This document shows positions 1 to 64,000 of a stretch of 64,000 nt of DNA, one piece after another. Under the pieces are notes generated by a model that was not told the DNA's origin, ran no database searches, and saw only the letters and a program-made list of their open reading frames with translations. Both the position numbers and the translations under genes were made by a program. Source of the stretch: Gnetum montanum (lineage: Eukaryota; Plantae; Gnetophyta); NCBI GenBank assembly GCA_015680685.1, contig MNCI01000614.1:469655-533654 (forward strand), read 5' to 3'. Every line of letters begins with the position of its first letter. The stretch's first letter is position 1.

Positions 1-2295
1 ACTGGGCATTTCTCAAACTAAGGAAGGACTCAAGGATTGCAAAGGGTGTGACTTCAAGGGAACTTGATGTTTTTGTGTTGGTCATTCACTTGGGTGCTTG
101 GATGTTTTCTTCTTGGGTTTTCTTACCATTCCGATGTTACCCAATAATCGGAAGCTGAGACAATAAAAATAAGAAGTCTTTGCATGGTGTGGTCCCCATG
201 CATAAAAACACAAAACACAAAAAAAAAAAAAAAAAGAGAAAAGCAAAAGTGAGGATTCAAAGCACACCCCTTAGACGAAATAAAAATTTGGACTATAAGC
301 ACTGGTTATGGAATCAACGTGTTCCCTCTAACTAAGGCCCTTCTAGCTTTCCATTCTCTCCTTTATTTCGTAGGAATGGTGGTGGCTCTTTGAAGATGCA
401 TCCTTGTTATCCAAGTGGATGGTTTAGCCAAATGCATTGATGCGAAGTCACTGGAAGTTGTTGGTTTGAGCCGAAGTTGGAATGAGAATTGCTACATTGC
501 ACTAACCATAAACCACATAAGGGGCTGTACACCACCTTGTTCTTGGGATTCCATTCCATTCCTCTTTCTTTCCATCCTTCTCTCCATTGTTCACCTCATT
601 GCCGATTGTATCATTGTATATACTTTGGTTGATGCTTTGTTTTCTTTTTGGTAAATTCTAGCGGTTAAGAATTTAACTCTTGTTCCAAAGGACATTCCCA
701 GAGCCTACGGACTCTTTGAATGTGGGTTTGTCAGGGCATTAAGGGCATGAGCCTGCTTTGGGGAGGACCCACTGACATTCCTATTTGGAACATTAGTTAA
801 CTTCTTTTCCCTAACATTTTGCAATTAATTATTATTTTTTTCATTTCCATCATGACATCCCTTTTATCGATGCCATAGTTGTCCCTTTTTTATTTCTCTT
901 TCTTACTCCTTTTCTTTTTCCATTCTAACGCTACCGAAGGTTCACGATTAGTCATGGGGGTACGGGGCCTGATTTTTCTATTTTTCTCCTAAGCCCCGAA
1001 TTTTTTCGTATTCTCCTTAACCCCTACACCTTCGGTAGTCATCATCTACATTTTCCCAGATCCCTATCAGCCATACCACAACCTCGCCAATGGACTTAAA
1101 CCGAAGCAAGGTATTCCTTACTTAATGATTCAATTACCCTTGCTAATATACGATTGTGTTGTGTGTGCAGATGGGAATCATACAACAACAGAATGGATCT
1201 GGAGCAAACACTTGGAATGGAGCAGCACTGAAGCAGTTATGCAAGGAGTTGGATTGATGATGTGCTTACGGATGGACAACAAAAGGTGCAGTCTAGGCGT
1301 TGGCAGCAGTAAGACTCTTCTCTCTTCTTCTCTTCTATTCTCTCTCCTCTTTTCTCTCAGCTGCCAACTATGGCCTGATGTCATTGTAATAAGGTGTTCA
1401 CCCTTGTTGTCATGAACACCAGTTTTTGTCAAGTCTTGTAATAAAGACCGTTCACATGTCATTCCATTAGTTCNNNNNNNNNNNNNNNNNNNNNNNNNNN
1501 NNNNNNNNNNNNNNNNNNNNNNNNNNNNNNNNNNNNNNNNNNNNNNNNNNNNNNNNNNNNNNNNNNNNNNNNNNNNNNNNNNNNNNNNNNNNNNNNNNNN
1601 NNNNNNNNNNNNNNNNNNNNNNNNNNNNNNNNNNNNNNNNNNNNNNNNNNNNNNNNNNNNNNNNNNNNNNNNNNNNNNNNNNNNNNNNNNNNNNNNNNNN
1701 NNNNNNNNNNNNNNNNNNNNNNNNNNNNNNNNNNNNNNNNNNNNNNNNNNNNNNNNNNNNNNNNNNNNNNNNNNNNNNNNNNNNNNNNNNNNNNNNNNNN
1801 NNNNNNNNNNNNNNNNNNNNNNNNNNNNNNNNNNNNNNNNNNNNNNNNNNNNNNNNNNNNNNNNNNNNNNNNNNNNNNNNNNNNNNNNNNNNNNNNNNNN
1901 NNNNNNNNNNNNNNNNNNNNNNNNNNNNNNNNNNNNNNNNNNNNNNNNNNNNNNNNNNNNNNNNNNNNNNNNNNNNNNNNNNNNNNNNNNNNNNNNNNNN
2001 NNNNNNNNNNNNNNNNNNNNNNNNNNNNNNNNNNNNNNNNNNNNNNNNNNNNNNNNNNNNNNNNNNNNNNNNNNNNNNNNNNNNNNNNNNNNNNNNNNNN
2101 NNNNNNNNNNNNNNNNNNNNNNNNNNNNNNNNNNNNNNNNNNNNNNNNNNNNNNNNNNNNNNNNNNNNNNNNNNNNNNNNNNNNNNNNNNNNNNNNNNNN
2201 NNNNNNNNNNNNNNNNNNNNNNNNNNNNNNNNNNNNNNNNNNNNNNNNNNNNNNNNNNNNNNNNNNNNNNNNNNNNNNNNNNNNNNNNNNNNNNN

Positions 2296-2495
2296 AAAAT
2301 ACCAAAAAAATCACATACCTCAGACTTGCTTAACCATACACCGTGACACTTACAAGCAAGCCTGGGAAGACAACGAATGATTAACCCCAAGTGTTTCTTG
2401 TGGTGTTAAGGCATTTAGTCTACGGAGTTCGACCAGATCGCGCGTGCACGCTCGTATTCGTATGGTTGAGTGTAGGGGTACCTCGCCACTCATCA
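2296..2495 (+). repeat. 3' end of an LTR (family of the LTR at 62379-63772), apparently inserted in element A's spacer
   Basis: 2423-2495 aligns by eye with 63698-63772 (ggagttcgaccagatcg...ggggtacctcgccactcatca). It ends in CTCATCA and is not followed by a PBS. The left part is lost in the N gap. Confidence 0.55.
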
Positions 2496-3237
2496 CCTTT
2501 AGAAACTACAAAATTTTTTAATTTTCCATTACACTCCCCATAGAGTGTAACCTTTAAAAAACTATAAAGAAATTTCTAACTATTGGTTACACTCCTTGCA
2601 AAGCATAACCCTTGAAAATTTCAAAAAATTTCCAAGTGTTGGTTATGCTCCTAGTAGAGTGTAACACTTGAAAAAAAATTAAATTTTTTCTAACTTTTTT
2701 GTCATGCCCTTGGAAGCATACCCTTCAATTGGGAAATTAGAATGTAGCATTAGAGCATAGCACTTCCAAACATAAAAATCTAGACGTGACAACCATGACC
2801 CTTGTGATCATCCTAACCACTCTATTAAGCTCTAGTACCTAGCATTACTTAAGCATGACCATCATGCTCTGTGGTCATGTCTTGCAGTCGTCTCAACCAT
2901 GGCCAAAATGAAAAAAATGTTTACAAAAGCCATTTTGGCCCTATCCCATGTCCCATGCAATAAATAGAAAACCCTTGTCCCACACCACGTGTGGTATGCA
3001 ATAAACCCTTGTCCCGTGACATGCATGGTACAAAGAAAAACTTTATACATAGATAATCCAAAAAATCCAAAAACTCACAAAATCCATTGTGCATTCATCC
3101 CTCTCAGTCATGGCTACCATGGTTTCCATGGTAATGGTGGCAGTCCCTTGCTTAGGGCAAGCTATCTCTAAGACCCTAAAACCCCAAGGCAAACAAGGAA
3201 AAGAAAAAAATTACAAGGGTAGAGCATAGTGCCTTAC

Positions 3238-3500
3238 CTTGCCAACAATATCTCCCTTTTGTCCTCTATGCATGCCTTTGGAAGGTGCCTCAATGCACAT
3301 TCACCCTCATCCACATTGGTGAGGCTGGGTTGTTGGCATTCACTACAGCATATCATGGTCGATGATTGTCTACACTCTTGCTTTCCTCTTCCTTGTTGCT
3401 ACGCTCTAACTCCCTTTGCTTTGGTTACACTACTCTCAGTGATTTCTTGTTTTAACTTTTGAAAATAATAAGTTCACCATGGTGAAAAATTCTATTTATA
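3238..3500 (-). pseudogene. Antisense cargo gene, TATA box and exon 1 (element A copy)
   Basis: TATAAATA at 3493-3500 (minus). Translation ...VDEGECALRHLPKACIEDKREILLA aligns with B exon 1 VEEVKKALRHAPQACILMRESTSLI. Ends AG|GTAAGG at 3238/3237, in the same phase 2. Confidence 0.7.
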
Positions 3501-4029
3501 CTTTTCTAGGGTGATGGACACATCACCCACTTGAGTACTAGTCCATGTTCCATACGTAAGATGGAACGAGCATAGCACACATAGTTAGAAAATTTTTCTA
3601 ACATTTCTAGCATTCCAAACTTAGAAAATTTTTCACATTTTCTCCTAATTACCTAGTAAATGCCTAGCCTAATCCCACATTCAAACCCTTCCCAACCTTG
3701 CCTAAATCAATGCATCCCATGCAATCTATGGTCCACTACCTTAAACTGGCAATCCTAGGACCAACCAAGGTACCAAAATTAATTTTCATACTTAATTACC
3801 TAATCCAAAAATTGCACAATTAGGTGAATTTTTTATCATTTTTTTCCTTATCTTATGCATTTTACTTTATTAAGACATGTTCCACTTGACATTTTTCTGG
3901 TTATTTTGCAGGATTCTTGAAAGCATTACAACATGAGTGCATATGACCATCTTCATTCATCCTTAGTCTTGACTAGATCTTATGGCAATTCCATGCGATG
4001 CATAAATACTAAATTCCTAGGCTTTGAGC

Positions 4030-7000
4030 CCATGGCATATGACACAAACATAGCATCCCTAGAGACATCCCTAGATTAGCTAGACCATCTAGTTAGAGCT
4101 CTAGATCTAGAGGTAGGTGACATAACTGAGGATGCCCTCATCAAAGTCCCTATAGTAACATGTAAAAGCGAGGTGAAGACACTAAAACTTAGTTTCTTGT
4201 TAGAGCCTCAAATCAAACAAAGCATCACTAATTTCCTCAATGATAATTTCAAGGCATTTTCATGGTCCTATGAGGACATGATAGACTTGGACCCTCTCAT
4301 AATACAACATAACATTATCCTTGATTCTTGCATAAATCCAGCCAAGCAGAAAGCTTGCAAGGTCAAATCTAAGATGGCGTTGATGGTTCATGATGAAATC
4401 ACTAAGCTTTAGAAGGTTAGTTTCATCCAAGTAGTTGACTACATAGAATGGGTCTCAAACCTCATAGTTGTTCCTAAGAAAAATATAAGTATATGCATTT
4501 TCATAGACTTCCGAGACCTAAATAAGGTGACCATCAAAGATGATTTTCCGTTGCCTAGTATTGACCAACTCATTAATACTACGGTTGGTCATGCCTTTTT
4601 ATCCTTCATGGATGGGTTATCAAGGTACAACCAAATTTGAATCAACCTAGAGCACTAGCTTAGCATAACTTTCATGACCCCTTGGGGTACATTTTGCTAC
4701 ATAATGATTTCCTTCAAACTAAAGAATGTAGGAGCAACTTACCAACACACAATGACATATATCTTTAGTGATTACCTACTAAATTTTCTCAATGACTACA
4801 TTGATGAAATAGAAATTAAGCCCAAGGCAGCTCAGGACCATGCAAATAACTTAGACCATCTCCTCAAATGTTGCCTTAGACATGACCTTAGGCTAAATCC
4901 CAAAAAGTGTGTCTTCGACATCAAGACCAATCACATGTTGGGTTTTGTACTATTAGAAGTAGGTATACATGTAGACCCTGATAAGGTTAAGGCTATCACC
5001 AACTTAGCACCATCGTCAAACCTTAAGGAGCTATGTGGGTTACAAGGTAGATTGCAATTCATTTCTAGGTTTATTGCAAGGTTGACTAATAAGTTGCAAC
5101 CAATGTAACATCTGCTCAAAAAGGGCATCCACTTTGAGTGGTAAGCTCAATGTCAAGAGGCATTTGATAACCTCAAAAAGGAGTTGGCTCAACTTCCAAT
5201 AGTCTATCCTCCTAAGGAGACAAGCCATTTTACATTTACCTTACAACCTCAGATGCATCCATCGCTTATCTACTTTACCAAAAGTAAGATGATGGCTCAA
5301 AGGTCCCTGTTTACTACCTAAGCCATGTGGGAGTGCCCCATGAGGCAAAATACAATGATGTGGGGAAGAACTACCTCACCTTAGTCTTTGTGCTTAAGAA
5401 GTGGAGACATTATCTTTTCCATAGCTAAGGTAATATGATCTGCAAAAGTAATGTACTTTGGATAATTACTACAAATATCTACGAAAGTAGTCAAATCGCA
5501 TGTTGGAAAGTAATAACTGTGGAGTTTGACTTGCACTATATAGCCCGAGCATCCACGAAAGGTCAAGTAATAATCTCACAACTCACGACTTTACTAGTAG
5601 ACGATCAAGTGATAATAGATCCAAAATTTCCAAATGAGCATGTAAATAGCATAACCGAAGTGCCGACAAACTTTGAGGTAGTTTTACACCTCGATGGTGC
5701 TTCAACCTCACAAGGGGGTAGTGCCACTACCATCATCACATTTCCATCTAGGGAGATCTGACCCTTTGCATATCACTTTGCACTTCCCTACACCAACAAT
5801 GTAGTAGAGTATGAAGGTCTCCTTAGGTGTGTCTTAGCAACCCATGATCTAGGAGTCCAAAACATAGTGATTTGAGGCAGTTTGCAGCTTGTTGTCAACC
5901 AAATTATAGAGTTTTATGCCTATAAGGCACAACATTTACACCCTTATTATGACTTTTCAAAACACCTACTCAAGAAATTTACAATCATAGATATCCAACA
6001 TATTTCCCAAAATGAGAACGTCATTGCTGATGCATTAGCCACCTTAGCCTTAAACATAACACCCAACATGCTTTCTACCTCACCCACTTTGATAACTAAT
6101 TGCACTAAACCTATCATTCAAACAACAAGCATTTCATCCATAGCCACAACAAGCACATATCATACCCAGGAGTGGTATAACAATATTAATACATACCTCC
6201 AACAAGGTGATCCTCCTCAACACTTAACCATTGCCTAAAGAGATGCAATGCAAAAATGGTCATGGTAATACATCCTTGCAGGTGATAGCACCTTGTGTCG
6301 TAGATCCTATGACGGAATACTATTAACCTACATTAACTCTAGCAAAGTATAAATGGTCATTGATCAAGTTCATGAGGGAAGGCCACATAGCACCTAGGGC
6401 AATGGTAGGAAAAATTATATGCTTAGGCTACTATTGGCCTTACATGGAGTGTGATTGTGTTTCCAAGGACAGGACGTGTAACATGTGTTAATGACATGGC
6501 AACCTAATACACATGCCACCCACTGAACTACATACTACATAAATCACATGGCCATTCCAACATTGGGGGTTGGATATCATAGGACCTATCATTCCTAAGT
6601 CTTCTGCAGGACATAGCTTCATCATAACTACAATTGAATCCTTTACCAAGTGGGTTGAAGCCATTCCCCTTAGGAAGATATCACAACAAGTTTGTAAATT
6701 TATCCTAGACAACATAGTGATCCAATTTGGTCTACCCATGACTATAGTCATAGACAATAGGCCACAATTTAGTAGTGCAAAAACAAAAGCCTTCTGTGAA
6801 GACCTTAGCATCAAACATTCCTTTCCATCACCATACTACCCATAGGAAAATGGCCAAGCATAAGCTACAAACAAATTCATCATCAACCTTCTAAAGAAAA
6901 TGCTTAACAATAGCAAATGATGATGGCATAAATAGCTAGGATACATGTTATGGGACTACTGCATGACATGCAGAACAACAACTGGTAAGACACAATATAG

Positions 7001-7403
7001 CCTTGTGTATGGATCTAAAGAAATGTTTCCTCTTGAATTGTAGGTTCCATCACTTTGCATGATTCTCTCAAGCTTTATTGATGAGGTTTAGAATAACGAA
7101 TTAAGAACCATTAACCTCAACTCTATAGAGGAGGAGCACATGCAAACACTTGATCATATTGAATTGTACCAAGAAAAGAAATGGCAAAGACATCGTCACA
7201 ATCAACATTAATGCCTAATCAAAAAAGGGGTCCTAGTCCTCAAGGTCATTTGCAAACTCGTGGATAAATTCTTAGCCAACTGGAAAGGGCCTTTCTTAGT
7301 CATAAAGGCCTATGAAAATGGATCATTCAAGCTTGTTGATCTAGATGGCAATGAGTTTTCAAATCCAATCAACTACTCGTACTTGAAGTTGTACTATGCC
7401 TAG
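4030..7403 (+). pseudogene. pol: Degenerate pol of element A (RT, RNase H, second RNase H, integrase)
   Basis: ORF fragments TPWGTFCY..FKLKNVGATYQ, YIDE, LNPKKCVF, LHLDG, NVIADALA, WGLDIIGP..FTKWVEAIPL, NWKGPF; many in-frame stops. Confidence 0.95.
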
Positions 7404-7439
7404 TACACAATGCTACAACATCAACATAGCAATGTAAGC

Positions 7440-7660
7440 AGAACGTCCACTATGATGTTAAATTGGCACAAAATGTTCTTGGGCTATGAAATTAAACTAG
7501 CACCCATAGCATGGTCTGCTATTACCTTAAACTAGCTATCCACCATCCATTGCGATGTTAAACTAGCACAATGGTCTACTAGGATCTTAAACTAGATCCA
7601 TAGTGTATTAGGACCTTAAACTAGCAAAACATGTGGTCTACCAAGATATAAAACTAGGTT
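7440..7660 (+). repeat. Short degenerate tandem repeats (TTAAACTAGC core) after the integrase stop
   Basis: About 7 units of ~30 bp, each containing (c/g)ttaaactag. Confidence 0.7.
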
Positions 7661-9209
7661 CATAGTTCAGCACCCATATTTCAACACACATAGTTCTGCA
7701 GACAAGCAAGCACAAATACTTCCAACCTCCATCACCTACCTACACTTCTTAGGCAAGGTGGGTTATGACATTGCAGTTCTAGAATGAAGCTCACATCATC
7801 AAGAAAAAACCCTCTATAACATTTGCAACATTACCATCCTTATCATCTTATTGATCTTTTGAAGATGCCTTCAGGAATCTTGCTAACCTTCCAAAGCTAC
7901 TACCACCATCGCCATTCATCTTGGTCTAAGCTCTCACTGTCAACATCACTTGCTAGAAAACCAACAATACTATGGCATAGTCATAGCACTACCATCCTCT
8001 AACCCTCACCATTGACTAGGCTTGGAAGAGCATCCAACATTGTGGCTTCCCATCATGATGCTAGGTTTCCTAGCTCCTATCCTTGTTGAGGACTCCCAAG
8101 TACCTACATTGCCAACACCTTCAGCCACTTTAGTGATCACTTTTGGTGTGGCTATTGGAGCTTTTGCAACCTACCACCACCAGTGCCCATACTACCCTTC
8201 CTACTTTGGATACTACATGCACTTGCAAATGACATAGCACTCGTGGCCCTTTCAATGCCCTTACAAATAGGAGTTCACTTTCATCTTACATGTTATGCTT
8301 TTTTTTCTTGTTTTCTCTATGTTGTGTTTGCAGGGTAAAGCCTTGACAATAGTTATTCAAAGATGTGTTTCACTATGGTGGAAAGTCACCACACTACTGT
8401 AATGTGTCCACTTTGACTTACTAAGCTACTTAAGAGTGCACATTCCTATCATCCCACCAAATCCTATTCACATTTACCCCTTTACCTTACATTTCCTTGC
8501 ATTCCTTGCAAGCTTCTCTAATGCACATGGAACTCTTTTTTTAGTTAACCGTACAACCCATGATGGACGTAACATAACTTGTCCCATGGAGAGCCTTTAT
8601 GGGTTGGTCAAAGCCCAAGTGGATGTAACATAACTCATCTTGGGGAGGAAACACCTATCCTACAGATGTGACATGGTTTCCTCTAAACAAATTTTTTTGA
8701 GTGGCATGTAGTTCACCTAGCAACAAACATCTCCTAGTTTTTTATATATAAAAAAAGAGACAAGAGACAAAAAGGAAAAGAAAAATGGGACAAAACAAAT
8801 TCCTAGGCAAAAAAAATAGAAAAGTTTCCATTTTGCAACTAGTCTAATCTCAAATCGATCATCTCACAAGCACTCTGATGAGGGGTCAAAATCTCTGGGG
8901 TAGGCCATCTCAATATGTTGACTCCCTCACAAACACTCCAAGGAGGGATCACACTTTGGTAACAAGCATCATGATGCCACATCCTACATTCGCATGCATA
9001 ACGAGCAACCTTCCCACTTGTTATTCCTTGATCCATCTCCTTAAATTACTCCATGCCATACTTTATTCCATTAGCACTCCCAAGCATAGTGAAGCATTGT
9101 ATAATTAGGAATAGATGAGCATTATTAGTATTAGGCTTACTGTGGTGTTTCATATTCTTTTTCAACGTCTCTTGGGCCACTCCTCCAAATGTCAACAAAG
9201 AGGAACCAA

Positions 9210-11070
9210 TGAAACACCATCAATTTCAGGCTTTATCACTTCAATGGAAAATTTTTCTAAGTGTTAGTGCTATGCTTCCTAGCGTAGCTAGTGTAGCATG
9301 CATCAAGGCCTATTTTGCAAAATTTTCTAAGTGTCAAAAATAGTTACATGAAAATTATTCTAAGTATCCTGCTATGCTGTCACTATACCTACTATGCTCC
9401 CTAGCGTAGCTAGAGTACCACACACTTCCATGGCTAGTTTTCCCAAGTGCAAAGCCAAAAATTATTAGGATTGCTTTGGATGAACAAAATAGTTCATAAA
9501 TTTTCTATCTCCTAGGTTGCCATACTCTACTATGCTCCCTAATGTAGCCTGCATAGCACATGTTTCAATGGCTAGTTTGCCCAACTGCCAAGCCAAAAGT
9601 TGTTAGGATTGCTTGGGATGGAAAAAATAGTTTAGCAAATTTTCTATCTTTTGGATTTCTATGCTCTCTAGCATAGCTAGCGTAGCATACTTTTCAGTGC
9701 CTAGTTTTTCCTAAGTATTAGGCAAGAAGCTATCAAGCCAGTTCAGCATGGAAGAGACATTTGGCAAATTTTCTAACTCTTAAAGCTACCTCTCTTGCTT
9801 GCCCCAAAGCATAGCCAACGTACCATGAAGAAAGACTATAGATTCTATTAAATTTTGGCTAAGTATCCCTACTATGCTCCAAAGCGTAGCTAGCATAACT
9901 AGTGTTGGACATCAAAATTTTGCAAAATTTGACTAAGTGTTGTGTTATGCTCTAGAGCGTAGCTAGTATAACACTAAAGAAAATCCTTTGACAGCCTTTA
10001 AAACTCAGCATTAGCCTTCGTCTCGACTCTGAAATTCCTCCAGCAAGCAATATCAACAATTTGTTTCTCTTTTGCACTCCCATTTATTCCCAAAATTGTT
10101 CCTACACTTGACCCTACTTGAAAGAGGGAAATATGTAGTCCCAGAGCATAGCCTCCAAGTTGCACTATTTTGCATTATTTGTAGGTACATTGTGGTCATT
10201 CAAACTTTGGCACATGTAATCTTGGTAGTGTGGTCATAGTTCAATAGTCTCTAGGGACCTGTTGAAGTACTTTAGAGCATAGCACTTTGTTACTCCCATG
10301 GAATCATAGCAAAGGTTAATGTAGCCCCATCTACCCTCATGCCACACGGCGTCTGATCTGCATCTTGTGCCACATGGTGCCTGGTCTACATTTTGTACTA
10401 ACCCTAGCCCTATAAATACCCATGTGTTTAGCATTCTAGGAGTTGGCAAATCAAAAGATCATTTGGCATTTTAGCATTCTAAGAATCCTTGGGACTCTTG
10501 CATCTAAGCACTTGAACACACCTAGCACTTTGCACTTTGACGCATCCTAGAGCGTAGTTCACCATTGTACCCACAAAACATAGCAATAGCCAACTAGTAG
10601 GTTTATTTCCCATGGCAGCCACTAGTTCTATGTCCCAAAGACTGCTACACTACCACTATGCCTACCTATACATCATGTACCACTCTCACTTTTTTTCCTA
10701 CAATAGCTACACTCCCTGTTTCGGGGCGATGCACTTTTGTTCTTTAGTTCTGTTGCATTTTTCAAGAATTTTTCTTTTGTATTTAGCATAACACTTGCAT
10801 TTTTTTCACTATTTCATACACATTTTCACATTTACATCATAGACTTAGCCTAGGAAGCCTTGCTATGCTTTGGCTTAGCTAGCCCCAATGCCTACACATG
10901 ATGCTATATAAACCACTCTTGTACACAGTCATCTTAACACCTTGTAAGTCCATATCTAATTGACAAGACCATTCAGGGCACCCTATCTCTATTTTCTAGC
11001 ATGGCTAGGGTTACACTATATGCCTTCTAACCCCTTGATGTTCTAGCCATCGACATTTTTGGTCATCACA
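9210..11070 (+). repeat. 3' LTR of element A
   Basis: TG...CA ends shared with the LTRs of B and D; preceded by a PPT; TATAAATA at ~10411; U3 rich in CTA(C/T)GCT and AGC(G/A)TAG motifs. Confidence 0.9.
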
Positions 11071-12300
11071 AGTTGGTCAAGCATGGCATTAGGTTTCTAG
11101 TTATACTTGAAACAGTTAAAAATTTGTGAAATTAGTTTATCTAAATAGGATATAGATCCTCTTGGCAAGACACATTACTAGTCAAGTGAGTTTTCCATTA
11201 AATACATAGGGAAGATTCACATAATAGTATGTGACCACACCTGAAATAGCAAACACTTGAAGTAAAAGTTAACCATGTGAGCATTTGAATCATCTTCGCC
11301 ATTGTATTTGGTGAACTATGGCATAGGAATACTAGGGGAAAGAGTTAGTAATGGGATTGTAGGACTAATGAGATCATCTTAGTACATCTCCATTATCTTC
11401 ATAGTCTAGGACATTGAGACCTTAAGTTTCCTTAACTTTTTAATCAAGTCCTAGATCATTTGGAAAGAATGATCCAGAACTTGAGTTACCACTATCTATT
11501 TTGGGGTTTGGACAAAGGGATAAGGCATCCATTGTGATTCTTGTGGTCTTGCTATTAGTTTTAGAATGAAAGGAAGTGGTTCTTTCATGGTCATAGTTTG
11601 TGGTCCAAATAGGAAGAAAGAAATTTGTGCTAATATTTGAGGCACAAACAAGATAAATGGGGTATGCGACTCTTGAGTTGCATGGGATCTCATGGTAGTT
11701 TCACATGTGTAGTAGAGGGGTTAGTAGTAGTAACAAGCACAGATAATGATTGCCTAGTCTAAGGCTATGTAGTAAATGACATGGAAAAATGAAAAGGTCA
11801 TAGGTTGTAACACTAAGTATTCTTGGTGTGAGGCTAATATGGGGGTAAGATCAATAGTATTAAAGGAGGGGGCAAAAGGTGATGACATTATGGCCATGAA
11901 GAACATGAAGGCATTAGAGAAAGAATCAATGGACTTGGGGGTTTCTTATTGGAACAACCCTCCTAGGATGTTTTTTGACTTAGATTCTACCCTAAAATCA
12001 TCCTCCTATTCTTATTACTCCTCCAAGATGTGCTTTTCGTCCTCCTTCCATCTTAATCAGTTGGGATAAAATGCTAGCATAGACATTGTTAAGGAATATT
12101 TGGTCATACTAGTAAGGGACATACTCCTTCCCACCCCAATGTATGAGCTCAAACTCCCTTTTGACTTCTACTTGCAAATGTCGAATCAAAATCCTAGCCT
12201 ACATCTTGGCACAAATGTAGTTGTATCAGTCTTCATTTATGACTGAGAGGTCAAGACTTTTTCTACTAATCCTTAAAGACTATCTACACTCTATGATAGT
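11071..12300 (-). pseudogene. gag: Degenerate gag (N-terminal part) of minus-strand element E, interrupted by element A
   Basis: Minus translation SPTIPLLTL...FTKYNGEDDSNAHMVNF...KPNAMLDQL aligns with B gag KPTIPTLVL...FTKYDGKGDPDTHLVTF...KPETMPDQL. Homology stops at the end of A's LTR. Confidence 0.85.
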
Positions 12301-12704
12301 AGGGTCCTTGGGGTTGTAGACCCTCATAGCTTGCTAGCTAGACCACCTGTCAGTAAATGTGAAATACATCTTGGTCAATTTTTGGAAAGACATGTTGAAA
12401 GGAAATTGAAAGATAGTAGAAGATGGTTGCTAAAAGTTTAAAACTGAGGAAGAAATCCTAAAACAAAATGCTAGAAAATGGAATCCAACAAACAAAATCC
12501 AAAAAATAAAATCTTGAGAATGGAATCCACAAAAATGAAATGCCACTAAACGTACAAGGCTAAATAGAATTGGTGTTGCAATAGATAGAAAATATGCAGC
12601 AAAACCCAATGGAATGGATTTTAATAGGCAACACTAATTTTGTAGGTATAACAAAAGGACAGAAACAACTAAAATGTATTTATGGCCAAGAATTTGAATG
12701 GAGG

Positions 12705-12721
12705 CCCTCCCTCTAGCATCA
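12705..12721 (-). promoter_or_regulatory. Primer binding site (tRNA-Asn-like) of element E
   Basis: TGATGCTAGAGGGAGGG vs TGGCGCTAGAAGGAGGG, which is the complement of the plant tRNA-Asn 3' end as recalled from memory; 6 nt from the LTR end. Confidence 0.7.
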
Positions 12722-12727
12722 AAAAAC

Positions 12728-14390
12728 TATTATTGGTGCTAGCAATATCCCTTGCTAAAATGGCAGAAACTAAAAGATTTGAGTGCCCAAATAGTCTTAA
12801 TCTTGAATCCCAAGGGCCTTCGAAAAAATTGGATTCAAGGTGCCCTAGATGGTCTTTTCGATCACCTAAGGAGTTAGAACATGTGAAATGGAAATGGTTG
12901 TGAAAACATAGACATATTCATAGACAAATTCATAGATGAAAAAAAAATGTAGATATATTTGGTCAAATAAAAATGGAAATAGAATTGCAATTATAAAAAT
13001 AGATGAAAAAATGGAACCAAAAACCAAAAATTACACAACATGAACTACCAAATTTTATATAAAAATATAAAAAGAAATGGGTTCATGATGTACAAGTGTG
13101 TGCCTAGGGGCAGAGGAAGTTGCTTGTGAAAGCTTGAAGTCCATTAGGGAAGGCTACCTCCACAATCTAATTTTTTTCTAGCATTAGTTTTCTACTACTT
13201 TCCCTTAGTTTACACAAAATATAAAAAATTGAAATGGAATTAGTCTTGCATGTTTGAACTAATGGAAACCATGTGGAAGTCTTTGTGCCCAGTGTAGTCC
13301 TAATTTATACTATCAAATGACACTCCTAGATGAGGTTGCAATGGTTGTGATGGATTATGATGGCTGGAAATGGAAAATGGTATTACTGCAAATAGTTGAG
13401 AAGAAAGATGTCAAGTGCTCAGAATTGCTACATGGGATGCAAAAATTCCAAAGTTTGAAACCTAAAATGATGTTAAGGTTGGTTATTTATAGGGTTAGGA
13501 TTGCCATTTTTGGATTTGTAGTTGATTGCCATTGATTGCTAAAAAATTATTGTTGATTGTGGGTTTACAATAGTCACTATTTCTACCATAGTTGATTAAC
13601 TATTGTTAGCATAGTCTACTCAATATAGTTTGCTAGCTAGTGTCAGTGTAGTCCATTAACTACTTTAGAATAAACTACCTAGTGTAGTATACTAACTACT
13701 ATTAACATAGTCCACTTAGCATAGTCTGCTAACTACTATCAATGTTGTCTACTAACTACTACCAGCGTAGTTACCAGTCATGGTAAATCTGAAATGGAAT
13801 ACACTAATAAAGCCCATCTATTTACTATAAATAGAAAATAGGCTTTTGTGACTATGCTAAAGGTGCTAAAAACTGAAACAATGATTTGGAACTACAAAAA
13901 TGATGTGATCCATTGGAAAGTGGTTTGCCTAGTGGTGAATACTATCTATGTTGGTCATTGTTGACTTGGAATGACTATGCTAGGTGTTGTTGGAAAACTA
14001 GAAATTCCAACAATCCCACCATTTCACTTCCATTGGGTCCTATTGGTGACTACATTGGTTGTAGCCATTGTGACTACTAGAAGTGTAGTTCCAATGACTA
14101 CTAAAAATGGCTCCAACGTAATTAGAGGTATACCCCTACAAAAAACCATGAAAATGCTAGTTTTGACCATTCCAAAGGCATTCTTAGCCTGCCCAAGCCT
14201 AGATATGGGTATGGGATACCTATTTCTAGTTGGAAATTAAGGAAATAACAAATTTTGAAGCATTTTTTGGTTCTAAAATGTTGAAGTATGCAAGATTATA
14301 GCTCTTGGTCTACATATCTCCCATTTTCAATGAATCCTTGCTCCAAGTTGGAAAATGAAGGTTGTAAAATGAAATTTTAATGGTGTTTCA
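12728..14390 (-). repeat. LTR of element E (flanked by a PPT on one side and a PBS on the other)
   Basis: Starts TGAAACACCA at 14390 (minus); collinear with the LTR at 59448-61017; TATAAATA at ~13485-13492 (minus). Confidence 0.85.
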
Positions 14391-14657
14391 TTGGACCTTC
14401 TTTATTGATGTCTAGAGGATTGATCCAAGAGACAATGATAAAGAATACAAAACACCACTACAGGTCCATCACCAATGTTCCCCCTCCATGCTTAATCTAC
14501 AAGTGTTGAATCATGCCCAAGAGTACTTGTGATGATGAAAGAAGGTTATGATAAAGAAATGGTAAAGAGCTCATAAGAAAATGGTTATGAGGGCTAATGA
14601 TGCATTCCAACTATTGACACCATGGATATGGCATCACACTAACATGTAGGTTAAGCA
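14391..14657 (-). mobile_element. PPT and 3'UTR remnant upstream of the E LTR
   Basis: The reverse complement aligns with 59180-59447; AATAAAGAAGG purine tract lies 4-5 nt before TGAAAC. Confidence 0.75.
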
Positions 14658-15279
14658 AGTGACCTAACCATGGCCATCACGCCAAAACCCATTTTTGCAC
14701 AAGTGAACAAAAACAATCATAATACCCAAACCATTTATCTGAATTCAATGATTCAAGATTTTTGCAAATCGTTGAATCATAAACTAAAAGTATATAGTAA
14801 TAAAAGTTAAAATTTCTTAATATTTCACTATTAAAATATACAAAACTTAGTCAAAATGGCATTATAATAGAAAACCCACTTGATGTAGCATGACAAAAAC
14901 ACTCATAGAAAATTATTTGTTATGCGAAATTGATTGGTTTGAAAATATTGTTGATTAAAAAATAGTAGGAAGAAACCTCATAGCCTTAGAGAAATTAAAA
15001 ACCCAACAATTTTCTTGGAGAAAAATCTAAAAGTGACGTTGCTTCTTTGGGTGGTAAAAGCAAAAAACCCATGAAATTCATGGAAAAAGCATTTAAACTT
15101 CAATGTGACCAAAACCATAAGCCTAAGTAACATCAAAAAAAATAAACATGGCCTAAATATACTATGGGATTTTTATGCAATTTAAAAATAACAAATATAC
15201 AAGCATAGATATAAACAATAGAATAGAAACAAAAAAATAGAAAACAAAATAGAATAGAAAACTAGTGAGAATGATGTAC

Positions 15280-15722
15280 CTGGGAAATACTATGGTGGAA
15301 TCTTCTCCAATACTTACACATGGTAGATGTGATAAGGTTTCAACATTGGCATCCACCTCCTCCAACACAAGGTTCTTCATAGCTCTAGTCTTCTTTTCCA
15401 TGATGCCAAGAGAGTATGAGAAACATAGAAAATCCCTATTTTTGGAGAGACTACGCTGGCAGTATTGCAACAATGGATGGACTATGCTAGCAATAGTCCT
15501 CTAATGGCTACTACTATGCTAGGTAGGGTAGTAGAAAACAATAATGTAGGAAGAGCTCTTTAACTTAGGTCTAGTGGTTATGAAATTGAAAACAACAATG
15601 TTTCTTCTAAGTTTTTTTTTAAAAATTTATACCAATCCAAACCTAGCACCCAAGTGGAAACCCTAGTTTTTTTTTTAACTATTCCAAAAAATGGAAACTA
15701 GGACTACGATGGGGTATTTATA
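15280..15722 (-). pseudogene. Antisense cargo gene, TATA box and exon 1 (element C copy)
   Basis: TATAAATA at 15715-15722 (minus). MEKKTRAMKNLVLEEVDANVETLSHLPCVSIGEDSTIVFP aligns with B LVLAKVEEVKKALRHAPQACI. Donor AG|GTACAT at 15280/15279, phase 2. Confidence 0.65.
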
Positions 15723-15799
15723 AGATTTTTTGAAAAAAGTTTCTATTTTTGGCTAGACCCCACACTATACTTTCCCAAGAATAACACAAAAATCCATGA

Positions 15800-18700
15800 C
15801 TACACTGGGAAAAGTGGACTTCTAGATGGACTATGCTAGAGTTAACACTTCAAGAAGCCATGAACAGCTCACACTTCCATTTCACATCCATCCTATCTCT
15901 CCAAAACCTAATTTGGATGCTCTGAAATCCAAAATATGGTGAAATATGAAAGGTCTCATGATTGCACTAATAGGGGATCAAGGACTACGTTGGGCTAGCA
16001 TAGTCCCAAATACTGCTAGCATAGTCCATGATGGGATGGACTTTTAGAGGTCCATCCAACCTCTAAAAGCCTTCAAAACAATCATCCAACCTTACCAAAC
16101 CTTGTCTAGAACCCTTAATAGCATTGGGACTTGATTGAAGGCAATTCAACTATGAGAAAAATCAAGCTTCTTCACTAACTACATTGAGGGAAGTGAAGGA
16201 CTATGCTAGGCAAGCATAGTCCTAGCCACTACCTAGCATAGTCCAACATCATACCTTGCATCTTACAACTCCAAGCAACTAATCCAATCCATTCAACCCT
16301 CAATTAACCTTAAATCAACATACTATTTTCCCAAACCCTATTTTGAGCCTCCAACATGCTTGAGACATGGTCGACGATCGTAGATGATGTCACTTTTTCC
16401 TTTTTCATCATGACTACATTAGGGAGAACTAGGGACTATGCTAAGCCAACATAGTCCCAAGATTCCATAGACAATAGACACCATACTAACCCTTACACAC
16501 CTCCAAATTTACCTTTTTAAGCCTCCACACCCTGCCAAGACCCCTAGCAACCCCAAACTAATAGTCAATCAATCAAAAACCTTAAGAAAATCAACAAAAC
16601 TATGTTCCCACATGGGATTATGCTAGGAACTAGAAGTATTACATAGTGCTATCATAGTCCCAGTGACTAGCCAATGTAGTCCACTCAAAAGACCAAAAAA
16701 AAACTCATCATTTATGAACTACAACTAAGCTTCCAACAACACTAGAGCATAAAACTTGATCAACTCTCACTACTTCCTCCACTTATGGCATTGGGACATG
16801 GACTACACTAAGCTAATGTAGTCCCTACCTAGGGTCTAGCATTGTCCCATTGAGGCTACCATGAAATACCAAAAAACCATGAAACTTGACTCCTGTAAGC
16901 CCCAAAATCCTAAATTAGGCCTATTTAACCATGAATCCTACTCTTCAACCACATTTTGATAGTTTTTACGAAGACTATGATAAGAGGGAAAGGGGACTAC
17001 ACTAGGCTAGCGTACTCCCTATCCAAGGCCTAGAATAGTCCCATGGAAGTTGTCCAAACACACCAAAAATCATGAGATTTGACTTTGACAAAACTCCAAT
17101 ATCCAATCTGAGCCAATTTCACTCCAAAAACTTGCATTTTCTACCAATTCCAATTATCCTATACTGACTATGCTAGATTGAACTTGGACTACATTGGGCT
17201 AATGTAGTCCCCTCTAAAGCCCAATGTTTCCTCTAAAAATTGATGTAAAATTGTTAAGAAAGACCTAAAACTACCTTCAATCAACCCTAAAGCCTTGTCC
17301 CAACCAATTTAGTGTTAAATCAGACCATCTTTCATTCTTTCTTACCACCCCAAACTAGACTACATTGGATGAAGATGGGAACTACACTAGGTCAGGATAG
17401 TTTCTTCCCATGGCTAGTGTAGTCCCTTCAAAACTATGCAAGAACCATTACAAATGACCTAAGACTCATGTTAACAAGCCTGGGAAGCCTGCCCAAGCCT
17501 CTGTGACCTCTAAAATAGCATTTTTTCATAATTTTAATAACAACCACTTGACTACACTAGAGGAAGAAGAGGACTACACTAGGCCAGCATAGTTCATGCT
17601 TGGACCTAGTGTAGTTCTTATCAAGTTGATAGAATCCATTAGAAACCATGAAAATTAACCTCTAGAAAATGCTAGAACTTCACTCAGAGCTATCTGCTAG
17701 TAGATCTTGCAATTTTTCATCATTCTAACCACTACAAACTTGGACTACACTAGGGAAGAAGGAGATTATGCTGGGCTAGCATAGTTCCTCTTCATGGTGG
17801 CATAGTCTTGTTCAAAAATTATAAAAATTATCAAAGACTTCTCATATCGACACCTAAGAATCCTATAATGCCATTTGAAGTTTCTTCATCATAGAACCCA
17901 TAATTTTTTCAATGATTTTAACCTTCTAGATTGAGCCCATGTTGAAGGAAAATAGGACTACATTGGGCCAGCATAGTCCCTCTCTAGGCCCATCATAGTC
18001 CTTCAAAATTGATGGAATTTATCAAAAATGAATACAACTACTATAAAAAAACCTTGTCCAAGCCCATGTAGCTTCAAAACCTTGTTTCTTACCATTTCTA
18101 GTCAATTCCACCATGACTACATTGAAGTAGAGTGAGCACTATGCTAGGCTAGTTTAGTCCCTCTCTAGGCCTAGCATAGTACCTCAAAATTACATGAAAA
18201 ATTTGCCAAATTTCCCCAAGTTCATAGCAAAAGGCCCCAAAACCTTGCCAAAACTTCCATCAACCATTTGAATTCCCATTAATCACTCCAAGCTTGAATT
18301 ACATTGGAAAGAGATAGGACTATGCTAGGCCAATGTAGTCCTAGCCTAGGTTTAACATAGTCCACATTTTGACTCCCAAAACAAGCCAAATAAAACCTAG
18401 AAAACACCTCTGTTGACTACAGAACCTTCCCAAAACACAATAAGACTCCTAAACCTTTCATTTGAGTTGAAATACATCATTTCTAGACTTCTACATCATG
18501 ACTATACTAAGGAGGAACTGCAACTATATTGGGCAAATGTAGTCCCTTCCAATCCATAGAGTAGTCCACATTGAACTACATAAGATGAATTAAAAAACAT
18601 CAAATCCCCTCTTGATGAAACCTACAGCATCATTGGATCCTATCTAGTAATGGGGCCTAATGTTTCTCATCATTTCACACCCTTGCAATCTTACTATGCA

Positions 18701-19750
18701 AAGAATGAGTTGGGACTATGCTAGGCCAACATAGTCCACTTCCAAGGCCAACATAGTCCACTTCTAGGACCAACTTAGTCTCCATATACTTGCCAAAACA
18801 TTTTCCCATATTGCTCAAGGTTCCCTTGTATGAGTCCTAGGGATTACTGGAGTTAATTTTGATTGAAAAACTTGCTTGTTTCATATTTTTCTAAACTCAC
18901 TATGCTAACAAGAGGTTAGGACTATGCTAGGCTAGTGTAGCCTCTATCCAAGCCTAGCGTAGTCCACTTTAGACACTCCAAAAATCATCAAAAATATCTT
19001 AGAACTCATATTTTTGAAGTCTTGGAACACTACTAGAGTTGATTTAAACACTAAAACTCAATTTCTACAACTCTAGGAATGCAAGTACATTGAAGAGGAC
19101 TAGGACTATGTTAGGCCAACATAGTCACTACCCAAGCCCAACATAGTCCATTCCAAGATAGTCAAAATACCTCTAGAACTACCAAAATCAACTCCAAAAA
19201 GATTTAGAACCTAACTAGAGCATGCCTAGACCCTGGAACTTTGGGAAATGAGCCAAAATCCACTCTTGCTCAACCTTTTCTCATCTAGAATCCTTAATTA
19301 CACTGGGTATGGCATGCCTAGTGTAGTCCCGTGGTATCTATCCATCCAAGATGCAAACAAGCATAAAAATTATCAATTTCTACACTAAAACCATTGCTAG
19401 TGATACTAGTGATCCTAGAAGCCCATTAGGATAGTCAATCAAGTCACAAAACTGACCAAAATCCATTTTCCTAACTATACTATGTTGAGGAAGCTAGAGA
19501 CTACACTACAGCAGCGTAGTCTTTCTTGGAAGGGAAAATGTAGCAACAAAATCTAGCAATAAACAACTTAGAATGATTTAAAATTTAACTAGGGTGACCG
19601 TAACCTTATCCCCATGGCTCCCAAGTGCATATTTCACTTTCTTTCAGCCTTGGAAACCTAATAACCTTAGTCATTTCTTGTGACTACATTGGAGCATGCT
19701 AGCCTGTGTGGTCACCTCTTAGAAGAAGATTTTTAGGCTTTTGGAAAGCC
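15800..19750. repeat. Degenerate tandem array, ~190-bp period, palindromic core GGACTACGCTGG-G-CCAGCGTAGTCC
   Basis: Cores at about 15982, 16198, 16432, 16800, 16994, 17186, 17379, 17571, 17762, 17955, 18136, 18317, 18520, 18712, 18919 and 19103, most with flanking half-sites. Confidence 0.85.
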
Positions 19751-19939
19751 AAAATGATGTCAAAAGGTGCTAATCTTCAATAACTACCTCTTGAGCTAGC
19801 TATTTAGACCATTAAAATCCAAAAAATGATCATACCAAGCCTTGGGATATGCCTTTGAAGGTCAACTATGCTGGAGGTAGTCAAGATTATGTCAAGATCC
19901 AGATTATCAAGATCTTGAGCTTGAGAGTCTTGTCAACCA

Positions 19940-20530
19940 CATAGCCTCAATTTAAAAACCTCTAGAGTGGCCTAAAACCCTTATTAAAACCTTTGACTTG
20001 AGGCTGGTGACATAACTAAAGATTCTCTAACTAAGGTTCCTCTCATAACACAGTGATGAGGAGAAAATCCTTAAACTAAGTCCCTCACTGAAATCTCAAC
20101 AAGTTTAAGAAATCACCAAGGTTCTACAATATAACATTAAGACCTTTTCCTAGTCATATGAAGATATGCCAGGCTTAGATCCATGTCTAGTCCAAGACAA
20201 CATACTTGATCCTAGCATTAAACTAGTTAAGCAAAAAGAATGCAAGATTAGACCAAACCTAACTTGATAGTTCATGATGAGATCACAAAGCTATACTAAG
20301 CTAATTTCATTAGATTTGTTGACTATAAAAAATGGGTTTCCAACATGCTTTTAGTCCCTAATAAAAATTAGAGTATCCACATTTGTATTAATTTCCAAGA
20401 CCTAAATAAGGTAACCATCAAGAATGATTTTCCTTTTCCTAATATTAACCAACTTATCGATACTACAACTGGACATGCCTTACTGTCCTTTATGGATGGG
20501 TTGTCAGAATAAAACTAGATTAGGATCAAC
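19940..20530 (+). pseudogene. pol: Element C pol, N-terminal RT part
   Basis: Homologous to 4060-4645 and 32900-33488 (DMPGLDP, DLNKVTIKNDFP, SFMDG). Confidence 0.9.
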
Positions 20531-22224
20531 TGAAACACCCTAAAAATTCAAGGTCATCCTTGCTTCGCTAGGCTCTTGCAGTCTATGCAGCACTATGGTA
20601 ATTCATCAGGAAGAGAATGTTCTGAGTCTAGGCCGAACAGTTTGGAAAATTTTCTACTTTGAGCATGGACAAGTTCTGTACCAACCTACCCTCCCACCAA
20701 AGTATCCTAAATAGGTGGAAGCCTACTTAGAAATAGTGTGCAGAATCAGCAACAGCATTCTGGATGTGCAAGAAACAGTTCGGCAAGTTTTCTAAGTCAC
20801 GAAGCCTGCTACGCTATGTAGCGTAGCAAGCTTAAGAAGATGATGGCGGAATGAAGTGCTATGCTACGTGACGTTATACAACGTAGCATAACAATGACTT
20901 CACTACCCACTCCCCTCACCAAATTTTGAGTTCTAAAGTGATGTCCGTTTCTGTCAGGAAGTGGCGAACCATGTCTACTACTACGCTACGCTGAGCTACA
21001 TGGCACAGCAAGGCATAGCAATCTTGTGGAAGAGATAGAAGGTAGTTAGAAAGGCGAAGTCAATGGAGTCCAAAAGACTTGCATCGTAGGAGACAAGGTT
21101 TGCAAATCAGCAAAGATTTTGTGACTAAGTAAAGTTGCCATGCTATGCTATGCTATGTAGCATAGCATAGCATAGCAATCATGTGACATATATTAGAACG
21201 CATGACAAAGTGCTACGCTATGCCAAGCATGCTACATCACAAAGCATAGCAAGGCATACAGGTGGTTGTGCGACATCAATGCACTCCACCTAATCAGACT
21301 GTTGGCACATGTCTTCAAATGCTGATGATGTAATTATGGCATAGTAGGATTGTACTTATTGTATATAATTTTGCATCACAATGGTCTTGTAGGTCCAATG
21401 GTCACAAACGACATGAGTGGTGCCAGCAAGAAAATCAAGGCCTGAGGCACGTAACATTCAAACCACCCCTTTCGCACACCCTCGGTCCTATAAATACCCT
21501 GGAAAATAGCATGCAAAGAGGTCCACAATTTTTAAAAGTTGGCAATTTCAAAAGAGTTCGCATGTTTCTTGAAGCAGATAGCTTCCAAGTGGTGGGAACT
21601 TTGAAATTTTGAAACAAATATTTCCCCTCTCTCTAGCATTGTAATATCAAAGTCATCTATCTAACACTGTAAATAGTGAGTCTCTCTTGGCTGGCGTGAG
21701 GTCCCCATATCTATTCTACCACCTTGGTAGAACCCTGCATTGTTTGTACACGAGTCCGCATCCAAGCGCATAGCTCTTTTTTCTCGGCACACCTTGGTTA
21801 CCCTCAGTATTTCTACACTCCGTCACACTATGCAGCCGATTGTATCCACCCTAACCAAGTGAGTTTGTAGCTTTGGAGTGGTGCATGTTTCTAACTACAC
21901 TTTACTTTATCTCTCATTTTTCATCTCACTTTTGCATTATTTTCTATCTTATTCTCTTTTAAGCATTACTTCATATTACTATCGCATTTTTACAGTTTCT
22001 CTCGTGCTTCATTTACCCTTAAGCATTATCTTGCATTTCGCATTATTTACGTTGCAAAAGGCTATATTGACGCCAATGTAGGTCCCTGTCTGATTGATCA
22101 GATAGTTCAGGGCACTCTGTGTCTACACACACCCAACACGGCCCTCCCGTGGATACGGGGTTCGAACTGTCGTGCCCGTTGACCCCTGATGTTCTTCCAG
22201 CCGCTGACATTTTTGGTCGCTACA
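20531..22224 (+). repeat. 5' LTR of element B (1694 bp)
   Basis: TGAAACACCC...GGTCGCTACA; collinear with 37529-39229; TATAAATA at ~21489. Confidence 0.95.
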
Positions 22225-22230
22225 GTCTTC

Positions 22231-22247
22231 TAGTGCTAGAAGGAGGG
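22231..22247 (+). promoter_or_regulatory. Primer binding site (tRNA-Asn-like) of element B
   Basis: TAGTGCTAGAAGGAGGG, two transitions away from TGGCGCTAGAAGGAGGG, 6 nt after the LTR. Confidence 0.8.
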
Positions 22248-22350
22248 CCTTTTGGTGCTTTTTTCACGTGCCATGTTAGTTCTGTGAGCCTTCTGCACCA
22301 TGATACACATAAGTGTAAATGTGACACCCTCCTGTGGTTGTTTGCTCTTT

Positions 22351-23146
22351 GTGTGGTATAGACCGATCACCTCGACAGCTCCTCGGGAGCCCTACAGAAC
22401 ATAAGGCCTCCGATTGTCAGCTAACTAGCTTATTTTATGGTTGTCTTGCATGCGTTCTATACCTCATCTCGTGTGGTACAGATTGGTCACTTTGACGGTC
22501 CCTCCAGGATCCCGCGAGACACAAAGCCTTCTTGATCGCTAGTTAGTTCGCCTGTCTTACGGTTTTCTTGCATGCGTTCTGGACCCCACCTCGAGTGGAA
22601 CAAACCGGTTGCTTCGACGGTTCCTTAGGGATCCTACAAGACGTAAGGCCTTCTAGTTTAGCTTGCTCACCTTACAGTAGCCTCGCAAGACTTCTACACC
22701 CAAATATGCATTAGTGTAGACTCGACACCATCTACAGTTGTTTACGCATCATACGGTGTAGATCGATCGCCCTGACGGTCCCTTCGGGACCCTGTGGGAC
22801 ATAAAGCCTTCTGACAACAAGTTAACTTGTCTTCCCTTTTACAGAAGTCTTGCATGCACTCTGCACCCTAGCTAGCACAGGCATAAATGTCACACCCTTC
22901 TGCAATTGTTTGCGCCTTGTGTGGTGCAGGTCGGTCACCTCAACGGTCCCTTCAGGATCCTGCGAGACATAAAGTCTTCTTAATCGCTTGTCAACTGAAC
23001 TTGCCTTACGGTAGTCTTGCACGTGCTCTGTACCTCATCGTGCACTGGCATAAATGTGACATCCTTCATGGTTTTTTAGGCTTTGTGTGGTATAGATCGG
23101 TCACCTCGACGGTTCCTCTGGAATCCGGCAAGACGTAAAGCCACCT
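22351..23146 (+). repeat. Six ~60-nt hairpin-containing repeats in the 5'UTR of B (spacing ~120-165 bp)
   Basis: Units at about 22351, 22471, 22594, 22753, 22920 and 23085: GTGGTACAG.CCGGTCACCTCGACG-GTCCCTTCGGGA.C-CTGCGAGACGTAAAGCC. Confidence 0.8.
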
Positions 23147-23216
23147 TTGGTTGCTTTTTTAGCCCTTTTGTTCTTTTTGCACTTCTTGCATTTTTTGCAT
23201 AATCACTTGCTTAGCA

Positions 23217-26200
23217 ATGGCTTTTACCACCACCACTATTAACACCTTCAACGCGGGGGTACCATTCATGGTTCAAGGCATGACTCATGCTAGACAACCA
23301 CTGAACCCCACGATGGAAGCACGTCAATCTCTCAGAATCCAAAACAGGGGACTTGAGGGATTAGCCCAGCAACACGAACATTATAGTTTCCTTTTCGCGA
23401 AGCCATAGGCTAATCTGCCATTGGATTTACAAGAGCTCGAGGAAAAACGTAGCTTCAAGGTCACTTATTGTAATGGGAAGGAATTCGTTCCTACCCTTAG
23501 CATTCCTTTTCTTTTAACACAAGCGTACCAAAGTCTACTGGACCAATTGATCTAATTGGCTAGACTTAGGGAGCAATCGGACACCGTGTCCAACTAGGAT
23601 GACACCTTTCAAGATGGATAGGAGGAGCTCAATTCCAAATTTGATGAGGGAGGTCAAGTCAACCCCATTCTTGTCCCACCTACCTAGTCCTTTTGGTCCA
23701 ACCCGCTGTCTGTCATCGCTCCCTTTGTCATCACGCCAATGCTTCAGCAACCTACCACCATAACTGCAATGGGTAGCCATGCTACATACTTGGCGTATCA
23801 TCACCCTTATTCCTCAGCTACGCTCACAACAACTGTGCCACTGCAAACTATTTATCAGTGTATCCCTAAGGCATGCAACATTCCTATCATAGCATCCCTA
23901 CCCCATGTCCATACTGTACCTACTTCGCAACTGCACATAACTGCTATGCCAACTCCTACGTATGCATCTGTTCCATCCACTATGGTGGGCCCAGGCCTAT
24001 CCACGTGATGGACCCCGTTCACCACTTTGTCTATTCTACAACCATTGAAAAATGTCTTATTATGTTCACCCTTAGGCTTACCCAACCCTGCAAATGGTAC
24101 ATCCTGGCATGGGACCATAGTCTGTCCCGTCGGTAACCCAAACGGCCTATCTAGCGACTCAACTTGCTATTACCGCTCCGACAATGCCACCCAGTAGGTG
24201 GTGGACAATGCAAGAAGCACCTTTAGCGGGGGCGGCCCCAACGGCATCGCTGATGGGTCAACCCACCACTGCCACCATGCTGCATGTAGGAATTACCTCT
24301 ATAGTCCCTCAGCCATCTACAACGTCGCCAGGTCTGGACCAAGCGTTTCAGCTCATCCAAACCCTAACTGAGGAAATAAAATGCCTCAAAGCTGTTGGGT
24401 CCTACACGGTAGAAGTCATGGACTTTTATCAGGACAGCCCCATCAAGCCTACAATCCCTACTTTGGTATTACCACCTGGGATGTCTCTCCCACACTTCAC
24501 AAAGTACGATGGGAAAGGGGATCCCGATACCCATCTCGTCACTTTCCAGTCAGAGTCTTTGCTATTTCAACAATGGCTGGATATGATCATTCACATCTTT
24601 GCCATGTCCCTAGTAGGGAAAGCCCTAGATTGGTGTCACATGTTTCCATGTTCATCCATTTCAACTTTGGAAGAACTCTTGACCCAATTTGTGACACGCT
24701 TCAAAGAGAACTTGAAGCCAGAAACCATGCCGGATCAATTGATGAGCGTGAAACAAGACCCACTAGAACCAATCCAAAAATTCATTCAACATTGGAGCAC
24801 TACCCTTAACAAAATCCATGAGCTCATTGCAGAGGCTCACTTGTTAGTCATCTTTAAGGGTGCAGTGAATGACTTCATCAAGTCCAAATTGTATTATCTT
24901 GCTCCATGCTCTCTTAGCCAAGCTTTTGCTCAGACGAAAAGCATACAAGATGCTGCCGAGGCAAGCAAAGACCCGGCCTACATCTCTTACAAGAACAAAT
25001 TTACAAAAAAGGACAAGGGTAAGGCCCCAAAAACCATAGTGGCCATTGTGGCAACTGAGGCTAAGCCCAAACCTAGCAATAGCAGAAGCAAGAATAACAA
25101 GAAATCGGCCACACTTGGGGCTAACTCTACGCCTAAACTGGGCCAAGCATCACAACCTACCACACCTGCGCTTGAGACATCTGCATACACTAAACCCAAC
25201 TTTGAGCACAAATATTGTTCTAAATACATCCCACTACCTCTCAAACCTTCAAAACTTCTAAAGCAATTGTTGGCAGTGAGATACCTCCAATGCAAGCAGA
25301 TGTCAGAGGAAGGAAACATGAGACATCAACGCTATTACGAGCTCCTTAGGAATCCATCTTTGGCCTTGCCCAATGAGCCTCCAGTTCCTAGGGGTTTCAG
25401 GCTAGATAGGTTTTGTGACTACCACCAACTATGTGGTCACACCACATATTATTGTCTGTCATTGCAGGATGACATCCAAATATTAATCGACCTAGGAAAG
25501 CTGGTGCTGGATGAAAGCAACCCAGTATGCCCTAAAAATCAATCTATGCATGTCTACATAGATCCCCTCAAAGCTAATAATGTCGATTACGTAATCAATG
25601 CCATCAATATTGACAATGATCCCAAGCCAACCTTCCATCCATTTGTGATTCGTGTGCCTCAGCATAGTGCACCAATACCACTAGTGGTTGGTCCAAGCTC
25701 ATAGTCGCCCTTCATCCTAAAAGTCCCATCATGGGCATCTACCTCTGCACCACCTATTGGTGAGGTTACACAACCCCATCAGTTAACACCTCTAGCTCCA
25801 TTCATCATCAGGGGGCCAACGTCTTCAAAAATCCCCATCTCATGCAACAACATTAAATAGCCTCCTCGCCCCACAAGGTGAGAAGCCCACTTGGCGGGCA
25901 AGACGTCAAAGGGAAGTACCATCGAGGGTATCTCCAAGCCTATGCCTTTGCCCCTCATATTTACACCTTTATCACCAAAGATGAAGGTCAACATGATTAC
26001 ATAACCTACTTTACCTTGTCAACAAGGGTCTGAACCTAGGTCTGAGGTCGTCTCTCCTTGAGAGATTCATCTTCTAGGATGAATCAAAGAGGAGGAAAGT
26101 GTCAAACAGGCGGGCGACCAAGATTTCTTAGACGCCCTTACCTAGGTCAGGCAAGCCCTAAAGTAGAAAAATGCTACATTGAGCTTGTACAACCTAGTCA

Positions 26201-27039
26201 TGGCATCTCTACCTCACTGAGAGGCTCTAGTTCACATGTTAACGATGATCCCAGTCGACGGGAACATGCCAACAGAAGAGGGAGCGATCCACTCAGTAAT
26301 GCTTCCCTCTGTACTCGTAGAGTCTGCAACACCTTAATTAATTTTTAGTAATGACACCATTAGGGAAGAGCCCAAAGGATTTCAAGTGACTATGGTGCCT
26401 CTCTTTGTCACAATTTGGGTCAGCCAACACCGGATCTAAAGGGTACACATTGATGATGGGGCTTCCACGAACATCATTCGCTTCCCTATTGTAGACAAGT
26501 TGGGATTGGTCAACCAGATCAAACCAACAATGACATCGTGTCTAAGGTCATTCAATGGGGCATGCGTCGTGGTGAAGGGCACGTTTCACATAAACTTCGT
26601 AATAGGGGACTAGTTCCCCACAGACGCAAAGTTCATCATAGTCAAAGAAATGCCTGAGTCTAACTTGATATTGGGGAGATCATGGTTAGCACAACTTAGG
26701 GCTGTCTCCTCAGCTATACACCAGGAAACCCACTTACCATACGCAGGTAGAGAGATGGTAATCCATGGTGATGAAATGGCAATGCAAGAAATCAGCAACA
26801 TAGGCATGGAACAGGGTTTAGAAGTTACAACCTTCGAGGATGAAGCACCTGTTCATGCATGCATTAATCATGTGATGGGAGGATCGATCCAGCGAACCGA
26901 CCCTCAAATCGAAAACGCGTGGGTTGATTTTCACTTCCAAATGAAGGACAATGATATGAACGAGGCCCCTAGTGAAACACCTCGACCTTATGTTCCGATC
27001 AACCCAATACGGGTCAAGAAGCAGTTGCGCAAAGCGTAG
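23217..27039 (+). pseudogene. gag: gag-protease of element B (longest open piece 24184-25704, 506 aa)
   Basis: FTKYDGKGDPDTHL, SLVGKALDW, Tat-type zinc knuckle CDYHQLCGHTTYYC; protease VHIDDGASTNII (~26443) and NLILGRSWL; scattered stops. Confidence 0.92.
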
Positions 27040-27419
27040 CAGCCCTACGGCTTCCACCCGATTGCTATCCTTGTACATTTGTCATGTCCTTGTCTTATTA
27101 GTATGCCTCCCATTCGGCATGCTACGCTATGGCCCAAAATGGCCTAAAACTAGCATCGCTACCTTATTTCTTTGTTAATGAACTACCTCTTTTGGCATAG
27201 GCCCGAAACGATCTAAAATTAGCACTATCGCTTATTGCTTTAATTTGTAGCACAATGGCCCGAAATGGCCCAAAATTTGCACTAGCCCAAGATGGCCTAA
27301 GACTAGCATATGAAAGCATGAAAACTTTTCCTTTCTGAAGTTTTTCATTTCATTCAAAATTTTGGCCTATTGGCAATGATGCAAAATTTTTAAAAAAGAG
27401 AGAGAGGAAAATCCCATGC

Positions 27420-30400
27420 TGTCATGGGTTGTTTCCAACGCCTTCACTGTTTGCCTCTACTTCATCTACTTGTGCATCACCCACTTCTGCATTACCTTCT
27501 ACTGATCCTGCATGCCCCCTCCCCGCAGGTCTCACACCCTCATCTAGAGCTTGCACTGCACGAATGAAGTAGTTAGCTAGGGAAACAAATGCGGTAAATG
27601 CAAGCTACAACATAACATGAAAGAGACTAACCTGAGAGGAGCCTGTGCTAGTCTCAAGGGGTATCTGGTCTAGACCAAGCCTAGGGTGATGCCAAATCTC
27701 CTCTACCAAAATATCCATCCAACGGCCATCGCTGGGTTCAGCATTAGTTGCAGCAGCCTTCTCCCTTTCCATGGTTATCCATGTTAGAGGTTCTAGGGAA
27801 AGGGAAGTAGTTGCAGTCTCTCCTGTAGGAAGGCTCACCCTCAAATCAGGAGATTCCATGACCTCCAGCCACTTTTAAAACTTAGCATAGACCTCAGAAG
27901 TACCGATGGCCTTCACGAATGCTTCATACGTGAATGCCTCCATAGCAGCATCTCTATACAGTTTTTGATGGGTCTCATTCTCCAACTTATACATATGTTT
28001 ATGGTCTCTCTGGGTTTTCCGCCATTCAAAAACCTTAGCACTGATGTCTTTCATGTCTTGGCACTTCTGGACCAGCAAATCCATCTGCCTTTGCTATTCG
28101 ACTATCTCATGGGTGGATTCAACGTTCTGATGAACGATGGTCGAAAACCTAGCATAGTCATCTACATCCCTCTGCCAATCGATTGGGTCAGGGTTGCAGT
28201 TTATAAGAAAAGCATTCCTGAACCTAAGATTCTCCACCTTGGTGGCCAGGTCAACCTCTCTCTGCTCAGCCCTTTGGACCTATTTCCATAGGTCCTCATT
28301 GGCGGGCCTATATTTCCACAGAGAGCGTGCCGAGTACAAGACATACTTATAAGCCTCATCAAATGTTCGATGAGACACCACAGTCACGTCAGGCGAGAGT
28401 ATGGGCACCGCGCCAACCTTCATAGGTCGTTCCGCATCCCACTTGAGCCAAGAGGCCATTTAACGCATAGAGCATAGTGACCACGTTAGCATAGCATAAT
28501 CAACAAACTCGAAAGCTTCAACATAGCAACATAAGGGCAATTAATGCTGATACTTACCTACACTAGGATCCGCATGTTGAAGGTGCCTATTCATATCATC
28601 AACGAGTCCCTTCATGAACATAAACTTGTCAGGGACATCGGCCCATGACTCTGTACAAAGCAGAGGAGGTCTCGTGATGTTAGCAGTAACACCTATTACA
28701 CAATTAAGCATGTCAGCAATAGTCAAAATGGACTGTGATGAGGTAGACATCTCACAAACTCACCAGTGCCTGACTATGATCCTTCTTCTTGCCAAGGCAA
28801 GATGACAGTGGTAGCCATGGTAGAGGGCCCTGCCAAGTCCATGCAAGTCCCTTCCTCATGTACGGGTGCCTTTCCTTTAAGAAGACCAGCATCTTTTTTA
28901 TTTTGGGAGGGAACCTCTTTGTTGGTAGGAAGAGGCTCCCTAATGACAAGATCCCCTACCCTGGAGATAGGAGCTCCATTATTCCTACCCAGGGCCCTTT
29001 ACTCCGAAACTGGGGCCTCCACATATTTATTTTTCACCCCCGTCCTGAGGGCTGACACTTCCTCATCGCCTTCTTCTTCATCTTCTTCTTCCTCTACTAA
29101 GCAATAAGGGCATGTTTGTGTCGATTCAAAATAAGCTAGTATAAAATAGGTGCTACGCTACACTGCATTGCCTAGCACAGCATAGCATAGCAAACTATAC
29201 CAAAATAAGCATTATAAAAAAATTCTTACCAATGGGGGGTTACATCCACCACAGCTTGAGCCGCAGTCTCCGCCCCTCCTCTTCACGAGAGCTTTCCCTG
29301 GCTGGGGGAGGTCTCTTCATTTGCAGCTCCGTGGGCACAGTCTCAGCTATGAGACGTTCACCCTGCATCATGTTAATGGTTATGACAAGGGGTGTCTCTC
29401 CCACACTGTCCTAGCCACAAGTGCTACAAACTGCCAAACCTTTAGTCATTACAGACAACAACTCCCTGACCATTTTCGGAGGATCCTGGGCCTGCATAGT
29501 TTGAAGGACCTACCAAATCTAGGGCTTGGGAACCTGGTCACAGTCTAGCAGGGACCAAACTCCGTCCTCCTAGACCACCAGGAACTCCACAAAGCACGTT
29601 AAACAGCCTATGTAGAAGGCATAGTGTATGTTAGAGCAGGACTCTGTTTGCTCACAAAGTCTCAAAATATCTACCTACAAACCACTACATAGGAATTCGG
29701 CCCAGTTGTAATGGGCCCCCTCCTCCATGACTTCCCGCATTACCTAGGCCTGCTCAAGCCCTAGGACCTTCCCTTGGGTGAGTAGTTGAGGGAATGCATG
29801 GGCATGAAAGACCAAGTATATCCCCACTATAGGGCCATCCTTAAGCTTTTCCATGGGGAACCCTTTTCGCTCCTTGGAGAGTCTCAACCACTCCTCGATA
29901 TGCTACTTCTGCAGGGTCAACTCCTGTTTGCCCTTCAACACTATGGGGGCATTATCAGTAGGAATGCCAAACAGATCCGCAAACAGCTAGTTGTCGATGT
30001 TAATGACCACCTACATGCCCTACATGTATGTGCGAAAACGACTCGCCTTCCCAGAAAATGAGTTGACCAGGAAAAGCATCTCAGTAGTAGAGACGTATAG
30101 GTTCAGCACCATAAATAGATCCATAAGCCCTACCCTTCAGACTTTCATGAGTAAAGAATCTGGGGCCCCTCGTTCTAACCAGCTCTGGCACACCGTCACT
30201 TCACCGTATTTGAAATAGATGCTTGCTCCTTGCCTCTTGGCAGTTACCACCATCACCTCACAAGGCTTCTTCGCCCCTACAAAAAAATATTTCCACAAAA
30301 CATACTTAGCCTAACAATGCAGAGAATGCAAAAATTATGAAAACACTTGAGCATGTGGCACCTACCTTTTGATCCACCAAGTCTATACAGTAATGGGAAT

Positions 30401-31816
30401 AGTGGGAGTTCAACTGCCAAAACTGCTTCAAGCGTGACCTATTTGAAAGGTTCTCTCCACTCCTTGTCTAGCCAACCCTTCACCCTAAACTAATCATAGA
30501 AAGGGGTGAGCATGTGTAGGTAAGTATGGTATTCTCCCCCACAATGACCAATCACACCAGCCCTCAGGCTCTTGGTAGAAGCAAATTCTTGTAGGGCTAG
30601 CAGTTTCATGGCCAGCATATCTGGTTGGTTATGAACCCCGTCATCATCAATGTAGAACCTAGTGACAAACGCACATCATTAGCATTCAGCCAGGTATAGC
30701 CGGCATCACACAACAAAGCAAAACAAAGATGCAAAACTCACCCGCTAGGATAATAGATGGTCCCCTGTGGATTCTGAAAGAGCATCTCCATGTGACATGC
30801 AAGGTACAATGTGTTATATGGGTGATAGCACTAGTATTCTGGCATATCCCAGATCCAGGCTCAGCACCTCAACCCTGTTGGTTGTTGTCTAGACTGTCCT
30901 CCCTACCCACTTATGGTCACCTCATTAGAAAGGTATCTCAGGATGCCCTGATTCGCCCCTGGTAGCATGGCCTCTATTATGCTAGATGCCTGCGTCTTGT
31001 CTAAGGAAGACCAAACGATCACACTAAAGTGGTTGAGAAGGAATTGCAAGAAGTCTCGTGCCCCTTCCCTAAACCAAAATACTTGGTCTCCCACACGTAT
31101 CAGGGGAGGAGGAACGTTGGCCATAGGCCTGCTCACATGGCACAAGACCCCTCCAAGGTCCAAAACGATCAACCTAGACCTTGGCCCTACCCTGCACAAT
31201 GTAATCAACAAATGCTGGCATCACACTCAAACACAATACACGTGCAACATAGCAACGTCTAGTAGTCTATAAATATAGCATAGCATAACCCTCTACCCAT
31301 ACATAGCGTAGCAAAGGTGTGAGAGCCTAGCATAGCGAAAACATGCAAATAGCTTAGCGTAGCAGTAAAATAATTGGCAACATGCCCAAACAAAACACAA
31401 ATCACGATGCCACATCGCACATGAACAAACCCTTACAAGGGTTTTACATTACAACGTGCCAAGGCCAAACAACTTGCAACTTCCCTAGCCCCGTAGGCAT
31501 GACAATCGCAGCAATAGCAGCCCCAGCGGCCTTGCAACGAAACCTTTGCACATCAGCCACGATCGAAAAAGGGGCCACGGTGATGCAAAAGCTAAAACAA
31601 CGTGGCCATAGAAAACACAGATGGCAAAACAAATAGGACATAAAACCAGAGCAAAAAACAGCAAAAGGCATAAAATTAAAAGAGCGAAGGAGGCATGAAA
31701 ACTTACTTGATCAACGATGTGCTCTCTCGCATCAGAATGCACGCTTGTGGTGCATGTCTCAAAGCCTTTTTCACCTCCTCGACCTTCGCAAGAACCAGAT
31801 GAGTCTTAGGAGCCAT
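27420..31816 (-). pseudogene. Antisense multi-exon cargo gene of B: NIF/FCP1-like HAD domain, PMD-like domain, acidic stretch and coiled-coil-like tail
   Basis: Exons 31816-31707, 31191-30742, 30658-30366, 30276-29230, 29096-28764, 28692-28558, ~28457-27631, and a likely last exon ~27556-27422. The first five introns are GT-AG and phase-compatible. Lesions in exons 1-6 are point nonsense codons. Confidence 0.85.
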
Positions 31817-31966
31817 GGCCCTCCTTGCAGATGTACAACCTCCACTATAGAAATTCATCCCACTAGTCGATCAACACAACTGCTCTGCGCTCTGAAATCA
31901 CTGAATGCTTCGATGAGGGTTTTGTGCTCTTACGGTGGAAACAATGAAATTACCTAGGCTTAATCC

Positions 31967-31976
31967 CTATTTATAG
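31967..31976 (-). promoter_or_regulatory. TATA box of the antisense gene in B
   Basis: CTATAAATAG about 150 nt upstream of GCCATGGCT (ATG at 31816); equivalent boxes at 3493 (A) and 15715 (C). Confidence 0.7.
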
Positions 31977-32161
31977 CCGTAAGGCCAAGATGGGGAAACT
32001 TACCTCTTTCTCTCTTCGAGTATTGCAGAGTGCATTATGCAGCGTAGCATGCTTGCCACGACATCATGACACTATTAGCATTTCATTCTTAACATGTTTG
32101 AAGCCAACTACTTGCCTTTCCGAAGACAAAGAAAAAATATAATAATATTTTTTTTCAATTA

Positions 32162-32333
32162 AGGGTCCGAAAAGACCTTAAACTAACAAGCCTAGCATAG
32201 TTGTGCTCCTTAGGGTCTGAAAAGACCTTAAACTAACAAGCCTAGCATAGTTGCACTCCTCAAGGTCCGAAAAGACCTTAAACTAACAAGCCTAGCATAG
32301 TTGCGCTCCTCAGGGTCCGAAAAGACCCTTAAA
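32162..32333 (+). repeat. 50-bp tandem repeat, ~3.4 copies
   Basis: AGGGTCCGAAAAGACCTTAAACTAACAAGCCTAGCATAGTTG.GCTCCT. starting at 32162, 32212, 32262 and 32312. Confidence 0.95.
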
Positions 32334-32846
32334 TAGTAGTTTCGACCCGTAACGTTCACAGTCCACGATGATGTTAAACTAACCATATCCTTACACTAGT
32401 AGTCGCCTTATCCTCTTTCACATAGGCAGTATCACCTTTCCTAATAGTTTCACAATTCCATTTTCACACTGGCAATTCGATACTCCTTATACTTGCAATT
32501 TCCTTTTTTTTTATTTTGCATGTCGCAATATGGTAGTCCAAGATGACACTAAACTAGTGGTTTGGCATTGGCATATCAACAAGCACACGTTCCACTAGTA
32601 ACTCTGCACTCTCGCACCTTGGCGGTCTGCCACGACCTTAAAATAGCAAACTTTTAATCTTTACATTGCCTCACTTAGCAAGTCGCATCTTAGTGTTGCG
32701 TTGCAGATTTGCGTTTCACATAATCTCTGATGACCCTTACCCAGGCTTTCATCTTATGATGGCAGGTCAAGCAAGAGATGGGAATCCATCGTGCCCTTTC
32801 CACGCCTTTAATGTTAGAAGGGCCACAAGGCAAGCTCGCGAGATAG

Positions 32847-35800
32847 TTGAACCCCAACATGATCGACTGGGGGTTGACTATGATTAACACTATAGCAGCC
32901 TTAGAAGAATCCCCAGATTGGCCCAGACACCTAGTCCAAGCCCTAGATTTAGAGGCCGAGGATGTAACCAATGATCCTCTTGTCGAGATACTTGTGACCA
33001 CGTCAAAGAGGGAGGTAAAAACATTAAGACTTAGCTCCCTCCTAGACACACAAATACATGAAGGCATAGTTAAAACTCTGTAGGATCACATAGATGTTTT
33101 TGCAAGGTCGTACAGCGACATGTCGGGTCTGGATCCATGGCTAATTCAGCATAACATCATCCTAGACCCACATGTAAAGGTAGTCAAGAAAAAGGTGTGT
33201 AAGATTAAGCTGGAAATCACACTAGCCATGAGGGATGAAATCACTAAGCTGTACTGAGCAAGTTTCATCCGCACGGTCGACTATTCAGAGTGGATATTCA
33301 ACATCATTGTAGTTTCAAAGAAAACAAGAGGGATACAAATTTGTATAGACTTCTGAGACTTGAACAAGGTAATGATCAAAGACAACTTCCCACTCTCGAG
33401 CATTGATCAACTCATTGACACCACGATTGGTCATGCTTTGCTATCCTTCATGGATGGCTTTTCTGGATACAACCAAATCCCCATCAACCTAGAGCACTAG
33501 TTGTTAACAACCTTCATGACTCCATGGGGAACCTTCTGCTATACCATGATGCCTTTTGGGCTCAAGAATGCTGGAGCAACCTACCAGCGAGCCATGACCT
33601 ACATTTTCAGTGACTATATCCTAGAAACGTTAAACGATTACGTAGATGATATAGCGGTTAAGTCCAAAGAGGTAGCTGATCACCCACATGATCTAGGGGT
33701 AGTCCTCAAGTGCTGCCAAATGCACAACTTACATCTCAATCCCAAGAAGTGTGTCTTTGGAATAAAGACTGGACGCATGTTAGGGTTCATAGTATCGGAG
33801 GCTGGAATACGGGTGGACCCCGACAACATCAAGGCCATCGTCAATCTAGTGCCCCCCACAAATATTAAGGAGTTACGCAGTTTATAAGGCAGGGTACAAT
33901 TCATTCGAAGGTTCATAGCCAAGTTGAGCGACAAGTTACACACCATGCAACATCTTCTAAAGAAGGGGGTTGACTTTGAATGGACAACCCAGTGTCAACA
34001 AGCCTTCGACGACCTGAAGCAGGAACTCTTGCACCTTCCAACGGTGCACTCGCCACAAAGGGACAAGCCTTTCTTCATGTACCTTACCATCTTCGATGCA
34101 TCCATAGTGGCACTACTATGTCAAAAGTGGGATGATGGTTCTGAGATACCGGTGTACTACTTAAGCCATGCACTAATAGCATATGAGGAAAAATACAACG
34201 AAGTGGAGAGGAATTGCCTAGCCTTAGTATTTTCACTAAAAAAGTGGTGGCATTACCTGTTCCATAGCACAACCAACATCATTTGCAAAAGCAACATACT
34301 CCGGGCTATCACTAACAACCTGTACAAAAGTAGCAAGATAGCCCGATGGAAGGCAATAACCATGGAGTTTGACCTATGCTATGTAAGTCAATCATCAACA
34401 AAGGGTCAAGCCATAGCAACCCAACTTACAGCCTCGTTAGTCGACGACCAGGCCACCATAGACCCAGAATTCCCGAACAAATACTTTACCCATGTCACCA
34501 TTGTCCCATTGCATTTCGAGGCTACCTTACATTTCGACGGCACCTCAACCATGTGAGGAAGTAGCACCACTACCACAATCACATTCCCCTCTAGGGAAAT
34601 GTACCCATCCTCTTATCATTTTGCATTACCTTGCACCAACAACGTGGAAGAATATGAGGGGCTGCTCAGAGGCCTCTTAATTGCCTAAGCATTGCATGTA
34701 CAACATCTGGAAATTCGAGGAGATTCACAACTAGTCGTGAATCAAATCACCGAAGTCTACACCTACAAGGCTACGCACCTACAACCCTAATACGACCTAG
34801 AAAAAATCCTACTCAACCAATTTGTAACCATTGATGTGAAACACATGTCACATAACGAGAACATCGTAGCAGATGCCCTAGCTACGCTCATGTTAAACAT
34901 CCCATCACATTCTTTGTGAAACCTACCAACCATGATCACAGAATGTATCGAGCCCATCGCTTAGGCAGAACACGTGGCCTCTGTCAATGTTGTGGATACC
35001 CTGGAGTGGTACGATAACATTAAAGCTTATTTACAGCATGGTGAACCCCCAAGTGGATTGACGTTGGCTCAGAGAGATGCAATCCGTAAGTGTGCTCGAC
35101 AATACATGCTCATGGGAAATGACGCCCTGTGTTGATGATCCTACAATGGGATATTGCTAGCATGCGTGGGTGGAGAGCAGGCACAAAAGGTAGTTAATGA
35201 GGTTCATGAAGGGCTGTGCGGTGGACACATAGCACCCATGGCTATGGTAGCAAAAATCAAATTCCTAGGGTAATATTGGCCTTACATGGAATGTGACTAC
35301 CTGTCAAAAGTCAAGATGTGCGACACATGCCAAAGATATGCAAATCTCATACACGTAGCACCTACAGACCTACATCCAACGCAAATCATGTGGCCCTTCC
35401 AACGATGGGGACTAGACCTCATAGGGCCTATCACACCTAAGTCCTCCATAGGGCATAGCTTCATTATCACTGCCACAGAGTATTTTACCAAGTGGGTGGA
35501 GGCTATTCCCCTGAGGAAAATGACGTCCCAACAAATCTGCCATTTCATCCTTGATAACATAGTAACTAGGTTTGGGCTTCCGATGACCATTATGACTGAC
35601 AATGGCCCACAGTTCAGTCATACGGAGACTCGAACCTTCTGTAGTAATCTAGGCATTAAACAATCATTTTCTTCCCCTTATTATCCGCAGATGAATGGGC
35701 AAGCGAAGGCTACAAATAAGTCCATCATCAACTTGCTGAAGCATATGCTTAACAGCAGCAAGAGGTGGTGGCACGAGCAAATACTCTATGTCCTCTTGGC

Positions 35801-36248
35801 CTACTGAACGACATGCTAAACTGTAACAAGTAAGATCCCTTATAGTCTTGTTTATGGATCTAAAGTAGTATTTCCTCTTGAGTTGCAGGTACCCTCACTC
35901 CGGATGATCCTATATGACGTCGTGAATGAAGCTTGAAACAACGAGTTGCAAACCATCAACCTCGGCCTAGTGGAGGAAGAACACGTGTAGATGCTAAGAC
36001 ACATCGAGCACTACCAGAGTGAACAACAGCAGAAGCACCATGCAGACCCGCATCGATGGCTAGTGCAAAAGGAATACCTTGTCCTCAAGGCCGTTTGTGA
36101 TCACATGAGTAAATTCTTAGCCAACTGGGAAGGACCTTACATGGTCACTAAAGCCTTTGAGAATGGAGCCTTCAAACTGGCGGACATGGACAACAACGAG
36201 GTCTTCAGCCTGGTGAACCACACGTACCTCAAGTTGTACTACATATGA
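32847..36248 (+). pseudogene. pol: pol of element B (RT, RNase H, archaeal-type RNase H, integrase)
   Basis: MPFGLKNAGATYQRAM, YVDD (~33639), LHFDG...TNNVEEYEGLL...IRGDSQLVVNQ, HEGLCGGH...CDTCQ, WGLDLIGP, TDNGPQF, NWEGPY; interrupted by nonsense codons. Confidence 0.97.
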
Positions 36249-36309
36249 AGTGCAATGACAACAACAAGCACCATCCTCTATAAATTGGTAGTCACACCAG
36301 GCAGCGTTC

Positions 36310-36540
36310 GTAATGACAATAAACTAGCAACATCAAGCAGCATCCGGCACGACGTTAAACTAGCGGCAACCATTCGCTACGATGTAAAACTGGTACTATT
36401 AGTCCACTATGACTATAAAATGGCATTGCATGTCCACTACGATGTAAAAATGGCATGTACAGTGTACTGGGACCTTAAACCAGCACAGCGGTCCACTGGG
36501 ATCTTAAACCAGCATAGCGGTCTACCAAGACCTTAAACTA
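36310..36540 (+). repeat. ~30-bp degenerate tandem repeats after the integrase stop of B
   Basis: Units such as GTCCACTACGATGTAAAACTGGCA and GGACCTTAAACCAGCA. Confidence 0.75.
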
Positions 36541-37512
36541 TGTTCGCATCACATCCCCAACATGCACTAGCACCAGATACACACCGAACGAGTGGGTGCG
36601 ATGCTAATAAGTGGGTGGGATGTTGTAGCTTTGGAACATCATTCATGACACACTGTGAACGTGGTCCAACACATATGCGACACCGCCACCCTTGGCATCA
36701 TGCTAACTCTCCAAAGACACTGTATGGCTTCACGCTAACCCTCCAAACCTATCGTCGCCATGGCCCATCACCTTGACGGTAGTTCTTGGGTTAGCTCCCA
36801 CATCTGGAGTGCCAGTAGTATTGTGGCCCAGCCATAATATTATTTCTTCAGCTCCCTGCCAATGCTTGGGCTTGCACAACGTTAGCTATGTGGCAACTAA
36901 TCCCATGGCTGAACCAAGAATGCAAACTTCTAGCAAGGATTCCAGGGCATCTGCACCCAACTCCTCCATGTCAGCATTACCATGGCTGCTGCTGGCCTTC
37001 CTACTTTGGGCATCTCACACCAGCAACGATGCCCAAGAGTAACAACAATGCCAACAGCCAACAAGACCTTGTCCCCGCAAACGCATCTCGCTACAACAGC
37101 GAACGTTACACTGTCGCGAAGCGAGTGCCTCGACTAACATGGCTATTTGAGAGTGCAAACTCCAGCACGTGCGCAACACAACTTGCCATATGGAAGGTGT
37201 TCGTAGGTAGGTCAAAGCCCTTCACGGATGTAACGAAACTCATCCAACGAAGGGAGCACCTATCCTACAAGAGGTTGAAGAACAGCGCCAGCCAAAGATG
37301 AAAACACAAACGAGCCCCTCAAAGCATTCCGACAAGGGACTTGGCTAAACATCATCTTTTCTCTCTACCTTAACCTCTGCAAAACCAATGTAACACACTC
37401 AAGCACGGCCAAGTGACATCTCAACACTCATCAAGTGACAACCTTAGCATTTCGCTTGCTAAGGTGTTTTGTATTCTTTGCCGACGTCCATCTAGCCTGT
37501 TCTCCAGACATT

Positions 37513-37524
37513 GAAAAAGAGGGG
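37513..37524 (+). promoter_or_regulatory. Polypurine tract of B
   Basis: GAAAAAGAGGGG, 4 nt before the 3' LTR. Confidence 0.85.
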
Positions 37525-37528
37525 CTAA

Positions 37529-39229
37529 TAAAACACCCTAAAATGTGAGGTCATCCTTGCTTCACTAGGCTCTTACAGTCTGCGCAGCACTATGGCATTT
37601 CATCAGGAAGAGAACGTTCTGAGTCCAAGCTGGCCAGTTCAGAAAATTTTCTACATTGAGCATGGACAGGTTCTGTACCATCCTGCCTACCCACCAAAGT
37701 AGCCTAAACAGCTGGCAACCTGCTCAGAAACAGTGTGCGGAATTGGCAGCAGCATTTTGGATGCGCAAGAAAAATTTCGGTAAGTTTTCTAAGTCATGAA
37801 GCCTACTGCGATACGCTATGCTATGTAGCATAGCAAGCTTCAGAAGACGATGGCAAAATGAAGTGCTACGCTACATGACGTCACACAGCGTAGCATGGCA
37901 ATGACTTCACTACCCACTCCCCTTACCCAATTTTGGATTTTGCAGTAATGTCTTTTCCATCAGGAAGCGGCGGACCATGTCTGCTGCTATGCTACGTTGA
38001 GCTACATGATGCAGTAAGGCATAGCAATCCTACAGAAGAGAGAGAAGGCAGTTCGAAAGGTAGAGTCAATGGAGTTCGCAAGACTTGCATCGCAAGAGAT
38101 AAGGTTTGCAAATCAGCAAAGCTTTCGTGACTAAGGTAAGTTTCTATGCTACGCTATGCTATGTAGCATAGCATAGCGTAGCAAGTATGTGACATATAGA
38201 AAAACGTGTGACAAAGTGCTACGCTACGTCAAGCATGCTACATCACAAAGCACAGCAAGGCATACAGGTGGTTTTGCAACATCAATGCACTCCACCTAAT
38301 TGGACCATTGGCACATGTCTCCAAATGATGATGGCACAATTACAGTGTAGTAGGATTGCAATTATTGCATACAAGTTCGCATCGCAATGGTCTTGTAGAT
38401 CCAATGGTCACAAACGACACGAGTGGTGCTAGCAAGACAACCAAGGCCTGAGGCACATAACATTCAAACCACCCCTTTTGCATGTCCTAGGTCCTACAAA
38501 TACCCCAGAAAATAGCATGCAAAGAGGTCTGTAATTTTTAAAAGTTGGAAATTTCAAAAGAGTTCGCATCTTTCTTGAAGTAGACAGCTTCCAAGTGGTG
38601 GGAACTTTGAAATTCTGAAACAAAGATTTCCCCTCTTTCTAGCATTGTAATATCAAAGTTATTTGTCTAACACTATAAACAACGACTCTCTCTCGGTTGG
38701 CATGAGGTACCTGTCTCCATTCTACCACCTTCATGAACCCCGCATTGTTTGTACATGAGTCCATTTCCAAGCGCATAGCTCTTTTTTCTCGGCATGCCTT
38801 GGTTACCCTTGGGATTTCTGCACTCCGTCACACTATGCAACCAATTGTATCCACCCTAACCAAGGGAGTTTGTAGCTTTGGAGCAGTGCATGTTTCGAGC
38901 CACACTTTACTTTATCTCTCATTTTTCATCTCATTTTTGCATTATTTTCTATCTTATTTACCTTTAAGCATTACTTCGTATTATTGTCGCATTTTTATAG
39001 TTTCTCCCCTGCTTCATTTACCCTTAAGCATTATCTTGCATTTCACATTATTTACATTGAAAAAGGCTATATTGACGCTGATGTAAGTCCCTGTCTGATC
39101 GACCAGACCATTCAAGGCACCCCATGTCCGCACACATCCAGCATGGCCCTCCCACGGATACAAGGTTGGAACTATCATGCCCGCTGACCCCTGGTGTTCT
39201 TTAAGCCACTGACATTTTCGGTCACTACA
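37529..39229 (+). repeat. 3' LTR of element B (1701 bp)
   Basis: TAAAACACCC (TG mutated)...GGTCACTACA followed by the TSD TCAAC; about 9 differences from the 5' LTR in the first 60 aligned nt, mostly transitions. Confidence 0.95.
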
Positions 39230-39234
39230 TCAAC

Positions 39235-41191
39235 CTTGAACACAAACTTAGCATAACATTCATGACCCCTTGGGGTACCTTTTGCCACACTATCATGCCC
39301 TTTGACCTTAAGAACACAAGAGCAACCTATGAATGAGCCATGACTTACATCTTCAGCAATTACATTTTAGGTTTACTTAAGGATTACATAGATGATATAG
39401 TTGTTATGTTCAAAATGGCCAATGACCATGCTAATGACCTAGACCTTGTGCTTAAATGATGCCTTAAGTTTTAACTTAGACTTAATCCTAAAAAGTGTGT
39501 GTTTGGTGTCAAAACAAGTAAAATTCTTGGCTTTGTGATATTAGAAGTAAGGATACATGTTGACCTTATTAAGGTTAAGGCCATATCCAACTTGGCATTA
39601 CCTACTAATGTTAAGGAGATTTGGAGACTATAAGGTACATTACAATTTATTCATAGGTTCATTGCTAGGCATATAGATAAATTACAACCCATGCAATGCT
39701 TGCTTAAGAAAGGAGTTCACTACAAGTGGATGGCCCAATGCCAAGAAGCCTTTGAAAACCTTACGTAAGAGTTGGCACAACTACCAACAATATATCCTTT
39801 GCAAAAGGGTAAATCATTTTATATCTACCTTTCCATCTATGACATGTCTATTGCCTTTCTACTCTATCAAAAACATGATGGTGGAGTAGAAATGTGAGTA
39901 TACTACCTTAGCCATGCATTAGTTTCCCATGAGACCTAATATTCTGAAGTGTAGAAATATTGTCTAGCACTAGTCTTCTCATTGAAGAAGTGAAGATACT
40001 ACCTCTTTAGGAGCCAAGCCAACGTCATTTGGAAAGATAACATACTTAGAGCCATAATGACTAATATTTATGAGAGTAGTCGTATAGCCTGATGAAAAGC
40101 CATAATAGCAAAGTTTAACCTTCATTAGTTTCTTAATCCTTAACAAAAGATCAAGCCATAGCTATACAACTTACCATTTCACCTGTTGATAATGAAGCAA
40201 CTATAAACCTTGAGTTTCCTAATGAACAATTCAAAAACATTAGCCAACTACCTGAGGATTATGAGGTAATCATGTACTTTTTTGGAGCTTCAACTACCCA
40301 TGAGGCTAGTGTCGCTACCATCATAACATTTCCATTTGGTGAAATCTAATCCTTTTCCTATCATTTTGAGTTTTCATGCACCAATAACATAGAAAAATAC
40401 AAGAGTTTGATCAAAGGAATGATGGTAGCTCATGACTTAGGAATTAAGCATTTGATAATTAAGGGTGATTCACAACTTATGGTCAACCAAATAACCAAGG
40501 TTTACACATGTAAATCCAAACATTTACAACCTTACTGAGACTTAGGGAAGCAATTGCTACAACCATTTATTGATGTGGATATCCAACACATACCTAAGAA
40601 TGAGAATGCCATAGTTGATGCAATTGCAATGTTAGCCCTTAGTGTTACACTAGATGTATTTAGTAAGTTTTCCACCTTAACCATGGACTATGCTACATCC
40701 ATCACGTAGAGTGCTGAGGATGCCTTTATAGCCATTATTCATACTACTTCTCCCAGGGAGTGCTATGATGATATCAAATTTTACCTTATGCATGGTGAAT
40801 CCTCACAAATCCTAACTACTACTCAAAAGGACATTGTATGTAAATGATCAAAGTAGTATGTCATCGTAGGTGATAACATATTATGTTGATGATCCTATGA
40901 TGTTGTATTGTTAAAGTGCTTTGGTAAAACTAAAGCTAGAATAGTCCTAGAGGAGGTTCATGTGGGTGTTTGTGGGGGACATATAGGACCTAGAGCCATG
41001 GTTAGTAAGATTAGATAGTTAATCTATTATTGGCCCCATATGAAATGGGACTACCTTCAAAAGGTTAAATGCTATGACACATGCCAATGACATAGCAAGC
41101 TCATAGACGTACCACCAACTAACTTGCATATCATTGAGATAACTTGGTCATTACAATGAGGAGGATTAGATATCATTAAACCTATAACACC
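39235..41191 (+). pseudogene. pol: Element C pol, continued (RT C-terminus, RH, aRH, integrase N-terminus)
   Basis: TFMTPWGTFC, YIDD (~39385), LNPKKCVFG, IKGDSQLMVNQ, HVGVCGGH, GLDIIKPITP; heavily mutated. Confidence 0.92.
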
Positions 41192-42805
41192 TGAAACACC
41201 ATGAAATTCAAGCTACCATGATTTTCTACAAATGTTTCTAAGTGTCAACATGAGGTAAATGTTTTCTAAGTGTTGGGACTATGCTCTCCACTATACTAAA
41301 GTGTTGTTAGCCCAATAGAGAGTGTATTCAACACTAGAGGTCAATTTTGCAAATTTTCCTAGGTGTTAAGCCAATAGCAATAGAATGTGGTTGGCATGGA
41401 AGAAATAGTTTGACAAAATTTTCTAACTATTAAGACTATTCTCTCCATTAGACTACAACATAGTCACACATAGACAACATCAAGGCCTAGTTTTTTGCAG
41501 TTTTTTCTAACTATTGAGACTACGCTCTCCACTATCATGGAGCGTAGTCAAGCATAGTCAACTAAAAGCTAGATTTTGCAAAAAAAATTTCTAAGTGCTA
41601 AGACTACACTCACCCTCAATCAGGAGCATAGTCAACCTCCCCTAGAACATATTTAGCACAAAGCCACCTTTTTGCAAGATTAGTCTAAGTGTTGGACTAT
41701 GCTCTCCACTAGTCCAAAGCATAGTTAGGCATAGATATGCCAAACAACCTTCAAAGGCCTTCACAATGTAGCACTAGCATTCACATCAACTCCAACACAC
41801 CTTTGGCAAGAAGCATGCATCTTTTTGGTACCCCCTTTGTCCCAAAATTGTAACTACACTCGACACCACTTGAGATGGTGGACAACATACTTCCAAAGCA
41901 TAGTCTCCAAACTCACATTTTTTTTTCATTTTTGTTAGGTACATTGTAGTCTTTCTAGCACACAAACATGCAATTGGCAATGTATTCACAGTCTAGTAGT
42001 CTTTCAGAGTCCTTTGGAGCACACCAAAGCATAGCACTATTTGCTTCAGTGGAGAGTGTAGGTGGATATAGCATAGTTCCAATTGTTCCATTGCCACATG
42101 GCAACCAATCTACATTTCATAGGAAACATAGCCCTATAAATATCCCCATCCTTAACATTTTAGTGGTTGGAAAAAATTTTAGTTGGAAAATTTGAAATTA
42201 GCTTGGCATTTTTGGCATTTGGCAGTTTGGCATCTAAGCAAGGCAAGGCACCAAACACCACTATAGTACACCACAAACCATCGCAATCCACTGCACATTA
42301 TGGTGGCCAAGCTTGTAGGCATAGACACCATAGTAGAACATCCTTCTTTGTGGCTAGATACCCCAAGACTATGACTATGCTATTCACTACACCTACTATA
42401 CACTATATACCTTCACTCCTTCTAAGGTTAACTATGCTTGACCCTGTTTGGGGTGGTGCAACTTCCTTTCTCACACTTTCCCTATGCATTTTTAGAAATT
42501 TTATATGAATTTTAGCATTGTAGTTGCATTTTTCCACTATTTTTACATGTAACTATGCATTGGCACCTTTACTTTCGGTAGAAATCCTTGACTACACTCA
42601 CGCCTATTGACACCATGAATACTACATAAACACATTAGTACTGTTTTGGCATTGCATCCTATAAGTCCCCATTTGATCAACAAGACCATTCTAAGCATCT
42701 TGTCTCCACCTCTAGGAGGCCCTCACATGGATGTGGTATTAAAGCTATGCTCTTGCAAACCTTTCAGTGTTCCCATTCCAACCTCCAACATTTTTGGTCA
42801 CTATA
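41192..42805 (+). repeat. 5' LTR of element D
   Basis: TGAAACACC...TTTTGGTCACTATA; the first ~460 nt match 58028-58490; TATAAATA at ~42135. Confidence 0.9.
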
Positions 42806-42812
42806 GTTTTTC

Positions 42813-42829
42813 TGACACTAGAAGGAGGG
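42813..42829 (+). promoter_or_regulatory. Primer binding site (tRNA-Asn-like) of element D
   Basis: TGACACTAGAAGGAGGG. Confidence 0.8.
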
Positions 42830-43129
42830 CCAAATCTATTTTCCTCTTTTCAACTCTATTGACCATTGTCTTGTGTGCTCTCTACATCACCATTGCTAGC
42901 TGCAAGCTAGTGTAGAGCCAACAATCCTATGGACTTGCCTCATGCAGTAACTAAATCTTAGGCCAACACTGGCGTTGTCTATAAACTAGTTGGTGTAGAC
43001 TAGATCCCATTGTTAATTTCCCTGGAACCCCACATAGAAACCCCAAAGTTTTTCTTCCTTATACTTAGCTAAATTCTAGGTGCTCTCAGTGGAGAGCGTA
43101 GTTGGCTCTCAACATTGATAGCATTATCT

Positions 43130-43310
43130 CTAGACTTGACCATTTTTTTCATGATTTTCAAGACTTAGCCATTTTCTCTAGAGTTAGTCAATTTTTTGTA
43201 GTTTTCAAACTTAATCATTTTTTTCACAATTTTCATACCTTTCCATTTTTCTACAATTTCTAGACTTAGCCATTTTATAGAAATTTTGAAAGTTAGCCAT
43301 TTTTCAGTTA
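43130..43310 (+). repeat. ~30-bp T-rich tandem repeat in the 5'UTR of D
   Basis: About 6-7 units of the form AGACTTAGCCATTTTT...TTTC. Confidence 0.7.
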
Positions 43311-43319
43311 ATTATCACC

Positions 43320-46300
43320 ATGAATTCTGAACAACCTTTTGCATCAATCCCAAGCACACTCATTGTTCTACCTTCCCAGCAAGGAAATAGCATTGACCAC
43401 CTTGTTAGTCCTCCCATTGTAGAGCCAAAATAGTTCCTTAGGCTATGTGAACAAGATCTTGAATACATAATGCTCAACGATGTGTAGTAAAATTTCATTT
43501 GCATAAAATTCCAAGTTGGTCTATTCATAGACCACCAAGATATGAAGTCCAAGAAAGGTTACGAGCTCATCAAGAAAAATATAGGAAACTATGTCCCTTC
43601 CTTTGTTGACTTCATTCCACTCACCAAGCCTTATCAGTTGATGCTTTCTCATCTCATCTGAATGACTGAGTGTGAGGCAAGGATAGATTATGAGGAGCCC
43701 CTGCAAGAAGAGCATGATGAGTTCAAAGCTTGATCTAAGCATGAGGACTCTGTTCATACCTTCTTTCAGTAGACAACCCTTGATCTAGTCCTTCCACGAT
43801 CCTACCCACATGTCTTCCTAGAGATAGTTATAGCTCCAATGTCACCCTCTAGGTTGACACCTATCATGGCAACCCATCAAATGTAGTGTACACACCAAGA
43901 TGTAACACCTTCGATCAACCTGCCCTTTGTGGTATAGTCACAACTTGCCCAATCTTCCCTGCTAGTAACCATCATGCCTACATAGCCCTAGATGCACACC
44001 ATGCATATCCCTTAGCCACAAATGACTCATGCATCCTATGGCTTACTTGTTTCATCTACACCTTTAGTAGTGGCCCAACCCACACACACATGGTTTGCCC
44101 CAGTCATTCTACCGCAGTGACACCAACATAGTAAGCATCCCGTGTGGTCCCATAACCTATGGCCAGGTTGTGGACCACCTAACCAACATAGCAGGTAGTG
44201 TAAGCAATATAGCCTAGTACCACATCTCAAGGCTTGGATCAAGCATTCTAGTTTATCTAAACCTTAATATAAGAGGTCAAGTGGCTAAAGGCCACCTCCT
44301 TTGAAACTATTCATGAGGTGGAATTCTATCAAGAAAATCCCATAAGTCCTACTATTCCACCACTAACTCTCCAAACAAGGATCTCACTTCCTCACTTTAC
44401 CAAGAACAATAGTGAAGGGGATCCTAATTCTCACCTCATGACATTCTTGTCCAAATGCTTGCTACTGTAGGCATGGCCACACACCATCATACATGTGTTT
44501 GCCATGTCCCTTACTAGCAAGGCACTTGATTAGTACCGAGAATTATCTAGGACCTCCATCTCCTCTCTAGAGGATTTGCTTAGCCAATTTGTCACATTCT
44601 TCTAGTATAACTTGAATCCAAAAAGCACCCTTGACTAGCTTATGCAAATCAAGCAAGGCCATTTAAAGCCTATGTAGAAGTTTATCCAATGCTAGATCAC
44701 TTCACTACATGAAATCCATAAGCCAATCACTAAAATGCATCTTCTGAAAATCTTCAAGGGTGTAGTCAATGACTTTTTTAAGTCAAAATTGTACTATCTA
44801 GCCTTGTAGTCCTTGAGCCAAGCATATGCATAAACAAAGAGCATACAGGACATGACGAAAGTTAGTAAGGACCTGGTGTATGTGGCCTATAAGAACTTGC
44901 TCATGAAGAAGAAGAAGGACAAGGGCAAAGAAGCTACAACTATGGCAACTATGGTGAATGAAGTTAAAGCCACAAACCCAAAGCTGACAACCAAGCTATC
45001 CAAGGCCTAGACCAACAACAAGACTGTCAGCCCTAGAACTACAACAACAAACTAATCTATGCCATCTGCAATCATAGAACAAGAGGCTTCAAGGCCCAAC
45101 ATTGTGTGCAAGGATTACTCAAAGTACACCTTGCTACCCCTAAAATCATTGGAACTACCAGAACAACTGCTCAAGACTGGATGCATCCAATACAAGAAAA
45201 TGTTCAAAGATTCTCACAAAAGATACAACAGATACCGCAAGCTCTTGAAGAATTCCTTGGTTGTAGCCCCAAATAAGTCTCTAGTCCTCAAGCACTTTAG
45301 GCTAGACTAGTTTTACCACTATCATTAGTTTCCTGGCCACAACACTAACTTTTGCATGGCCTTGGAGGATGACTTACAATAGATGATTGACAAGGGTGAG
45401 TTGGTGCTCAATGACACTAACCCAATTTCACCCATAGAACCAATTGATGAGGGTATACAAGGATCCTCTCAACAAAAATTATGTAGGGTATGCCATCAAT
45501 ACCATCAATGTTGATGATAACCTAGAATAGGTGTAGTGACCATTTATGATTTGCATGCCCTCTAGCAACACAGGGGCCCTCTCGACCTCCACCAGTTCGA
45601 TGTTCCCATTTTTTTTCAAAGTGTTGCCTTAGGCATCCCTAACACCTTTTATGGTTAGGGTCCCATAGGAAATTGGAGCAGTAACAACCCAATCATCCTT
45701 TGTCATTAGGATGCTGCAACATGCTAGTTCTTTCCCTACCCACAGTCTAGTGGTGGAAAATGCATCAGTCCCTACCCATCAAAGGTCCCATCCTACAAGA
45801 AATGCTATCAATCCATCTAGATGGTAACCCAGAAGGCCTAATGAGTGGCTCACTAATAAAATGCTTAGGTAATACTAGGAGCAAAGAGTACTAGGTTTTC
45901 CCAAAATAATCCCCTTGTCCGTAGTCCACATGGCTAAAACAATCAAAAATGCCACTACTAGAAAGCCACAAGCAAGGACCAAGGCTTCCAAATAGGCTAT
46001 GCAAACCAAGCCTAAATCTTCTCCATAAGAGATCCATCTCCTAGGACATATGGAGAAGCTCAAGGCTAACAAAATGAAAAACACATGCAAAGACTTCCTA
46101 GACACATTAGCCCAAGTGAAGTAAGCCTTAAAGTAGAAAAACACAACGCTGAGCATTTATGACCTCATTATGACCTCCTCTACCCACCATGAAGCACTAG
46201 TTCACATGTTAACCTCCATTCCTATCAAGGAGGACATCCCAACCAATGAATACTCCATCCATGCTATGATGTTTCCTCTTGTACTACAAGAATCAAACTC

Positions 46301-47010
46301 AACAACCCTCGCATTTCATAACAAGGAAATTACGGTTGACTCTGAGAAGGATTAGGTCATCATAACATCCATGTTTATCATAATATGCATTGCATAATGT
46401 AATATCCATAAGGTACATGTTGATGATAGGGCAGCAGCAAACATCATCCCATACATTGTCATTGATAAACTAGCCCTTGCTAAGTAGAACAAACCCATAA
46501 CTTCCTAAAGTCCTTTAATAGATCACATGTTTTTGTTAGGGGCACCATCAAAATAGCTTTCATGGTAGGAAAAGAGTTCCCCATAACTACTAAATTCATC
46601 ATGGTAGAGCAGATTCCAAGCTTCAACCTAATCTTGGGTAGGCCTTGGTTGGCCCAATTATGAGTCGTCTACTCTTCCATTTATCAAGAAATCCACCATC
46701 CATACAAAGGTGGTGAGGTCATTATCCACAGTGACAATGTAGTTCCTCTAGCCATTAACAACATTGACATGAAGTAGGGGTTAAAGTTTGAGTTCCTTGA
46801 TGATGCATTCATAGTGAAGGACAATAGTGAAGCGCATAAGGCTGACCCACTTGAGCAAGTGGAAGAAACCAGCAACCTCCCAAAGAATGATTTATGAGTA
46901 GAATTTCCCTTTAACATAGCAAATAAAGGTCAAGGGGAGTACCACATAATACCATCTAGGCCCTATGCATCCCCTAACCTAGACTAGGTTAGAAAGCAAC
47001 TATGCAACTA
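43320..47010 (+). pseudogene. gag: Degenerate gag-protease of element D
   Basis: HFTKNNSEGDPNSHL, AMSLTSKALD, KDKGKE, protease VHVDDRAAANII (~46413) and NLILGRPWL; collinear with B. The start coordinate is approximate. Confidence 0.85.
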
Positions 47011-47749
47011 AGGTGTCCCCTTAGTCTAACACATGCTAGATGCCTACCTATCCTTCACTTGTACATTTAGCTATGCATTTCATTTTTTGTTTACCTTACA
47101 TTTGTCTATGCATTTACATTTAGCCTTATTACTTTAAATATGCATTATTTTCTTTTTTTATGAATTTTTTTACTTTGTTTATGCATTTGGCTTCGTTTAT
47201 GCATTCACTTGTTTAGTTTACCCTTTAGAAATTATTAGCTTATGCTTGAGAACCATAAAAATTAATAGAAATCAAAAAATGCCAAAATCACAAAAGGATA
47301 AATAGCATCACTATGGCCAACCATGGCCTTAAACTAGCAATGTGTGGCCTAAAATGGACTAAAACTACTATGGCCTACCATGACCTTAAACTAGTGACTC
47401 GTAGCCCAAAATGGCCTAAAACTACCATGCTTTGTTTCCTAGCTTGTAGCCAAAAATGGCCTTAAACTAGCAATCATCATTGCCTAAAATGGCCTTAAAC
47501 TAGCATAGACCCTCCTACTATGGCCTTAAACTAGCATGGAACTTGCAATGGCATAGTTACATTATCACCGCATAGTCTTAATTTAGCACATTTACTCATT
47601 GCATAGCAAGCCGATAACAATAAAAACAAAAGTTTATACATTATACACTATATATAGCAAATGCATCCATTACATCTCACATGAATAATAGTACATAGCA
47701 TGAGCATCAGCATCATGTAGTAAAAAATACAACAAAAATGCAAAAATGC

Positions 47750-50700
47750 CCAGCAACAGGGCCACATCAGGACATGCTCAACTGGTGGTACTAGCTGGTA
47801 GTGGAGGTCCCTCTTCCCCCACCGCACCATTGGGGCCTACAGCATCTCATAGTGCTTGCTACCACAACCACCACAAAATAAGCAGTTATCAAAGCAAACC
47901 TATAATATACAGGCTAACAACAAAACATGCGAAAGATCAAACAAGAAAACTAACCTAAGAGGGTCTTACATCATCAACTTCTAGTGGCAACTTGTCAAGG
48001 CCATTCTTCAAGCGTCGAAGGATCTCAGCCTCTGAAAGCTATGTCTAGGCTTGCTGGCCAAAGTTAATCACCACAAGGATCTTACCTTTTTCCATGGTAG
48101 TCCATTCAAGTGTCTTCATAGAAAATGTAGCAAAAGAAGCCTCTCTTGAGGGGGTGATGATCTACCTCTCAGGAGAGCCACTCATCATCATATTCCAAGA
48201 AAATAGATCATAAGCCTATTTTCCACCAATCACCTCAACGAACATCTCAAGGTAGAGGCATTCAATAAAATCCTCCTTGTACCATTAAAGGTACACATCA
48301 CACTTGCACTTGTATTGGTACTTGTAGTTCTTTCATGTCTTCCCCCACCTATACCCCTTGGTGCTATAGTTCTTCTAGTCCTAGTTCTTCAAGGTAAGAA
48401 AGTCCACCTGCAATAGCTACTCAATTATCTCCCATGTAGCCCCATTTTTGCCTCTAAGAGCTTACCAATAACAAGCATAGTCTATCTCAGAGGTCTTCTA
48501 GGTGCTATCTCCCTATAACCTAGCCACCAGAAAGTCATATCAATATTGAAGATCCCTAATCTTCATGTCCTAGCTGGTCACTCTCTCTTGGAGCTCATGC
48601 ACACATTTTCACATGTTCTTATTTGAGCACCTACAGATCCATAATGTTTTTTCATAGGAAAGCACATACTTTCTCACTATCTCATACATACAACAAGACA
48701 CATGATCCACCTTAGGAGGAAGGTCAAGGAGGGCATCAATCTTTACCACCTTGCTTGAATCCCAACAAAGCTTGTAATCTATTGGCATGCAACAAGAAAA
48801 TAATCTTAGCCACAACATTCAATCTATAAAGCAACATAAGTAAATTAGCATCATACTAAACACATCAAGCTCAAGATATATTTATTGTAAATTGTTCACC
48901 ATCTCCTCCACAATGTCCTCCATGAAGGAAAACTTATCGGTCATGTCTACCCACAACCCCATGTGGTAGGTACACAATGGACCACTATCAAGCACATATA
49001 AGATGGCAATACAACAATGTAATTAGCATACAACCAAATATCCAAAGATGCTAGAGTAAAAATCAATAACAAATAGTAACCCAAATAACTTACCTAGCAA
49101 GCCCTTAGGCATGAGTGCAGGAGGGTCACCTAGCTGTACACCATTAAATAGGTAATCAAAATCACCCTCATCGTGGTAGAGTATCCCCTCCTCCAATTTT
49201 TGGAGGATCTCTACTATACTAGGTAGCTCATCTCCATGAGCTTCCCCCTCCTTAGCTTGGGGAGGTGCTTCTTCTGCTACTGCCTTGGCTACCACTATGG
49301 TAGCCCTCTCTCTGATCCTTGCACTCACATACACATAACACATTAGTATTGGTTCATAGCATATCATAAATATAAAAAAAATAAAAAATATATACACATA
49401 TAAAAATACAATAAATGCATCTAGCAAGTTACGCATACTAACCTGTAGCCTCTATACGCAAGCTTTGAAACTTGATATGAATCTTCTTACTACTTGGCCT
49501 CTTGGCCTCTTAATCTTTTCCTTAGATGGTTCCACTATTCCTACAATGTAGCAATATACCTTAGCCACATCCCTATTGGCAACTAGTGGACCCTCACTTG
49601 CATAATCACATGAATAATGTGACTGCCCCATAGGACCTTTAATCATTACTAATAATGACTCATCGATTCTTGCATGGTCATAAAAAAGTTCTTAATCCAT
49701 GGCTTTGAGAGTTGCTCATGGCTTTGCACCATCCAACGTCCATCATCATGCATGACCAATAGCTTCGCAAACCTTTGTAGGTACCCTGTGAAAAATGCAA
49801 AGTGAACATGGGATTCACCTAGATGTTAAATCACAACCTAGAGATCTTTGCATGCAAGCTAATCACAATATAGATAGCCCAATTAAACCTAGTTTCCTCC
49901 AATAGCACATCTTTCACCACCCATGCCTGCTTCACCCCAAGGATCTTTCCTTGGAAGTGTAACTTTGGAAAGGCATAGGTGCAAAAAAGGAGGTAGAGCT
50001 CTCATACCTTGGGCACATGCACATCCTTGATTGGTATGCCCTTGTGAGATTGGATGGCATCCAACAAGTTCTCAATCTCTCCTCAATGGTCCACCTCTCT
50101 ACTAGCCTTATCAACAATCAATAGGCCATCAATGGGATGTCGAAAGAGGTTAGCAAAGAAGGCCTCATTGAGGTTAAGCACTACCCTCACATTACACATG
50201 TGGGTGATAAACTATCAAACATCACTACTAAAGGAGTCAATGATGGTGACCATTTTAGCCACTAGAATACATGGGCTAAGGGCCAAAAATAGGTCCATCA
50301 ACCATGCATGTGTGAGCTAAGAAGTCAATGCATATGAGGCCTTATGGCACAACCAATGTTGTGCACCCTCTACATCATCATATTTCATGATGAGGGTGGC
50401 CTCGATGTGGCCTATGGTGACCACCGTCACCTCACCTAAAGGAACCACTACTATAATAAAGGAAAAAAATGTTAGCATCATGCAAAAGGAAAATTAATAA
50501 GCATACGTACGTAAGCAAGAACATGAGCTAAAATAGTAAACACATACATGGCATAAATGGAATGTGAGATGAAGGTGGTAATGCAGTCATCTCCTTGATA
50601 ATAATCATACTGGTGGTTCACTCCTCATCCAACCAATCATGGGTCTTGCACCACTCATATGCCCTTGGGTATCAAGTAGGGCAAGCCTTCAAAGTAGACC

Positions 50701-51353
50701 CCACCTACTCAAGCATAGCTTCCCAAACATTTGGGCTAGAAGCGAACACTTCTAGGGTTGTGCGAGTCAAAGCTAAAGCATCTGACTCATTTTGTAGGCC
50801 CTTCTCATCAACTCTAAATCTAGCATTAAGCATGAGAAATTAGCAGAATAGCATTAGAAAATAGCAAAGATAAACTGTGAGAAACTATAAGAGCACTTAC
50901 CCTCCAACATAATACACAATTCCAAGTGGGTTTTGGAACAAGGTGTGCACACGCATATCAACAAAAATGGTGTTTTTTTTGTTGTAGAAACTGAACCCCA
51001 TGATGCACCAAATCCTAGATAGTCATCAAGAACCCCTAGGGCCTCTACCTGAACCACTTGCTCCATCACCACCAATAGTGGGCTCATCAGACATGAACTT
51101 TAAGATATCCCAGTTAGCCCCAGGTAGCAATGTCTTAGTGATGGCATTGGAAACCTCCAATACTAAGTGTGACTACATGATTATACTAAATTTCTATAGT
51201 AAGCACTCCAAGAACTCACAAGCTCCTAGTTGGAACCACACCACCTACTAACCCACCTATATATCTAGTACAAGCATGTTGGGTACAAGCTCACTCATGT
51301 AGCACAAGATGCCCACAAGCTCCATGACAATTAGGATAGCCTTCCATAGCACT
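47750..51353 (-). pseudogene. Antisense cargo gene of D (NIF-like and PMD-like), exon 2 onward
   Basis: Exons 51353-50901, 50819-50548 and 50450 onward have the same phases as B. Peptides LIVMELVGILCY..WFQLGACEFL..LSRIW..YNKKNTIFVD..LFQNP, FFANLFRHPIDG..FNWAIYI, WVDMTDKFSFM and KYVLSYEKTLW all align to B. Confidence 0.85.
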
Positions 51354-52939
51354 CTATAATAGCCAAGTAATAAACAAAGTGTTAGTATACATACATAGAT
51401 AAAAATTTTGACATAAAACTATTAAATAAAGTTAGCAAAATTAGCATAGTATAGCATAGACTAGCAAAATTTATTTTTTCATTTTGGCAATGCTCTCTAG
51501 GACCTTGTGGGTATAGGACGTCAACCAACTTATTATATGTGCTTTCTACTCACTAGGATATAGCACATTTGGATAGGATCAGCATTTTTTTTCATGGATT
51601 TCATACATTTAAAATCAGCATGTTTTCACAAGTTTAACATTGTGGTAGTTTCACATTTTTAGCATTATTATTTACAATCTGCAATTTTAGCATTGTTGCA
51701 TGATTAGCTAAATTTTTTCTAATGCTAGATAGTGTAGTCCAAAAATCTCCAAACTTTTCTAACTCTAGACTATCCTAGTGAAGAGTGTAGTTCAAAAATT
51801 TATGAAAAAATTCTAGCATTGGATTATCTTCGTAGAGAGCATGGTTCAAAAAAGAGGTAAAATTTTTTCTAACTCTGGTCACTATGACTATTGTCTCTAC
51901 AAAGCATAGTCCTAAAAAAACTAACTATTGGAAAGATGTATTTTTTCAAACACTTACATCAAGTACACCTCCAAGGCATGGGGAGTGTAGTCCTGGCCAC
52001 GGTAGTGGCCATGGTAGTAGAAGACAGAGTCTTGTCCATTGTCCCAATGCTCTCTACGTAACACACCCTATGTGCCCACTACACCTATTGTGCCTTGAGC
52101 ATTATGCTCTACCACGACACTATCTACTATGCCCTACTGTGGCTCTACCTATTGCACCCTACATGTCCTTCCCCTTCACAATTTTCTCTCCCTAAAAATT
52201 ATCTCAAAACAAAAAAAGAACAACATAAAACAAAAGGGTAGATAATGCTCTCTAGTGCTTAATGCCCTTATGGCTTCTACTATCGTGCTACAAGGCATAA
52301 TGCCCCCACAACCCTTGCTACACTATGAGGGCATAGATACCCCATGGCCCCCTATGACCCCTGACACATCTAGCCCCAATATCCCTCACAAAAAAATAAA
52401 AATTTTCATCCCCCCCCCCCCCCTTTCAACCCCCATTCCCTCNNNNNNNNNNNNNNNNNNNNNNNNNNNNNNNNNNNNNNNNNNNNNNNNNNNNNNNNNN
52501 NNNNNNNNNNNNNNNNNNNNNNNNNNNNNNNNNNNNNNNNNNNNNNNNNNNNNNNNNNNNNNNNNNNNNNNNNNNNNNNNNNNNNNNNNNNNNNNNNNNN
52601 NNNNNNNNNNNNNNNNNNNNNNNNNNNNNNNNNNNNNNNNNNNNNNNNNNNNNNNNNNNNNNNNNNNNNNNNNNNNNNNNNNNNNNCCCCTCTTTACAAC
52701 CCCTATTGCATACTTAGGAAAATTTTCATCACATTGCTTTTTATTCATTTGTGCACATTAACTAGTTATGACATGTGTTGCTTAATGTTTTGTTGGTTAG
52801 TTTTTCAAGAATACAACATGACCATGCCTAAGTAACTCCTTTCACCTCTGGTCCTCACTGCACCTCATGGTATTATTGAGCAATACATTAACCCACATTG
52901 CCTAGACCTTAAGCCTACAACCTATGCTAAATGCATAGC

Positions 52940-55900
52940 ATCTATAGAGACACCACTAGATTGGCCCAACTATCTAGATCAGGCTCTTTATCTAGAGGTA
53001 GGAGATGTCACAATGGATCCCTTTGTTAAGATCCCTATAACAACACCCAACAGCGAGGCAAAAATGCTAAAGCTAAGTTCATTGCTAGATCCCCAACATG
53101 CCCAAGACATCACTAAGGTGCTAAATGATAACATCAAAGCATTTACATAGTCATATGAGGACATGCCAATCCTAGAGCCCTAGCTAGTCTAGCACAACAC
53201 TATACTAGATCTTTGCAGTAAGCCAATAAAATAGAAAGCACACAAGGTTAGGCCTAAGGTGGCATTGGCCATCCATGATGAAATCAACAAGATTTATAAA
53301 GCCAGTTTTATTCAAGCCATTGACTATGCAAACTGGGTCTCCAACATCATAGTTGAACCCAAGAAAAATATAAGTATACACATTTTCATAGAATTTTGAG
53401 ACTTGAATAAGGCAGTCATTAAAGATGACTTCCTGCTACTCAGTATTGATCAACTAATCGATACCATAGCTAGTCATGCCTTATTATCCTTCATGGATGG
53501 GTTCTTAGCCTACAACCAAATTAGGATCAATCCTAAGCACCAACTTTGCACAACCTTTATGACCCTTTGGGGTATATTTTATTACACCATGATGCCCTTT
53601 AGACTCAAGAATGTACGAGCAACTTACCGACACATGATGACATACGTCTTTAGCGATTACATGTTAAGCTTGCTCAAAAATTATGTCAATGACATAGCAA
53701 TTAAGTCAAAAGAGTTTAAAATCATGCAAATTATTTGGACATAGTGCTTAAACATTTCTTTAAACAAAAACTTAGGTTGAATCCCAAGAAGTATGTTTTC
53801 AGCATCAAAATAGGCTAGATGCTCAGTTTCATAATATTCAAAGTAGGAATACATGTAGACCCTAACAAGGTTAAGGCCATAACCAACTTAGAACCCCCGG
53901 CCAACCTTAAGAAGCTACAAGGGTTACAAGGTAGATTGTAGTTCATACATAGGTTTATTACATAGTTAATCAACAAGTTATAGTCAATGCAACATCTGCC
54001 TAAGAAAGGAGCCCACTTCAAGTGGATAGCTCAATGCAAACACACATTTGACAATCTTAAGTAGGAGTTGGCTCAACTCCATACAATTCACCCTCCACAA
54101 GGAGATAAACCATTTTACATCTACCTTGCTACTGCTGACATGTCCATCACTTCTTTGCATTGTTAAAAGTAAGAAGATTGCAAAGAGATCCTGGTTTACT
54201 ACTTAAGCCATGCATTAGTAGCCCATGAAGCAATGTACAATGATGTAGAAAAGTAGTACCTTGCCTTAGTCTTCTCACTCAAGAAGTGGAGGCATTATCT
54301 TTTTTGCAGTCAAATCAACATCATTTGCAAAAATAATGTACTCTGAGTAATCACTGCAAACATCTACAAAATTAGTTGTATTGCATGATGGAAAGAAATA
54401 ACAATGGATTTTGGCATACATTATGTTACACAAGCCTCAACAAAAGGTCAAGCTGTAGCTACACAACTTACAATTTCACTAGTGAACGATCAAGTGACTA
54501 TAAACCCAAAATTCCCAGATGAGCATGTTAGTAGCATTATTTAAGTGCCTAAAAACTTTAAGGCACTCCTACATTTTGATAGGCCCTTAACATCTCAAGG
54601 GGATAGTTCTATTCCTATTATCACATTGCCTTCCAAGGAGATCCGACCCTTTGCATATCATTTTGCATTCCCTTGCACTAACAATGTGGCAAAGTATGAA
54701 GATCTCCTCCAAGATGACCTTGAAACATGCAACTAAGGGATTTCAAACCTAGAAATCCAAGGTATTCATAATTAGTGATCAACCAAGTAACAAAGGTTTA
54801 TGCCCATGAGGCCCAACATTTACAACCTTATTGTGACCTAGTAAAGCACTTGCTTAAATAGTTTGCAATAGTAGATGTCCAATACATTCCCTAGAACAAA
54901 AATGTCATAGCCAATGCATTAGCAACATTAGCCTTAAGCATCACACTAGACATGTTCCACACATTGCCCACCTTGATGGAAAATTGCACTATGCCTATCA
55001 CACAAACCATTGACATTGCATCCATAACCACAATTAGCATAATCCATGTAGGAGAATAGTATGACAATATCAAGGCATACCTTCTATAGGGTGAGCCTTT
55101 GCACCACTTCATTTTTTCTCAAAAGGAAATAATACAAAAACGTTCATGGTAGTATGTCATCATGGGTGATAACACATTATGTCGCAGACCCTTCAATGTC
55201 ATACTACTAACCTACATGAGCGACAATGAAGTTCAAACGATCATTTAGCAAGTCCATGAAGGATTGTGTGGATGTAAAATAACACATAGGACAATGGTAG
55301 TGATTATAATATTCTTAGGTTAATTTTGGCCTTACATGGAGCATGATTGTGTCTCCAAGGTCAAAATGTGCAACATGTGTTAACGGCATGGCAACTTAAT
55401 GCATGTGCCACCAACTGAACTACACACAATGCAAATCACATTGGGGCTTGGACATTATTAGACCCATCAAACCTAAGTCCTCTATAGGGCATATCTTCAT
55501 CATAACTACAACTGAGTACTTTACCAATTGGGTTGAGGCTATTTGCCTTAGGAAGACAACATCACAACAAGTTTGCAAATTTGTGCTTGATAACATAGTG
55601 ACCTATTTTGGATTACCCATGACCATAGTTATAGCCAACAGGTCATAATTCAACAGTGCTAAAACCAAAGCCATTTATGAGCACCTTGGCATTAAACATT
55701 CTTTTATGTCACTATACTACCCTTAGGAGGCGAATGGCCAAGTGGAGGCCACTAACAAAGTCATCATCAATCTTCTAAAGAAAATGCTAAATAACAACAA
55801 ACAATGATGGCATGAGCAATTAGTCTATGTACTCTAGGCCTACTACATAACATGATGAATGGTAATAGGTAAGACACCTTACAGTCTTGTCTACAGATCT

Positions 55901-56287
55901 GAAGTAATCTTACCCCTTGAATTACAGGTTCCATTGCTCCAAGTGATCCTCTCAAACTTCATTTATGAAGGCCAAAATAATGAGTTGAGGACCATAAAAC
56001 TTGACTCAATAGAGGAGTATCATACACAAATGCTTAATCTCATTGAATGGTACCAAGAAAAGAAAAGGCAAAAGCACTATCACAACCAACATTAGTGACC
56101 AATCAAGAAAGGGAACCTAGACCTCACAGCCATTCATAAACTCACAGATAAATTCTTAGCCAACTAGAAAGGGTCTTTCTTGATCATTAAGGACTATGAA
56201 AATAGAGCATTCGAGCATTCTTATCAAGATAAAAATGAGTTTGCCAATCTAGTGAACCATTCATACCTAAAGCCCTACTATGCGTAG
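52940..56287 (+). pseudogene. pol: Degenerate pol of element D
   Basis: SFMDGFLAYNQI, MPFRLKNVRATY, YVND, LHFDR, WGLDIIRP..YFTNWVEA; ends ...YLKPYYA*. Confidence 0.95.
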
Positions 56288-56329
56288 CATGTAGTGTTGC
56301 ATCTCAACAAAGAAAGGTAAGCACAACGA

Positions 56330-56645
56330 GTCTGCTATGACTATAAATTGGCATAGAAAGTCTACTATGACTATAAACTAGAATAGAAAGTCCACTATGA
56401 TTATAAACTAGCACCAATCATCTACTATGACATTAAACTACCAAAGCATCTATCCACTATGACGTTAAAATGGCATAGAAATAACCTTTTATCTTCATGA
56501 CATTAAATTGGCATAGCATTCATCCTTGGGTCATGACATTAAACTGACACAACAACATTTGTCTACTACAATATTAAAATGGCATGTTGCAATCCACTAG
56601 GACTATAAACTAGTGCATCATGATCTACCAAAACCTTAAACTAGG
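56330..56645 (+). repeat. ~30-bp tandem repeats after the integrase stop of D
   Basis: About 10 units of the form GTCTACTATGAC(T/A)(A/T)TAAACTAG. Confidence 0.8.
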
Positions 56646-58027
56646 TTCACCATCAATCACACATAGTTCCATGAGCAAGCAAGCAAGAATAATCTCAACC
56701 CCCCCCCCCCCACTTTTCTGCATGATGTGGAAAAGGATACTATAGTACCAGAATGGAGAACTAGCCATCATCTTGGCCTTTAGAGAATTTTCAGAATTAT
56801 GGCCCCCCCTACCATTTTGCTAATTTTTTGGGCTCTTATCATTACTCGGCCTTGAGAGCACTTGTAGCATTATGACCCTCTACCATTTTACTAGTTTTTT
56901 GAGCTCTTGTCATCAATGTAGCCTCTTGAGCACCTACAGCATCATCGCCTTCTCCCCCCCTTGGAATTTCATTGGCTTTTTGAATGCTTACCATCGACAC
57001 CAACTCTTAAGCACCTACAACATCATCACCTCCATCATTTTTCTGGCTTTTTGAGTGCTTGCCATTGGTTCAGCCTTTGGAGCACTAACAGCATTTTCAG
57101 CATCTACCACTTGATTTACATTTTTTGTTGTGGTTTTCTTATCTTCTCAAAGTTGTTCTTGTAGGACAAAGCCTAGGACCATTATGCAAAGGTGCATCTC
57201 ATCGCAGCAACAAGTCACCACATCACTCTGATGTGCACAATTAGACTAGCTAAGCCTCTCAAGAGTGCACATCCCTATTACCTCATTATAGCCTATTCAT
57301 ACCCATCCCTATACATTCATAACCTTTGTATTTTCCTACATATTCAAAACTGCAACGCCTCTGATGCATACATGTTATAACCACATGACATCCTCTACAA
57401 GTCAAACCATAGAACCCAAGGCAGACATAACATAAGTTGTCCCATGGAAAGCCTCTATTAGCTAGTCAAAGCCCAAATGGATGTAACACGAGTCATCTTG
57501 AGGAGGAAACAGCTATCCTACAAATGCAACGTAGTTTCACAAGCATCAAAGAAAAGCACATCTAGTGGCATTTCATAGTAGCAATTAGCATTGTGAAAAA
57601 TCCAAATAAGGTTCATCTCATAGAAAAACAACATAAAAAAAATATAAAATATGAAAAAGCATGAGTGTTGCAATTTTGCAACTAATCTAGCCTCGAATCC
57701 ACACTGACTCTCTCATGAGAATTCTAACAAGAGGTTAGTGTTTTCAGGGGAAAGCCACCCTAGTGCCATGGTCACTATCAGCTATGTTGACTCCACATCC
57801 TACATCATGACATCCCGCTTACACTTCATCTCCTCTTTTAGCCCTCACAAGTTACCTACACCTTGTACTCCTAGCATACCACTATCCACAACACTTTTGA
57901 GCACGATGCAATGACATTCGACCAGGCACATACTAGTAATGTCTGTGCTAAGCCTGTTGTGGTGTTTTATAGTTCTTTGTTAATGTCTCTCAAGCCACTC
58001 CTCCAAACATCAAAAAATAGGGGCCAA

Positions 58028-58490
58028 TGAAACATCACCAAATTCAGGCTACCATAATTTTCTACAAATTTGTGTAAGTGTCAACAGAAGGCAAATTTTT
58101 CTAAGTGTTGGAAATATGCTCTCCATTGTACTGGAGCATAGTTAACTTAGTAGGAAGTTAATTCAACATCAAATGTTAGTTTTGAAAATTTTCCTAACTG
58201 TCAAGCTAATAGTAGTAGAGTGTGGTTGGCATGGAACAAATAGTTTGGGAAAATTTTCTAACTATCAAGACAATGCTTCCCACTAGACTAGAGCATAGTC
58301 AAGCGTAGATAGCATCAAGGCCTAATTTTTTATAGTTTTTTCTAATTGTTGAGACTACACTCTCCACTGCCATGGAGAGTAGTCAAGCATAGTCAATTGG
58401 AAGCCAGATTTTGCAAAATTTCTTCTAAGTGTTGGGACTACACTCACCCCTAGTTAGAAGTGTAGTTAGCCTCCCCTAGAGCATAGTTAG
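58028..58490 (+). repeat. Truncated 3' LTR of element D
   Basis: Matches 41192-41656; homology ends at ~58490. Confidence 0.88.
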
Positions 58491-58699
58491 AAGTGTAGAA
58501 AACCAATGACCTTTGATGAATAAATCTACTAAACTATTCTATGCAGCCTTATATATTTCATTCCAACAACATGACATATTTAATTGGTTTTCTTGTCCTC
58601 TTGAAGTTGTGTTTGTAGTATGAAGCCTAGTTTTCTTGTCCTCTTAGAGTTGTGTTTGCAGTATGAAGATTGGGCCCGTCACAAGGGTGCAACTCATTT

Positions 58700-59152
58700 T
58701 GGTAACAAGCCAATACATGACCTTGATGTATAATATTTGGTGAGTTTATCCTACTTTGTCAAGAGTTCTTGTACTATTTTCCCTCCATCTAACACCATTC
58801 CTTAAGCCAAACCTTGTAACCCAATTATAACTTTTCTCACCTTGGATAGCAATGTTAAGTAATTGTTTGACACTCATGCACTATGACCATACAACATTCC
58901 TTTGGCATGCTCCAACTTCAAGTCCATTGAATGTAACATACTTCATTCAATGGGAATCCATCTACTCCATTGAGTGTAACACATCTCACTTAGTGGAAAA
59001 ACGAAGTTATAGCTAGCCTTAGCAAAGAAACCCAATGAAGGTTTCACTCCACAAAAAGAAATGAGAAAGCTAACTACCAAGAATCCTAATGGCCAAAGAA
59101 ACCTTGAAGCAAAATGTTGGTTCCTCAAATGTATTTTCCAAGTGAACCTCAC
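58700..59152 (-). pseudogene. Possible further PMD-like exon remnant
   Basis: HLRNQHFASRFLWPLGFLVV, GVDGFPLNEV and VKQLLNIAIQGEKSYNW occur in the same order as the B/D exon 4 motifs, but in shifting frames. Confidence 0.35.
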
Positions 59153-59447
59153 TTCTAAACATGAAGTGCATAATCTTGATTACTTAACCTACATATCAGT
59201 GTCATACTATAGCCATGGTGTCAATAGTTGGAATGCATTATTAGCTCTCATAACCATTTTCCTATGACATCTTTACCATTTCTTTATCATAACCTTTGTT
59301 CATCATCACAAGCACTCTTGGGCATGGTTCAACACTATTGGATCAAGCACAAAGAGGGAACTTTGGCGATGGACCTCTAGTGGTGTTTTATATTTTTTGT
59401 CAGTGTCTCTCAGGTTAATCCTCCAAAGTTCAACAAAGAGAGACCAA

Positions 59448-61017
59448 TGAAACACCACTAATATTTCATGATGGAACCTTCATTTTTTAGCTTGGGATAA
59501 TGATTCATTGTAAATGTGATATATGTAGAGCAAGAGCTACAATCTTGCATACTTCAACTTTTTGGAGCCAAAAAGTGCTCTAAAATTTATTATTTCCTTG
59601 CTACCCAACTAGAAATCAGTATCCCATGTCCATATCTAGACTTGGGAAGGCTGAGAACACCTTTGGAATGACCAAAAATGATATTTTTATGGTTTTTTGT
59701 AGGGGTATAGCCCCAACTACGCTGGAGCCATTTTTAGTAGTTACTGGAACTACACTTTCAGTAGTTACAATAGCTACAACCAATGTAGTCACCACCAGGG
59801 CCCAATGGAAGTGTAATGGTGGGAATGTTGGAATTTCTAGTTTTCCAACAACACCCATCACAGTCATTCCAAGTCAACAATGGCCAACATAGACAATATT
59901 CACCACCAAGCATACCACTTTTCAATGGATCATATCATTTTTGTAGTTCCCAATACTTGTTCCAATTTTTAGCACCTCCAACGTAGTCACAAAAGCCTAT
60001 TTTTCATTTATAGTAAATGGATGGCCTTCATGGATGTATTTAATTTTATATTTGCTGAAAATGACAACTATGCTACTAGTAGTCAGTAGACTATGCTGAG
60101 CGGACTATGTTTAGCAAACTAAGCTGAGTGGACTATGCTAATAGTAGTTAATCAACTATGTTGGCAATAGTAACCATTGTAAATGCACAATCAATAACAA
60201 TCTATCAATAATCAATGGTAGTCAATGGAAAATCCAAAAATGGCAATCATAGTCCTATAAATACCCAACATTAACACCATTTGTAGGTTCCAAAATTTGG
60301 CATTATTGCATCCCATTCAACAATTTTGAGCACTTGGCATCTTTCTCCATAATTGTTGGCAGTAATACCATTTCCCATTTCCAGCCATCATAACCCATCA
60401 CAGCCATTGCAACCTCATCTAGTAGTGTTTTTTGGTAGTAGAAACTGGGACTACACTAGGCATAGAGACTCCCATGTGGTTTCCATTACTCCAAATGTGC
60501 AACACCAATCACACTCCCATTTTGTAGATTTGGTGGAAACCAATGGAAAGCTACAAAAATTCAAAGCTGGGAAGAAATCAGATTGTGAAGACAACCTTCT
60601 CCAATGAACTTCATTCTTCTGCAAGCAACTTCCTGTGCCCTTGGGCACACACCTTTACATCATAAACCTAATTATTTTTACATTTTTATATAAAATTTAG
60701 TAGTTCATGCTATGCATTTTTTGGTTTCCATTTCCATTTCTACATCTAATTCTATAACTACAATTCTATTTCCATTTCCATTTGAGTGAATCCATCTACA
60801 TTTTCATTTCTAAATTCATCTATGAATATGTCTACATTTCCACAACCATTTTTGTTTCACATTTTCTAAGTCCTTGGGTGATTGGCAAGACTGTCTAGGG
60901 TACCTTGAATCCTATTTTTTTAGAGGCCCTTGGGATTCAAGGTTAAGACTATTTCAGCACTCAGATATTTTGATTTACCTCATTCCAAAAACTGAGATTT
61001 CCATCACTAATACTACA
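59448..61017 (+). repeat. 3'-type LTR (element F, same family as E)
   Basis: PPT AAAGAGAGA then CCAA-TGAAACACC; collinear with the reverse complement of 12728-14390; no PBS after it; end uncertain by about 2 nt. Confidence 0.8.
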
Positions 61018-62378
61018 TCTAACCATACAAGTCAAAGGTGTTCATGTGCAACCAAATTATAATTTGTGGATGAGGCAATGTTAATATACTAGCAACTGGT
61101 TTAAGTTCAAGACCGTTTTCCTCCCACATGGAGCCAATGAAATCTATGTGTATGGTAGCTCATCATGAGGTATATGATATATGATGTTATTTGGCCATTC
61201 TTGCTCCTAGAAAACATGATGAAATGGAAATAATTTCTAATCCTAAGTCTAAGTAATTACAAGAAAGTAAATCTAACTTAGCCTAATGTAGTGGATATTT
61301 AGTCCTACTCTACCTTACACAACTTGGACTCATGTAGTCATCACTAGGATTACCAAGTGGGATTACTACTAAGCAAATCAAGCAACACAACTAATGGGTT
61401 ACCAGATAACTACACTTAGTGCTCAAAACCAGTCATATCCATACTACTTACTTTCAATATGTAAAACAAAATGCTTGTAAAGTAGATGATTAACTAGAAA
61501 TATAAGGAAAAATATTCTAAGTAAACATAAAGAAAAGTAAGTGGATGTTGTAATGATGATAAGCAATCTTGATCTTTATTACCAGTCATGAACTGTGTCC
61601 TAGTACAATTCACTCGAATAAAGACACCATACGATCACTCAATACCATACTATGGGCATACCCTCTATTGCTAACTATGGAATGAAATTGCAAGCATTCT
61701 TCTACTATTGGAATGAAAATTATTATTGACCATGCACCTAAGGGTTGTATTTATAGGCTACATGCATCCCAAGACATCATATCAATGATGACATACCTTC
61801 TGCTACAACATTGCTGATATGATATCATTTTTCTGATGTCATATTGGCTTTAAAAATTAACCTTATCAAATGCTATTAAAAATCTTGGGTTATCCAAAGA
61901 AAACCTCACTTGATCTTACAAGATTTTGAGCTACAAATAAAAGCATTTGACCATCAAAATTTTAATGAACATTGAATTAATTTATCTTAAGGAAGGATTT
62001 AGGAACAAGAAATCAAAAGATGATTATTGATGCAAAAGATTCAAGGAGTAAGTTGATCCTAAAAGTCTTAAGAGAGAATTCCACTCTCTCTACAATAGAT
62101 GCTTTGCTTTTAAAGAAGTTAGGAAGAAGTCTACCACTTGTATAGGGGAAGTCTTTGAGACTCTCACCAAAAAATACTTAAGAAGATGACTTTCCTCTCT
62201 AGAACCCATAATATAAAATGAGCAAGTAAATATTTATTCACATTTGATTCGAATATGTTTTATCAATTCTAATTGTTTAAGATTTTCAACATGATCTCTC
62301 TTATAGATATTGGATCTATGGTCTTCAAGTTGTATGTACTATGTTCACCCTCCTTGATGATCTGTATTAACTTTTTAC

Positions 62379-63772
62379 TGATGAGGCCTCCTTGATGAGA
62401 AAGTTTGGTATGTTAAGATATGTTAAAGATATATGTTAAGGTATGTTAAAGATATGATATATTCTTGAGGTAATAATAGTTATTATATGATGTCTGCTAG
62501 TATTTGGTCATTATTATCTGTGTAAAAATAGTCTTCATAATTATACTAGAGGCTTAATTGGTATATACAACTAATAATTATTTTTGTTACCAATAGTCTA
62601 TTATACATTATATATATTTTTGGCTACATATCCTTGCTTATGACATGATTCTTGAAGTTTAGTGCTCAACCTTTTGGTTCTAAATGGAAATACTCTTGAA
62701 TAGCAAATTAATCGACTTTGTCAACTTTTTTATATGCCTTTTTGATTTTAACCTACTTTATAAACTAATATGAGTAGCTCTAAATAGGACCTTTTTTCTT
62801 AATAAACCCTCTTGATGAGTTGTTGTTGGTTGGTTGTGTTGACGAGGCCTTGTTGATGAGTCAACCACATCGACGAGGCCTCATCGATGTAGTCAACCAC
62901 ATCGATGAGGCCTCATCAATGCATCTCACCCTGTGTTAATGAGGCCGCATTAACACAATGGCTATCCATTACCTATAAATACATGCCTCTTAGCTACATT
63001 TATGGGGAATCCATATTTTAGTAGTAGCAAATCTCTTGAATTTTTTCAATTTGAAAGCAAGAATATTTTTCCCCAAGTGCCTACAACAGGAGTCATTGAG
63101 TGTACAAATCTTTATTTGAGCATTGTTGTACCTGAGCACAATAATTTGTGCAGTAATAAAGATGAGCATTTTGATAAACCTGTAGCACTTTAGATAAATT
63201 GGCTATTTTATTTATGCATTTAATGTTTTCAATTATTTATTAAATTCTTTCAATTAGTTATCAAATATTTTTTAGTTATTACATTAATGAGAAAATTAAG
63301 CAAGATAGATTACACACATAACTATGATTGCTTCAAGTGTAACACGTATTTGCTTGGTAATCCCAGCAACATTATCACTTAGTACATCTAGTAGCATAGC
63401 GTTTGGTCACCCAGCAATGGATACGTGGGTTTAGGATGTGTATGAAAAGTGGGAATGGATACTTATGTTAGGATTAGTTAAATGATTAGTTAATTTGTAA
63501 TTTAGATTAGTTAATTAAAGTCCTTTTATCTACATTTTGAGCACCAAAATATAAAATACAAAATGATAAAAATTGGATTCCTTAGTTACACTTAGCCATA
63601 CCAACATACATCACAAGTGTAATTAGGAGGATAACAATTGACCTTAAGGCTAGATTCACTTCCTAAAGGGCTAGTGCACTAGAAACAATAAAGTCCATGG
63701 AATTCAACCAAATTATGTGTGAACGCTTGTGATTCATATGGTTGGGCATAGGGGGTACCTCACTGCTCATCA
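62379..63772 (+). repeat. Probable 5' LTR of a different (possibly Athila-like) element G
   Basis: Terminal inverted repeats TGATGAG...CTCATCA, internal GATGAGGCCTCATC palindromes at 62815-62950, TATAAATA at ~62974, and a PBS-like sequence following. Confidence 0.6.
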
Positions 63773-63773
63773 T

Positions 63774-63791
63774 TAGTTCCATTACTAGGGA
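63774..63791 (+). promoter_or_regulatory. PBS-like sequence (tRNA-Glu/Asp type)
   Basis: TAGTTCCATTACTAGGGA differs from TGGTTCCGTTGCCGGG(G)A only by G>A and C>T transitions; it lies 1 nt after the LTR end. Confidence 0.45.
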
Positions 63792-64000
63792 ATTTATTTA
63801 TGGAACATGTGCTATTTAGGTCAAAGTGGATACTACTAATATCGTTGTATGAACCTAAAAGTTAATAACATTTCCACTATACATAAATTATAAAAGCACA
63901 CTAACAATTTCATTTTTTTTCATTTTACAAAATGTCTTCTTCTTATCATAAGCTTGAAGATACTAAACCATCGGTCCCACAGGAATACAAGGTGGTATAC

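Follow-up and report, generated by a model that had tools for sequence, protein, structure and literature searches.

Tat retrotransposons with a split polyprotein or an additional gene provide the closest described counterparts of the locus analysed here. Ogre elements have a gap averaging 274 bp between Gag-PR and RT-RH-INT (PMC6317226), and this gap is an intron that only some of the transcripts lose by splicing (PMC6317226, PMC4408406). The antisense accessory ORFs (aORFs) of Retand, Grande (gene23) and RIRE2 (aORF-3R) lie between pol and the 3′ LTR (PMC7264820, PMC11963269); Tat antisense aORFs have their own promoter, are retained in most copies of a family (PMC7264820) and mostly encode TRP28 (PMC11963269), and the accessible text of PMC11963269 makes no mention of introns in them. 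The orchid element Gypsy_Pa_2799, of the Tat clade, encodes an active AlkB demethylase in an extra ORF and has Gag-Pol as one ORF (PMC9289625). The gymnosperm Tat clusters of structure 1 (Tat J/K) are classed by the place of the aRH only, and neither "antisense" nor "intron" occurs in the main texts of the papers that describe them, two surveys of Tat elements in non-flowering plants (PMC10508981, PMC13468544).

Here we describe a multi-intron gene that lies antisense between the protease and RT of a retrotransposon in a 64,000-nt stretch of Gnetum montanum DNA (GCA_015680685.1 MNCI01000614.1:469655-533654, one strand), referred to below as the window. Our main reading, to which we give a probability of roughly 0.6, is that this is an eight-exon antisense accessory gene inherited in a lineage-specific Tat clade, lying in a likely Ogre-type intron and likely encoding a nuclear regulator. 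A gene of this kind in this place had no description in the literature searched (mainly open-access main texts), in line with the preliminary description of the locus, whose author did not recognise the position as described.

Host element and its place among Tat elements

The host, element A, is an 18.7-kb Tat-type Ty3/gypsy retrotransposon arranged as gag-PR, a 5.7-kb spacer and RT-RH-aRH-INT, so that the Ty3/gypsy order gag-PR-RT-RH-INT is present between its LTRs. The 5′ LTR (20531–22224, plus strand) has TG..CA ends and follows the 5-bp target-site copy TCAAC (20526–20530); the 3′ LTR (37529–39229, plus strand) is preceded by a polypurine tract and followed by TCAAC, and the two LTRs are 85% identical (K2P 0.16). 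Next to the 5′ LTR lies a decayed primer-binding site (22225–22247, plus strand), which we take to resemble the 3′ end of tRNA-Asn, and a site like it is found in element B at about 42808. The Gag-protease frame (23218–27039, plus strand) is a single frame of 1273 codons with 23 stops and matches Retrotrans_gag and an aspartyl protease. The RT-RH-aRH-INT frame (32742–36246, plus strand; 17 stops in 1117 codons) has the Tat "retroviral" domain order, its second RNase H, the putative aRH, being the RVT_3/RNase_H match between RT_RNaseH and rve. A six-frame search 3′ of INT gave no protein family, no conserved frame and no second ORF, and no TRP28 ORF of the Retand type was found in that region either.

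Element A shares with Ogre the division of Gag-PR and RT-RH-aRH-INT into two frames around a non-coding gap, the aRH between RH and INT, the 5-bp target-site duplication and the large size. It differs in that the Ogre gap, 274 bp on average, has no described gene (PMC6317226), whereas the gap here is 5.7 kb long and holds an eight-exon antisense gene. The window's RTs also fall outside the angiosperm Ogre clade, and there is no plant mobile domain match. The Ogre primer site is tRNA-Arg; the decayed site of element A may be tRNA-Asn-like. The presence, in a Tat family, of an accessory gene that is antisense and has a promoter of its own recalls Retand, Grande and RIRE2, but the present gene is placed between PR and RT, contains seven introns and lacks a TRP28 match. 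In TatI, TatII and TatIII the aRH lies between PR and RT or after INT, unlike the arrangement here, while the position between RH and INT is shared with gymnosperm Tat J/K. The orchid element offers a parallel in having a host-type enzyme domain fixed in an extra ORF of a Tat-clade element, although its domain is a different one and its enzyme is active, whereas the gene here has a degenerate motif and is spliced and nested. In an animal retrovirus, HTLV-1, HBZ is a spliced antisense regulatory gene with one intron, driven from the 3′ LTR; it is alike in being a spliced antisense gene within a retroelement, and its protein is unrelated. The arrangement resembles a Tat accessory gene and the Ogre split, but it is assigned to neither Ogre nor Retand, because some defining features of each were not found.

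The RT comparisons likewise set these elements apart. The closest of the 100 RT matches listed is at most 50% identical to the window RT, and the nearest named relatives outside angiosperms are Ginkgo and Cryptomeria proteins at 46–47%. In a quick, midpoint-rooted tree of 104 rows, built without labelled REXdb references, the RTs of the four elements in the window group together as a separate clade (SH-aLRT 100, branch 1.03) that includes none of the Ginkgo, Cryptomeria or angiosperm rows.

Structure and inheritance of the antisense gene

The preliminary description had proposed a complete gene of at least seven exons and about 1100 aa. We found eight exons, all on the minus strand, which join 1107 codons in one frame, and the gene's position between protease and RT is Pfam-supported on both flanks. 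The TATA box that had been claimed at 31967–31976 is present on the minus strand upstream of the gene: TATAAATA at 31975 is the sole minus-strand TATA-type match in 32700–31800 and lies 159 nt upstream of the ATG at 31816, where the predicted GCCATGG start is present and opens a frame that is kept from there on. The coding part of exon 1 (31707–31816, aa 1–36) ends at a phase-2 donor and has homologs in elements D and C. Exon 2 (30742–31191, aa 37–186) carries a Pfam NIF domain (PF03031) and is followed by exon 3 (30366–30658, aa 187–284) and by exon 4 (29230–30276, aa 285–633), a conserved orphan core that is 35–43% identical to element B. Exon 5 (28764–29096, aa 634–744) is an acidic low-complexity linker that cannot be aligned to element B; exon 6 (28558–28692, aa 745–789) precedes the charged, likely helical exon 7 (27632–28455, aa 790–1064), which is 824 nt long, as in element B. 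The gene closes with exon 8 (27420–27553), whose TGA stop is at 27424–27422. A candidate frameshift within exon 2 was dismissed, since element B aligns there in a single frame.

All five introns listed in the preliminary description are GT..AG and keep the frame. Two additional introns, 28557–28456 and 27631–27554, each have a GT donor and, in element A, a decayed acceptor that is not AG. Every one of the five minus-strand GT[ATG]AGT hexamers within the 4.5-kb gene coincides with an intron donor, and T content is 38–45% in the introns against 16–29% in the exons. The antisense frame has 22 stops in 1107 codons. The alternative frames contain 72 and 86, and 1000 base shuffles gave 59.5 ± 7.3, none of them as few as 22. 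We regard the eight-exon antisense architecture as real with near certainty. The gene is complete in its exon structure but not in its coding capacity, the copy in element A being a pseudogene, as is pol. Its stop density does not differ from that of pol (22/1107 versus 17/1117; p=0.42), and the similar densities of gag-PR, pol and the antisense gene indicate that the gene was most likely intact when element A inserted and has decayed together with the element since.

A second copy supports inheritance of the gene. Element B (gag at 44213, pol at 52749–56281), which is 54% identical to element A in pol and 49% in gag, has an antisense homolog of exons 2–8 (47778–51353, minus strand) in the same place in the element. 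Its exons are each 26–50% identical to their counterparts in element A, and its six introns occupy matching places; length modulo 3 is kept in four of the six internal exons, exons 5 and 6 being those that differ. Acceptors 6 and 7, decayed in element A, are AG in B, while donor 6 is decayed in B and GT in A. Exon 1 was sought in element B, where there was no significant match and an N gap lies at that place. Between A and B the dN/dS of the gene is 0.21 (bootstrap 0–0.34; 713 codons), against 0.52–1.16 in the five other frames. The value is a rough one, since synonymous sites are almost saturated (dS 2.8) and the codon alignment followed the protein of the tested frame, a procedure that biases the ratio downwards. 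Over the same 713 codons, differences by codon position are 0.47/0.37/0.59. The dN/dS check between copies, which the preliminary description had suggested, thus reads as purifying selection: on these codon comparisons, the antisense frame is one that was under purifying selection while A and B diverged.

Two more elements in the window retain traces of exon 1. In element D the homolog (3238–3323, minus strand) has a phase-2 donor at 3237 and a TATA box at 3500, with RT from 3933, and the rest of the gene is lost at an N gap. In element C, whose RT (19896–20530 plus 39229–41216) is split by the insertion of element A, a weaker homolog (15280–15374, minus strand) has a phase-2 donor at 15279 and a TATA box at 15722. 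Across 146 tiles these two outscored every other non-self locus, with 55 for D and 40 for C against 39 for the next, so that the score of element C is barely above background and weak by itself. As in A, each is antisense, lies 5′ of RT and has a phase-2 donor 19 residues past LxH.

Beyond the window, four of 21 public DNA runs were counted for family contigs. Those labelled organisms A, B and E gave 34,400, 36,761 and 16,651 contigs with all 30 bins covered, and the run labelled organism F gave two; as no contig spans the whole region, linkage of the exons is that seen in the window. Among the 40 sequence differences listed, beside 689 others, three concern defects of the gene, namely two stops and the intron-6 acceptor; 90–100% of the family depth disagrees with element A at each of these sites, indicating that these defects are private to element A. 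The homolog in element B, the exon-1 traces in C and D and the family contigs bear out the earlier proposal of stable inheritance as opposed to a one-off insertion, and we consider it very probable that the antisense gene was inherited under selection.

The spacer as a putative sense intron

The spacer (27040–32765, plus strand; 5.7 kb) is a putative expanded Ogre-type sense intron. The PR-RT gap is 6432 bp long in A and 6495 bp in B, compared with 184–1699 bp (median 393) in 62 Tat loci. These 62 are the loci with an upstream protease among 80 related Tat loci taken from metagenomes; of the 18 without a protease match, 16 had less than 2.1 kb upstream. Profiles of the gene matched none of the 80 loci (best E 0.3), and two loci with long upstream DNA and no PR match (L007 and L051) had no such antisense gene, so the cassette is clade-specific as far as sampled. 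Candidate sense splice sites in element A comprise a weak donor at 27013 and acceptors before 32707 and 32766. B and D have T-rich AG acceptors just 5′ of the RT frame, those of A being weaker; a strong sense donor 3′ of PR was found in neither A nor B, and the phase of the RT-side acceptor of element B differs from that of D. By analogy with Ogre, the spacer is likely an expanded intron.

The main rival to this interpretation is a two-way promoter: the gene would be inherited but the spacer would be no intron, a separate RT-RH-INT mRNA being driven from the shared promoter, with the AG as the end of a short intron in its 5′ leader. Several observations would suit such a promoter: about 0.8 kb separates the antisense gene from RT in a head-to-head arrangement, the RT-side acceptor is followed by a Met in A, B and D, the sense donors past PR are weak, and five of six molecules in RNA run X11 start at 32661. 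Against this, splicing of the gap is demonstrated for Ogre (PMC6317226), the phase-0 donor candidates of A and B align with each other, and the pile-up at 32661 amounts to five molecules from an ill-described library. We therefore consider the two-way promoter unlikely and retain the spacer as a likely sense intron.

Four RNA runs with the same label (337, 136, 212 and 78 reads, mostly less than 90% alike) gave no splice joints, at a mean depth below 9 that is too thin to speak for or against a spliced mRNA. Run X11 has a strand bias of 41.9 versus 5.8 in the gene and 49.6 versus 12.2 in the flanks; being equally strong in the flanks, this bias is not gene-specific. Its first mates lie mainly on the plus strand, and a poly-T loose end at an A-rich minus-strand tract suggests that such mates stem from minus-strand RNA. 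In the DNA runs, neither an exact intron-less joint nor a PR-to-RT joint was found among the 15 joints listed of 411.

The encoded protein and its proposed role

Exon 2 of element A matches Pfam NIF (PF03031) with E 5.9e-7 and 29.8 bits against a curated cut-off of 21.8, over profile positions 2–79 of 160, while exon 2 of element B is below the Pfam NIF threshold. The preliminary description had missed both this NIF/FCP1-type identity and the correspondence of the spacer to the known place of the Ogre intron. A NIF domain in a gypsy element also had no description in the literature searched, mainly open-access main texts. The catalytic motif of FCP1/SCP (NIF) phosphatases is DxDxT, also DxDx(T/V). 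The corresponding site reads DLGGV in element A and ELVGI in B, both decayed copies, and the absence of the canonical motif from either makes catalysis doubtful; judged from these residues, the NIF-like domain is probably inactive as a phosphatase. The alternative of an active phosphatase with a non-canonical motif, dephosphorylating a host silencing or transcription factor, could draw on the first motif Asp retained in A, on the decay of both copies examined and on the precedent, within the Tat clade, of the active captured AlkB of orchids (PMC9289625). However, the second Asp and the Thr of DxDxT are missing in both A and B, and B has Glu at the first position, so we rate an active enzyme as distinctly improbable.

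For the remainder of the protein the database searches gave no relative, although a remote kinship of exon 4 with families such as PMD or Transposase_32 may exist. A search with the exon 4 protein found none related among 423 candidates, a NIF alignment among longer proteins none among 920, and a metagenome DNA search for relatives of the gene none among 209 stretches. The exon 4–8 profile matched none of 1.84 billion protein representatives, a search in which off-frame filler and X positions lower sensitivity. PDB sequence and NCBIfam searches with the gene's protein gave nothing credible, and the plant mobile domain PF10536 was absent from every exon, with decayed queries again lowering sensitivity. 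The predicted NIF structure (pLDDT 43) is too poor to use and had no fold match at E<=0.001; the highest 19-residue hydropathy of the protein is 1.8. The chromatin or transcription modulator proposed in the preliminary description is a candidate function; the gene likely encodes a regulator with a NIF-like domain.

The same features raise the question of where the cassette came from. Its seven introns and TATA promoter indicate arrival as DNA, and the NIF domain is of the cellular type; a DNA transposon or captured host gene could thus have inserted once in an ancestral element, the selection reflecting its earlier life or its own interests. A DNA joint that skips the cassette, from 27155 to 32214, occurs in 2, 4 and 1 contigs of the DNA runs and would fit such an insertion, but the sides of this joint are 19–22 nt long and lie between copies of one repeat motif, so it may be an artefact. 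Nor are there terminal inverted repeats around the gene in A or B, or matches to a transposase, PMD or Transposase_28. Because A and B share the insertion place and selection acted between them, selection acted inside the retroelement, and we find this explanation slightly less credible than an active enzyme. A working antisense RNA, for self-silencing or copy-number control, with the frame incidental, is the least plausible explanation by far: such control is discussed for plant aORFs (PMC7264820) and minus-strand family reads occur in the RNA runs, but the pattern of differences by codon position, the low dN/dS and the scarcity of stops require a protein.

An accessory gene inherited within a likely sense intron can be placed in an element life cycle as follows. 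Gag-PR stops and RT-RH-aRH-INT starts 5.7 kb further on. By analogy with Ogre, unspliced genomic RNA would be packaged, so that the whole cassette is copied, while a spliced minority would join Gag-PR to RT. Introns facing the opposite way cannot be removed by splicing of genomic RNA; on this established logic the seven antisense introns, oriented opposite to the genomic RNA, would escape removal and survive. Integrated DNA would then make a separate spliced minus-strand mRNA, as suggested by a TATA box, an ATG and splice signals that several elements retain. The frame was under purifying selection during A-B divergence and, after insertion, decayed at the rate of pol, as the comparisons above show. 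At the weakest step, the NIF fold would be a non-catalytic binder of a phosphoprotein, for example the tail of RNA polymerase II, and the protein would thereby favour transcription or RNA processing of the element in trans, a role that we regard as doubtful. Somewhat less remote, though still tentative, is the broader picture in which the Gag-Pol intron of this clade became a cargo bay for a true eukaryotic gene with a promoter and seven introns, which its antisense orientation would preserve at each reverse transcription and whose product, a pseudo-phosphatase joined to a novel domain family, may act on host RNA polymerase II or the silencing machinery.

In REXdb, extra ORFs are scored only where they flank the polyprotein, 5′ or 3′, and as unspliced frames (PMC6317226). 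A multi-exon gene inside the polyprotein region would escape such a screen, and more may therefore be hidden; a 2020 review has urged that antisense and spliced transcripts be looked for (PMC7264820). The locus shows that a retroelement can carry intron-rich cargo until synonymous sites saturate, in a very-high-copy family. It also joins a recognisable domain to a new protein region without database relative in one accessory protein, and through that domain the role of Tat accessory genes becomes testable.

Nested insertions and the upstream region of element C

Element A, one of the related Tat-type Ty3/gypsy elements in the window, is inserted within the RT of element C, which is also interrupted by a reverse-oriented element (gag at 11055-11504) adjoining the 3' LTR of element D. 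The LTR-like sequence of this reverse-oriented element (12728-14658) is 78-84% like 59180-61015; the stretches concerned in the nesting are 9104-20530 and 59180-61015. Element C extends at least 5.4 kb 5' of its RT (14470-19900); this DNA consists mostly of long degenerate repeats lying between the RT and the cassette exon-1 homolog, among them a 55-nt unit present in 12 copies (16198-19157). Degenerate repeats of ~160 nt also occupy the 5' leader of element A (22335-23145), and its gag frame carries ~300 Pro/Thr-rich codons 5' of the capsid domain (23218-24120).

Other observations

Near the window start, a short plus-strand stretch with GT-AG-like sites and an AATAAA (1081-1445) adjoins an N gap; it may represent a small spliced transcript belonging to a different element. 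In the RT tree, two proteins labelled Serratia marcescens (P0011 and P0048) are placed among plant Tat sequences and are likely mislabelled or contaminating records.

A 12-base motif bordering the cassette

The 12-base motif CTTAAACTAGCA occurs 33 times in the window against 9 expected (up to 2 mismatches), 32 of these on the plus strand. Its plus-strand clusters (7491-7626, 27144-27308, 32177-32648, 36318-36514, 47328-47588, and 56402-56646), lie in several elements 3' of the PR stop, 5' of RT, and 3' of INT, and arrays border both sides of the minus-strand cassette. In a few contigs from three public DNA runs, a joint from 27155 to 32214, resting on sides of 19-22 nt, leaves out 5058 bases, the whole cassette, with one end in each of two motif arrays; either these contigs come from derivatives that lack the cassette, or the joint is an artefact of the repeats. 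The motif itself could act as an RNA signal.

Follow-up and report, generated by a model that had tools for sequence, protein, structure and literature searches.

The stretch analysed here, a 64,000-nt window on the forward strand of Gnetum montanum contig MNCI01000614.1 (GCA_015680685.1; all coordinates are window positions), contains two decayed Tat-type Ty3/gypsy elements with the domain order RT-RH-aRH-INT, B (20532-39229) and D (41192 to about 58490). In each, a spacer of roughly 5.7 kb separates gag-protease from pol, and a minus-strand gene of 7-8 exons, hereafter the cargo gene, lies inside the spacer (Table 1).

B has a pair of LTRs, a target duplication of 5 bp and Pfam domains in the order of a Ty3/gypsy element, its gag matching Retrotrans_gag. 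Since B carries both LTRs and the target duplication, it moved as a unit together with the cargo gene. D has a partial LTR pair (80%) with the 3' LTR cut, and its domain order was assigned by homology to B. The additional RNase H of Tat elements was found in B pol, where RT_RNaseH (394-523) is followed by RVT_3/RNase_H (575-695) and integrase, and D aligns across this region. Its placement between RH and INT is that of Ogre, yet it is not diagnostic, being also found in Retand and several Tat groups outside the flowering plants; the order RT-RH-aRH-INT is reported for fern, hornwort, lycophyte and gnetophyte Tat elements (PMC10508981).

Gag-protease and pol form two ORFs, the stop of the former being shared, and AG acceptor-like sites lie ahead of pol in B, D and a further element, A. 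The protease label was given by eye, the two stretches of B being without a Pfam match. The primer-binding site of D is putatively of the tRNA-Arg type. D sits within the integrase of an older element, C, whose pol stops at 41192. In the 3' regions, minus-strand frames read by eye had no long ORF, and the Pfam scan there covered plus-strand stretches of B only. Cargo profiles run over the window found nothing beyond the known cargo, with a sensitivity limited by decay.

Table 1. Positions of the elements and of the cargo gene in the window
Feature	Positions	Strand	Remarks
A TATA-like box (3500), exon 1 homologue, phase-2 donor (3237)	3238-3500	-	upstream of A pol
B target duplication	20527-20531, 39230-39234		5 bp
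B 5' LTR	20532-22225	+	85.9% identity to 3' LTR, K2P 0.16
B 3' LTR	37530-39229	+	
B cargo gene, exons 1-7	27632-31816	-	exons join in one frame, no frameshift; 1058 codons, 22 of them stops
B exons 1 to 7	31816-31707, 31191-30742, 30658-30366, 30276-29230, 29093-28764, 28692-28558, about 28458-27632	-	
B exon 2, NIF domain	30742-31191	-	450 nt
B TATA-like box	31967-31975	-	269 nt ahead of exon 1 donor
B pol (RT, RH, additional RH, integrase)	32802-36248	+	single frame; Pfam RVT_1, RT_RNaseH, RVT_3/RNase_H, Integrase_H2C2, rve
D 5' LTR	41192-42805	+	80% to 58028-58490 over 469 nt
D primer-binding site	42806-42831	+	core motif also in B (22236) and element E (12703, minus)
D gag, decayed	43320-45560	+	tblastx to B gag
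D protease region	46089-47011	+	48% amino-acid identity to B; final stop placed as in B (27039)
D short tandem array	47310-47429		downstream side of cargo gene; related motif in B near 27130-27300
D probable last exon, acidic, Gly/Pro-rich	47750-47858	-	acceptor and frame by eye; boundaries uncertain
D exon 7	47955-48778	-	824 nt, phase 1 to 0; z 58 to B 28458-27632
D exon 6, approximate	48862-49000	-	degenerate donor; z 13 to B 28692-28558
D exon 5, acidic linker	49094-49317	-	phase-1 donor 49093; acceptor uncertain; no alignment to B 29093-28764
D exon 4	49443-50450	-	1008 nt, phase 1 to 1, internal frameshifts; parts at z 66/23/6.4 to B 30276-29230
D exon 3	50548-50819	-	272 nt, phase 2 to 1, weak donor; z 12.5 to B 30658-30366
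D intron 2	50820-50900	-	81 nt, GT..AG, phase 2
D exon 2	50901-51353	-	453 nt; NIF/FCP1-type HAD by homology to B (z 58)
D intron 1	51354-52442	-	at least 1.09 kb, entering gap; weak local alignment to A intron 1
Assembly gap (N)	52443-52686		
D pol, decayed (RT-RH-aRH-INT)	52806-56290	+	63% amino-acid identity to A pol; RT_RNaseH matches
D 3' LTR, truncated	58028-58490	+	purine tract precedes

Exon structure of the cargo gene

In B, the exon junctions have GT donors in all seven cases and AG acceptors in five of six, and the introns are T-rich. In D, no in-phase placement was found for the donor of intron 6 or the acceptors of introns 4 and 5. Neither tblastn nor local alignment recovered exon 1 of D, which is probably hidden, with the promoter, in the assembly gap, across which we infer the gene to be continuous. 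The local alignment of D intron 1 with A intron 1 scored 174 (100 shuffles, 115 ± 12, maximum 156).

The first-pass annotation held that exon 2, intron 2, exon 3 and the exon 4 acceptor are positioned identically in B and D. Exon 2 (450 and 453 nt; phase 2 at either end) and intron 2 (83 nt in B and 81 nt in D; GT..AG and phase 2 in both) were as described, and the exon 4 acceptors (B 30276, D 50450) share phase 1 and lie five codons ahead of a common E-V pair. The acceptor of exon 3 falls in the same codon, but the lengths differ: that of D is 272 nt, provided that its weak donor at 50547 is right, against 293 nt in B. Beyond these exons, the donors of introns 4 and 7 have equal phase and lie by eye within one codon of each other, and the intron 5 donors have equal phase. 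The peptides, said to align through to the tail, did so in exons 2, 3, 4, 6 and 7, whose scores were attained by none of the 500 shuffles underlying the peptide z values, but not in exon 5 (z 0.0) or the last acidic exon (z 0.1). As had been noted, the introns barely align (7/7 at z -0.9 to 3.3 vs z 14-18 for the three large exons at the DNA level); the LTRs, whose U3 regions had been described in the same way, do align weakly when taken whole (60%, z 10.6). The observation thus holds for the layout of exons 2 to 4 and for intron divergence, but not for the length of exon 3 or the tail.

The cargo gene occupies the same place in B and D though gag and pol are only 54% and 57% identical between them at the amino-acid level. 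On sequence criteria, A is a third element with the cargo layout of B (TATA box, exon 1 and donor). Its exon 1 match had a tblastn E value of 0.001 (z 8.7, 0/500 shuffles), and the remainder of its cargo is lost in a gap (1474-2295). Ahead of its RT, element C carries a repeat array instead of the cargo, so not every related family requires the gene.

Reads on B from four RNA runs numbered 133, 49, 229 and 17, mostly under 90% alike. None of the four runs contained spliced joints, at a depth too low for a real test. Run X11 showed a minus-strand bias, which extended to bins beyond the cargo gene. Separately, 15-42% of sampled words of the B cargo were present in 8 of 21 listed runs, all of them DNA and bearing four organism labels, and in no RNA run among the 21; this was not counted as evidence.

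Constraint on the encoded protein

Long purifying selection had been proposed from protein and splice-site conservation alongside diverged introns. Shared intron positions alone are insufficient for this, since the sense genomic RNA would retain the introns of an antisense gene; the evidence for selection lies in the codon pattern and in splice sites that are intact although the introns have diverged. Transversion-only counts were used here instead of dN/dS with CG/CHG sites excluded. Identity between B and D by codon position was 0.50/0.60/0.40, and transversions, counted over 783 codons, amounted to 18.5% at position 2 vs 35.8% at position 3 (Fisher p 2e-14). Four-fold sites were saturated, with 28% identical in the cargo gene (n = 95), comparably to gag (30%) and pol (35%). 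The amino-acid identity of 34% beside saturated four-fold sites indicates that selection acted on the protein.

Among the six frames, only the minus-strand exon frame has both the lowest pN/pS (0.59; 0.75-1.08 elsewhere) and the smallest number of stops, and plus-strand coding was rejected as the source of the conservation by this comparison. A frame-blind DNA alignment gave the same codon periodicity in all three exons tested, exon 7 being the weakest. Stops per codon in the aligned cargo (2.0% in B, 3.8% in D) were close to those in pol (1.5% and 3.0%), and D gag had 4.6%. The similarity to pol indicates that the cargo gene was likely intact when each copy was inserted and decayed only afterwards. 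Taken together, the codon pattern and the saturated four-fold sites support selection on the cargo protein, which the elements appear to have maintained for long.

Two other readings bear on this constraint. The antisense unit might act chiefly as RNA, through transcriptional interference or double-stranded RNA tuning pol, with the protein secondary. The layout does place convergent transcription across the gag-pol junction, and such a role has been discussed for antisense ORFs (PMC7264820); a constraint that falls on the first two codon positions of a single frame, four-fold sites being saturated, is not what an RNA-only role would give, and we regard this reading as very improbable. It is also improbable, to a slightly lesser degree, that the spacer houses a host gene, or a DNA transposon (of MULE, CACTA or Helitron type) nested in it, which was captured twice or drifts passively and earned its conservation elsewhere. 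A multi-intron structure is usual in host genes and in DNA transposons, and D intron 1 adjoins an assembly gap. Against this, B and D have the site, orientation and flanking repeat motif in common, with the promoter and exon 1 position found in A as well; stop density equals that of pol and synonymous saturation that of gag and pol; and no transposase family was matched in the exons scanned with Pfam.

The NIF domain and exons 4 and 7

B exon 2 matched Pfam PF03031 (NIF; 29.9 bits, E 5e-7, cut-off 21.8) across profile positions 2-79 of 160 only, and NIF was found in 30/30 ESM Atlas matches (0.93; 202/256 features). D exon 2 alone had no Pfam match; the domain is conserved at 38-41% between B and D. 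The AlphaFold model of exon 2 (pLDDT 43) was too poor for the fold search, which gave no match at E 0.001 or Z 5. A word-index search of the exon 2 profile against longer proteins returned 0/920 candidates though NIF relatives exist, which makes such blanks weak.

Fcp1 catalysis, according to the relevant part of PMC4436666, uses Asp170, Asp172 and Asp297/298. Motif I reads D-L-G-G-V in B and E-L-V-G-I in D, so that DxDxT is broken in both copies, and at least two changes separate the B Gly codon from a codon for Asp. At the second acidic pair, placed by eye with motif IV, B has A-C and D has D-M. Neither copy therefore has the combination of DxDxT and a metal-binding Asp pair that marks an active FCP1/SCP enzyme, and the NIF domain is likely to be catalytically dead. 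The catalytic residues were read from two decayed pseudogene copies. The cargo domain resembles the FCP1/SCP (NIF) HAD phosphatases in exceeding the Pfam cut-off and in having only NIF neighbours in the Atlas; it differs from them in its broken DxDxT and acidic pair, in the lack of a BRCT match and in being fused to domains of no known family inside a retrotransposon.

The same accessory gene could encode a NIF domain that is active through an atypical active site, or its motifs could have changed after insertion. In B, motif I still begins with Asp and motif II contains Ser-Ser; D retains one Asp in the last motif, and the sample comprises two decayed copies. However, the second Asp is missing in both, with the B codon two changes from Asp, the nucleophile position of D is Glu, and conservation is good over the remainder of the domain. 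We consider activity improbable, if somewhat less so than passive capture.

Exon 4 encodes a conserved domain of ~250 residues, assigned to no known family, and a basic linker. Its profile had 0 hits at E 0.001 against 1.84 billion representative proteins and 0/2,766 candidates among longer proteins in a word-index search, a weak type of search; no relatives were detected in any database searched. The AlphaFold model (pLDDT 35) was unusable and the fold search on it uninformative. Exon 7 is helical with a heptad-like stretch (crude heptad score) and had no match in Pfam or NCBIfam. PDB sequence searches gave nothing meaningful. The C-terminal 81 residues of exon 7 had phage matches in the Atlas, all below 0.9, which were dismissed as chance.

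By eye, exon 4 has patterns that we take to be PMD-like or like those of transposon proteins. With the heptad-like stretch of exon 7, this would suit a relocated variant of the Tat/Ogre extra ORF with PMD and coiled coil, to which an N-terminal NIF domain was added. Such ORFs are typical of Tat lineages (PMC4408406), and in hosts a phosphatase is found paired with or fused to PMD proteins (PMC7156037). Against this, neither PF10536, PF04195 nor a related family was matched in Pfam at E up to 10, the exon 4 profile search came back empty and the exon 4 model was unusable; we regard the idea as somewhat unlikely.

Proposed role and comparison with known systems

We think it probable that the cargo gene is an antisense, intron-containing NIF gene with two further domains of no known family, kept by selection as a likely dead accessory factor that would bind host phosphoproteins and so aid transcription of the element. 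An internal TATA promoter would yield a spliced mRNA, its protein being about 1,100 residues long. Genomic RNA made from the LTR would read the gene backwards and leave its introns unspliced, so that antisense orientation would explain how they survive reverse transcription. For pol expression, a sense transcript may remove the spacer by splicing or bypass it, which has been reported for the short spacer of Ogre. As a tentative hypothesis, which we hold with less than even confidence, the protein may bind the RNA polymerase II tail or similar phosphoproteins and act against silencing. As no relatives of exons 4 and 7 were detected in the searches made, no test points to an action in the nucleus or against silencing. 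The fullest version, in which the protease-RT spacer is a slot for a spliced antisense gene and its product a dead CTD-phosphatase decoy or reader countering silencing, fused to two domains of no known family, we find doubtful.

Extra genes are common in plant LTR retrotransposons; their function is a long-standing question because most lack a recognisable domain. A recognisable domain of a well-studied enzyme family makes function testable, by activity and phosphopeptide binding. If the decoy reading were true, polymerase-tail phosphorylation would be a battleground between host and transposon. Antisense orientation may be a general route for a retroelement to carry a spliceosomal gene through reverse transcription, and screens by ORF length would miss such a gene because it is split into exons.

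Among host genes, MAIN/MAIL1-PP7L and MAIL3 likewise combine a transposon-related and a phosphatase domain and control transposon silencing (PMC7156037); their phosphatase is of the PPP family rather than HAD, and cargo exon 4 is PMD-like by eye only. An orchid Ty3/gypsy lineage with an AlkB m6A demethylase also fixed a host enzyme domain, according to the main text of PMC9289625, where NIF is not among the domains named for the screen; as described there, that capture is recent, near host proteins and active, whereas the B/D cargo is old, highly diverged, spliced and likely inactive. Ogre has the same RT-RH-aRH-INT order, and a non-coding spacer, an intron in pea and Medicago Ogre, parts its gag-protease ORF from RT-RH-INT (PMC6317226). 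That spacer averages 274 bp, in contrast to about 5.7 kb with a gene in B and D, and the extra ORFs of Ogre lie 5' or 3' and contain PMD (431 3'-reverse, 3 5'-forward), while the B/D gene is internal without a PMD match.

In orientation, the cargo gene resembles the accessory genes that some Tat elements carry in antisense and transcribe from a separate promoter (PMC7264820). Those of Retand and Grande (gene23, TRP28 ORFs) are element-wide and conserved, with an internal promoter and a proposed regulatory role (PMC7264820, PMC11963269). Their place is downstream of pol, before the 3' LTR, and they are presented as ORFs with introns unmentioned (PMC11963269), whereas the B/D cargo has 7-8 exons, a NIF domain and no TRP28 match. 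The extra-ORF surveys examined class such ORFs as 5' or 3', not between gag-protease and pol, and a literature search found no antisense, spliced NIF gene between protease and RT. Beyond the first-pass annotation, the present analysis adds the NIF identity, the protease-RT site and the third copy in A, and the cargo gene can be described as a new variant among Tat accessory genes.

Nested elements and the position of the cargo gene

The window was found to be a CG-poor nest of old plant LTR retrotransposons, whose features are located in the table. The complete element is copy B, whose LTRs share 85.9% identity (K2P 0.16) and which is flanked by a 5-bp target duplication at its insertion site in the RT of element C. 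Its pol forms a single frame in the order RT, RNase H, second RNase H and integrase, the arrangement called 'retrovirus-like' in the Tat elements Ogre and Retand (PMC6317226, in part); ferns, hornworts, lycophytes and gnetophytes also have this Tat order (PMC10508981 and PMC13468544, both in part). Copy D has the layout of B, sits in the integrase of C and is older (LTR K2P 0.24 over the 469 nt compared), with its 3' LTR cut. Since B and D are 54%, 48% and 57% identical in the amino acids of gag, the protease region and pol, respectively, and 30–35% identical at gag/pol four-fold sites, they represent different families.

In B and D, the gag-protease frame stops at an equivalent site, and ca. 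5.7 kb separates this stop from the start of pol. The cargo, a multi-exon gene, lies on the minus strand inside this spacer, and an AG acceptor-like site precedes pol in B, D and the partial copy A. Given the LTR pair of D together with its primer site and purine tract, we infer that its cargo and the pol behind the N gap belong to one element. Element C had no cargo-like gene before its RT, and the cargo is thus not universal in this element group. A long array of diverged repeats with a recurring near-palindromic core and no open frame, which may belong to C, occupies the slot before the RT of C where B and D carry the cargo.

Short tandem arrays occur on either side of the cargo and again behind the integrase in B, D and A, several of them with a similar core by eye. 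Gly/Val-rich minus-strand frames between integrase and 3' LTR are possibly a second small antisense gene; past the integrase, A and D were 69% identical over 428 nt. The minus-strand element E, comprising LTR, primer site and gag, is broken at its 11058 end by the 3' LTR of A, and a plus-strand LTR elsewhere is 80–83% similar to that of E. A Pro/Thr-rich extension 5' of the gag core is weakly conserved in B and D and also occurs in E; a Pfam scan of one frame gave no match.

Positions of features in the window
Feature	Position	Remark
Element B	20532-39229	
B LTRs	20532-22225, 37530-39229	
Element D	41192-~58490	
Gag-protease stop	27039 (B), 47011 (D)	
N gaps	1474-2295, 52443-52686	assembly
Array before RT of C	15300-19500	repeats ~190 nt by eye
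Short tandem arrays	7554-7624, 32162-32333, 36466-36538, 47310-47429, 56329-56440	26-57 nt
Gly/Val-rich frames	7850-8700 (A), 36600-37300 (B), 56750-57550 (D)	
A-D similarity past integrase	8286-8680 vs 57116-57538	
Element E	11058-14658	
E-related LTR	59180-60971	
32-nt tandem array, then TATA-like box	62800-63100	possibly start of another LTR
Pro/Thr-rich extension	23220-24100 (B), 43320-44200 (D)	

Gene structure and selection

Exons 1–7 of the B cargo (110, 450, 293, 1047, 330, 135 and 827 nt) form one frame of 1,058 codons with 22 stops and no frameshift. GT was present at 7/7 donors and AG at 5/6 acceptors, the introns were 38–45% T, and a TATA-like box lies 269 nt upstream of the first donor. 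The gene probably ends in a short, acidic exon whose acceptor is unclear. The first-pass annotation had proposed that B and D share intron positions and phases, and this was borne out: exon 2 is 453 nt in D, the phase-2 intron 2 measures 81 nt in D and 83 nt in B, and the acceptors of exons 3 and 4 are in register. The equivalence proposed for exon 3 held for its acceptor but not for its length, D being ca. 7 codons shorter, and the peptide alignment, said to run through to the tail, covered exons 2, 3, 4, 6 and 7 (z 6–66 against 500 shuffles) but not exon 5 or the last exon. Exon 4 of D contains internal frameshifts, its intron 6 donor and intron 4 and 5 acceptors were sought and could not be placed, and its exon 1 probably lies inside the N gap of D. 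The region upstream of the A pol has a phase-2 donor with a TATA-like box 263 nt ahead of it. The exon 1 peptide there matched that of B (z 8.7), its donor falling at the identical codon; the remainder of the A cargo is lost to a gap. Positions 1–1473, into which the A cargo should extend, did not match the cargo profiles and could represent a misjoin or a further nested insertion.

Between B and D, identity at the three codon positions was 0.50, 0.60 and 0.40 (783 aligned codons). Transversions, which methylation-driven decay mostly spares, were 0.26, 0.19 and 0.36 at these positions, with bootstrap intervals that did not overlap. Four-fold sites were 28% identical, and raw pN/pS was 0.59 as compared to 0.31 for gag and pol, the cargo value being an upper bound because saturated synonymous sites and neutral post-insertion decay inflate the ratio (corrected dN 0.63, dS ca. 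2.6). The remaining five frames gave pN/pS of 0.75–1.08 and more stops, and codon periodicity recurred in a frame-blind DNA alignment, weakly in exon 7. All seven introns were diverged (z ≤3.3). The codon-position bias, the saturated four-fold sites and the lowest pN/pS in the cargo frame thus agree with the earlier proposal of purifying selection on the protein alongside diverged introns. The cargo likely changes faster than gag-pol, yet is constrained. All cargo copies in the window are dead. Stops per aligned codon were similar in the cargo (2.0% in B, 3.8% in D) and pol (1.5% and 3.0%), so at the time of each insertion the cargo was probably no more damaged than pol.

Encoded domains

Exon 2 of B matched Pfam NIF, an FCP1/SCP-type HAD phosphatase domain, above the cut-off (29.9 bits, E 5e-7; profile positions 2–79 of 160), and when its first 95 residues, which are free of stops, were compared with the Atlas, each of the 30 neighbours was NIF (0.93). 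Exon 2 of D, which is 38–41% identical, did not match NIF on its own. Fcp1 of fission yeast uses the first Asp as nucleophile and the second as general base, while Asp297/298 bind metal (PMC4436666, in part). At motif I, B has D-L-G-G-V and D has E-L-V-G-I; at the presumed metal-binding pair they have A-C and D-M, respectively. Since the motif I Gly codon of B is two changes away from Asp, the change is unlikely to have arisen by decay alone.

The ca. 250 conserved residues of exon 4, which by eye may resemble plant-mobile-domain (PMD) patterns, had no relative when compared with Pfam, NCBIfam, PDB and a set of 1.84 billion representatives, and exon 7 (ca. 275 residues with a heptad-like stretch) had none in Pfam, NCBIfam or Atlas. 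These blanks are weak, as the profiles were built from two decayed copies and the word-index protein search also missed NIF relatives. Predicted structure models were too poor to use.

Expression, possible function and comparison with known elements

Four RNA runs under one species label placed 133, 49, 229 and 17 reads on the B spacer, mostly <90% alike, indicating that they stem from other copies. No splice joints occurred among these few, diverged reads, and the minus-strand lean of run X11 extended outside the cargo too; the four runs neither show nor exclude a spliced cargo transcript. Most likely, transcription from the internal promoter would yield an antisense mRNA that is spliced and encodes a protein of ca. 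1,100 residues. Pol would be produced from sense RNA with the spacer removed or bypassed. Because the genomic RNA is opposite in sense, the cargo introns would be unseen by the spliceosome and carried through reverse transcription. Such survival would account for the shared intron positions, whereas selection is required to explain why the splice sites are intact and the codon pattern is kept. For the protein, the favoured reading is an accessory factor with a dead phosphatase domain that would bind phosphoproteins, the tail of polymerase II perhaps among them, and thereby aid element transcription or escape from silencing. This role is tentative and somewhat less probable than not; it is drawn from known NIF-family substrates and from transposon silencing in the host, where PMD proteins are paired with a phosphatase (PMC7156037, in part).

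In the openly available literature searched, no LTR element was reported to contain a NIF domain or to carry a spliced gene in the interval from protease to RT. NIF is missing from the REXdb extra-ORF domain table (PMC6317226 supplement 2, limited to strong hits in at least five elements; five supplementary text files were also searched) and is not named in the main-text results section of an angiosperm screen (PMC9289625). Arabidopsis Copia elements are reported to produce multi-exon antisense transcripts, but these are non-coding and LTR-driven (bioRxiv 10.1101/2024.04.02.587720, in part). The equivalent spacer of Ogre, a partly spliced intron, has a mean length of 274 bp (PMC6317226, in part), unlike the ca. 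5.7 kb here. Grande, RIRE2 and Retand have extra genes that are antisense, possess a promoter of their own and lie in the region from pol to the 3' LTR (PMC7264820; see also PMC11963269, in part), and Tat lineages carry PMD-coiled-coil ORFs at the 5' or 3' end (PMC4408406, in part). Judged from sequence comparison, the cargo is a real, selected, element-borne gene with predicted splicing, and is new among Tat accessory genes in its position, exon structure and domain content.
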